Of a stretch of DNA of 64,000 nt, positions 1 to 64,000 are shown piece by piece. Made by a program: the position numbers and the translations under genes. The notes below the pieces were generated by a model. The model worked only from the letters and a program-made list of their open reading frames with translations. It searched no databases and had not been told where the DNA came from. The stretch comes from Bugula neritina (taxonomy: Eukaryota > Animalia > Bryozoa): assembly GCA_964035545.1 (NCBI GenBank), contig OZ037770.1, forward strand, positions 3,070,662 to 3,134,661. Direction: 5' to 3'. The number at the start of each line of letters is the position of its first letter. Position 1 is the first letter of the stretch.

Positions 1-27
1 ATATATATACATATATGTATACATATA

Positions 28-74
<47 letters not shown>

Positions 75-100
75 ATATATATAAATATATATATATATAA
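1..100. repeat. (TA)n microsatellite
   Basis: Direct reading; lies in an intron of the caspase gene. Confidence 0.95.
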
Positions 101-138
101 TGTTGAACGAACGAATAGTAAGTAAGTAGGTAGCTTAC

Positions 139-368
139 AGACTGTCAGGAAGCGTGGAATAAAATATATAGCAGTCTTCCGGAACCTTCACCGCAGGGAA
201 AGGATGCCGTTGCCACTCTGCAGCAAAGCTTTTTTGATCGAGTTCTCTCCGCACTGGATTTATTTCTGATGGCCATTCTATGAATGGTGTAGAAGAAGTC
301 CATGCTGCATGGGTTCTATTTGAGCGCCCTCTACCAAGCTTTCCTCGGCAAAATGATAGCCATAACAT
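139..368 (-). CDS. Caspase domain exon 3 (catalytic Cys SFCRG, inter-subunit linker, start of small subunit)
   Basis: PK|MLWLSFCRG corresponds to PKlf.iQACRG; EDCYIFYSTLP corresponds to the small-subunit start D.l.aYST.PG. Acceptor TTACAG|, donor |GTAAGC. Confidence 0.9.
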
Positions 369-3300
369 CTGTAACAGAAACTGGCAATTAGCTATCTCAG
401 CAGAGCTATGGCTGTTTCAAATTCCTATGTAATTCACAAGTCTTTTAATACCTTAGGAATGTGCTTCAGATTGGAGCTACACAGAGCGTCAACTACTTCT
501 TGAACTGTAAAGACAGAGCCATCATTTCCATATATACCTCCAGAGTTGGTATCACCATGGGACATTATAGCCAAGGCCACAATGGATCCATGGTTAGAGG
601 ATTCTGAAAAGACTTTTATTGTTCTGATCATTTCTTCTGCTGTGCTCAAATCACAGGCCTCTTCCACCTTAAAAACGAAAATTTCAAAACACAACGGCAT
701 TAGTACATGGATGTCAGAGTTCAATGTCGCCGAAAAGGAGTTACAGGGCAGTGTTGTTAGAAAGGTGAGAAAGAAATAAAAAATTATCACGTTTTTTGTT
801 CCAATCTCCTGAGAAACACACTAAATGTAATGCTTATACTGGTACCTGCAAGCCAAGTTGCAAGCCTAAAGATAACTTAGCGTAATCGAGTTCCGCTTCA
901 CCGCCTTCTCTACCTTGCAGATTACAAACAATAAGAGCCCTCCCGTTAGCATTATCTAAGCTTGTTGTTGTTTCTTTAAAAGATGAATCATGGTATCGTC
1001 TACCCAGTGTAGAGCTTACTTCTATCCGTTTCACATTTTCGTCACCTCGAAGTGCCATAAAAAGACCATCTATGCTATCAACTGGATCTTCTGAGATTTG
1101 TAACGGTCTAAATGAGAGCCAATACATTAACTTGTAAAGCATGTGGTAAACAAGAGCTGGTCAAATTTTCTTTTAAAAACTCACTAATACGAATATAAGA
1201 ACTAAACTCTAGAGCATATTAAAGAATCTATGCCAGCGGCTGTTCAACCCCAGCTTACAGTTATGTGGCTCTCAAAGGCATAAAACTACAATTATTTTTC
1301 ACAGTATATATGAATTAAAGTGAAAAAAAAACTTTTTCAATGTTTTATTTATACATATGTTACAAAACCTGCGTTAACTATTGGAATTTTATTGTGCAAT
1401 GATTCATAGAAATTTGGAATAAAATGATTTAAAAAATAATGTTAGGGCTCCCAGCACAGGCTAAAGGTTACAATGTGGCTACCCCTATGAAATATTCCTT
1501 TCTGGTGGCCCTTGGTCTGAAAAGGTTGAACACCTCTGATCTAAGCTATGACGGTCACCCAAAAAACCCCCAATTGTATAGGTTTAAATTAGTTATGCTA
1601 TGGTGCCCGAGAAAGCCTTGAAGCTACATATGCTTGACTCGAAGTAAGTTTTAAAGACGAACCTAAACTATTCCTACTAAGGCACTTACAGTGATCACGG
1701 TTATTATTGAAAAGAAGTTTTTGACGTCATAAGTTCATAGTTTTAGTCTTTTAACCAACCTTTTCTCAACGCTATTGTAGATAGGGCTAACAATCAAGTA
1801 GTCAGGTGCAGGTGGGGTTAAATGTATTTGACTGTCTTCAGTTGATTGTAACACAATGACCTAATAATGTACAGAAAATAGACAGACACCATTGAACATT
1901 TTCCTGTTTGAGTATCACATTAAAGAGATTCAGATAATTACAAGACATAGATGTATAATCAAAGGTTTAAATGAAAAAAAATATTCAAAACAATACAATA
2001 TACATTATATTCAACAAATGCTATCTGCAAGTACTTCAATTTCTAACATACACCTTACCTAATAGACAATTTTAAAGCTTGTATAAATGAGTGGGCTCTT
2101 AATAAAAAAAACATTGATACTAATGTAGATATTTGATGACACTACCTTAGGCTGGCCATGGAATCTTGGGTCATTCATGAGGTGAATTTGCTCTTGTATT
2201 TCCTTTTGATCTTTTTTGCCGTAATCGCAATCATAGTTTAACCAAACCATTGAATGACTATCAATTAGCAATGATTGAGAAAGCAATGATGTAACCAGGG
2301 CTTGAGATAGAACAAACATTGGTTCTAGCAATGAGTATTGGTTTAGTGCATAGTGTAGCACCTTCAAAATGTCGGTAGAAAATTGAACTCTAAAGTCTAA
2401 ATTACACGAAAAGAAACCATCAGCCTCCATTTTGTACTCTCTGTCCATCTCAAAGTAAGTGCCACCGTAAATTTGATCGACTGCTGCCGGACTGCACAAA
2501 ACCGAAGTTGTGTAGTACTGTGTGGAAAACATTTGAGTGCTTAAAATTGTTCTACAACTTACGTTTTTTATATTTTTCTGGTCGATAGCTTTTTTTCGTA
2601 GTGGTAAAGGAAGAGAAAGTATGAAGTTTGAGAATACTTTGGCGTTGAATTTTGATACAGCATAGCTTATTGGCGTATTTCTGTATATGTCTGGTGATGT
2701 TAGATCAGTAACCTTTGGCACTATTCTACAAATAATTGCCTCAAGAATTTGGCTCATGAAAGGAGAAAGACACGCTAAATGGTAAATATTTTGTTTATAG
2801 CAATTCTTCATTTGTGCCAAATTAGCTAGGATGTCCCCATCGTAAGGAAGGTCCTCTATGCAATCTAGCATATCTTCAAACAGACTAAGATTTCCATGCT
2901 TTATAGCGTGTGTAAGGCCAGTAAATCCGTTTTTATCTTCAATTGTTAAAAGTTCCATAGGATCTTCAGCAAGATCAATGAGTGATCTAGCAATATCACC
3001 ATTGTTGGAATAATGCAAAGCTGTTTTTCCAAAAGAATCTCTCTGTAGCAAGATGCTACAATTCTCCTCTTGAAGATTTTCTAAAATGATTTTGATGATT
3101 TGTGGATCAGATGCATAATGAAGTGCAGTTCGGCCCTTTTCATCACAAAGAGTGCTGATTGATTTCCAGTCGTCGCATTGATCAAAAATTTCTTGAACCA
3201 ATTCAACTTTACCTTGTCTAGCTGCAATATGAAGCACCGTTTGTCCGTCATTGTTTGTTTCCTGCAGTATTTTATTCTTTTCACTTTCATTACTTATTGC

Positions 3301-6300
3301 ATTTAAAATTTCACGGCATACAGCTGATGTTGATGCATGATGCAATGCTGTCATACAATTTGTGTCTTTATCAAATAAAGAATCGTATGGTAGCACAGTG
3401 AGTATATATGATACCATCTCATGGCAGCCATTGCGCGATGCTATGTGCAAGGAATTCATATGTACATCTCGAGTGTACATTTGTAAATAGTTGGCTCTTG
3501 AATTTATGTCAATGGTATTCAAAAGAGTTTCAGCAAGCTGTACATTGCCAACATAATGCAATGGTACTTTGCCATTTTGATCTTGCTTGCTCAGCAGCAA
3601 ATGGTAGTCAACTGTTTCACCCAGTATTCGATCTACAAGGTTGATTTGCTTTTCAATGGCTTGGTGGAAAAAGCTTTTTTCATCATCTGAGCTGGATGTA
3701 AGCACCACACTGTTTTTTAAGCTAATTTTACTAGCATCAGCAAGTAAATGAAGCAGTGGTTTATGCCTCATTTTCAATGTCTGATTTAGAACTTTTACAT
3801 TAGCCAGTCTAAATGTTAATAAGGCATTTAAATTTCTGCGATTTAATTTTTTAACACCAGCCAAAGCCAAATCAACATTTACTGTTTTGTTCTCAGAGGT
3901 TCTGAGAATATAACTTGCTAATAAGCTATTGTTAATGTAAGTCAATTTGATACTGCCTCTAACTCTTTCAAATAGCAATGACTCTTTGCTCATCAAATTA
4001 ACATAGAGAAAGTTTGAAAAATGCGGCCTAATCATAACTGTTGGATATATCTCGTCCTTATGGTCATTGAAGCTATTGGCTTCAGCGAATTTCAAGAGAC
4101 TGGTAGTTGTTTTTATTAAAGCGATTTCATGTGCTGACAAAAGAGTATCCAACAAAAATTCTACAACATCAAATCTTTCTTGGATAGCTGCTGCCATCAC
4201 CATATCAAATTCGTTCTTTTCAACTCCTGAAAGTATATAATTCGCTTTGTCTTCCTGAGGTATGATACTTAAAATACAACTGATAACTTCAAGATATTTG
4301 GCATAATGGAAAGGCAGTTTGTTACTGGTATCCTTGTGCCACAACAAAGCTTCAAGACTCATATTGAATGATAAATAAAACGAAATCAGTTCTTTCGAGT
4401 TCTGCAAACACGCATGATGCAAAACATTTCTTTTGTTGGTATCAACTAAACGTAGTACCTTTTCTTGTTTGGGAGCTTCTATTTTCGCAATTAAATGTTT
4501 TGCTGCTTCAACATCTCTAATCAAATGGAGTGCTGTCCTACCATTGTTATCTAGGAGTTCAATAAAGGCTTCATCGGGCAAGCAATCTAAATAATATTTC
4601 AACACATCTGTATTGCTATTGAATGCAGCAGTATGTAATGGCGTGTGATTCTTAGATCTGTCAGCAAAGTTTATTATGCTACTAATACCGTGCTTTGAAT
4701 ATTTAATCAAATATTTTGCAACATTTGTGTTTGCTGCATAATGAAGTGGTATTCGGTCATACTTATCTGTTTTCTCAGCAATATCAGTGTAAGAGAAGTT
4801 ATTAACCATGTGTTCTACAACATCAGCAAATCCTCCCTTTGATGCCATGTGTAAAGCAGTTTGATGATTAATTTCTTCAGTTGCACACAGCAGCTCAACA
4901 GCATCAGTAGCGGCATTCAGCAACAGTGCCGATGCACGTCTTGTTTGAGCATAATGCAAAGCAGTACGTCCATTTTTATCTTTTAATGAAGAAAATGAAC
5001 CTTTATAATGTTCTTCAATGTTATCAAGAAGACATCGAACCACATCTGTATGATCATGTATGACTGCTGCATGTAATGGTGTTTGTCCATGCTCTGTGTC
5101 AGCCTTCATCATCATATCCGATTGTCCTTTGGCGATAAGCATAAGCAAAATTTCTTTGTTATAGGCATAATGAAAAACACTGCGGCCTTTTTCATCATTT
5201 TGGGAAATAATTTGATCAGCCCATGGTATCTCCAGAAAAATTCGCACAATATCGGTTCTGCCTTCCTTTAATGCCCTGTGAAATGTTGATAATTTTGTTT
5301 CATCATTTCCTTCATCTAATACAATTTGGTTTTGAATTGGTTCAAAACTATTTAGTAGCACCTTTACTATTTGGTCATTTTGAGCATAATTTAATGGAAC
5401 CTTATCATAAATGTCTCGCTTAAAAAGTAGAGCATCACTCGTAAGAATACTACAGATATACTTGACCACTTCGTGTCTATTTTGCCCAGCAGCTATGTGC
5501 AGCACAGTTTGATTTTTGTCATCAGTAGCGGAAAGATAATTTTCTACATGATGTTTATCAATACTATTTACGAGACATTCTGCAACAACCTTAGATCTTG
5601 CTTCATGCAATGGGGTTTTCCGACTTTTACCTTTAATGAAAGCTAGCGAAAAGTTTGTCATGCAACAATTTTCACATACCTTTGTTCGACTGGGTTTTCT
5701 AGGCTGTATATCTGAGAACGTTTGCCCACTGGTGCTGATATCTCTTTGAAAATCTGTATACAAGCCTATATTTGCATTTTGGTACAAACAGATGTTTTCG
5801 CTTTCATCAATGCCAATTGCTTCATAACTGAGATTATTACAGTTGCAGGGCGCCATAAAAGCAGTGATGTCATTAATTGTTTTCACATGAATAAGGCTGC
5901 AAAAAGTCTCTACCAGATCTAAGTTGTCTTTTTGAGCTGCTAAATGCAGTGCCGTGTTGCCATCAGCATCTCCTGCAGTTAAAAACTTTCTCTGATACTT
6001 GGTTTCTATTGCTGAAAGTAACTGTTTAGCTACATTAGCTGTAGAAGCATTGTGTAAAGCAGTTCTACCTTGGCTATCTCTCTGAAGAAAAAATTTGATA
6101 TTGGATGATGGTATTTTTGACAGAATTAAACTTAGCAGATCGTGGTGGTCCAAGTTTACAGCTAAGTGAAGAATGGTGGCCCCATTATAGCTGCAAAGCT
6201 CTAAATCATCAACAAAATTATGCAGCTGTGCTGGGGGTTGAAAATCATCAGACATTCTTCCAAGAAAGTACTCAACAAGTTTCATTTTGTCAGTTCTCAC

Positions 6301-9300
6301 TATAAAATGCAGCGCAGTTTCTTGATTATTATCTTGCATTGTTAACAATTTTCTGCTTTCGCCAAATTCTAGTTGCTTGAGAAAAAAATGCATTGTAGAT
6401 TCTTTTTCTACATAAAACAAAGCATTTCGACCATATTTATCTCTAGATGTTAGCAACTCAGTCACAGAAACATTGCATTCGCACAAGGATCTGGCTGCAT
6501 CATCTTTGCCATTTACAAGAGTGGTATGCAGGGCAGTCATCTGATTTACATCTTGTTCAAAAATGAAAAATGAAAAGTTTGCTGTAGATACAGCATTGGT
6601 AAGAATCTGCACCATGTCCTTGTTCATAGCATAATGAAGTGCTGTTCTCCTCTTATTGTCTTTCTGTAAAAACAGAGAATCATCAGGCAAAAACATATTG
6701 CATATGTATCTAGCGACATCAAACCTATCATCCTGAGAAGCCAGATGCAAAGCAGTTTGTCCAAGAATATCTTTATTCTTCAAATAGTTCATAACCTCTC
6801 CTTCTTTTATGCTGCTGATTATTGCACGGGCTGCTCTTTCATTACAGGCTCTATGGAGGACAGATTCACCAAACTCGTTGGGTTCATTAAAATGATTGGC
6901 ATCATACTTTGTTCTTAGCAAGTACTCGAGTACTTCTACTCTACCTTGTTCTGATGCATCATGTAACACAGAGCTGTTAGTGTTATCATTCTTGTATTCA
7001 AAATCTATAGCACTAGCAGCATCAACAAGAATCTTTGCTGTTTCAGCATTCAAAGCAACATGAAGCGGTGATTTTCCATATTCATTATATGTAAAAAGCT
7101 GCAATTTAAATTGTGTTATTGACAACAAAAACTGAAGAATAGCTGTTCTGCCACCTGTTGCCATATCATGCACTACTGAATTGCCATCCTTATCAGATTT
7201 AAAGGTGAAAAGTTCCTTTTCTGCTGCTTTTACAATTATTCGAACTATGGGAAGGGAGTTTGCTTTGTGCAAGATAGATTTGCCCAACTCATTTTTTGAA
7301 CTGATGAGCTTCAACTTGCCAAGACCTTTAAAAGTTTCACAGAGATTATGCAATAAGAGCACACAATTTTCTGTAGCAGCTTTGTGTATCACTTGAATAA
7401 GCAAACTAGTATTGGTAAACTTAGTTGGCCAAATATAGCGGTATAGTTTTGACATTTGAAGTAAAGTATCGATTACCTGCAGATTACAGCTCTCAAGAGC
7501 ATAATCAATTGGTAGTCGGTTATATTTGTCAATAATATAAGCTGGGTTCTCAGGAAGATCTGAAACACGTTGGCACACATGCCTAACGAGCTCAAACAAA
7601 TTTGCTTTTGCAAAAATATGAAGAGGTGTTCTCTTTTGATTGTCCAACATACAGAACAAAGTATTGACCTGTGAAAAGTTTTCTCTAGCATACTTTATAA
7701 AAAGTTTAATAACTGAAGCCTCCTCACAGTAGTGCAGTGGAGTTTTACCATACATGTCTTTAGCAACAAGCAGATTTGAGCAGACGTGATAACTTGTTAC
7801 CTTGATTTGTTCAGCATCCTGTTCTTCTGCTATATCAAATTTGAAATCTGTAGCTTTCAAAATACATTCGGCCACTTTACTGTTGGCATTTGCATAATGT
7901 AGAGCATTTTTGTTGAAGATGTCAGTTTTTAATAGCAATTCAGATTGAGTTACCGGGAATCTATTAGTTAAAACCTGTACGACTCCTTCCCGAGAATGTA
8001 TTATAGCTGTATGTAAAGCTGTTCGCATTTTGTTGTCAACAATTAAAACACATTCTGGGGCAAGTGTTTGCATAAAATCGAGAATAGCTTTCAAGACCTC
8101 ACCATTTGTTGCATGATGAAGTGGTGTTTGGCCATTATCGTCTTGTCGAAACAAAGCATTTTTGTATGATACAGCTAACTCAGAAAACAGCTGCACTACA
8201 TCACATCTCCCATTTTTAGCAGCTTCATGTAAGGAATTGACGTCCAAATTTTCAAAAGGCAAGAATTTTTCCAACAAGTAACAGTCTATGCTGCTATTAG
8301 TAGCATAACAAAGAGCTGTTTTGTCATAGACATCTAATTGCAAAAGAAACTGGACATCTTTCGAGCTGTTAGATATTAGACTGCATATGTATGCAACAAC
8401 TTCCGTTCTTCCCATTGCTGATGCCAAGTGCAAAGCTGTAGCCCCAAAACTATCTAGTGCCTGAGACAAATATTCAATTTTATTTGCAGGGTTAATTGCA
8501 TTTAAAATGATTTGTGTCATTTGTTTTGATTCTGCCAAATGAATAGGCAGTCTTCCTTGTGAGTTCTTTTGGCTCAAAAGATTTTTGTATGTTTGGCTAC
8601 TACAAATTTGTTCCACCAAATCAACCTGATTCTTGCCAACTGCATTCAAAAATAAGTTTCCCAATGAACTTTTAGCGCTATTAAACCAAGAAAGCTCAGT
8701 GCAATCCGATGATATGGCTTTTAAGACAGAGATAAGAATGCTTTCATTTTCACTTTTGATTGCATAGTCTAATACAGAAAGACCTGAACTATCTTCTAAG
8801 CCCCAACAGGTTTTGCATTCTGATAGGCAAGTGCAAAGAAAAGCTGTTACTAACTCCAGATTCTGTGAAATCACTGAATGAAGTACAATTATTTTATTTT
8901 TGTCAGGTAATAAAATCAACTTTTTGAAAAGATTTGTTTGCACCACAGCAAGACCATTATCTTCTGTTTGCAGCAAATGAGGGTTGGCAAAACGCCCATT
9001 GCCAGCTTTAGTTGGAATCTGCATATTTAATGAAAAATTTGCCGCTTGTCTAGCAGATGAAATATAAAATCTTGCATTAACTTGTTCACTCAAAATTTGT
9101 AGAAAATCAATTGTTTTGTCGCTTGAGTTACTAATATAGTGCAATGCTGTTTTACCTGCTGCATCTTGCTTAGACATCAGTAAAAAATTGTCAATTTTCA
9201 ACGAACACAAATATGTTGCTACATCATACCGATTGTTCATAATTGCAAAATGCATTGCTGTTTGATCATTTTTATCGAGTTTAAACAAAAATGGTTCTAA

Positions 9301-11091
9301 TGTGTTTTCACCAACACACTGAATAACTTTATGAGCAATATCGGAGTTTGCTGCATAATGCAAAAGAGTACGCCCTAAGTCATCTTCAGAAAAAAATATG
9401 CTTCTATCACTAATGGTTGTGGTGGCATATATGAGTATATCTACAATTTCAGCATGACAAGCACAATGCCAGACAGTTTGCCCTTTATTGTTCTTCTGGT
9501 AAATCAGCTCTTTGCTCAGCAGATCATTTTCTAATAGACATTGCAAGATGTCAGTTCGGCCATCTTCTGCAACCAAATGAAGCAAAGTACTTTTCTGAAA
9601 GTTCACAGCTTTTAAAAGTGTTTCAGTTATAGACTTGCCAACTATGTTCAACGTGGTCTCTACAATCTGCCTATTTTTAGCTAGGTGTAATACGGTATTG
9701 CCAGCCTGATCTTGTTGAAACAACAAAGCTTTATTTAACGATGTTACACTACACAGCATCTGAAAGACATCTACATTCCCATTATCAGAAGCAATATGTA
9801 AAGCTGTTTTTCCTGTGATGTCCTTTCCTCTTAACAACTCTACCATGTTGTCAATACTTATCAATGAGAGTTGCTCACATTCAACCTCAGAAGATTGTTC
9901 TGAGCCCGGCATCTGCATCATAAGAGCACAGAAGTATTGGAGGACGTCTATTAGCTCATCATTCATAGCAACCCTGTGAAATATGCTACTGCCTGAATGA
10001 TCGAGTAGGTGAAATATTTTGCCTAACTCTGCTAACTCTATTACTTCGGCAAGAATTCTTGCAACATCAAAACTTTTCACGTAATGAAAAACTGATCTTC
10101 CTAAATGGTCCACCTGCAGTAAAGACTCAATACCCCAGTTTGCAATACTATATTCATCTTCCTTCACTAAAAACTGGTAGCCTGGAAACGTTTGTTTGCT
10201 ACAAACACTAACTAAGTACTCCACCAACAACAAAATGTCGCTTTTGACTGCATCGTGTATAAAAGTTATGTCCTCTCCGCATGTGCTAAAGACATTCATC
10301 ATTTTTAGATACTTAGCAACTTCTTCCCGATCTTCATCCTCTGCAAATTCAGCTGCATTTTGTCCATCTTCATCCACTAGGGTCAAACACATGCTATCGG
10401 TATTCTCTAAAATAATTTGAACAGTCTCAACGTTTAAAGCATAATGCAGTGGGGTCCGGCCTTTCAAATCTGGCTTTAGTAAGCACTCTCTTGGTCCTAC
10501 CAGCTCATAATCACCAGATTTACAATCATTTAAATTGAGACTAAACAGGTATTCCAAAAGGTCAGTATATCCAGATTTTGCAGCGTAGTGGGCAACTGTC
10601 ATTCCTTTAATATCGTGTGCACAAACAAGTTTCTGATGATTTGAAGTAAAAGCATATGATAAAATCACTTTTGCCATTGTCGAGGTGATGCAATAATGAA
10701 ATGCTGTTCGACCAGACCTATCACGAGACATTAACCATCTATCACTTTTATCACTAGCATTTGTCACTATAAGTCTGTCACAAAGAAACTCAACTCGCTT
10801 CACATCTTGAGTAAGCACAGCATCATGCATTACATTTGTATCTTGACATTTTTCAAACCCAGCTGGCACATTCTTCTCAGAAGGCTGTTCTGCAGGAATA
10901 CAAATCTCATATACATGTACTTCTTGTGCGTGATCGCTCATTAAATCTTCGTAGATGTATTCATCGTTGAGACTCGTGTTGGTTAACCTTGAAGTGATAC
11001 TTGGTTTGGCGTAGATCTCTGAGTCAGAAGCTGTATTTTGTTGAGCAGCTACATCTATCAAAATCTCCCCTTTTTGATAGTTTTGTGCCAT
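139..11091 (-). CDS. Giant ankyrin-repeat/caspase fusion protein (multi-exon, 3' end outside window), >3250 aa
   Basis: Phase-consistent GT-AG model: exons 11091-2146 (phase 0), 1860-1760 (phase 2), 1107-846 (phase 0), 667-452 (phase 0), 368-139 (phase 2, donor GTAAGC). The spliced frame has no stop. The N-terminal part is ankyrin repeats; the C-terminal part has caspase motifs RALIVCN, GREGG, IMSHG, SFCRG, DCYIFYSTLP. Confidence 0.8.
452..667 (-). CDS. Caspase domain exon 2 (catalytic His, MSHG)
   Basis: VALAIMSHGD...IYGNDG...LCSSNLKHIPK is a typical caspase segment. 216 nt, phase 0/0, AG/GT ends. Confidence 0.9.
846..1107 (-). CDS. Caspase domain exon 1 (start of large subunit)
   Basis: GRALIVCNLQGREGGEAELDYAKL matches the caspase first beta strand and the conserved R-x-G motif. 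Acceptor TTTAG|, donor |GTACCA. Confidence 0.85.
1234..1538 (+). mobile_element. Non-autonomous hAT (Buster/Charlie-type) MITE, intronic
   Basis: TIRs CAGCGGCTGTTCAACC / GGTTGAACACCTCTG; 8-bp TSD ATCTATGC vs ATCTAAGC (7/8, central TA). Related internal sequence at ~34430-34680 (+) and ~60400-60610 (-). Confidence 0.8.
1760..1860 (-). CDS. Linker exon of the ankyrin-caspase gene (VIVLQSTEDSQIHLTPPAPDYLIVSPIYNSVEK)
   Basis: Acceptor ATTATTAG| and donor |GTTGGT. Open frame; phase 0 in and phase 2 out exactly bridge the giant exon and the 1107 exon. Too short for the ORF track. Confidence 0.7.
2146..11091 (-). CDS. Single ~8.9 kb exon encoding a very long ankyrin-repeat array (roughly 60-70 repeats by eye)
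   Basis: Uninterrupted 3016-codon ORF with recurring G-x-T-[AP]-L-H-x-A motifs (GRTPLHYA, GKTALHIA, GQTALHLA...). Acceptor TTTTTAG just before 11136; first ATG at 11091. Confidence 0.95.
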
Positions 11092-12285
11092 ACTGGAGCT
11101 TGTCACCACTATCTTGTTCAGTATTATAATTATACTCTAAAAAGTATTTCACAAACAGTCTTTTACATGTGCTTTAAAAATTTAAAGCCTGCAAATTCAA
11201 CATAGCTATAGATGCAAAAAAAGTAGCCAGAGTCGATTTTTTATTAAGCTGTTTACTGCTATAAACTACAGCAACTATAGCAGTCAAAAGCTACACATTT
11301 ATACTAATATTATGCTGTAGTAGTGGCTGAGAAAACTAGTCAAGATTACTTAAATCCACCCGCTGGTATCAATCGTTCTATAAGCGGATCATTGACAAGC
11401 CTAATCACAAAAATGCTTTACGTGTCTTGCTTTACTTTTGGCTACACAAAATGACTCACTTTTGCCGTCTTCAGCTGTTGAAGCGTTTATTTGTTTAACG
11501 TCTGCCGGATTTCAGCAATTAAATCACAGAAAGCTTGAAAACCCCAGTTTGAATGTTCAAGGTTCAAAAAACTTAAACATTAAATTTGCTTCAGAATTGC
11601 AGAGTAAAGTTTAATTCAATATATACATGGTTTACACCTGTTTGCAAATTAAGAAAAACTATATAATAACATAATAAGGAATAAAGTAATAAAATTTAGT
11701 CATCTTTCATCAAATATTGCTTAAAAAGCATAAAAAACTCAAATATTAGGGAAAATAATTTACTAAGCCTATAGGTAGGTTAGCTTTACATCTAAAATTT
11801 GTCTTAAACTAACAATAGCTAAATTATATAAATATTGTTGGGATCAAGTCATAATAATCGTAATTATTTACTATAATAAGATATAGTGTAAAGGTGCCAT
11901 ATATGATAATCATTAGGAATTACTAGAGTCTGTATAGGAGTAGTGTTAAACTTAGAGTCACACACTCACTAACAAATACAGCACAAACATACTACACATG
12001 CACATAAGTGCATGATGCATATATGTGCACGTGTATTATATGTCCTTATACATATACGCATGTACATACTACATACAATTTGTATATGTGTATATATGCA
12101 TATGCATTTTCGTATAGATAAATTCCTATGGGATTGCTTATATCATAGATGGCTCGTGCACATAAAATAGTTATTTAAGCAAAAGAGGACAAATAAACAA
12201 AATCAAAAATATTTCAACTCAGAAGTTGTCCTCTCTGGGGGGGGGGGGGTGCTGTTTACTTACATTTAGATGCAGGCTGGTGGTG

Positions 12286-12450
<165 letters not shown>

Positions 12451-13254
12451 AGCAATTACAAAGTTAGGAGAAAATATTGCATGTCTTCAACATTATTACA
12501 TGATAGTCAGTGAAAATGTTAAGCTTCAGAGAGACATTTGCTGAGCAAACTTTCTGCTGATAATTCTGATTGTAGAAGGAAGTAACATGACTACAATGTC
12601 TACATAATGTCTAATGAAAATGTATCAATGCCTTATATTTTTACTATAAAAACCTAAATCTCTCAGCTAAGCCTTTGCCTCAGCTATGCCCATTGGAAGG
12701 TAAACATCGCACAGGTAATAATGACACATGAGACAATCTATAGTCTATACAGAGATTTTAAAGTCTGAAATGTAGCTGCATATATAAACGTATATTATAT
12801 GCATATTATAACTAGAATAGTAAATATATACATCTACATATGAGATGAACAATATGACAGTAGATGATACATCCATCAAACTAACAGTGAAGAAAGGTGT
12901 TAAATAAAGAGTTTACTAATAGCTCACTCTATACACTATGAAAGGCATTAATTCACTTTAATGATCACCTAATAATGCTTATCAATTAACAAATAACTTC
13001 TCTCACTATTCACAAAATAATGGTTCAAGTTAGTTAAAACAGAGCTGTGTACTGTGTAGACTACAGTATGTAATAATTTACCAAATTTATGCCAGTTTAA
13101 ATGCCTTCTTTAAAAAAAATGTAGTGACTCAACTTTTTCAACTCACTTTTTTAAAAACTGTGATTCACTTTAATCAAATACTTAATATTGGTGAGGAATT
13201 TTTGAAGGTTTTGGATTATTTTATGCCAGTAAAAAAGTTTCATTTTCAATTATA

Positions 13255-16023
13255 GGTATTTGAGGATGATATTAAATATCAGGTCAAGTAGTGTGACAGG
13301 TGCTGGCAAGTGTGTTGTGATTCTGTATTTATATAGTGAGGCTGTGACAGGCAGGACCTTGTAGTAATGTGCTGATGGCAGGTGCTAGCAAGTGTTTTCT
13401 ATTTGGATGGTGTCTAAGAGTAGCAGTAGAATTACATACAGTAACTTTCACAAAAATATTATACATAATAATTAACAAACTCACACTTTCATATATTACA
13501 TGCAAAATTAAATCTATACCAACAAGTTGAATATAAACAATGCAGCTGCTTTAATAAAGTTATAATATATATGCTGACAACATATACCCCCTGTTCACAC
13601 ATTGCCGCAACAGCAAATTTCCGCCATCTTTAATAACATCCGCGCTAAATCGTACCACTGTATACGCTTCAGCGTTGATCAAGCAGTGCTTGATTAACGC
13701 CGCAGTTTATCTCATGTCACCATAAAATTTTAATACAAAGTCTAAACTCTGGTAACACCCACTTTATCTCAACTCTAATATTTATATTAACTAATAAAGG
13801 TGTCTGGCAAATGGTTAAATATCAGGAGTAAAATAGGGCAGCAAAAATAGCACAGGTAGTAATAGCACAAGTAATGATGGTGAAAACATGTGTTAAAATA
13901 AGTAAATTGGCAGACTTTCAATGTTAGAGTTTTGGGGTTTCGAGTTTGGACAAATTTAATGTGTGCCATTATACTACATGTGCCATTTTTATCCGAAATC
14001 CAAAATAATATAAATTAATACCTAGGTTTTAATTTTAAAGTATTAGGTGATGATAAAATACTGTAATATTGATTAGGGATTATAGGCATAACAAAATATT
14101 CCACTTGACAAACACTACAATTCTGGAAGATATGAGTATCTAATCAAAGACAATTTTTTTCCATAATAACGCATTTTAAACTTTTTATTATTATGCAAGA
14201 GTAGATGTTTTCATTAAACTTCGATTTTGTAAAAAAAACTTAAATAACCTCTTCATTAAAATTCTTTTTAAACATCTTCACCGGATTGAAATTCACCAAA
14301 TTTATTTTAATTAGTTGACAACTGAGTGACTAGTAAATATAATAAAACAAATGCAATAAACATGATAAATACTTTACTCATCTTAGTATAAAATAATAAC
14401 CATTATATTATTTTGAAATTATTATTAGATGGAAACTCCAGTTTTAAAAGAGATAACTTACCTTTGTGTAACTGATGGTGTGTTTATTTTAGGCAGTGAG
14501 TAACTTTGTGACAGGTGCTAGCAGGTGAGTTCTGTTGTGGTAGTGTCTAAGTGAACAAATAATAAATAAAAACAAAATAATGCTGAGATTTTGCAGTATT
14601 TTGGTTAAGAAACTAAATATAACTAATCAACATTCCTTAAAAATTTCGAAGGCTTCGGATTATTTTATGTCATTAAAGACTTCACTTTCGATGTATAAAA
14701 ACCTACTTACAGGTATTTGAGGAGGATATTTAGTATCAGCCTGAGCAGTGCGACAGGTGATAGCAGGTGTATTGTGATGCTGTATTTATATGGTGAGGCT
14801 GTGACAGGCATACTTTAGTAGTAAGGTAGTGATGGCAGGTGTCAACATGAAATTTCTGCTTGGGTGGTCTCTATAAAAATATATCAACATCTTGTATTTT
14901 TACTATAAAAACTGAAATATCTCAGCTAAACCCATGCCTCAGTTAAGCCCACACTATTCCTCATAATATTGGGCTTTATTTTGATCCTGATGCTTGTAAA
15001 CAAAACCATAGCAACAATCAGTAACTAATGTATTGATTATTTACGTGCTTATTAACATGAGCACAGATATTATCAGAAATATAATATTTGCTCAACAATT
15101 ACAAAGTTAGGAGCAAATATTGCAAGACTTCAACATTATTACATGATAGTGAAAATGTTTATCTTCAGAGAGACATTTGCTGAGCAAACTTTCTGCTGAT
15201 TGTAGAAGGAAATGTCTACATATATACAAGTGTTTGTAATCATAACCATAGCAACTATCAACTTACTATTAACAGTTTAAATGAGCATAACAACCACTGA
15301 GAGCTGGTTGCAACAAATGTTTCTAAACTGATTCGAATTTCAAAGAGTTAAATATAACCTGGATTTAACAAGAAATGTTATACAATTATTTAAATGCAAA
15401 AACCAACACTTGGATACAAAAATTTTGAATTGTAAACTAATAAAGTATAATGGAATAAATGAGCTGTAATTTTGATTTTTAAATTTTTAATTTTAGCCAC
15501 CTAAATATCTAAAACAAAACGAAATAAATAATTATATTTAAAACTCAAACAAAAAAAGATTACTTCTATTTTAGGCAGTGAGTAACTTTGTGACAGGTGA
15601 TAGCAGGTGAGTTATGTTGTGGTAGTGTCTAAATAATAGATAATAAATTAATGCTTAGATTTCAAAGTAATTGAGAAATATTCTAATACTAATTGATTAC
15701 AAATATAATTAAAATATTTAAGAAAAAGAATTACAAATTCGGAGGATATGTATATCTTATCAAGGACAAAATGATTTTATTGACAACTGCATACATCTTA
15801 AACTTTGTAGTATCAAAATACTCACTTTAAGAAAGAGAAACTTACTTTTAGAAAGTATAAATAGTGACTTTTTATTGGCAGTGAGAGGCTGTGTGACAGG
15901 TGATAGCAGGTGTGTCTTGGTGCTTTAGCAAGTATTTGTATGGTGAGGCTGTGACAGGCAGTCTTTTGTAGAAATGGGTGTATGGCAGGTGCTAGTAGGT
16001 GTCTTCTGCTTGGGTGGTGTGGC
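13255..16023 (-). other. Array of five duplicated exon-like non-coding modules upstream of the ankyrin-caspase gene (putative 5' UTR exons)
   Basis: Modules at 16023-15846, 15628-15564, 14870-14711, 14546-14462 and 13413-~13255 share TGACAGGTG(A/C)T(A/G)GCA(G/A)GTG (+ strand). All start at a minus-strand TAG acceptor; four end in GTAA donors. Confidence 0.5.
13799..14001. mobile_element. Unclassified MITE-like repeat (GGCACA/TGTGCC subterminal repeats, AACCC/GGGTT-rich core)
   Basis: Same family as 20807-21010, 21247-21500, 34914-35228 and 47124-47411. Confidence 0.6.
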
Positions 16024-18056
16024 CTACAAATAGCAGCATTACATTGCAAATGGGTCATTTTACTTAATTTAGTACACACTGGAGATCTCCAGCTTTTAGC
16101 TATTTTTCACAATATAGCTGCTAGTGTATATGGGTTTTGCCTAAAACTAGTAAAATATCAACAAACACGCCTAAATAATAAAGGTTCTTAATTTTGTGTG
16201 TGTGCCTGTGTGTGTGTGTGTGTGCGTGCGTATGTATATATATATATATATATATTGCATTATATATATTATATCTCAACTTATTATGCCGCAGTTTGGC
16301 ATGCAGTTACTGAATACTTGCACTAAATGCACAGTAGGTAGTTGCTTTCAAAAAAATTTTAAGAGAAAATATAGAGTAACTAAAGCAGAATTGATTTTTC
16401 AACTCAAGAACTAGAAAAAACAGGGTTTGATAAAATCACTTTTTCTAAATACACTAAAGAATAATTGACTTTCCTGGAATTAGAAGTAAATGAATGTTCA
16501 ATTCCCTGTGGAGTAGTTTTAAAACTATTTCAGGCATTAATAATTGGGCTATGTTACTTATGCATGTCCTTTGCCCATACAACTGGTAACTTTCAACTAC
16601 AATAATCTGAATTCAATTTACGGATTTAATAATTGCTGAAACCAAAGTATAAAAGTCTCAGCTCCTCTTTTATTATTACTTTTTAGACTAAGCACAACAT
16701 GACATGTAAACAATAGAAACTGCAGCACTCACCCCTACTCCCCCCTTCCCACTTGCATGCCGATAGGTTTTTAAATGGGTTGTTGCTACTTCGTACTTTC
16801 ACACACTGCTCATCTTGAATTAATGATAAATTAACCCACTGGATAACCATTTCAATGATACTAGTTTACATATTTATTGCATCCCAGCATAAATCTTTCA
16901 TTAATATAAAACATGAACACATGAAATGTGCGAGTTAATTGTGAGAAGTACTGTATGACTCATACATCAAATGACAAATAAATGTAAAAAAACATGTATT
17001 ATGGGTAGAAATTTATATTGATGTCTACGATACAGCCTACCAGATATGTACAAAACCACCTGAAAAAATTGGGTACAAAACGACTTGTGTACAAAATGAC
17101 CTGCACCCTTTGAAATATGCAAAACTAATTAACTCATTCTGACAATCACACACCATGACCATCACATCATCACGGTCACCACTTAGGACTTATCGCTTTT
17201 ATTTTATTTATAAACGAGTTACTGAAACTAAAAGCAAAAGGCAATAAAAAGAACGGCATAATTTATATTATTACTATTACTATTAGAGTTTATATTTATA
17301 TGATTATCAATATGCAGAAATTACACACACACTTACACTGATACTGAGAGAGTTACACAGATTCTGAAAGCTTCATTATCGATAATTTGCCTTTGATACT
17401 TTAATCACTAATCACAGTAACCCCTATCAGTATTAGTTAATGTAATTAATTTTTCAATAAGTTAATAATTTTGATTTAGTGATCTACTAACTAAAAATAA
17501 AAGTAAATCATATTCCTATTGATATCGATTAAAAGTAATAATAATTTAAATTAATCTTACAACTTAATACTTATAATATTAAATATGAGTTATAATCTTA
17601 ATTTATAATATTAACTATTAAGTATCATGTAATTGTATGGTAATACTAATATAAGTATCATGATGATAATGAAATTGAATAGTAATACACCTAAAAATTA
17701 TAAAGGGACAAGCCCAAAGACAAAAGATAGGGTGAGGGTTAACTTACCAAATAGAATTATCAATACTATAATTATTGAATTTCAATTTGAATATAAAATT
17801 AGCCAACACTAACTCTGAGAGTGAGAGCCGAGAGGTTTAACAGTTGAAAACTTTGCTCTTAATTTCAGCCTTAACCCATTATAATTTTGTATCTTTCACA
17901 AAGATAGTGAAAATAACGGCAAACAATAATAACTGCTTAACTTTATACTTGACAAGATAACTGATGGAGACTTTCCTATCCTTTGCACAAATTGAAATAC
18001 ACTCTAGGCCTAGCAAGTAATAATGAATACCAAATGAGGGCGGTGGTTTTGGACTT

Positions 18057-18366
18057 GTTCTATAAGCAGCTTCAAGTTCGGAGCTTTTAGCTCGAGATTC
18101 CTAAGTTTGAAAAAAGTACCCTGACCCTGAACTTGAGAACTATAAGCTAAAGTAGTACTTCACCCCAAACTTGAAGCTGCTTATAAAACAATTTGAGGAT
18201 TTGAGTTTCTAGGAAAAATGGTTCTATAGGCAGCTCCAAGTTGGTGGGGAATAAAGGAAGCAGGTCGGGGGCGCCTAATATTTGAAGTTATGTCCCCAAC
18301 TTTGAACTTGAGAACTCCAAACTACCGCAATCATTCACCACCAACTTGGAGCTGCTTATAGAACCA
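18057..18366. mobile_element. Two adjacent copies of a short MITE (TIR GTTCTATAAGCAGCT...AGCTGCTTATAGAAC)
   Basis: Copies at ~18057-18189 and ~18219-18366; a third at ~35519-35681. Confidence 0.7.
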
Positions 18367-18719
18367 ATCTTTTAAAAATCATGCTTACTTAAAATTAGCC
18401 TAAGAGTAACCATAGCATACACAGGTAAGTTTTTGAGGTAAGCCCTCACTACTCCTAAAGATCTCGCTCATGCATGCTTCAAAATGAATAGCGAGCTAGT
18501 TGTCTTCCATTTTTAAATAAGCTCTGCAGTCAGATGACTGTGTCTATTGAATATCACGTTGATTAATTAATTAATTTATTAATTATAGTTTAACCATAGG
18601 TCTGTGCTGCATAAAGTTTGACTATTATAGTTCACTAGCCATTGAAAGAATTTAAGTGGGATACGTTAAAATACCATGCTACATCTATTTCAATGTTACA
18701 AGCAGTGTAAGTAAGCACT

Positions 18720-19018
18720 ACTAGACCTACTCCTAGTACTACTAGTACTACTACTACTACTAGTAGTAGTAGTAGTAGTAGTACTAGTAGTGTTACTTCT
18801 ACTTCTAGTGCTTTAAAATTAATACTACTACTACTATTACTACTACTACTACTATTACTACTACTACTATTACTACTACTACTACTACTAGTACTACTAC
18901 TACTACTACTAGTACTAGTAGTAGTAGTACTACTACTACTACGTCTACTACTACTACTACTATTACTACTACTACTACTACCACTACCGGTACTAGTACT
19001 ACTACTAGTATTACTATT
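18720..19018. repeat. (TAC)n/(TAG)n microsatellite with orientation switches
   Basis: Direct reading. Confidence 0.95.
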
Positions 19019-20045
19019 AAGTATTAGCCTTTGGCTTCAGCCTTAGGTCTAGTAGAATAAGGATAGAAAATCAAATATTTAAATTTAATTTTTTTTCCTG
19101 AAAGTTTTAATGAGAATTTTTGTTCTCCCAAATTGAATAGTGAAATACCAATAAGTATAACTATAAGTATTATAATTAACTATTAAGTTATGCTAGTAAT
19201 AATAACTAATATGTTTAGATGATTTTATCTTTTGTATTTTTTATACTCATACTGGTAGTGATACTCATACCGATAGTGAATCAAAATGTGATAATCAATA
19301 AGCTTAAAGTTAGTCAATACTCATACTCATAGTCATACTGATAGTGACTATCAGTGATCGCGATAGTCAAACCCAAATTTAATGACATTCTCACTGACGC
19401 TAATAGTAATACTCATACTGCCCATTGAAACCACCAGTATCAGATATCAGTATCATACTGATAGTAGTAATAATGATAATTGTTTATATTAAATTATAAT
19501 CACTCGAACTCCTAATTTTCAGAAAACACTCAAGTATCAAGGTACACGGTACTGGTACATTTGACATTGATAAACTAAATATTAGAAGGATAACTATAAG
19601 TGTTTTTGGAAAAAGACAGGAACGTTTTAATATAATTTTGATACTAATGTCTAATAGTAATAGTTGCAATCGACATCAATACTCAAAATCTGAAAGTTAA
19701 ATTTGAGCATAAAGAGTTAAAGTTAACCATAATCATAATGATACAAGTAATGTGTGTAAATTCATTTCAAATAAAATGTCAATATGAATAAAATGAATAT
19801 TAATATCAAGTTTAATAAAACCTCAACATGGCTATCAATATAAGTACCAAAGCTAAGTTAAAATAAGGTCAACTTTGGTGCACAACTTGATCATCTTCCA
19901 CTATCGTGTCTTGATCAGGGTCAATAACCTGTGCATGTAATTAATTACCATTACATGCTAATGTAATTAGGTCCAACTACAATTACTTTTGTTCCCACAA
20001 AAGATACATAGAAGTTATACAATCTCACTTCTAGGGTCCGACTAC

Positions 20046-22169
20046 CAGGGTTGGGGTAATTCTAATTTGTAATTGTAATTGGTTGTAATTAATTACATTT
20101 TTTCAAGTAATTGAATGCAATTTGTAATTAATGAATAAAAATGTAATTGTAATTAATTACATTGCTAATGTAATTGATTTTTATAATTACATGTCAATTA
20201 CTTCAAACTTTAAAATCTTAAAAATTTCCTTCTTTTCCTACCATGCATATCATTAAATAACAAGTTCAGATTAGGTCTAGGTCAGTGGTTCCAAACCTGG
20301 GGGAAATTCCCCCTAGGGGGGGAATTTGGACATTTTAGGGGGAATTTGAATTTTGAAAAGTTCACGCAATTTGTTAATGGCTTTTTGAGCTCTTGCGAGT
20401 TACATGTATATGCATATTTATAAATCTTCATCTTAGTTCATCTATTTAACCAAACCATATTTTGCAATCTCAGTTTATTTCTACATGAATGTGTTTATTA
20501 ATTACTCTACCCTAACTGTTCTCTGTGCTATTTCCAATGGAGGTCAAAAAATTTTCAAAACCCGACAGGCCAACTTTTAGCAGCCATGCAGTCAATTTCT
20601 ATGAATTGTATACTACATACCTAGTGGACATATTTGCTACATTAAATAATCTGAACCTAAAAATGCAGGAGTGCAATCATCATACCGTTGCTTTTCTTTA
20701 GCAGCAGCAATGTTTTTAGAGTTACACTAAAGTAGTACTGTTTCTCTCAAAAACATGGTGTCTTTCCCCACACTCAATGAACTTTTATAGGAAAAGAGCC
20801 TGTTTCGATTTTAGGCAAAAATGGCACAGGTAAAAAACGCACACTGGTGTTAAATTTTCCCAAACCTCCAAACTCCCCATTCAGAATGCCTAACCCCTAA
20901 CTCAAATCCTCAATGCTAAAGTTAAAAATGTTCCATTTTTACGTAATTTTCCATTTGTGCCAACATTACCTATAATGCTATTTTTACCTGTGCCACTTTT
21001 ACCGGACATCACCTGTTCCAGATCATTTTTCAAAAAAACTTCTTGGTATCTTTGAACTTTTAATGAGGTTTTAACAGTATTTCTCTGAGCTACCTCCCAA
21101 AAAGAAAGAGGTAGATTCTCGACTTGAAATGTGACCTATTGCAATGCTTTGTTGAAAATTTTTTAGAGGAATTGCAGGGGGATTTCATTGAGTTGGTTCA
21201 CCATTCAGCTATGATTTGAAATCTTCTCCAATTGATGGATTGTGGGTGGTGTCCAGTAGAAATGGTACAGGTAATAATGGCACAAATGGAAAAGTAGGTA
21301 AAAATGACACATGTTTTCAATGTTGAGGTGGGGGTTTGGAGTTTGAAAAAGGAGTTTGAGATAAGGATTTTAAGTTTGTACTTGGGTTTCTAGAGTTTGG
21401 GGGCGGGGGTTTGAGTTAGGGGGTGGGGGTTTGGGTTCAAGGGTTGGAAGTTTGAGCTTGGAAAAATCTAACATCAGTTTGCCATTTTTACCTAAAGTCA
21501 TTCTGGGTTTCAGCAAGCAAACTCTTCTCACACATAGCTGACAAAACAGAGTTTTGGTGCTATCAAGCACCACCTATCTGTGTGAGGTAGGATTCTCACC
21601 AATTCAAAGAGAAGAGAAACTGCCTTAACAGGCAGAGTGACTTAAGATGGGCCTGGTCATAAACAGAGTCAGGCATAAGCAAGCTGGCACGAAAGCATCA
21701 ACTGAAGCCATAAAATTAATAATTGGACTGCTCTGTTTTTTATAACATAAAAATAATATTACTATTATGGTGATTAAATTATATGCAAATATAAAAGAAC
21801 AAAATATATTGCATTGTATCATATATTCTCATTCAGTAAAATCTTTTCGCTCTTCGAGAATGGGGGGATTAATAGTTAGCATTTGTGAAAAGATTGGGAA
21901 CCACTGGTCTAGGTAGTATAGCATCACTGTTGAGAACAAAGGAGGTTCACCCCTGTCAAAATTGCCCCTGGTATTTGGACACTATAAGTGAGCTTGCATA
22001 ACTTCTATTTGTTGCTTGTAAGAACAAAAGTAATTGTAATTGTAGTTAATTACATTGCCTTGTAATTGTAATTGATTACATTACTTTTTGTCTGTAATTA
22101 TAATTGTAATTGAAAAATTCCCATCTAATTGTAATTAATTACATTCACATGTAACTGACTCCAACCCTG
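20046..22169 (+). mobile_element. Second copy of the same hAT family, inserted in opposite orientation
   Basis: TIR CAGGGTTGG...CCAACCCTG; perfect 8-bp TSD CCGACTAC at 20038-45 and 22170-77; GTAATT subterminal repeats. Confidence 0.9.
20283..21906 (+). mobile_element. Decayed Buster/Charlie-type hAT transposon with transposase remnants
   Basis: TIR CAGTGGTTCC...GGAACCACTG; perfect TSD GTCTAGGT (NNNTANNN). Remnants YLVDIFATLNNLNLKMQ (20618-20668) and hAT dimerisation motif TTYLCEVGFS (21569-21598). Confidence 0.9.
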
Positions 22170-22574
22170 CCGACTACTGTGGTGAACCTCCTTTGTTCTC
22201 AACAGTGATACTATACTACCTTGACTTAATCTAAACTTGTTATATAACAGTAGGCATGGTAGGAAAAGCATGCAAATTTTTAGATTTAAAAGTTTGAAGT
22301 AATTTGACGTGTAATTATAAAGTAATTGCAAAAATCAATTACATTAGATATGTAATTAATTACTATTACAATTACATTTTTATACATCAATTACAAATTA
22401 CATTCAATTACTTAAAAAAATATAATTAATTATGACCAATTACAATTACAATTACCTCAACCCTGGTCTTTATTGTGTTTTTTTTGCCTGGTTCCAAATT
22501 CTATCAAAATTGTTCATCTTACCTGATCACTTGCATCATTTTGGTCTAGATCTAGCCAGCAAAGGTCAGCATGG

Positions 22575-22652
22575 ATTATGTCACTACACCCCTGTTTTGG
22601 ATTATGTCACTACACCCCTGTTTTGGATTATGTCACTACACCCCTGTTTTGG
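22575..22652. repeat. 3 x 26-bp tandem repeat (GGATTATGTCACTACACCCCTGTTTT)
   Basis: Direct reading. Confidence 0.9.
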
Positions 22653-23095
22653 TCGTCCACGTTCTCTGTTTGCCTGCACCCTCATCTTATACATTCTCCT
22701 AATGTCTTCACTTCTCACTTTTTTTCCTCATTTTGTCTCTGACATAATTTTTGCTACTGCCGTTCTTTCTTCATTTCTTTGGATTTTTTGTGATGTTGGT
22801 CCAAGACTCAACTTGGGTTCTAAATCATTTAATTCAATTCTCAGTTTTATTAGTATTACCAAATAAATTTGTGATTTCTTCATTTAATATCATTGTAGTA
22901 AATACTGCTCCCAATTAATTCAGCTATCAATTTTGTAAATTTCATATTGTTGTGATTTTGTAATTCTACATTTTCTGTCTCTCAACTATGTTTTCAAGCA
23001 TTTGGCTCCACCCATTGTAATAAGAGGATTGCTCAAGCATTATGACCATCAGCAAAAATCCACACATACTATTCTTCAAACATGCATCTTTCAAT

Positions 23096-26000
23096 AGACG
23101 ATGTATGTTTGGTACAATTAGTACCTTGTACTAAATCTAAAACACTCACCACTATAACTTATATAAACTTCTGCAAGTTCAAATGCAAAATGCATACTTC
23201 TAGAAAATAGCTGTGCAACTTTTATTACATGCATTATTTTATTTCATATCTTAACTTTATGAACCATGAGTTCATTTTTCAAAATGTTTAAATTAAATGC
23301 TTAAAAAATGCATTTAAAAAATGTATTCCTGCAAAAATGCCCTGGAGCAGCTTGACCACAACCCCAGCTGTTCTGGCAAAACACATTTAATGGTTTTTTT
23401 ATTGACATAGTGGTGAATGAGCTAGTTGTTTTTGGCAGTTGAATATAGCCACGTTGCAGGCAATTTTATACGATTCTGATTGGCTGGACTCTACATGACC
23501 AGCTAATGATTGTATCTGATAGGCCTAATAATGCATTTGTCTTTGAAAATGTAGAGTTTTATATGAGTTATAGTGGTGATATTTTAGAGTTGGTACACGC
23601 CCCTTTTTGGTTGAGTTTTATAGTCTGATCATGCTGTAGTCATCTACAACACTTGAGTGTATGGGGAAATTATTAGTATTACGAAATCTGTTTTGGCTTA
23701 CTTTGCTATGCCAGTTTTCTGACTTGGTTTGTAAGCAACTATGTAGGCAGTTATAACTTAGGATGATTTCATCAAAGGTAGACATTACTTAGGCCTTAGA
23801 ACATCAAATCAACCAGTGCTGTTACTTGGTTGTATTGTAAAGCATTATCGAGAGCATAGCGCACTAGCACAGTCACTGAGCTGCAATGGCAGTGCATGCT
23901 ACACCAAACTTATCAGTTCTATTATAATATCTTATGTAAGGCACGTAAAACACTAGGCTAGTCTCTGTTAGTATGTAAAGTAGTAGCACAGTTACAGCAG
24001 TCACACCACTCCTCTCTATCCTGTCTACCAAGCACAGAGGTTGCAATAATGATAATCATTTCATGGTTTAGTTTTAAATCCATGCATACTACTAAATACA
24101 TTCTCATAGTCTGGTTACTTTGTGTGCTTCAGTTTACTTTGATGTACTTATTCAAAAAATTGTTTCACCTAGCATTTTGTCAACAGTTGTTAACAACAGA
24201 CAATGCATGTAGACTTTTATCTATATATGTGTGAGTTCGCGAGCTTTCTTTCGGCTCTCTTAGTTGAAATCTATATATTATTATGAATTAAAAGCATTTA
24301 CATTTGTATAATATCTTCAGATCATATTTGACCTAGTCTTGTATTAACTATTTATTTATTAAAATAAGGCTTGGTATAAAATAATAAGTTTCAAAACAAA
24401 TGAAATAGTTAATGTATATAAACAAAATATGCATATATTTGTATTAAATCAGTGGCAGTCATACAAAACCTCAGTCCAAAATGAAGATCAAGGAAAGACC
24501 TACTTTCAGTATTTTAACTTTCACTCCATTTTTGCTGCAGCTAAAGGCTTTGTTTCTATTTCTGAAAAACAGGTCTGCTTTTTTGAAGGCTCCTCAGTTT
24601 GATTATGCTGCAGCCAAAATGCTGGGCTGAGATAATCGTTAAAAAATCTGGACAGTTTGATGAACATGGTTTCTGTGAATCTCAAGTCATGTGTTATGCG
24701 TTGAGTTACACTTCCCCTAACAGTAAATACAAAAAAATCACAATATAAATTGATTGCTAACCTTCGAATCCACGTTGAAAGAGCAATAAAACGAGTAAAG
24801 GAATTTAATATTTTAAATGGTCCTGGGGGTGTAAGCTTACTGTTGACACCGCTTTTAGATAAAGTAATGATAGTCTGCTGTGCTCTCTGTAATCTGCAGC
24901 CACCTTTGGTAGCCGATGAAGTGTAGCACTTTTATAATAATATTCTTCTTGATGTGCTATTGTATATAACGTATGTGCTATACCACTATGCTTTATAAAT
25001 AAAAGTCTGATATTATTATACTTTTGTCATATCTGCTTATCTCAATGATTGTTGAGAAGGATTTTGGGTGAAAGTAAATGGCAGCTCAGACTTGATACTC
25101 ATTTTATAAAATGCTAACTTATGCATAAATAATATTCTGTTAGTACCAATATTGTATGCAGTCAGCGTTGAAATATAATGCCTTCGTTTTGATGGAATCG
25201 ACATTTTCTCTGTAGCTATCATGTTGCATCACACAATATGAAAAAATATTCAAGCCCAATGTTTAATGACCGTTTATTCTAACATTCCAAATTATTAGGA
25301 GAAAGCCTTTGTATTTTACCCAACTGACTAAAAGATGTATTGGAAACTCATTAGTAAAGTTGTTGATGTTATTGCATTAGCTTCAGAGCTAAGTACAGAT
25401 GTTTCATCCAGCAATGACTTGAGACTGAGAAGTTCAACTTTAATATCACTTATACAAACGTGGCGAATTGCATAAAACATTACTTCACAGTTAAAAGAAA
25501 CTAAACTATATTGTCCCATGGCTGATGTCATTACATTTGTAGAATAATCATACTGTTTAGCTAAGTAAATCGTATACAAGAAAGGGTTATCAACATGGTA
25601 CCATGGTGATAATACCAACTAACAATATAGACCCACATGCAAGGCACTACATGCTAATACTCATTTTTATACAAAATGTCTACATTATCTATTGCTAATA
25701 CCTGTGCATTTAAACTCAATGCAGATGAATATGTGACGGAGTAAAAAAATGCTGTTCTACAAATTTAAAATAAAATAGTATTGGGTACACAAGCAAATAA
25801 TTTATGGCTATAGCTAGGCTAATGCATTTGTAATGAGCTTGTGAAATAATTTTTTGAATAAGTACATCAAAGTAAACTGAAGCACACAAAGTAACCAGAC
25901 TATGAGAATGTATTTAGTAGTATGCATGGATTTAAAACTAAACCATGAAATGATTATCATTATTGCAACCTCTGTGCTTGGTAGACAGGATAGAGAGGAG

Positions 26001-26913
26001 TGGTGTGACTGCTGTAACTGTGCTACTACTTTACATACTAACAGAGACTAGCCTAGTGTTTTACGTGCCTTACATAAGATATTATAATAGAACTGATAAG
26101 TTTGGTGTAGCATGCACTGCCATTGCAGCTCAGTGACTGTGCTAGTGCGCTATGCTCTCGATAATGCTTTACAATACAACCAAGTAACAGCACTGGTTGA
26201 TTTGATGTTCTAAGGCCTAAGTAATGTCTACCTTTGATGAAATCATCCTAAGTTATAACTGCCTACATAGTTGCTTACAAACCAAGTCAGAAAACTGGCA
26301 TAGCAAAGTAAGCCAAAACAGATTTCGTAATACTAATAATTTCCCCATACACTCAAGTGTTGTAGATGACTACAGCATGATCAGACTATAAAACTCAACC
26401 AAAAAGGGGCGTGTACCAACTCTAAAATATCACCACTATAACTCATATAAAACTCTACATTTTCAAAGACAAATGCATTATTAGGCCTATCAGATACAAT
26501 CATTAGCTGGTCATGTAGAGTCCAGCCAATCAGAATCGTATAAAATTGCCTGCAACGTGGCTATATTCAACTGCCAAAAACAACTAGCTCATTCACCACT
26601 ATGTCAATAAAAAAACCATTAAATGTGTTTTGCCAGAACAGCTGGGGTTGTGGTCAAGCTGCTCCAGGGCATTTTTGCAGGAATACATTTTTTAAATGCA
26701 TTTTATAAGCATTTAATTTAAACATTTTGAAAAATGAACTCATGGTTCATAAAGTTAAGATATGAAATAAAATAATGCATGTAATAAAAGTTGCACAGCT
26801 ATTTTCTAGAAGTATGCATTTTGCATTTGAACTTGCAGAAGTTTATATAAGTTATAGTGGTGAGTGTTTTAGATTTAGTACAAGGTACTAATTGTACCAA
26901 ACATACATCGTCT
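23096..26913 (+). mobile_element. ISL2EU/PIF-Harbinger-like DNA transposon derivative with ~1073-bp terminal inverted repeats
   Basis: 23096-24168 is a near-perfect reverse complement of 25841-26913. Ends AG...CT flanked by AT on both sides (empty site TCAATTGA). Internal DDE_Tnp_4-like fragment. Confidence 0.85.
24753..24926 (+). pseudogene. C-terminal fragment of a DDE_Tnp_4 (Harbinger/ISL2EU/IS5-like) transposase
   Basis: IANLRIHVERAIKRVKEFNILNG...LLDKVMIVCCALCNLQPPLV* contains the R-x-x-V-E-R-A-I catalytic Glu motif and the C-x-x-L-x-N motif. The upstream part is disrupted. Confidence 0.85.
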
Positions 26914-28550
26914 ATTGACCATTCTTTTTAATGATAGCTGCTGGTAGGCTAAACTCTTCCTAGTCAGTAATTTAGCCTCTGTATATGCATATAGCAAACA
27001 TTTACATTTCACTGGTTCCAGACGTTGCCATGGAAAGCAGGATCTGCCACAAGCCACCTAAACTTCACCTATCCCTAAGACAGCCTGTGACTAAGAAGTT
27101 AACATAAGGTAGGTCGCAGTTTGCTGGAGGCATGGTCACAATTTTAGTAAACCTAACGGGAGCAGAGGAATTAGCGTAGAATCAATAACTTATTAAAAAC
27201 GCATAATATATATATGATATAATACTTGTATATTATTAAAGTGTTAGCTATATTGTACAGTTCTGTGTTCATAACACACCCCATTGGTAACAGAATCGGT
27301 GAGTTTTTGACTATTTCAAGGTTAATTAGATAGCATTATTATTATTCCTGTAGTTATATTGTTAAGATATGTATCAAAATTAGGACGTTCCCTGTTACAG
27401 TAGATCTGCTAGCAGTTAGTACATGTAGCTAAGTGATGTAGGGTAGTATGGAAGTAGGTAAATAATAGAATGTGTAATAATGTAGAATTTACATAGGAAG
27501 GTAATTGTGTATTTAGTTGGCTTACATGCATAGCCGTGTTTATACTTAGGTAAAATTTTCTCTAGGTCACGAGGGCATGTATTTAAGTACGCATAAGTAA
27601 GACAGCGTTAGTGTTTCAAGTATTATGTTTAGCAGATCAGACTATGTGTATGCTTTTGTGTTTCAATCGTCAGTTTATAAAGAAGGCTACTTTCCTGTAG
27701 CGGCTTTACACACAGCAGTTCGGCTTTTTAAAGTCCCGTTACTGGTGAACAATCTTTGCTATTTATTACACTATATGAACTTCTATTAATTTTGTTACAG
27801 TATACCTTTACCCATCTTAGCTCTGTTTTCTCTGCGTGGTGGGATTCTTGTCTAGAGCCAAGTTGTTCAACCTTGACCTGCTCCTGTGTTAAGGTCAGAG
27901 GTCAAGAGATATCTCTATGACCAGGAATATTTGCATCGTCTTCTCCTTTTCTCTCATAGCAATCTTACTATATCATTGTCTCTGTTTATACTAACCATAC
28001 ATTAGCTTGTACCTCTTACTATATGTGTTAATTTACTTATTCACTTTCATTTGTCTGAGGTCCAAAATTCAAGTGTTGTATCTTGCTGTGAATTGGAGCA
28101 GAGGCTACAATGCTAATAACATTGCTATTTATAAGTACTGCTAAAGTTATTTGAGTTGTACATGTTCGTATGTTTACAGCCGAAATGTTGAAGCTACTTA
28201 AGACACATTCTGGTGCTTATCATTCGCTATCTTGTCTGTGTTGATCACTTTATCTTCTATATAGTAGTCTATCAATTCACGTTCTAAATTCTGAATAGTA
28301 TAATTGTAAGGTGTAATTTCATTGGTTGTTTGTGATATGGAGTTGCGATATCTCCAAGGAGCCATATAAAGCTCTTAGCTAGTGCTTTTCACAATAACCA
28401 AGGAGAAATTTTTCTAATTGAAAATAATTAGGATGTGTTTGTGCGATATAGTGAACTAAAACTAGTAGAAATCAGCTCTTTGCAACAAACTTTCAGCAAT
28501 ATTAATTGTCACTTATTTAGGCTGTTGATAAATTAAATAAACCAATGAAT

Positions 28551-28741
28551 CAGCCGTGATGTAGTGGTTAGAGTGCTGGTCTGGTGAAAAGGTAAGCCAG
28601 TGGTTTGAGTCCAAACAGCATTGCTAGGAAGAGCATTCAGTCATAGTTACTCCTGTGCCTCATATATGTATGAGACCTTTGTATGATTTAAAAAACATTT
28701 ACTTGTGGGTTCTTACAAGGATAGTGACTATAAACTTGCAT
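28551..28741 (+). mobile_element. tRNA-derived SINE, family A
   Basis: A-box-like TAGTGGTTAGAG, B-box-like GGTTTGAGTCC, body GGAAGAGCAT..AGTCAT and tail GACTATAAACTTGCAT shared with the copies at 40138, 45436 and 47640. Confidence 0.7.
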
Positions 28742-29388
28742 AGGTTATGCTATAAATTAAAAGAACTATCAAATACAAATTAGTAGAAATTATTTTACGA
28801 TAATTTTGCTTTTGATAGCCACACCTAATGTAAATACTTCGTAAGCTTTGAAAGCAAAATATGTTATATAGTAACATTCTTTATACGGTGAGTATAGGTT
28901 CTGCTATATCTGGGGAAAAACATTTGTTATACAAGGAATTTATTTAATTTTTTTGATGTTTCCTTGACTTAGCACTTTTTTTAAGTAAATTAAATGATAG
29001 AATGTTTACACTTGAAAGCAGGTGCAATTTATAAAGAATAAAATTTATATATTACTATGCAGTTATATGCATATTTAGTAATTTCATGGCTAATGTATTA
29101 ATTTTCATTTCTTATGTAATCAATACTTAGTCCTACTACACAGAATATAATTCTAATTAAAATATATGAGTCACAGTTGAGTAATAATAATTTATTCTAC
29201 TGCAATTATATTACAGTTAGAAGTAAATAAACATAAAATTGAGACTGTGTTGATTTGATACAAAACTGGTGAAAATATGGTTCACATACGTATACTGTTG
29301 ACTAGAATAAAGGTCTATGATTAGACATTGTGAGATTGCATCTATAACGGAGTAGATTATTGAAGACATCGCGCATATATTTCCTGCG

Positions 29389-31952
29389 TCATGCATTGAC
29401 ACGATTTTTGCACTTGAATGTGCTCATACCGTAATAGTCACAGTAGCTATTGTTTGCAGCGACATCTACACACTGATCTCTACTGAAATGCCTCCCGATA
29501 TCATGCCAAACGTTATTTGGTCTCATGTGAGCTAAGCTACAGAACTTGCAGAATTCAGATGGATCTAAAAATAAGAAACATATATATGAAACACAGGCTT
29601 CTACTAAACTGTGGTATAATGTCAAGGTCAACATCTAGATTAACCAGCTGACTAAGATATATAAATAATGTATTGATAAACTCAGATATAGAAATACTAT
29701 ATCTATATAAAGAAATATACACATAGTATATTATTTAAGAGCTTATGTGCAGAAGTATTATAATTATCATTTATATTGGCTGAGTTTTTGATAACAAGTG
29801 CAAATTTAACAAAGAAGTTTTTCTCTCACAATTATGTCAATGTCTTTTGCCTAATCAAAATGAATTGGGAAAACTTAAAAGCTTAAAGGATTGCTCTATC
29901 TTGTCTAATAAATGGCCATTTAGGTCAAACACACATAATATTGTGTTTTTCTAAGCATGCATTGACAAAAATCATTTGACCAAAGGTAGAAAAAGTTAGT
30001 TGAAGTTGAGGGTGTAGATTGGTAACAGCCAAAACGCCGATTTTGAAATGAGCTGGGAAATGTGACGTAACAGCGCCAGCATTCCTGCTGGTCACGTGAC
30101 TATACAAATGAATAACTATAGAAATATGACTGTGAGATGTGATCTTTCAGCTCGTAATTTGTATATTTATAGAAGTGCAAATGTGAATTATCTCAATCTA
30201 TAGTTTTTTGAAATTTTAAATAACATGTATGTGATAACATTAGGCCATATTTTGCTTGTAAACATTAGAAAAAAGCATTGCAAAAACATGCATTCTTTAG
30301 GATGAATGCCTGCGATCGATCTAAACTAGGTCAGCTAGATTGTGCAATATTATGGGCACACCAAAGCTGACCTATATAGCGCACTGTATAACTGCTTGGG
30401 CGTTATTGGTTGATGTTGTGCTCAGCAACCTCGAATACTAGCGTTATAGTTAGCACGTGCAGCATAGTTACTGGCGTTCACACGTCACGTATTAGGCTAT
30501 TCTTTTTCATGGCTGAAAATTTTACCTCCCTCAAAATTGGAATTTTGAAAAGCTGTTTTCTAGGCACATATCCCTTTGCAAAGTCACAATTGTTTGCATA
30601 CACATTAGATTTTAGTTCATAATTATAATGTGATTGTAATAAACTAAGATTGAGCAATCCTTTAAGCTATCAAGAAGTCAGTGTGTTCTATTTTTCAGAT
30701 TAAATTGCCACCTCCCTCTGCGTAGAAGTTTGAGTAAGCCAACATCAAAACCTAACGTAAATATTTAACTAAGAACTTTAGATACAGCAACCAGAGGTCA
30801 AATGTTAAGTCATGGCTACAAGAAATATAGAACTGCATTTACTTCTAAACGGGAAATTTGAAGTTATCTCATACCATAAAGCTAATGATAGCAAATGACT
30901 TTCTACATACCTTCTCTATAAAGTTTAAAACTATTTCTCCAGCTTAGATAGTAGTTAAACGTTTCCTTGTGCCTTGTTACATAGTGCAGATGTTCAGATA
31001 AATGTTTCGGTGACGTAAAGTTCTTAACGTGTATATAACTGTTTGGAGGAGCGATACGTTCATACTCTTCCATGCTCAGACCTCCCATTACGATAGGTAT
31101 GACCAGGTCTGGTCCTTCTAGAATTTTCCAGAACTTTTCTGTAATGTAATCTTCACAAAGGTTGTTTTCAAAGGAGAGGTAGAAATGAAAACTGGAGAGT
31201 GGAGGTTGTTCACTGAACGGAAGCAAAGAGATGAGGTGAGGTTTGATAGAATCTATAGCCCTTCGGCATCGGAGTTTAATAGTGAAAATAGACAGATGTA
31301 CCCAGTGAGACAGTTCTAAGGCGTATTCCAGTCTCGCGCTACGGACAAGGTTGCTACAGTGTGAAACAAACCAGACAACCTTTGGCTTGAGATCCATGGT
31401 TGTAAGTCTCTCATTGTCAAAACTTCTAATCGTTTTACCTAATGTATCGGGAAAAATTTGTGAGGCCCACTTGTTAGGCCTGTTTGAGTCCCGTTTGTAC
31501 GTGAATGAGTAGTTAAAGTACCCGTTCCATTCAGCGAGATCCACTTTAGCAAAAGCTTGTGGCTCTGCAGCATTGAGTAGCCAAAGCTGGTCAGTTGACT
31601 TGTTTGGGCGGATAACTGGAAGTCGTGTAAATTGAAATACGGCAAGGTCAGCGTTGGGGTCAAGGTTAGTAGCATTGTTTATTGTAAACCTACACTCGTA
31701 CATTCCCATACAGGTGAGATGTTCGGATGTCGGCATTTCAAACCATCGGGGATTTAAAATTTCAATATGCTGAATCTTCTTGTGGGCCGGTGAGTATGAT
31801 CGTATGCTGTGAGTGTTGTCTGCACTTGGCAGGTACATGATGCTTCTGTTGTTGACGTTAATGTAAAACAATATACATACCACTGTGAAGGCAGCAAGAG
31901 AAGTCAATCCAAAGTTGGATTTGTAGTAGATGTTTAGCACTTTTATCAACAT
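29389..31952 (-). CDS. Alpha-(1,3/1,4)-fucosyltransferase, glycosyltransferase family 10 (type II membrane protein), 2 coding exons
   Basis: Exon 31952-30911 has an N-terminal TM segment, VVWFVSHC and the GT10 motif FHFYLSFENNLCEDYITEKFW. Phase-1 splice G|GTATGT...TTTTTAG|AT to exon 29564-29389 (DPSEFCKFCSLAH...VWHDIGRHFSRDQC) supplies the typical C-terminal cysteines. Confidence 0.92.
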
Positions 31953-34913
31953 CTTTGAGCAGCGGCGGCCAAATCTCACCCTACTCTTGCTCTTGATTCA
32001 CTTTGACTCGCTGATCAATACTAAACTACAACATGAGAACTGCTGCTATAAGTACTTTAGCATAATATCATATAAGTTAGAGAGGCTTTTGTTAAGAATG
32101 CATGATTTGACAGCTTAGGTTCCAATCTGCTGTTATTCCAATAGGTTGGGCAGTGTCTTTTTCCCAGTAATGAATTCTATAGTCTGATTCTTTCTACAAA
32201 CTAACCTTTTAATATTGATTGGTGTTTTCATTCAATAAAGCTCAGAAATGAATGGCCAATACACTCATGTACATTCACACAGGTATTATATATGTGTGTG
32301 CCAATTCGTGTACCATAAATACATATAGAGAATATGAGAAAGCCTGTTTTTGATAATGAAGTTTTACAACAATTTCTGCAAGTATATAATTTTTAATAAT
32401 ACACAAAACTAAATTTCTTAACAAAAATCAAAAGTAATTTGACGAAAAATAAGAAAGCAAAACTCTGCTACATCATTTGCTTAAAAACAGTTTCTATGGT
32501 GACAGAATCCAAACAACAGCAGCTCAAAAACAGTTGATTGCTATAAAATTCTGGATAGCAAATTTTTTTTTACTAAAATATATTATAGTTGAAATAAATT
32601 TTTGTCATTTGATATTTAAATGCAAAAATATTGGTTTGACACTTAATTTATTCAATGAACATGCAGTTACTATTAACAATATCTTGCTGAATTCACCTGA
32701 AGAATGGCAGTTCACAGTTCGGTATTAAACTGTGCTAGTAGTTTTTTCAAATTGTACTATAAAATAATGTAAGCATTGCGCTTTTCTTTCTTCAGGAAAA
32801 CTTGTGTTTTCTAATTGGTTTGTACGACTTCCATGAACTGCATTCACTATAAAATTATTAGATGTTTTGATATATTTTTTCTTTTTTTAGATCAGGCCAA
32901 AAAGCAAAGCTGTTGATGGTTTAATAATGCAGAGAGAAATAGCATGGCAACAGCTTGTATTGTTGGCATGAAGACTTTGAGGTTGTCTGTATTTTGCTGA
33001 TTCAGCTTTTTTGGTGTTTTTTTAAAATGATTACTCATCCATATAGCTGACTGGACAAGTCTGCATGGTAGCTACAGTATATGCACAAATACACAAACTA
33101 ATAATAACCTTTGTTGTTATATGCAAACTAGAAAAGAGTGAGGTTGAAGCCCCATCCTAAAGAACTTCTCTAACCTGCCCCACCATGCAAGACCTACTCT
33201 GAACCAAAAAGAGCTGATTAGTTCTAAAGAAGACATTCCATAATTTTCTTTATCATATCAAGCTGTCTGCTCAGAGTTCATTAGTATGACACTTGATGTC
33301 ATCAACTTCAAGCTGTTTTATTCATACCTGCTTGTTGGCATGTATATTTTTGTTGTAAACTAAATAACTATTGGTGAATAAATTCAAATATGTAGGTATT
33401 TTTATAATTTTCTGATATTTCCCATAATGATTTGCTTAAAATAATTAATTATGATTTTTGTGTCCCTGTATAATTACAGAAAATAGTCTATTCCTGATGG
33501 GTTTTGTGAATTTTATTTTGTAATCTATAAACAGTACAGCTTCTAACTTTTCAAATAAAGTACAGACTCTAATACCTATAGTATCATATGATATTCATAT
33601 TATAAATCCAATTGCGTGCAAGTATTATAGCCGGTCTTGTTCCACCTGTATATTCCATACATGTTTGGTTTTGTCAGAAGTAAGAAACTTAGACCCATTC
33701 TTCAGTCAATTTTCTTACAAATATTTAAAACCAGCAGATAAAAATACCCCTAAATAAGAAACTTTTATATACAATTTGAACCGAATTTACTTTTTGGCTT
33801 ACTTTGCTGGTGTGTAATAAATAAAGTATTATATGACTAATATACTATTCTACATATTATAATGGAACGACTCATTCATTGACTGAACAGCGCTGTAGGT
33901 AACCTGCTGCAATCACTGAGGGTTATTAACTTTATTATTCAATTTAACTCTTGAAATTTAAGATCTATAGACAGTATGAAGCAATGAACTAAGTAGAGAT
34001 GGTCACCAAGGAGAAATAAATAAACAGTAGCACTGTTGAAAAGATGCTATAATACAGCGTATAAATGCAAACAATGCTATCAACAAGCTAATACTAGAGT
34101 GAGTGATTGAGCTAGCCAGTGGTCATTCCGGAAGCTGGAATATTGGCTACGAATGGAGAGCAAGTCTAAGGCTATGAACTGTAGTCCATGACTTTCAATG
34201 TTGCATTAATTCCTTTTCTACGCATAACTTTACACTTTTACACCTGAGTTATATATTTGTGTATAATCTATGATAGTAAATTATTTAATGGTTTGTGTTT
34301 ATCTCTCTACTCTCCACACATAAGTTTAACGTATTATCGTTAATTTACAACAGGCTATGGCTGTAATGATTAAGCTAGTAGGTACTACTACTAGTCAGCA
34401 ATCTTTATAATAGGTGCAAACATCTATACCTCCTGGGGGGCCCAGCCTACATTCATGTGGCTCTCAAAGGCAAAAAAAGTATGTATATATGAATTTGAGT
34501 GAGAAAACCATCTTTTAAATGTCTCATATTTATATATGCTAAAACATGCAGCCTGCATTAACTGTTGGGACTTTATTGTGTAAGGATTTATTATAAGAGT
34601 TTGGAATAAAATAATTTAAAAATTATTGGTGCTGTGGGCCCCCAGCTCAAAGTAAAGTTCACACTGTGCCCCCTTGATCACCACCTTCATATCCTTTTTA
34701 GAGGCACCCACTCTTGGGCTATGTTCTCAGTTACTACTAAACTGTTCATGGAAAGACAATTTCCCACACCACAATGTAGCTATAACAGGAGTTGCATTCT
34801 CTGCTAATTGTAAATGACTTATGATCCCAAGCTTTCACACTACCAAGTTATATGATGGCTTATTTTCAAATTTATATGTATGTTACTAACATATTTTGGC
34901 AGTTGTGTGCACA

Positions 34914-35228
34914 ATGATTTTAGGTAACAGCGACACCAGTAAAAATAGCACAGGTAAAATGGCACAAATGGCAAAGTGGGTCAAATTGGCACAATTTTCA
35001 ATGTTAGAGTTTAGATTGGGTTTGGGTATGTAGGATGGGGGTTTGAGTTTGGGGTTTGAGTCTGATGTGGGGGTTTAGGGTTTGAGTTTGAGCTTTGGGA
35101 ACATTTAACAACAGTGTGCCATTATTTCCTACTTTTCCATTTGTGCCCTTAATATTACTAGCACCATTATTACCAGCACCAGTATTACCTGTGCCAATTT
35201 TACTGGTGCCATTTTTACCTAAAATCAT
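34914..35228. mobile_element. Unclassified MITE-like repeat, best-preserved copy
   Basis: TIR ATGATTTTAGGTAA...TTACCTAAAATCAT; repeated GGCACA/TGTGCC units; GGGTTT core. Confidence 0.7.
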
Positions 35229-37634
35229 CAATATATTACCTATTTTCTATATATGACTTATAGGTCCTTAGTGATTTAACAACTAGACAAACCAATAGAT
35301 CTGGTGCACCATCTGCAAGATCTGCCTAAAGGGTTATTGTATGCCTGAACACTGTTCTAATAATAAATGTAGCGATGAACACTGGGGGGGGGGAGGGGAG
35401 GGGGGAATATGTAGATAACAAGTGGAATGGCAGTTAAAAGAAGGAATAAAAAGTGAGCAGAAATAATGATAACATAAGTTGAACATGAAGGAAGCACACT
35501 AGGAGTATACTAATCGGATGACTCTATAAGCAGCTCTGAGTGGAGGGTGAGTGTGATTATATATAGTTTGTGTTTCTCTAGTTTGATTTGGAGTTTCACT
35601 AGACTCCCAACTCTAAATTTGAAAATCCCAAACAGCTACTTCACTCAGTCACCCCAACGTCTGAGATGCTTATAGAACCATTCTTACTAAACATCGTTTG
35701 TCTAAGATCCTAAACTTCTGAGAATTACCAGACCAGCGCACTAACCTGTAGGCCCTTACTAACTGCATATATTTAGAAAGAAGCTAGAGCTAGCCTTACA
35801 GTCAAACCAAGGAGCACATCAGCTGTACCCTAATGAGAAGGAATCTATACTCCAAGCTGTACCAAAGGTTTTCCTAATCATGGCAGATGTGATAACTGTA
35901 CTCTATAAAACTTGCTTCCCATTGCTTATTGCGGAAGTAGATTCGGTTATTCATCTTCATTTTCTTATGAAAAATAAGCACAATTGCAATCAATTCTTAT
36001 CAATTGTTGACCTATAAGGAGGCACTTTAAGTCACTGACATCATCATAAAAATATGCCAACAAAATCTTTCTGCATTGTAAAGTTAGTAGTCCGATTTCA
36101 TCTCATTTTGATCCATCAATCAATTTTATTATAATATTATATTAAAATAATTTCCAAGATGATATTTTACCAAGAGTTCATCACCCTTTAGTTATTGTGT
36201 GCATTTTTTATTATTAGCTCCTTAAAGACTACTGCCCTTTACCTTTACATGTCTTGACTATTATGTCAAATATGTGCAGTTTACAGGTTCTTCAACCATC
36301 AGTCAATTACTCTTTGAGAGCTTCCTAAAGGTATACTAACAACTGTGTGTTGTGTGTGTGTGTTGTGTGTGTGTGTGCGTGCGTGTGTGTTGTGTTGTGT
36401 TAAGTGTGTGGGTTAAGTGTTGGGTGTGTGCGTGTTGGGTGTGTGCGTGTTGGTGTGTGTTGGGTTTGTGTGTGTGTGAGTGTGTGAGCGAGTGAGTGCA
36501 TGTGTGTTTTTGGGCGCTTTCAGGCCCTAAAGTGCCCTTAAAAAAGCTGTTTTACCAGCACTCAACCTCTGAGCATTTTTTCTTTCAAACAGCAGACTCT
36601 ATAGGTAGTTAAAACAATCGATATTTTTATATAGAAACAATGCAAACATACATCCATCTCTTGCTTTAAGATTATTTACAAAAGCTGCTTGCTTTGATTC
36701 CGACAAGAATTAGAAACACCTTTAATTAGTGTTAATTTGTGTTATGTTTGTGTATGGGCATGTGTGCGCTACATCAGTGTCCGATAAGAATAAATAGTTA
36801 AAATGGCACATATATCCTCTCTTCCTACAGAGTAGTGTGTGTTGTCTTGAAGATTGTCTGTACTTAATCAGTATAATCAATAACATATTTTATGGATTAC
36901 TTTACTGTAATTATATTATAATACACAACGAGTATATAATAATTCTTAGCTTGTTCTATCAAGATTAAGCTGCTTATCTATATATGTTTTTACTTAAACA
37001 TTTGGAACTTTAACTAATAATTAAAAGACCATGCAGTTGTTTTTTAAATGTTGCGGCATTTTCAACTATATTGCTGTTAAATTATTCATAAAAGCGCAGG
37101 TTTAATTACCAATTTTAAAAGTCACCATCAAGGAAACAAATTTAAATATTAAAAATACCATATTTTGAAGAGTTCTCTAAATTTTATTTTGTAATAAATT
37201 ACAAAATATAATAACCTTTTCAATTTTTTTATTTTGTGTTTAAAAATTTATAGACAATGACTAAAAGCAGTCGAACCAACATAAAGTTAGTCTACTAAAG
37301 TTGAATAAAATACATTATATTTTTATTTCCAAATATTTAAGCTGTTAATCCATCAAATGCAAGCTGCATGCAATAACCCAGATCACAAAGAGCATATAAG
37401 TAGAGGTTTGTTATGTTTAATATAAAAGCTTTCTCTTTGTTACCAACTGCAATTATTGTCATAATTTTGATAAGTATAAAGCTGTTTTATTACCTATCCA
37501 TATGTTCATATATTATTATTATGTATTTATGGAGGTCATTGTAATACAATTCAAGAGTAAAGTAACTGAAATCAAATAAAATGCAGTTTATCATTACTTC
37601 CAGGTAATTGTTGAGCTCTTCATCCATCAGCGGC

Positions 37635-37673
37635 AAGCTGCATGTAATAATTCAGATCTCAAAGAGTATATAA
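37635..37673 (+). promoter_or_regulatory. Conserved upstream motif plus TATA box of Cys-peptide gene A
   Basis: AAGCTGCATGTAATAATTCAGAT followed by TATATAA. The same arrangement occurs at 39618-39658 (gene B), with a degenerate copy at 37361-37399. A non-coding exon 1 ends at 37748 (CAG|GTAAGA). Confidence 0.6.
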
Positions 37674-37919
37674 GCAGAGATGTTTTATACTACAGAATGT
37701 GTATCTCCACTACATTACAACTTACAGACACAGTTTTACATAAGTCAGGTAAGAAACTAAATGTTCATTTGTTGTTTGGTTAACATTACTAGTTTGAATA
37801 ATTAAAGAATATTTCCTGATCCTATCGAATCAAATTTCCAAATTTCTATTAGTAATTATAAAACCTTTGTTTCGAGAAGAAGATAAAGCTGCAAATGGAT
37901 AAATAAGCGTCATATATAT

Positions 37920-37921
<2 letters not shown>

Positions 37922-37995
<74 letters not shown>

Positions 37996-38017
37996 GCACG
38001 CACGCACGCACGCACAC
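37922..38017. repeat. (CA)n microsatellite
   Basis: Direct reading. Confidence 0.97.
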
Positions 38018-38083
38018 AGACCAATGTCTTTCTGTAACTTATAGAGATATATAAACTTATTTTTTGTAGGCTGAAGATTCAAC

Positions 38084-38457
38084 ATGAACATTGTAGCTTT
38101 CTTAGTAACTACCATTCTTGCCATGACTTTATTAGGTAAGTTTTAAATGTTTTGATAGGTTTCAAAATTTAACTTACAACCATCTATTATAAGCATTTCT
38201 TACAACATTTTTAATATTCTTATAATATATATTACATAATATTTTTAATTCAATGATTAAATCATATTTTTTGCAAAGCACTACTATAACTTATGGTTCA
38301 ATATTTTGCAAAATTTTCAATAGGTTTAGTGACAGCAGCTGACTGGACCAAAGACCCTAAGAAGTGCAAAAGTTTTTGTAAAAAGAAGGGTTTCAACTTC
38401 TCCAAACTAGAGTATGGTATGTGTGGATGTAAGAAGAAAGCCTCAGATAAATATTAA
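38084..38457 (+). CDS. Secreted cationic 4-Cys defensin-like peptide A (61 aa)
   Basis: Exons 38084-38135 + 38324-38457, phase-1 intron: MNIVAFLVTTILAMTLLGLVTAADWTKDPKKCKSFCKKKGFNFSKLEYGMCGCKKKASDKY*. Hydrophobic signal peptide; AATAAA at ~38614. Confidence 0.85.
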
Positions 38458-38699
38458 CCAGAAAACAAACTCTCCCCCCCTCCTGTCTCTGGATAGTTTA
38501 ATATATTGCTTGTCTATTTATATTTGCCTCACAGTTGCAGATTGCATTTGTGTAACTTTTTAAATGTTCATTTCAAGCAGTTGAATGATTCCTTGTTTAT
38601 TTGTTTTCTAGACAATAAAACAAATGATGCATTCATAAAAAATTCGGGTTTGCTTTTTTAAAAATACACAAGCACACACAGGCACATGGAAACAGTTGA

Positions 38700-39236
38700 T
38701 TTAAGTACATTACAGTACAAAGCAGAACGTTGCAGCACATTACAATATAACATTACAGTATACACTACAGTATACACTACAGTATACACTACAGTATACA
38801 CTACAGTATACACTACGGTACATTACAGTACGTTACATAACATTACAATATACACTACACTCTACAGTATACACTACATTACATAACATTACAGTATACA
38901 CTACAGTATACACTACGGAACATTACAGTATACACTACAGTATACACTACATAACATTACAGTATACACTTCAGTATACACTATGGTACACTACATTACA
39001 TTACATAACATTACAGTATACACTTCAGTATACACTATGGTACACTACATTACATTACATAACATTACAGTATACACTACACTACGTTACATAACATTAC
39101 AGTATACACTACAGTATACACTATGGTACACTACATTACATTACACAACATTACAGTATACACTACAGTATACACTACATTACATTACAGCACAAAGCAG
39201 AACGTTACAGTACATTATATAGTACAGTACATTACA
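38700..39236. repeat. Degenerate TACAC/TACAG/TACAT minisatellite
   Basis: Direct reading; 12-bp unit TACACTACAGTA. Confidence 0.9.
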
Positions 39237-40137
39237 GCAAGTTTTAATTTCAAGTAGTGAGCTGAAGGTTTACTGTTTTTGCATATCTATGCATCTCATA
39301 TATTTGCTGCAATTGCTCTATTGCTATCTGCCAGGCTAATTCTATTTCTCAATATATTATCATAATATTATGTTCTTATTGTCAAAATTAAACAATCTTC
39401 ATCAATTTATTATTTTAAATAAATTACAGTATTGTAATATTTTACTTACAGTATCTAAAGTTTTAGTGCAAGAGAAAGCTAAATGCTGTACAGTTTTTGA
39501 AATTATAAAAATTAACTTAAATCAGACGAGCAAAGTTACTGAGGTGAGTAAAGTTGGTGAGGAAGTACATTAATCGATATTTCCTGATGTTTGCCAAACT
39601 GTTAACCAATCAAATGTAAGCTGCATGTAGTAATTCAGATTAGTATAAGACTATATAAATACAAGTTACTTATTACTATACAAGATGTGATATCCTTATT
39701 ATAGGTGGGTGATCTCTATGAAGCAACATACTAACACTGCAGGACATAAGAAAGGTAAGGAGCTAACTCCTGCTTTATGACTCACTGGTTTGAGTAATTA
39801 AAATATTTATCAGTAATATATATTATAGCATATATTATATTGGTAGTCTTTTTTAAACTCAACTCGGTTAGACAGCCTTCCCACTCCTCGATCAGCGATT
39901 ACAAAATATTCATTTTAATTTATTATAGCGATGAAATAAAACATAGTAATATACATATATTATGTGCGTACACACCAGCTAATGAAAGCAGGCAGGTATA
40001 GGTACTGTAAATATGTATATTTCTATATAAGTACATGTTAAAGTATAATATTTGCAAGCAAACAATTGTCATGTGTTTTATTATTATAATTTTTATTCTG
40101 TTTTAGTTTTTTAACATATTATTATGTTCATGGTATT

Positions 40138-40339
40138 AGGGAGCAGTCGTGGTCTAGGGGTTAAATCGTTTGCTTTGTGAACGTGGGTTCAAACCTGACA
40201 AAGGCCATTGGTGATGTTAAGAAGAGCATCCAGTCATAATTGCTTCTGTGCCTCATTTGAACAAGTCCTTAGCCCGTTTTAACAAAAACCCTTTCCATCA
40301 GAGGTTTCTCACAGAGATAGCGACTATAAACTTGCATGA
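40138..40339 (+). mobile_element. tRNA-derived SINE, family A (in intron 1 of peptide gene B)
   Basis: GTGGTCTAGGGG A-box, GGTTCAAACC B-box, shared body and tail. Confidence 0.75.
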
Positions 40340-40421
40340 ATTTTTTTATGTTCATAATATTTAAAAAAAGATTTCAACATGTCGTCTAACATACCTAATG
40401 CTTGTAGACTACAGATTCAAT

Positions 40422-40976
40422 ATGAAGGTTCTTGCTTTGTTACTAGCCGCCATTATTCTCACCAGTTCAATAGGTAAGTTTATTACTACTCTGTAACTAT
40501 TAACAATGGAGGATATACTTTTACGTCAACATATTTTACAAACTCTGACTACAATGGAATCGATAAAATTGCACAAATTCAAATTTTAAAATCTAACTGT
40601 TTATTTAGCAATTAATTGTTTTGAAAGATTAGTTTATTAGTAAAAAATAATTGCCTCACTGGGAATCAAACTCGAGTCCTCTGGCTTGCAAGCAAGTGTG
40701 TTATCATTACACCACTGGAGCCACTGGGTAAACTCAACACTACAACTAGAGCTTTCCTTGTAATATGTTGTTGATAGAAGAGAAAAATTATCTGTTTGAA
40801 CAAGAAATTTTATACTACTCAGTAATATTTCAACAGGTTCAGTGGAAGCAGCTAAAGTTTTATATACAGCAAAATCGGTGGTGTGTGAAACTTTCTGTAA
40901 AACGAGAGGCTATCGCTTCTGGATCAGAATCAGGGGACTTTGTGCCTGCAAGAAGAGAGTTGAAGATTCGTATTGA
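40422..40976 (+). CDS. Secreted cationic 4-Cys defensin-like peptide B (63 aa)
   Basis: Exons 40422-40473 + 40837-40976: [69 protein letters not shown] at ~41107. Confidence 0.85.
40652..40740 (-). mobile_element. tRNA-like SINE head, family B
   Basis: Minus strand GAGTTTACCCAGTGG...GTGGTGTAATG...CAAGCCAGA...GTTTGATTCCCAGTG; similar to 48091-48170 (-) and ~61781-61852 (-). Confidence 0.55.
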
Positions 40977-41374
40977 CAAGGGAACTGCCTTTGTGATCTT
41001 CACCTGATTTTTTGCATAAAATGAAAAATATTGTCAATTGACTTGCAGTTGATTTGTTCAGATTAGATCATCTGTGTAATGCTTATGTTCTATTTATTTT
41101 CTTGACAATAAAACAACTGATGCACACTAACTTCCAGTTTGCTATTTTACATGATAAACACAGTACATCACATGTATATGATGTACTGCGTTTATTTTTA
41201 TAATATTCTTTCTAAACTTGGACAGAATCCACTGTTCTAATGAATATGTCCATTTTCTTTCTTACTGTCACTTTTCTGACGACACTTTCTACAGTCTCCA
41301 TGCAAGCTATTTAGCCTACATGACCGAGGTTCAATCTCTAATAACATGGCTGTTATATTTCCCTAAAACTGTTA

Positions 41375-41718
41375 GCCTAGAGCCACACTGTGCGTATTTT
41401 CGCATGCAAAAATTGAAACCACGAGTAGCAAAGGTGGCCACTGTGTGCGTTGAGAAAACATTCGCACTTGTCGCTCAGCATTCTCAATGCAAGTGCGAAT
41501 CGTCTCTGTCCTCGTCACCTAATTGGCTGGTAGTTATTTAGCAAGCCCAATTCTTTTATTTTAGTGCTATATTTCAGTAAATTGCGTTTTATTAAAAGCG
41601 CGTGAGATCTAAAAATGAAAGCTTTATTTATCCCGCATCACTGATGCTACAGTGGACACCTATGCTACCTGTGGTTTCAACTTTCGCATGCGAAAATGTG
41701 CACAGTGTGGCCCTAGGC
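41375..41718. mobile_element. Tourist/PIF-Harbinger-type MITE
   Basis: ~45-bp TIRs GCCTAGAGCCACACTGTGC... / ...GCACAGTGTGGCCCTAGGC, flanked by TTA on both sides. Confidence 0.8.
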
Positions 41719-43011
41719 TTAGTCTATTTCAAAAACTACATTTTGATCTAAATAAACAGCTGTCATCATATTCAGCTTTCATTCTTTAACGTCCTCTTGC
41801 AGTTTAACTCCTTCAACTGACAAAAACGTTAATCCATGGCTCTTGAGGTTCAACATCTGAGCAAGCTTTGAATACAAGCCTGTGTAAACATTGCATAACC
41901 GACTTAAGTACACATTTTATTTGCCTCAGGATCAATTAAAAACTTCATTCTAATTATATATTGAATCAACAACAATTCCCAAAAATGACTCGATTTCCAA
42001 AACAGTAATTCTAGTATTCAAATGAAACAACATTTGCAGGTACTTATCTATGTACATAAAGTAACTATTGAAAAATACCAACTCTTCTTATACATGTTTC
42101 AAAATGTATTCTAGATAAAATTGCTTTTAATTCTATACTTCCAGCAATTGTGACCAACTAACTATAAATACATTTGGCTACATCATGTATTTTGTGGAAG
42201 CAGATTCCTTTGTTAGTTATTGTTAATGTTCTTCTGAACACCAGATATGTGATTAACAAAACATATTGCATTGTGAGAATAGAAATTCACCCTCAGTTAT
42301 CTACAATATAATAGAATAAATATTACCCTATTTTATGACCTGGCAAAGCGTTCATCACTCTCTAATAACTACATACAGCAATATAATATGTTCATGTATT
42401 TGCTGGGCTAATGTTCCACCATCATGATCATTTAGCTATAATAAACTTATAGTTAATGCTTATGCATCCTATTTATTAACTCTTTGCATGTTAGTTGTAT
42501 CTGTCATTCTAATTATTTTTCTCAGCATCAACACAGTCTATGTCAAACTTGAGTGAATTGCTTTCATTTTTAAGTTGAATCATCATTTAGTTTGACAGTT
42601 AAAGTATCAGAAAAAAAGTTATAAAATAAGCACTATTATATGCATTGCAGTTCTAGTAGCAATTCACTTGAACATTATCGGAAGTCCACGAGCTTATTGC
42701 AGTAAATCAAAGTATACTTAATCATCATCTTCAACTGAAAACTGCATCTCATAATCAAAGCGAGTGTTTTATATACCCCAGAATGTGTGTGTATCATCAC
42801 TACGTAACAGCGTACAAAACACAGTAGAACAAAAGTCAGGTAAGAAACTAAATCTCTGCTTTACCCCAGAACCGAAATTCATAGTTTGATTTATTAGAGA
42901 CTAACTTTCATCTTCATAGATTCAGATAGACAATATTGTTCAATTTACTTTTGTTGGATTGACTTGCACTAGTGAATAAAAATCTTTTGTTTTGAAAAAG
43001 GATGAAACTAA

Positions 43012-43349
<338 letters not shown>

Positions 43350-43418
43350 GTACACATACAGTTAAATATACACATACACAGCTTGTTATACTTCATGCTT
43401 GTAGATTACAGACTCAAT

Positions 43419-43838
43419 ATGAAGGTTCTTGCTTTGTTACTAACCGCCATTATTCTCACCAGTTCAATAGGTGAGTTTATTACTACTCTGTAACTACTAA
43501 CAATGGAGGATATACTTTTATATCAACATATTTTACAAACTCCATGTTAATATCTGCCTATAATGAAATCTATGACAACAAGTAGGCTAAATGCTAATTA
43601 TTTGGACGAATCAACAATATTACTATAAGATTAATCTTACAATATTCATATATTTGCTAGACACTATAACTGTGATATTGTTGAATATTCAGTATATATA
43701 GTTTCTATAATAGGTTCAGTAACTACTCTGTGGACCTCAAAACCTTCTGTGTGCAAGAAGCATTGTGTGAAGAGAGAACTTTACTCCTATAATCTAGCTT
43801 TTGGGTATTGCTTCTGCTCAAAGGGCCGAGCACCATGA
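43419..43838 (+). CDS. Secreted cationic 4-Cys defensin-like peptide C (58 aa)
   Basis: Exons 43419-43470 + 43714-43838: [58 protein letters not shown]. Non-coding exon 1 donor CAG|GTAAGA at 42839. Confidence 0.85.
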
Positions 43839-44100
43839 TTGTTTCACCAAGGGACCTGCTTATACTTAAAGTTGTGTTTTAAAATGCACCAGTTTTTTAA
43901 TTATGGTTTTCTCTGCAGATTATGCATTGATTCAAATATTTATTCATATTTCATTCATTACTTAGAGAGCAAAAAGAACTTATGTTACGTTAGAAGTCTT
44001 TGTTTCACATGAGATTATATAGTTACACGCACACACATAATACAAGTGTTTGTACTCCTAGAATTACATGTACACAAACATATGTTGCATGTGCAGGTAC

Positions 44101-44161
<61 letters not shown>

Positions 44162-44169
44162 ATATATAT

Positions 44170-44201
<32 letters not shown>

Positions 44202-45435
44202 TTATAATGAAGTTTCTGTATATTTTATATAACTTTATTTATCAAAAAAGATGGTCAACATTGAGACAAACTATAACTATATCTGAATTACTAGATCTTC
44301 TTACTAAAATACACACAGTAATTTGACCAAAAAGTGTTCCAGATATTTTATTCTTGAACTTTTGTTAATTAAGTATATCTCCTTCGCCGGTTTTACTATA
44401 ACTTTCTATCATTTATTTAATCCACACCTATTGCACTTGACGATGTGTCTTCCCAATCTAAAGGTATTCCCAGGAGTGTTCGGTAGACCACATCTGCACT
44501 TCATTGTTGCACCATGGGCTGTTGTTACCCTGAAGCTCTGCAAAATCATGAATCAAAACAAACACAGCATTGCAACGTCTTCTTAATGCATATATAAAAC
44601 GTTTATGCTGGGTCTATAATAAAACATCTATAATAGCTCATCTCTGCAGCGTCTACATACAGTATCTATACACAGCGTCTATAGAGTGTCTATATATATA
44701 AAACGTCTATGAAGTGTCTATAAAGAGGTAAAGTTCTGTAAGAAAAACATTTTACAAAACTCTAGAAATGCAAACTCTGAACTATGCCAAAAGTTGTGTT
44801 ACGTACCGGGTTGGTTGGCGGAGCAGGAATTCGGAAAGGTTGTGAGACTGGAGACGGGCGCCGACAAAGGTTTATTGGAACCGGGCGAGCTGGCAACGGC
44901 TGAATTGAGTTCCGAGAGACAATTGGTGAAAGGTTTGGGGACACTGGAGCAGCGTCCAGGGGTTGAATAGGTGTGCTACTACGCCACTGTATAACATACA
45001 TCACGTGTTGGAAGAGGTAACATAAGTGGCTTCATTTTAGTACAAGCAACTGCTAAAATCACAGTATGTTTTTTATCTATGAGAATTGGCAAGATTTTAT
45101 TTTAAAATATTTAGTATTTTTGTTGTTGCTGTTCACAGTAGCATTGTTGTAAGGCTAGGAGCATGTACCAGTTCCAAATTCTTCTGATGAGATGAGACTC
45201 CTGGATTCTCAGGTGGATGGGAAACACTGGAACCCTCGAGAAGTGAATTCTATATGTAAAGCAGAAAAACGTTGACAGTTTTTTATTTGAAAATGACAAC
45301 AAAAAACATAATTTTTACGGTGTAAAAGGCCATTATTCCAATGCTGTCATAATATGTACATACATATTATCACATAATATTAGCACACTATCTGATACTA
45401 TATAATTATATGCTATCATATGTTACCATATAATA

Positions 45436-45640
45436 GGGAGCAGCCGACTAGGGGTTAAAACTTTTGCCTAGTAAACATGAAGGTCATGGGTTCAGGCCCA
45501 GACAAAGGCCATTAGTGATGTTAGGAAGAGCATCCAGTCATAATTGCTCCTTCGCCTCATCTTAATAAATCTTTAGCCCGATTTAACAAAAATCCAAAAA
45601 GGGGTTTTCTCACAAGGATAGTGACTATAAACTTGCATGA
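45436..45640 (+). mobile_element. tRNA-derived SINE, family A
   Basis: Homologous to 40138-40339. Confidence 0.75.
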
Positions 45641-46436
45641 GATTTTTTCATCTACTACCATATATAATATTATATACTGTCTATACACTGCCGCATATTT
45701 GATAAGCTATTTACTTGTGCCAAAAATGCACCAATTCCCATTGCTTCAAATAAATTCCTCCGGGTGGGCTGGTATTTCTAGTAACTTAGGTTGCGGCTTC
45801 ATTCAATATAACTGTTTCCAAACATCAATGAAAGGTCTATTTGAAGCAATGCATGGGAATGCAGAGTAAAACTCACCCAATTAGAACCAGGAATGCAACT
45901 TTTTAACTGCTCTAGTCGGGCTAAAATATGATTCCACACCACTTGAAGCTCGTACTTGGATTTACATATTATGCACTGACAGATGAGCTTCCTCAGCATA
46001 CCTAAAAACTGAAGAGTTGAGATACTATGCAGTAACCGTATATTATATGCCTTAGGTTGTGGGAAAATTAGTACATTATCAGCTAACATTATATTGGAAC
46101 TTTCCGCTATGTGCGTGTATAGTTGTGTATGTGTAAATATGCATGTGCATTTGTACATGTGTGAATAATGTGTTTGTAGTTGTGTGTATAGCTGTTTGTG
46201 TAGTTGTGTGTGTAGTTGTGTATGTAGTTGTGTGTGTAGTTGTGTACGTAGTTGTGCACATAGCATATCATTAGATGCTTACCATAGTACAGTTATAAAA
46301 TTGCAATAAAATAACTGTACAATAATGTAATATTCATCCTGTAGGGTGAAGTAAGCTGCGATATCAGGAGCATGTGCATTTATAACAATTTTCATTGACC
46401 AACAGTATCACAGGAAAGTCAGCAAACAGAGGGTTG

Positions 46437-46568
46437 ATGGCATCATCTAATATTATCTAGCAATTAACTTTCAACAAAATTATATATATTTATATATATA
46501 TATTTATATATATAAATATATATAATTTTGTTGAAAGTTAATTGCTAGATAATATTAGATGATGCCAT
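46437..46568. repeat. Fold-back inverted repeat (~55-bp arms) next to (TA)n at 46577-46692
   Basis: ATGGCATCATCTAATATTATCTAGCAATTAACTTTCAACAAAATTATATAT... is followed by its reverse complement ending GATGATGCCAT. Confidence 0.9.
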
Positions 46569-46569
46569 G

Positions 46570-46699
<130 letters not shown>

Positions 46700-47123
46700 G
46701 ATTAAGCAGAGAACAGCTGTAGGTTTAGTGTGGTGTAATTTACTGTCAGTGTTATAGTAAATACCATCTAGAAATAAGGAGATTCAGTAACAATTGCTTC
46801 TTTGACACAATAAAAATAGTCCATGTGTAACTAAAACACTCTCAGGGTCTCTCACTAGAATAAAGATTATAAGCCTATATACGTGACATTTAGTTTCAAA
46901 TACTACCAGTACATATGTTCTCTTACCTGAATCACTTCACTTCTAACTTGACTATTTCGTTTGTTTTCTAGAACTTTCCTAATGCAAGGCTGCAAATCAA
47001 TATGAAAGAGTAGTGAGTCTATCCGAAGTACAGAGCTGGCAGGGATTGGCTCTTTCACAGTAAAAATCTGCACTGTAAAGAAAAGTTAGTCATTCAATTT
47101 TTACTCGGAGCTAAACTCAATAA

Positions 47124-47411
47124 GATTTCAAGTAATGATGGTACAGGCAATAATGGTACAAATAGAAGAGAAGGTAAAAATGGCACACTAACTGATATTA
47201 AATTTTTGAAAACTCTAATTTCCAGCCCTTAAACCCTAACGCTGAATTCAAACCTCCAACCCCAAATTCTAATCCCCATTCTAAACCCTCAACCCCACTC
47301 CATGCAGCAAACCCAAATATATAACAGTGTTATTTGTACCTACTTTGCCATTTGTGCCATTTGTGCCATTTTTACCTGTGCCCTTTTTACCTGTGCCATT
47401 TTTACCAATTC
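47124..47411. mobile_element. Unclassified MITE-like repeat (GGCACA family)
   Basis: Same structure as 34914-35228. Confidence 0.6.
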
Positions 47412-47639
47412 ACCACTTAATAATCAGACTTCAGTATGACATCTCTTACTTACTCTGCCATTCAAGGATTTCCATAAAGGTGATCAGTCTAGCTGGTATA
47501 TTGTAGAGTTGTCCAAATATTCTCTCAACATCAGTTATTGTGCATTTGCAGCTGTTTTCCTTTGTAGTTTTTATGACACTAAAATCAATTGACAAGGAGA
47601 AGCCAGATCTAGAGGTTTTATGAACAGAGATTTTACAAA

Positions 47640-47838
47640 CCCACCCAGGTTCCCTGTGAGAAACACCTGGTAAAAAGGTGTTTTTCTATTGTTAAAGGGC
47701 TAATTAAGATGAAGCGCAGGGGCAATTATGACTAAATGCTCTTCCTAACATCACCAATGGCCTTTACCATGGGGCTTGATCCCACGATTTTGTGTTTACT
47801 AGACAAACGCTCTTACTCCTAGACCGCGGCTTCCCTCT
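47640..47838 (-). mobile_element. tRNA-derived SINE, family A (reverse orientation)
   Basis: Reverse complement reads AGGGAAGCCGCGGTCTAGG...GGATCAAGCC...AAGGCCATTGGTGATGTTAGGAAGAGCAT. Confidence 0.75.
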
Positions 47839-50288
47839 ATAAACAGAGATTTTATATTAACCCTATATATTATGTTGGTATATTATTGCTGTAAATCTTA
47901 AATATTGGAGTGTTTTATAATTTGCAAATAATTGAAAAATACGTCTATACCAACACTGCTATATTAGTATAATAGCTTCACAATTAAAAATATATCTGTA
48001 ATAAAATCTTTAATAATAACAAGCAATATTAGACCTTAAAAACCAAAAAGGATTATGCTATAAATACTGTATTGAGTGTAAAATAAATACCACCACTGGG
48101 ATTTGAACCCAAGACCATCTGGCTTACAAGCGTGCAAGTGTGTTAACCATTACACCACTGGGTAAACTCATCATGCACTAGATTAAGGAGTAAGTCATAC
48201 CTTTCCTGAACAAAGGCTTGCAGAAACTCAAGAGTGGTTGGAGAGAAATCGCAGTCTGATGAAGCCATTTTCAAAGGCCTGGAATACCAGATGGAATTGA
48301 CCAAAGCTAGAAAAACACATTTTCTCGTAAAAAAGTGCAATATTTAAGTAAATCATGTTGAAAAGAAGTTTTAGCGACTGCATATCTTGTGTTGCTGGTA
48401 AATATTGAGAAGGAATTATGCCTAGTTATGTTGATGACTAATTTAATTTGCTAGAATATATCTGCTAGTTGCTACTAGATATAACAATATACTATTAAAT
48501 ATTTTTAAATCAATAAAATCAATATTAGTCACATACCTTGAGTTAAGGTGAGCTGGGTTGGAAGATTTGTGATGTTGTAAAAGCTGCAGGAAAGAATACA
48601 ATTTTTTATGCCGTATGATTAAATAATAAACAAAGCTTACGAGCTTTTCTTTAGCTTTAAACAGCTGCATGTTTTACTAGATCTTAATAACGGAGAAAGA
48701 ACATTCAGCACAAGTAAATAATAACCACAGAACTATTTTAAGCTCAGACAATGCGATATTATTTAGAGCATCGTGCTGAAATAGCTCTTATGATTCCAAA
48801 AGAAAAATAGATTTTTAATTTGAAATCCAAAATCTTTGCTAACCACTACCATAACAAAAGAGAAGAGAATGTGAAATTACTTGAATATTTATTAGAACAT
48901 GGGACTGATACTAATTAAATATGTACATGTATTCTTCCAAAATAAAAATCTTTTCATGCAATATAAAACATTATTATGAATGTTATTAATATAGGTAAAA
49001 TGAAGAAGTTACAAAGGTCACCTGAGCTCATAAAGTAACATTTCTCAATTACCATACAATGCAGAAGTTTTCTATAAGATATTATATTAATAGGACGATT
49101 GGTTGTGTGATAATTGATATTCATGAAAAAATGAACTTTCTTTTTGATGAGATGGGTAGACAAAGACTTCCTGTTTATTACAGACACACAGGGTTACGTT
49201 TCATCTGACAGCTACAAGTATTAGATTCTAGATTGTTCTGAGCAAACCTTTCAGCTTACTTTTCTCTTTTTTCCCCCCTTTGTCCTGCTCGGGGCATAAT
49301 TCTGTTACAAACTGCCTGAACAGGATACGCAATAACTTCATATCCTGTCTTATTATACGGAGGCTGAGTATTGATACACTACAACTATTGCCCCTTTCCC
49401 ATTTTCAGTGGCCCGTTCAATATTTTAGATGTAAGTAAAATCTGTTATATGCATTCTGATTAGCACAGTATGGGTTTGGTGACAAATTGCTTTATTATAA
49501 TAAAATTTATTATTTAGGTGTGAGTGTGACAACAACCATGTGGCCTTTGTTTTGGCTGACTTCTGGCCCTGATGCAAAGACGTTGCCCACCCCTGCACTG
49601 TAACATATGATGCTCAGTCACTTAGAGACTATTTTATTAGACAGACTGTGATGTAATGAATTCATAATCAGCATAACGCTATAATTCAAACAGTTCTTAG
49701 GTAAAAGTAATAAATGGAATGCTGCAGTTTTTCATTAAACTATTTAGTTTGCATTATCCTAGCTTCTGCTATATTCTATTTTATCAACTGCATGACTCAT
49801 TATCGGGGAAAAAACTCTGAAAAATAATTCTGTTTCTACAAAAATGTTTATGAACACTGTTGCAGCCTAGCAGGTGTAGATTTGATGGGCAAACCTGGTC
49901 TCGATTGTAAACACAGCATGAATCTCGAGGTTAGATAAAACCATCAAGTAAATTAGTGGAAAGGCAGAAAATGCCAATTAAGTACAGTTTATTATTTATA
50001 AATCTATAAAAACAAGCTAAAAAGTATGATGCAATACTAAGTTTGGTAGAAAGACATAATGGAGTTGTAAATATAGATTAAAAAAAATATATAATGTTGC
50101 CATGACCTAAAATGTATCTTAAATAGCGAACTAAAAAGACAGTGCATTTAATGCTCAAACAAAATAAAATACAATCTAAAAATAAACAGTAAGATTTATA
50201 TATCACATGGCCGGCAGAGATGTTTAACTCGTTCAATCCAGTACACTATTTCTGTAACGCTATTAGCACCAACAGAATAACCTTCAAT

Positions 50289-50362
50289 ATTGTACACCCC
50301 TGCGCTATTGTACACCCCTGTGCTATTGTACACCCCTGCGCTATTGTACACCCCTGCGCTAT
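50289..50362. repeat. ~3.5 x 21-bp tandem repeat (ATTGTACACCCCTGCGCT core)
   Basis: Direct reading. Confidence 0.85.
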
Positions 50363-50504
50363 GTGTATCAGAGTCAAGTGTTAAATATAATATAGAGATG
50401 GAAACTCAATCAGTGCAGTAAAAACACAGGAAAGAATTTTACATGCTTTACTAGTTAATGATGTTACAGCAAGTACCACCTTGTTGCATAGCAACAGGCT
50501 ATAA

Positions 50505-53500
50505 TTATTTGAGTGGGGTTTCCTCATTTCCTGTTTCGGGTTTTTCCAACGAAGCTACTGTGAGATAATAGGGAATTCCAGCAATGAACTTCACCTTGTT
50601 CACCGACTCATTATCACCCTACAAGCAATACCAGACACCTAAGAAGACATGTTTTGGTGACTAAATAGCCCAGACAACTACAGACCATGGAGTATATATC
50701 ATATTTTATAATGTGGCCAGAAATTTTAAAAGAAAAACTAAAACTTAGAAGAAAAACTGGGGATATAAAATGAACCACGAACCAGGTTTAGCACATCAGG
50801 AAGTTGACTTAGCCCATATTCTAGATAATCTTTATCCTTTTGTAGGGCGGTACAGATAATGTCCCGTAAGGAGTCGAGGGTTATTTTTCCTTTTGATGTT
50901 CTGTCAACTTGCTGGAACAGCTCCTATATAGTACAATGTTAAATAAGTAAATTAAATGTATGCGTTGATGTGTGTAAATCTAAACTACACTTAATCTAGA
51001 TGAAAATATAACAAAATATAAAAATATACATATATAAATTATTTAAAATATCTTTTATCATCGATTAGCCAATCAACAGGCAAGTTCAATTTTCATCAGC
51101 CAATAAACTCACGGTATACTGAATAACGGAAGTGGTAAGATTAGGAAAATCCAACTTCTCGAACCCCTGCAGCATCAACTGATGATCTAATTTAGACACC
51201 TCTTCACACAAGCACTTTATTGTCACAAATTCCTTCACGCCAAAATAGGTGCTGGCACTCGTGATATCGTATATCTACAGCAAGAAATACACTTGTGATA
51301 TCGTATATCTGCAGCAAGAAATACGTTGAAATGCGTTGAATGACATGTGACAGGTCTGCTAATAGTGACATGTGACAGGTTTGCTAATAGTGACATGTGA
51401 CAGGTTTGCTAATAATGACATGTGACAGGTCTGCTAGTAATGACATGTGACAGGTCTGCTAATAATGACATATGACAGGTCTGCTAATAATGACAAGTGA
51501 CAGGTCTGCTGATAATGACATGTGACAGGTCTGCTAATAATGGCATGTGACAGGTTTGCTAATAATGACATGTGACAGGTCTGCTAATAGTGACATGTGA
51601 CAGGTCTGCTAATAATGACATGTGACAGGTCTGCTGATAATGACATGTGACAGGTCTGCTAATAATGGCATGTGACGGGTTTGCTAATAATGACATGTGA
51701 CAGGTCTGCTAATAGTGACATGTGACAGGTCTGCTAATAATGACATGTGATCATTCTTTAATAAGTAACAACTTCAAGAGTAAAACTGGTGTGTTTCTAA
51801 CCAAGTAAAATATCTATTTCACTAAAAGCTATTCTTAAAAAATGAAAACAATAAAGTTGCAACTGACAAAGTGTGACTGAAAAGTATAAATTCTATCTAG
51901 TCTTGTCGAATAAACCGAACTTAATGACATAAAGTTATTACCAATTGGCCACCCAGTCAGGACACCAACCGTCTACACAAGAAAAAGGAAATTTTTTCCA
52001 AAATGTGCATGCCTAGTTTAAATAAAGGTGATATAATAGAGTGGAAATGTGAAGAAAACTCTTAATATCATCACTTGAGCATGCCATTGCTTACACATTC
52101 TTTCAACTGGCTAAAACAAGTTACGACAATTTTTCGACTGGTTGCAAAATAATGCATTTAAGTAAAAGGTTTATATTACAAAAAATCAATTTTTCTTTCT
52201 AACTGAAAATGCATGATAAAAGTTGATTAACGAAAAAGGTGATAATTTTAAGGATCAAGTTGTACACAAACATGAACGGCAAGCTGTGAGTGACACAGGG
52301 AGCTGAAGCTAAGTAGCTGCAAGTATTTTGTAAAGAGATAGCCTGAGCTCTACACTACACACCTGTTTGAGATACTTCTTCTGGTTAGGCTGCAGCGACT
52401 GTGGGAACTGAGGCTCGACTTGTTGATACATCAGATGACCGTCGTCGTCGGTGTCCAGCTTCTGAAACATGGCTTTCATCTCCTCTTCCTTGATATGGTA
52501 CAAGGTGAGATCTGCGGCCTGCGATAGGAGAGAAAGTGATATCTGCAGCTTATAGTGTACACTATACACAGTACAGTATACACTATACACAGCAGAGTAT
52601 ACACTATACACAGTGCAGTATACACTATACACAGTACAGTATACACTATACACAGTACAGTATACACTATAGACAGTAGAGTATACACTATACACAGTAT
52701 ACACTATACACAGTAGAGTATACACTATACCCAGTAGAGTATACACTATACACAGTAGAGTATACACTATACCCAGTAGAGTATACACTATACACAGTAG
52801 AGTATACACTATACACAGTAGAGTATACACTATACACAGTAGAGTATACACTATACACAGTAGAGTATACACTATACACAGTAGAGTATACACTATACAC
52901 AGTAGAGTATACACTATACACAGTAGAGTATACACTATACCCAGTAGAGTATACACTATACACAGTAGAGTATACACTATACACAGTAGAGTATAAACTA
53001 TACACAGTACAGTATACACTATACACAGTGCAGTATACACTATACACAGTGCAGTATACACTATACACAGTACAGTATACACTATACACAGTAGAGTATA
53101 CACTATACACAGTGCAGTATACACTATACACAGTAGAGTATACACTATACCCAGTAGAGTATACACTATACACAGTAGAGTATACACTATACACAGTAGA
53201 GTATACACTATACACAGTAGAGTATACACTATACCCAGTAGAGTATACACTATACACAGTAGAGTATACACTATACACAGTAGAGTATACACTATACACA
53301 GTAGAGTATACACTATACACAGTAGACTGACTATAGAGTATAAATAAGGTAACACTGGACATGGCAGAATGTGGAGGAAAGACACATGTGGAGATGAATC
53401 CCACCAGGAATAGATTCTCCAGGTTTTAGTTTACCACACAGAGGTAACTCAACTTAGTCAAACTTCAGAGTCTATTAGGAAGGGTTGGTAGATGACCCCC

Positions 53501-56500
53501 TCAAACATAGGATGATACATACCGAAAGATCACAGGTCTATCACATACAATTAGATGAGATCAATATCCAATCATAATTGGGAGAAAACGATTAAATAAC
53601 CAAGAGTATTCCATTAATGAGATGAAAACTCCTAATATATTGTTCAGATAAAAAGTGTAATGTTGTATTATTGTTACTAATAAATGATTTCGCTTTGACA
53701 CTAGCAGCATCTTGTATTGAAGAAAGATGTCTTTCAATTTTCAATGAAAGCTTCCTTAGTTAAATAAAGTGATTAACGTAAATTTTGGATCTTTGTTTTC
53801 AACTTCTGTCACAAAACTATTGCACAGGTAATGTTGGTGATAAACCACACAGGTAAACCTGTACGTTATAAGAATACAGAAATAGTTCGCTAGAAATTAG
53901 AATTCCACCAAATCACGGTATTTCCTGTTTCAACGCACCTTGAGCGGGTTCGGAGTTGGCGCCTTTATAGGCGTTCGGACCTTCGCAGATTTTGCCGGGG
54001 ACGTGTTCTCGTTCTCCGGAGGTATGATAATGTCCATCTCGGACTCAACTCTACAATTTACGTAACAATCATAGCGAAACCGTGCACCTAAAAGATTATC
54101 ATTCAACACTTGTGCTTGCATACAGTCTTGCACTTTACATTGATATAGTCTGGCAAACCGACCCAACTGCATGGTCAATTTCTGGTTTGCTGTTTGGACC
54201 AAGAAACACCTAGTGAAATGGTTGTTGTTGACATGTAGGAAGTCATTTGATTGGTGCTCAGATGCAAAGAACGAGCTGATTGGTGTTCAACTGCAAGGAG
54301 CCAGCTGATTGGCTGCCGTACCTTTGCATGGAAGAATGTTGCTCTCTACTGGTGGATCTCAAGAAATCTCCTTCGCTCTCCATGGCAGGGGTTCTCGGCA
54401 AATCCGGCAAACCATCTCCATCTCCAGGACTACAGGGGAAGACAACTCATTAGAGTGACACTTAGAAGAGCAGAAATATGAGGATATGATGCCGTGACAC
54501 CACAATTTATCTTGTTTTTAGAACATTTTAAACTACTCGAAAAATAATGTCAGCTATCCCAACAAGTTCATTTGTCAAATAAACAGAACACGCAGAAGCA
54601 TTAAGTTAATTTAGAAACTACCCTATTAATTGTGTTATCCATGGATGTTAAACTTTTCTCACAATGAGCTTTATTTAAAAAACTTAAAAATCAACTTAAG
54701 TAATATGTTCAAGGTAGGTGCAGCATCAATGAAGCTGGGAGTATATCGTATGAATAGAAAAGGCTGTACAAGAGTTATGTTATCCTGAAAACTTCAACCC
54801 ACCCCCACACTAAAGTTCACCAAGAGAACCACAGAATCGGAGCTATTGAAATGTTACATAACCAATCTACTTGCTGACAGCATATCAAACGCTGTCACAG
54901 CAAAAGAGCAGCAGCAAATCATTTCCTGTGTAAATATGCTGACCTCTACACTATCTCATACACTGACCTCTACATTATCTTATACACTGACCTCTACAAT
55001 ATCTTATACACTGACCTCTACACTATCTCATACACTGACCTCTACGCTATCTTATACACTGACATCTACACTACCTTTACCTCTACATCAAACCAGTTAA
55101 CTCAGAAAAATAGTTAAGCGTTTACTTTTATTTAGAAATCAAAGTAAGTTTTCACACATTTTTGAATACAACCAAATATCCATAGTTGAGTGAAACTTAC
55201 AGATTCATAAAGTTAGACTCGGTGGACCTCCTGGAAAGAGCTGCGGAGTGAGGGACGCTCTCCATACGCCCCGTCAAAGGACCTGTTCTCACTACAAAAA
55301 GTGTGACTATGAAGTTATTGCTCAATGTTGTAACAAATCTGTGAGATTTCAATTTAACAAACAACACCAATAGCAGGGGAGACAATCCAAAAACAACACA
55401 CCACACATAAGTCTAGCTAACACTGACACAGCATAATTGGTTGGCAAATCTACAGAAAATTGAAAGAAGGTTTGAAGAAAAATCTCTTTTAGCATCTTTT
55501 CAATAAAAAGTTGAATTTAAACAATTTATATTAATTTAAATTAAATTTATCATTAAACTCATTTCTCTGTGGTATTCAATTCGCATGTTTTGAAACTAGA
55601 ACTAAAATTCAAGGTAAATGCTTTTAAATTTTTCTTTCTGAATTAAAAAGAAAAATAATATGCTACACCTAACAGTAAGTATTTGAGAAGTCAAAAGTAA
55701 TTTAAGACATTTAGTTAAAAAGACTCAGAAAAAAATTAACACCAAACATAACTGAAGGATGAGAAACTGTTTCAGTTGATGAAGTACAGTAAATGTATTT
55801 TAACAATTACACGATAAGTAATGATTTGCTTTTATCAGGAATAAGTCAAGGTTTTTTTTGACAAGCTCCATGTATAAGCGACTGGGTTAAAAAGTAAACG
55901 TACCAAATAGTTTAGCAACATTAAAAGAAATAGCAATATTTACTGATTGAAAAATAACCCTCTCCCTAATCAGTAATAATTTGAAAACCCCCTTGAAGAC
56001 TCATATCAAAGTCGCAAAGAGAAACCCTCCATTTATGATTTCCTATACTAAAAACAATCAGAGAAGGATTTCAGTTGAGATTAGGGCAAGAGGGACTTAT
56101 GAGATGTTAGCAGGCAGATAGCTGAACTTAGATAAAGCTGATGTGAGTCAGAGTGATCTACTCACAAACAACAACTCCAGAGTTAGAAAGTGTTCACACA
56201 CAAAAGACCAATATGTTACGGTGAGTCAATAAGAAAATGTTAGAACATTACTCACTCACAAATGACCACCATGCCAAAATATGAGACCAGCATGTTACAA
56301 TGAATCACTCACAAAAGACCACCATGTTAGAATATGAGTCACTCGAAAAAGCCCGCCATGTTTGAGTGAATCATTAAGAACAGACTACCATGTTAGAAGG
56401 TGAGACACTAAGGGAAAAGCACAAATGTATAAAGTTTGTCACTCAAAAGACCACCATGTTAGAATATGAGTCACTCATAGGAGACCACCATGTTAGAATA

Positions 56501-59500
56501 TGAGTCACTCATAGACCACCATGTTAGAATATGAGTCACTCATGCTAACACTGAGTATGCTGCAACTGCAGAAGCATAATGCGACACTGTGAGCGTATAA
56601 AAGATCCAAGTGAATAAAACCTTGATTGTCAAACACTGATTTGACGTCTTTAGCTTTCTTTAGAGTCTTTCGAGTTTGAAGTCCATCTAAAGAAGTCTTA
56701 GAATGGCGATACATCGCTGCCTCTTTGACCAACAGGTCCTCTGGGTCAGGAGATGCTATTGACGGCAGCACAACATAAATATAGCGTAAATAAACAAACA
56801 GAATAAATAAAATAACTGCAAGTAGTTGAAATAAAAGGGGATAAATCTTTCAAGAAAAGATGTTATAATATAATACCTAATTGCAAATTACTACAGTCGT
56901 TTTTGATTCATTTGCAAAAGTTCTTTGTTTTTTTATTTCGTTATTTATTTTCAACAAAAGTGCATAAAAAACTATCAAACATAATTTTGAAAAATTTATC
57001 TACACAGAAAGAAGGAATTTTTGCATAAATAAGCTGAACTGGATAAAAATAAAAATCAATTTGCAGGAAATTCTAGTTTTTGAAGGGTGCACAGATGAAA
57101 GAGCATATCAGAAGACAAACCAAGAAAAAAATCATTTGGTACTGAATGGCATAAAATAGAAGTAGGGGGACAGAGTTTCAACATTGTCTACTACTTAATA
57201 TCGCTTATGTGGAAGGGAATGTTCAAGACAAAGAGTTTAGGGTAACAAAATGGCAATCGCAAATTCAACATGGCTCTTACACTCAACTGTCTGGTGTCTT
57301 ACTATCTTCAGCTGCATAATATAATGAGTTGGAAATAAATACAATAGACTATCGCCTTTCCATACAAAATACATTTAAAACAATTAGTTTTAATGCAGTT
57401 TCTGTCAAAATCAAGCAAACTGAATGTAAAAAGAAGAAAACATTGTTATTGAATACAATATTAGTCTGCATATCATCATAATGTGCCTATAGTAAGCTTC
57501 AGATCTATTTTTAAACCCAGCTGTCTAATATAGAAGATGTATGGCATACATTTTATTATGGTTGGATATATAAAGGGCTGTCAGCTCAATTACCAAACAC
57601 AATTAAAATGGAAGAAATTTATAATTGCAAGCTAGAGTAATTTTCGAAAACTTTACTTTAAACACGCAGTATAAAATGAGCAAAAGCAGATCAAGATTCG
57701 AACAAAAAAAAAAAATAAAAACATGTCTACAAAAGTTTTTCTAGAATATTCTAAGTTATTAATTACTAATTATTATTTACTAGCTACTAGTAACTAGTAG
57801 CTAGTAACTAGCTATTAGTTACCAGTAGCTAGCTACTAGTAACTAATAGCTAGTTACTGGCTACCAGTTACTAGTAGCTAGTAACTAGTAGCTAGTAACT
57901 AGTAGCTAGTAACTAGTAGCTAGTAACTATTAGCTTCTAGCTGCTAATAACTAGTTATTAGCTACACTGCAGTCAAGGCTTGTTAAATAAAAAGAGGAGA
58001 AAGAGAAGACAACTGCTCATAACATAAAAGCGGACTGTGGAAGAGACCTTAGCAACTAATAAAACAGGAAGTAATGTGAAGAATGGATACGACAACACAG
58101 CTAAAGTCAATGGAAGGTCATTGCAGGAAGAGATACCCAAGTAAAGACTTCTACACAAAGAAGATAAAAAAGATGCTAGGAAGGCAATAGATTAGAAAGT
58201 TCCGGTAAACTGAAGGTACGAGTACTCACGTATAGGAAGTAATTTAACAGCAGCACCTGGTGAGGTAAACGGCATGAGTTATATATACATAATATATATA
58301 GCGTTACCAGTCAGTAACAACTCTGTACGGAGTTACTCACCCACAGGAAGAGGCGGGGGCATGAACTTGCGAGGTTTTATTGAGCTGTGAGTGGGAGGGA
58401 GGGTGATGCCTTTACCGTGATACAGCTCTCTCGCATTCATAGGCAGCACTATGGCCTTCAACCTTCTCAGCTCATCTCTCACATCAAATCTAATAATAGC
58501 ACAATCATATTACTATTATATTACAGCCATATTACTATTATATTACAACTATCTTACTCCTATATTACAACTATCTTACTATTATATTACAAATATATTA
58601 CTAGTATATTACTATTATATTACAACTATCTTACTCCTATATTACAACTATATTAACATTATATTACAAATATGTTACTATTATATTAAAAATATCTTAC
58701 TATTATATTACAAATATATTACTAGTATATTACTATTATATTACAACTATCTTACTCCTATATTACAACTATATTAACATTATATTACAAATATGTTACT
58801 ATTATATTAAAAATATATTACTAGTATATTACTATTATATTACAGCTATATGACTATTATATTACAACTATATGACTATTATATTACAACTATATGACTA
58901 TTATATTACAACTATCTTACTATTATATTACAACTATATTACTATTACTTTATAACAACTACATTATAATAGGCACATCAAAACAATATTATAAGTATAT
59001 TATAATATATACAAAGTAGTTGCTAACAGACATTTTAATTTATTTCTAATTAGGAGTTGTGTTCTCCACAACATTACATCCTAACCTACTTATAAAGGGT
59101 CATCTCCCTTTACTATTACCATAAACATGTTAGAAGGGCTTTTTTGTGAAAATAGCAGAATTTCCAATTCTACAAAATATCTTTCTACACATGTGTTATA
59201 TGCACTTAGTGGTTCTTTTGCAAAATTTTAGAGTTAAAATTTTAAAATTTGCCGATTTGATTCCCCATAAAGATATTAGCATAGGAAAACAATCAAATTC
59301 CATGTTAGATGAGAGAAAAACTTGGATATATCACATGTAGAGCATATACTATACAGTGTAGGAAACATTGGACTACAGATACAAACTGCTGAGTGATCTC
59401 CGCTAATATAAAACACAGAAGCACGTGACCTATATAACAAAGGTCATGGGTTCAAATCCCGGAGGGCTATTGGTGAAGCCGGGCAGAGTATCTGACCATA

Positions 59501-62500
59501 ACTTAACAATATAAAGTCCTCAGCTCACAATAAGAATGGAGTGTTTTAACAAAACATGAACATAATACATCAAAACACTAACCAATATCTAGCTGAACTG
59601 ACGCAACTTGTCTACAATTTCGTTTAATTGAATTTATTCCTATATTTTTTGAGATTTTGAAGAATTTAGCATCATTATCAGCATTTTACTGCCGAAGATT
59701 AGCAAAAATGACTCCAATTTATTTGCATATTTAAAACATCTTTATTTCAAACATTTTTAGGAGACTTTGCAAAATGTGACAGTTATTATTTGCTAATAGT
59801 AGTCTGGGAGGGATTGAGACCCCCCCCCCAGCAATTCTAATTATTAGAGAAAAGAAGTAATTGAGCTATTTGTTAGCTGAAAGGAAGTCTAATATAAATT
59901 ATAATACTATCCTTCATGTTAAAAGGCAGCCGTCAGGCATAGCCATTATGGTGTTATATCAGGGTGCAGTGAAGGACCCATTAGAGCATTAGAAAAGCAC
60001 TTAGCTTTCAATAATTTTCATTTAATTTAGCTGTCAATTAAATAATGTCAATAGTTTTTAAAATGACATCTTTAAGCAGGTGACAGCAAAACAGCAACCT
60101 GTCAGTATTGATTATTTATTTTAAGAACCTAGAGTCAATGCTGATGGCTAACAGAATATGTAATGACTAGTATAACCAAGTACTTGTTCAGAACAACCAC
60201 CTGCAACCACCTGCTACACCCACTTTAGGGCCATATATCCACTGTAAACCTAAAGAAATTGTTTTTAGACTTAGAACTTCACCATAATAGTGAAATAGTT
60301 TGAGACCGCAAGATTCGTTTCAGGGTATCACCAATAGCCTTGCTAGGAACCTTGACTAAGCAGCAAATGTGTTGCACTAAGCCACAAGATCAAGGGCCAC
60401 TAGAAGGGAATATTCCATGGCGAGGGCCACATTGTCAACTTTAGCTTAAGCGAGGGTCACAGTGTTAGTAATTTTCAAATAATTCCATTCCAAATACCTA
60501 TCAATCATTACACAATGAAATCCAATTAATATCTGCAGACTGCTTGCTTTGTAGTATGTATATAAAAAGACATTTAAAAGGTGTTTGTTCTACTCTAATT
60601 CATGTATGTGTACAAAATAATTTTGTTTGTTGTGTACTAAGCTATTGTTTCAACTACTGCTTTGAAGTCTAAACTACTTGATCAAAACTTAAAAGAGAAG
60701 ATGCTTTCCTTTACAGTAAAACTCAATAAAATGTTAAACTCTAAGTGACAAGTCAGGAAAAGCACAACTTTTACCTCCACTATTAAAACAGGACACCAAA
60801 ACAGACAGCATGTTTCTATACAGAGACTAGTAAATTATAGCACCATAGTGACTGGCAAGACAGCAATATGCCTACTTTAAAACAAGTTCAAAACCTGCTT
60901 TCAAAATACTAAAAAAGCGGGGGAAGGGGGGCGCCCTGGATATCTAGCACGTTTCCCATATTAATTGAGAGTCACTGATTTAACCCAGTATAATGTTTTG
61001 TAGTCTGTAAAAGTGTATACAGAGTACGACGCTAAAATAAATGCTCAAAATAGTAAAAAAATAATTTATGCAATATCGTATTAATAGCACAATTTTATGC
61101 GCATATGGAGTATAATCTATTTCCCTGATGCATGTATTAAACTAGATTAAATGAATCCTAATAGTAGGATTCAAGCACCATTTTCAGACAGCAGTAAAAA
61201 CAGGAAATGGACAAACCGTTCATTGAAAGGAACTCTCTGCCCGCCCATAAGAAGGTCCTTAGACTCCCGGTGAGGCAGCGTTTCTCGAGCTTGCTTCTGC
61301 TGCTTGAGTCGGGTGATGTATTCCCTCTCAGCCAGGAGTCGTTCTCTCTGACTTAATCTAGTATAACATAAACACAGATAGAGACAGGCTTAGAATTAAA
61401 AAAACATTATTACTAGCTGAACTGCATTTTGTATAAGGAAGAAATTCAAATGATCAGGACAATTTTAAATAATTTCAAGAGGGTAGATTAGCAATACTGA
61501 CTATCGTTTATAGCTTTTCAGAAACTTTCTTATAATATGCTAGCAATTCTGAGAATGTGCTAAACCTTCCTACACTAACAGCTAAATTAAATGTTTCCTG
61601 TGTTGCTTAGTAACAGACGTCTTGTGTTGTCAAAACACTCCTTTCTAATCTCTAACTAGGGTCAACAGAAATCCTACTACCATATTCCTATATATTTTAT
61701 GCTGATTCAATATTTTTAATGCGGTACCACAACTTAAAATGCATACACATTGACAGCTTTGTGCAAATAAAATTGATAGTACTGAGATTTGAACCCACAC
61801 TGTCTTGCTTATTAGTCGTGCACTTTACTAACTTCACCACCTTGACAAGTGTAGTTACAGCAATATAAGTTACTAGTAATCACCTAGAAGGATTATTCAA
61901 GAGTAGCAGGCTTTATAAACCTTCAGGTTGCATTTAGACAAATAGGTACATACCACAACTAATTTCGTGAAACAAAAGAATTAACAAACAGAAATACTAC
62001 TTTCATAAAACATAAAAAGTTTATTTACCTTTCAAAACCAGGCTTCAAAGGCTCACTGTACTGTAAAAACAATAATATTAACTTATTAGGTAATAATAGC
62101 ATATTAAACCATAATAACATATTAAATCATAAAAACACATTAAACACAATTGATTCTGTGACTTAAAGGCAAAGGTGCACTACAGGTAATTACCAAAATT
62201 ACTTTTGATGTAAATTTAATTCAATTGATACAAAAATATAATGAGAAAACAAATGAACTAAGCCTACTTAACTTGGAAGCCTTAGTGCACCTCATTGGTT
62301 ATTCAACTAATCACCTAACCATGATATAATTTGACTACAAAGAATCACAGTCTAATTTGCAGTAGCCTGTGATGAATTAGTCAACAAATTAGATCAGATA
62401 ACTCCAAGTCAATCTGCACCGACATAATTTCAACGAGCCAGTAAATAGTACTAATATTGCATCTATAAATTCATACTCATGTAAGAAAGAAAAAAAATTA

Positions 62501-63433
62501 TTGAAGTAAAAATTAATACTTGAACAGTTGTAATAAATTGAAGTTGTTGGTTTTTGTAAAATCAATTAATTCTAAGGTGGCCAGAAAAATTTTGGTTTTT
62601 AGACAAGCTAACCCTTAGTAAATTAGAGGCAGCAATGTTAGTGCTGCCTAGAAGTGAAGGACAAAACCTGCTACCCACCTGATATCTCTCTGAATGAATT
62701 ATCAAAGGCTTCTCTCTCGGGATTATCTGAGATTTGTCAAAAAACATATCTTGATGCCGTCTCAGCACCGGCACCATCTTTAACAGTGTAGAAGACCTGC
62801 CGGACACAAGAGTTGAAATGAGCAAAATCGAATAAAATGAACTGGAACCAATACAGCATGCAGGGAATTTTTCTGGACAAGTAAAACCTGAATTGATATA
62901 TGATATTCATAATGACACACCAAACTTTGAACTTAAATTCTTTCATTGTAAAATGAATATATAAATTACGGATTCTTTTCTCAACAGTTAGAAAACACTA
63001 CAACTGAAAAATAATTCAAAATTAATAATTTAATTGTCTAAACATTTTTACAATTGCCAAATAAAAGTTCTCCTAACATTCCTATTGTATGACTAATTCT
63101 ATTTGAACCTGGATGTTGCCTACAGTTTAACCTAGATACTTTGGAAAACTGAACCTAAAAAGTTATTATTTAGTTCTCTAATAAATCTTTCATTAGTAAA
63201 TACAACATCAAGAAAAAATATTTTCAATTAAAATAAATAATCAACTGAAAAATTATAATAAAAACACATACTCAATCTGCTTAGTTGGTTACTGAAAATT
63301 GCATAGTAAATAAAATCTTAGCTATTATTTTATTTGTGTGAACAACTTACTTGAAATATTGTGGCTGGAAGGGCAGGGGGTCAAAAGAGGCTGACACATA
63401 GGCTAGTTGATTGACTGGTTGGGATTGAGACAT
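50505..63433 (-). CDS. EF-hand domain-containing protein, 14 exons, ~519 aa from the first in-window ATG (may extend 5')
   Basis: Phase-consistent exons: 63433-63351, 62796-62679, 62060-62029, 61357-61217, 58489-58341, 58256-58230, 56755-56621, 55282-55201, 54429-54322, 54050-53939, 52518-52363, 51274-51113, 50923-50783, 50618-50505. EF loops FQKLDTDDDGHLMYQQ and FQQVDRTSKGKITLDS. Confidence 0.85.
51340..51750. repeat. 25-bp minisatellite (TGACATGTGACAGGTCTGCTAATAA), ~16 copies, intronic
   Basis: Direct reading. Confidence 0.95.
52558..53342. repeat. 21-bp minisatellite (TATACACTATACACAGTAGAG), intronic
   Basis: Direct reading; generates the LLCIVYT / VYSTVYS ORFs. Confidence 0.97.
54939..55087. 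repeat. 24-bp minisatellite (CTGACCTCTACACTATCTCATACA)
   Basis: Direct reading. Confidence 0.9.
56200..56545. repeat. Degenerate ~30-bp tandem repeat (GACCACCATGTTAGAATATGAGTCACTCA)
   Basis: Direct reading. Confidence 0.85.
57779..57964. repeat. TAG/CTA-rich palindromic low-complexity repeat (TAGTAACTAGTAGC)n
   Basis: Direct reading. Confidence 0.85.
58506..58950. repeat. AT-rich minisatellite (TTACTATTATATTACAACTAT)
   Basis: Direct reading; intronic. Confidence 0.9.
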
Positions 63434-64000
63434 CTTCGAACCAGCAAGGTGACGGATCTAAAGAAAATAGTCATAAGCATTTGAGTGCAACTTCACTAAA
63501 ATAATTGTAGTAGTTGATAATATAAATATAAGCTATATAATGCAGCTTGAATTAAAATAAATTATACAATTTTACTCTAAATTTAATATCGAAACATTAA
63601 TTATATTAAAGTTCACTATAAAGTAGATTTGCATTGCATAGTTAAATTTTGGGTTTCAAAAACCATATATTTACACTTTATACTCAAGAAGTTATATTTA
63701 TCTCAAATAAATTGAATAAGATAAATGATCAGCCAATAAAAGTACAATGTAATTTTTAATTAGGCCTACTGTGTTGCTAAAAAGAATGCCAGGTCTAATT
63801 GTATAGCACAGAAATGATGACTAAAGCTTTAATTCTTATACTCACAGTATTAATTATTTTGACATTTCCAATAAATCGCAAAAAATAGTTTGACTAAGAC
63901 TTCTAGTTCTAAACATGCACTCTGAGTCCGACATATGATATTCAAATAAAAATAAACGAAAGCAACTCTTCGGCTAAGAAACCTATTATATCAAAAAAGT

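Follow-up and report, generated by a model that had tools for sequence, protein, structure and literature searches.

The window analysed, a 64,000-nucleotide stretch of contig OZ037770.1 from the Bugula neritina assembly GCA_964035545.1, holds all but the last exon of one spliced minus-strand gene in which about 60 ankyrin repeats are joined to a caspase (Table 1). Introns within the window have GT donors, AG acceptors, and compatible phases (0, 2, 0, and 0 from exon A to exon E). The initial annotation was thus correct about the phase-0 donor at 2146, the 101-nt exon, and the phase-compatible GT-AG junctions, and its chain of joints (2146>1860>1107>667>368) also held. Its placement of the caspase on three exons did not: because 139 borders a donor and exon F lies outside the window, the caspase spans four exons. 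A stop at 137-139 was considered as the end of the gene and rejected, the position being a splice donor. RNA contigs pass from exon E into exon F, so that the loose end at 139 leads to the start of exon F. At the other end of the gene, a possible splice acceptor (11137-11138) ahead of the start codon is conserved in the other assembly.

TABLE 1 Features of the ankyrin-caspase gene (window coordinates unless noted)
Feature	Position	Strand	Remarks
Exon A	11091-2146	-	2,982 codons, stop-free; phase-0 donor directly after P-K
Start codon (11091) and acidic N-terminal tail	10855..11091	-	~79 residues; three Tyr in acidic context; without known domain
Ankyrin array	2574..10854	-	Residues 80 to ~2840; Pfam Ank_2 E 1.2e-156
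Non-ankyrin insert	~3664-4134	-	~150 residues (~2335-2480); interrupts array
Family-specific helical cap and connector	2275..2775	-	Last degenerate repeats and conserved K-V-x-x-Y-x-L-N-x-Y helix (alignment A5)
Putative pseudo-caspase, first part	2146..2274	-	Strand, helix, up to G-x-P-K; end of exon A
Exon B	1860-1760	-	101 nt; ends in phase 2
Putative pseudo-caspase in exon B	1760..1860	-	Strand with Q but without catalytic Cys, very short inter-subunit loop, P-D-Y-L strand
Exon C	1107-846	-	
Putative pseudo-caspase, end (exon C)	near 1013	-	Last helix and last strand (S-T-L-G-R-R-Y, near 1013), then ~22-residue tether
Caspase start (exon C)	941; 911-909	-	Strand 1 at 941; first Asp-binding Arg at 911-909
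Exon D	667-452	-	Phase-0 donor directly after P-K
Caspase core (exon D)	559-557	-	Catalytic His (S-H-G); Pfam Peptidase_C14 E 9e-6, above cut-off
Exon E	368-139	-	Phase-2 donor at 138-137
Caspase in exon E	350-348	-	Catalytic Cys (S-F-C-R-G); structured inter-subunit segment, first small-subunit strand
Last intron	Starts within 1..138	-	668 nt; separates exon E from exon F
Exon F	G000:C6 3070131-3069771 (L041:9132-8772)	-	Beyond window; 119 codons including second Asp-binding Arg, two helices, last strand, and stop

The fusion is real: this is a single expressed gene encoding a chain of 3,371 aa. Introns of 83, 178, 652, and 285 nt (E/D, D/C, C/B, and B/A, respectively) were seen as joints in contigs of X1, X2, and X5 (probable RNA runs from three studies), the check that the initial annotation had proposed, and in no contig of X15, a DNA-like run. 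One X1 contig covers exons A, B, and C, and an X2 contig links exon B to about 1.4 kb of ankyrin-repeat sequence; no single read or contig runs the length of the 10-kb message, and the comparison with contigs covered the part of the gene below position 6000. The six-exon model recurs in an independent assembly (91-99% identity exon by exon), and the B. neritina database protein P0001 has an identical six-exon layout with the same start. The RNA joints from three studies and the independent assembly speak against a pair of separate genes and against a chimeric assembly, and both readings were rejected. P0001 was used wherever the whole chain was needed, and our own spliced model was searched per exon.

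We detected 58 repeats of 32-40 residues each, mostly of alternating long and short types, besides several degenerate ones; gaps in the array probably hold several more. Searches of Pfam and the ESM Atlas with the insert gave no match, and ESM Atlas searches otherwise returned generic ankyrin rows or nothing. Exon A has no internal DNA-level repeats and thus no sign of recent repeat copying; a recent expansion within the gene was considered and not seen. Pfam revealed no NTPase domain in exon A or P0001 2780-3367. No CARD or DED match lies at the locus; genome-wide profile scans for both match elsewhere only, where the separate CARD and DED matches adjoin other caspases. The 69 open stretches upstream of the gene gave no relevant Pfam match, although short 5' exons could escape such a search. 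Upstream CARD/DED exons acting as a hidden prodomain were found neither in these stretches nor in the genome-wide scans. All three lines agree with the initial annotation, which recognised no death fold or NTPase, and both profile matches that it had suggested (Ank_2 and Peptidase_C14) were obtained.

The motifs RALIVCN, R-x-G, MSHG, PK, SFCRG, and DCYIFYST are present in the order originally reported. The catalytic dyad and both Asp-binding arginines of an animal caspase are intact. Metazoan caspases cleave after Asp and act as dimers, and their basic Asp pocket consists of two Arg and one Gln. His, Cys, and both Arg are retained in all family members read, and the two Asp-pocket Arg align in P0050 as they do in further members. 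The canonical Gln ahead of the Cys motif is replaced by Ser, the small subunit carries a long insert, no conserved Asp occurs in the inter-subunit segment, and the last strand bears bulky polar residues. P0050 scored above the Pfam cut-off, whereas the whole-domain Pfam score of P0001 was weak. Core identity with CARD/DED initiator caspases reached 32%. In structure comparisons, the active domain matched CED-3 (VIA Z 15.9) and caspase-9 (Z 14.8), whereas SAVED-CHAT reached only a VIA Z of 9.5; Foldseek assigned the caspase fold with an E value of 7e-7. The last helix and strand of the model are ill-defined (exon F pLDDT of <50; pTM of 0.52). Circular permutation, in which an upstream small-subunit-like part completes the active large subunit, was also considered; in the model, that place is taken by the strand and helix that lie downstream, and permuted caspase-2 aligns over the core only, which makes permutation improbable.

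Between the repeats and the caspase lies a domain of ~110 residues that is absent from the initial annotation and lacks the catalytic residues in its sequence. It has no Pfam match, and its best sequence match in the PDB has an E value of about 0.4. Its model (pLDDT 81) has the order strand-helix-strand-strand-helix-strand. Caspases or MALT1 occupied 49 of the best 50 Foldseek rows (best E, 0.038; TM, 0.50-0.53); in the ESM Atlas, TM values stayed under 0.5. VIA placed 104 of 121 residues on caspase-6 111-285 (Z 6.8, rmsd 3.4) and gave Z values of 5.1-5.2 for c-FLIP-L 305-475, although values below 8 may reflect merely a common arrangement, and a wide VIA search yielded Z 5.2, level with unrelated DegV proteins (5.4). 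Alignment by hhalign scored 35.8, versus a maximum of 16.8 among 100 column shuffles, a test made after the fact because the caspase idea arose from inspection by eye. Gene structure points the same way. A phase-0 intron directly follows P-K in the dead and active copies alike in every family member read, whereas the exon is continuous across this site in the other caspases read from the genome; a second matching intron (phase 2) follows the next strand in both copies. Dead-domain pieces occur at 19 of the 20 family loci. These tests are each weak singly and mutually consistent. The domain is probably a dead, shortened copy with the fold of the C-terminal caspase half, the one that forms the dimer, and very probably arose as a duplicate of the family's own caspase exons of which only the interface-strand half of the fold was kept. 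An ankyrin array does stand in place of CARD/DED, as initially proposed, but the repeats do not run straight into the protease: a probable dead half-caspase intervenes.

The gene belongs to a family of 20 loci marked by the conserved cap, among which it is the longest; the other 19 are known by coordinates from the genome scan. A caspase exon D follows within 1.6-6.9 kb at all 20 loci, 8 copies are clustered (C8, 7.3-7.6 Mb), and the array ranges from under 500 to 3,025 codons. In a tree of B. neritina caspase exons only (71 columns), the family formed one group (93/88); the caspase set of the genome comprises at least 177 exon-level matches. The giant array appears to be old, because a co-linear giant relative exists in another sample (27-35% identity over about 2,900 residues); the dead half is present in other samples too. 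Word-index searches with the C-terminal 590 residues or the caspase alone returned no match, although the existence of P0050 shows that their sensitivity is limited. Homologue searches matched no flatworm sequences and no named relatives of the cap outside Bugula.

Between the two assemblies, dN/dS was 0.44 across the gene, indicating overall purifying selection, and 0.21 over exons B-F. Within exon A, constraint is strongest in the cap region (1 non-synonymous versus 9 synonymous differences at residues 2801-2930). The N-terminal third is 79-88% identical, compared with 94-99% for the protease exons, and the same two assemblies show no excess change at hairpin and first-helix positions of the repeats. 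Clear positive selection was looked for and not seen: the top interval (residues 501-750), with 36 non-synonymous against 7 synonymous differences, lies near the 79:21 site ratio.

In textbooks, the initiator caspases of animals are monomers that CARD or DED platforms must assemble, and we know of no characterised initiator caspase that is activated other than by dimerisation in trans. Caspases require a partner across the interface strand to order the active site, and c-FLIP-L stands in as the caspase-8 partner in trans. Our best reading, to which we assign a probability of about 0.45, is that the ankyrin solenoid, cap, dead half-caspase, tether, and caspase constitute a self-contained gated protease. 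Because of the need for a partner across the interface strand, the tethered dead half would most likely dock on the active domain in cis, replacing the second protomer; no predicted model shows this docking (exon F, with the interface strand, has a pLDDT of <50). A pair docked in cis would require no CARD/DED platform. The solenoid and cap may keep the pair off, or carry it to a partner, and a protein bound to the repeats would release Asp-directed cleavage, with inter-subunit processing not obligatory. The mode of action of such a protein would be that of separase or TPR-CHAT, reached independently from a true animal caspase. Within the colony, it would most likely act in regulated cell death or in defence signalling, the least supported step. 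Defence gene families are often expanded, clustered, and variable. We put forward only tentatively the fullest version, i.e., a bryozoan caspase family with its own dead dimer partner and a variable ankyrin solenoid as switch, reinventing the separase/TPR-CHAT design as one-component defence or cell-death sensors that dispense with death-fold adaptors and trans dimerisation.

Classical induced proximity through a new adaptor would use the same parts differently: the array would recruit at least two molecules to a platform or ligand, the active domains would dimerise in trans, and the dead half would be a movable inhibitory cap or a spacer. This reading is the closest to the view of the initial annotation. 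The trans habit of characterised initiators and an active domain complete to its last strand both fit it, and Horkan et al. (PMC11463336) have suggested that flatworm ANK caspases act as initiators. However, a mere spacer would have no need of the interface half, yet this is the very part of the fold that the dead domain has kept, and the domain persists at 19 of the 20 loci as well as in other samples; the bulky polar last strand would also, by analogy with caspase-9, disfavour simple self-pairing. We consider trans dimerisation of this kind unlikely.

A dedicated processing protease rather than a sensor, active or nearly so alone and using a fixed-length scaffold to select or position a particular endogenous substrate or structure (development, polypide turnover, or cytoskeleton), would suit the co-linear giant relative, the lack of recent repeat copying, the dN/dS of 0.44, the few hairpin and first-helix changes, and the presence of contigs in several studies' probable RNA runs. 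It is nevertheless improbable, given the far more variable N-terminal third and an expanded, clustered family whose array lengths vary in a defence-like manner. The middle domain might instead be an unrelated small alpha/beta domain in what is simply a very long ANK caspase, as the want of a significant single match and Z values under 8 would allow; sequence motifs, fold ranking, the two matching intron positions, and the repeated interchange of middle- and active-domain pieces by MAFFT favour a caspase and make this quite improbable. That the whole protein is a scaffold that cuts barely or not at all, its caspase-like part binding other caspases, is very improbable: S-F-C-R-G for Q-A-C-x-G, the long insert, and the weak P0001 score would fit, but the catalytic and Asp-binding residues kept in all members read, the constraint on exons B-F, and the P0050 score oppose it.

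If the gated-protease reading is right, the tethered dead half-copy is a natural test of whether an interface partner alone switches a caspase on, in a compact scaffold (about 430 residues minus the repeats) suited to expression and assay. The gene also exemplifies the rewiring of a large caspase set, in a little-studied animal phylum, with repeat arrays in place of death folds. If the ankyrin fusion alone holds, the gene adds a large new member to a type already published but uncharacterised.

Flatworm ANK caspases form a clade that is sister to the DED caspases. Such proteins, with an ankyrin prodomain ahead of a metazoan caspase as in the B. neritina gene, have been published for parasitic flatworms (Schistosoma and kin) and the annelid Alitta virens (Horkan et al. 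2024, PMC11463336, citing Lee et al. 2014). The architecture thus has the narrow known range that the initial annotation supposed but is not unprecedented. Convergence, which those authors argue for the annelid protein, also likely explains the likeness between the Bugula and flatworm proteins. Their study sampled no bryozoan, and its accessible part mentions neither a second, dead domain nor a giant array nor an expansion of the family. In the openly readable literature, subscription journals being largely outside coverage, we found no account of a repeat, pseudo-caspase, and caspase layout in animal caspases, nor any paper describing bryozoan caspases or an animal caspase with dead and active domains in tandem.

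With CARD/DED initiators (caspase-2, -8, and -9, CED-3, and Dronc), the Bugula protein shares a long prodomain, the His/Cys dyad, and two Asp-binding Arg; it differs in lacking a death fold and a conserved inter-subunit Asp, in having S-F-C-R-G for Q-A-C-x-G, and in its own intron pattern. NLR-like or Roco one-chain receptors have an NTPase switch, which is absent by Pfam here. In the caspase-8:c-FLIP-L pair (PDB 3h11 and 3h13), a dead caspase domain is the dimer partner, a part that the Bugula middle domain could also play; c-FLIP is separate, full-length, and DED-bearing, whereas the Bugula partner is truncated and tethered in cis. In separase and TPR-CHAT (Csx29/Craspase), a single chain leads from a helical-repeat solenoid through a pseudo-caspase domain to an active domain of the caspase fold, and the solenoid gates activity (PMC10028731). 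The domain order is that of the Bugula protein, whose pseudo-domain is probable only and, unlike theirs, a half-fold. They pair TPR/HEAT-type repeats with the CHAT/separase (C50) branch, whereas the Bugula protein pairs ankyrins with a canonical animal caspase, closest by VIA to CED-3, caspase-9, and caspase-2 rather than CHAT. The likeness is one of analogy, not of membership.

The minus-strand open frame of 3,025 codons, which ends at 2059 and has its first ATG at 11091, belongs to a six-exon gene. Exons A to E and their splice sites, as read in the initial annotation, were borne out: all introns are GT-AG, and the junction phases read from the sequence are 0, 2, 0, and 0. Contigs of four runs were placed on positions 125 to 6000 of the window. 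All four introns were skipped in contigs of X1, X2, and X5, runs from three studies whose RNA nature is a tool's guess; contigs of X15, a DNA-like run, skipped none and covered the introns as in DNA. A single X1 contig covers exons A, B, and C, and a single X2 contig extends from exon B deep into the ankyrin repeats, as far as position 3530. Contigs also run beyond 139 into the opening bases of another exon, the sixth (F), which lies 668 nt beyond exon E, outside the window. The complete coding sequence (10,116 nt) encodes 3,371 residues. The database protein EB796_001182 (P0001; 3,367 aa), from another B. neritina assembly, has an identical six-exon structure (exon identities of 91, 94, 94, 99, 96, and 97% for A to F). 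Homology searches were performed exon by exon, with P0001 used wherever the whole chain was required.

Coordinates of features. Positions are those of the window (C6 3070662-3134661) unless prefixed by a contig (C) or by a locus stretch (L041, just outside the window; L046 and L047, with relatives).
Feature	Position	Strand	Remark
Exon A	11091-2146	-	GT-AG
Exon B	1860-1760	-	GT-AG
Exon C	1107-846	-	GT-AG
Exon D	667-452	-	GT-AG
Exon E	368-139	-	GT-AG
Acidic N-terminal tail	10855-11091	-	three Tyr in acidic context
Non-ankyrin insert	3664-4134	-	~150 residues, inside array
Dispersed repeat	1109-1405		intron B-C
Hairpin	L041:9380-9585		last intron
Fucosyltransferase	30903-31979	-	single exon
Open stretch	53933-54286	-	114-118 codons
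Open stretch	56508-56849	-	114-118 codons
Open stretch	62565-62906	-	114-118 codons
Exon D-like fragment	C6:3256370-3256483	-	185 kb from the gene
Ankyrin frame near caspase exons	C9:9320001-9322967	+	example
Ankyrin frame near caspase exons	C2:30520913-30535784	+	example
Ankyrin frame near caspase exons	C2:32918381-32921111	-	example
Ankyrin frame near caspase exons	C6:3451752-3455166	-	example
Cys near Gln, dead domain	L046:7476-7584		relative
Cys near Gln, dead domain	L047:12061-12170		relative

The array and the protease are joined in one spliced gene, as the initial annotation had proposed, with a domain of ~110 residues between them (P0001 2940-3050) that it had missed. Caspase motifs recur there in order: G-x-P-K, a hydrophobic strand and Gln without Cys, a P-D-Y-L strand, a helix, and S-T-L-G-R-R-Y. 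Modeled by itself, the domain was predicted confidently (pLDDT 81), and 49 of 50 Foldseek rows were caspases or MALT1 (best E, 0.038). A second structural comparison placed 104 of 121 residues on caspase-6 111-285 (Z, 6.8; rmsd, 3.4), and profile comparison with the family's caspases scored 35.8 (at most 16.8 in 100 shuffles). In an unbiased wide structure search, a caspase (Z, 5.2) and c-FLIP-L (5.1) tied with unrelated DegV proteins. Independently of the fold, in every family member read, the middle and active domains share two intron sites, one in phase 0 right after P-K and one in phase 2 past the following strand; the P-K site has no intron in the other caspases read from the genome. The simplest account, to which we assign a probability of about 85%, is that the middle domain is a duplicate of the family's own caspase exons that has lost strands 1 and 2 together with the catalytic residues; each test is weak individually, and the figure rests on all of them together. 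On this reading, the domain retains the half-sheet terminating in the dimer-interface strand. In some relatives, a Cys lies 1 to 2 residues after the Gln, possibly a vestige of the catalytic motif.

The active domain starts in exon C; exons D and E also carry it, as first described, and exon F completes it. Its predicted model matched CED-3 (Z, 15.9) and caspase-9 (Z, 14.8), with the exon F part poorly modeled. The domain has the catalytic His (559) and Cys (350) and, in register, both Asp-binding Arg, with Ser at the position of the usual Gln. Its inter-subunit segment, sequence-conserved and helical in part, lacks a conserved Asp. No CARD, DED, or NTPase was detected within the gene or upstream, in agreement with the first reading.

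Caspase active sites become ordered through pairing across the last strand, and in initiator caspases CARD/DED platforms bring this about; caspase-8 can be activated by pairing with the dead c-FLIP-L. We tentatively favor a scheme in which the half-domain, on a tether of ~22 residues, would dock onto the active domain within one chain, the pair being gated by the cap (the conserved helical segment after the repeats) and the solenoid. Ordinary dimerization in trans, with the half-domain as an inhibitor or spacer, appears rather doubtful. A processing protease with a dedicated role on a fixed scaffold is unlikely. A non-caspase origin of the middle domain is still less probable, and a protein without catalysis is highly improbable.

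Searching the 216-Mb genome with the cap profile gave a paralogue count of 20 loci (open frames of 491 to 3,025 codons, the present gene being the longest), eight of them clustered at C8 7.3-7.6 Mb; the other 19 are putative copies defined by coordinates. Close matches to exon D lie 1.6 to 6.9 kb downstream on the same strand at all 20, dead-domain pieces occur at 19, and ankyrin matches in the cap's frame occur at no fewer than 15 of these loci besides the present gene. EB796_011352 (P0050; 1,175 aa) is a second annotated member. Shorter members have an additional intron upstream of the dead domain that this gene lacks. In a tree of the genome's caspases, the family core exons form one group (93/88; 71 columns). 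A scan of 1.84 billion database representatives yielded 41 matches, those traced being Bugula records, marine biofilm metagenomes, and sequencing runs. Two that were tested share only 27% and 35% identity with their top match in this genome and are therefore probably from other species. One, the giant relative on L045, is co-linear with our gene across ~2,900 residues and has two frame breaks, one coinciding with an assembly gap.

Ankyrin repeats run through exon A from residue 80 to ~2840; 58 were detectable, at a false-call rate of 0.15 per shuffled copy. Long and short types mostly alternate, and gaps probably hide several more. The insert had no Pfam or Atlas match and recurs, at low identity, at the equivalent place in the L045 relative. 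The acidic tail, whose tyrosines we take to resemble tyrosine-kinase sites, differs between assemblies and was not seen among the relatives read. Between assemblies, exon A has a dS of 0.10 and a dN of 0.046 (ratio, 0.44), exons B to F have a ratio of 0.21, and the cap (2801-2930) is nearly invariant (0.03). Identity is 79 to 88% over residues 1-1000, the hairpin and first helix carry fewer differences than do the second helix and the loops, and no internal DNA repeats were found in exon A. The gene is thus maintained, with a looser outer end, and the comparison gives no clear sign of diversifying selection.

The last intron is 668 nt here versus ~220 nt in the other assembly; by eye, it holds a long near-perfect hairpin between TA runs, a probable polymorphic miniature transposon. 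The intron B-C repeat has at least 39 other copies (76 to 79% identity) and is very deep in X15. The nearest recognizable gene upstream encodes a fucosyltransferase (glycosyltransferase family 10; E, 6.5e-36); three open stretches resemble exons of another gene and had no Pfam match. The fragment on C6 is 78% identical to part of exon D; neither the cap nor the dead domain is matched in its vicinity, and it is perhaps a broken duplicate. Genome-wide, Peptidase_C14 gave at least 177 exon-level matches (clusters at C1 32.8-35.5 Mb and C6 2.5-6.3 Mb), CARD four, and DED three. Further ankyrin frames of 577 to 1,009 codons precede same-strand caspase exons by 2 to 4 kb; they did not match the family's cap or dead domain and possibly represent another class of ankyrin caspases, distinct from this one. 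On C4 at 12.29-13.08 Mb, near-identical two-exon ankyrin matches are densely clustered in tandem on both strands, as far as seen unconnected with the gene.

The ankyrin-caspase combination is a published type: one survey describes ankyrin-prodomain caspases from parasitic flatworms and one annelid, with bryozoans absent from its sampling (PMC11463336). Csx29 and separase share the layout of solenoid, pseudo-caspase, and caspase (PMC10028731), but belong to another branch of the fold and carry repeats other than ankyrins. The present protein is outside both separase/TPR-CHAT and the CARD/DED initiators; it appears to be a true caspase whose mode of action is perhaps like that of separase/TPR-CHAT.
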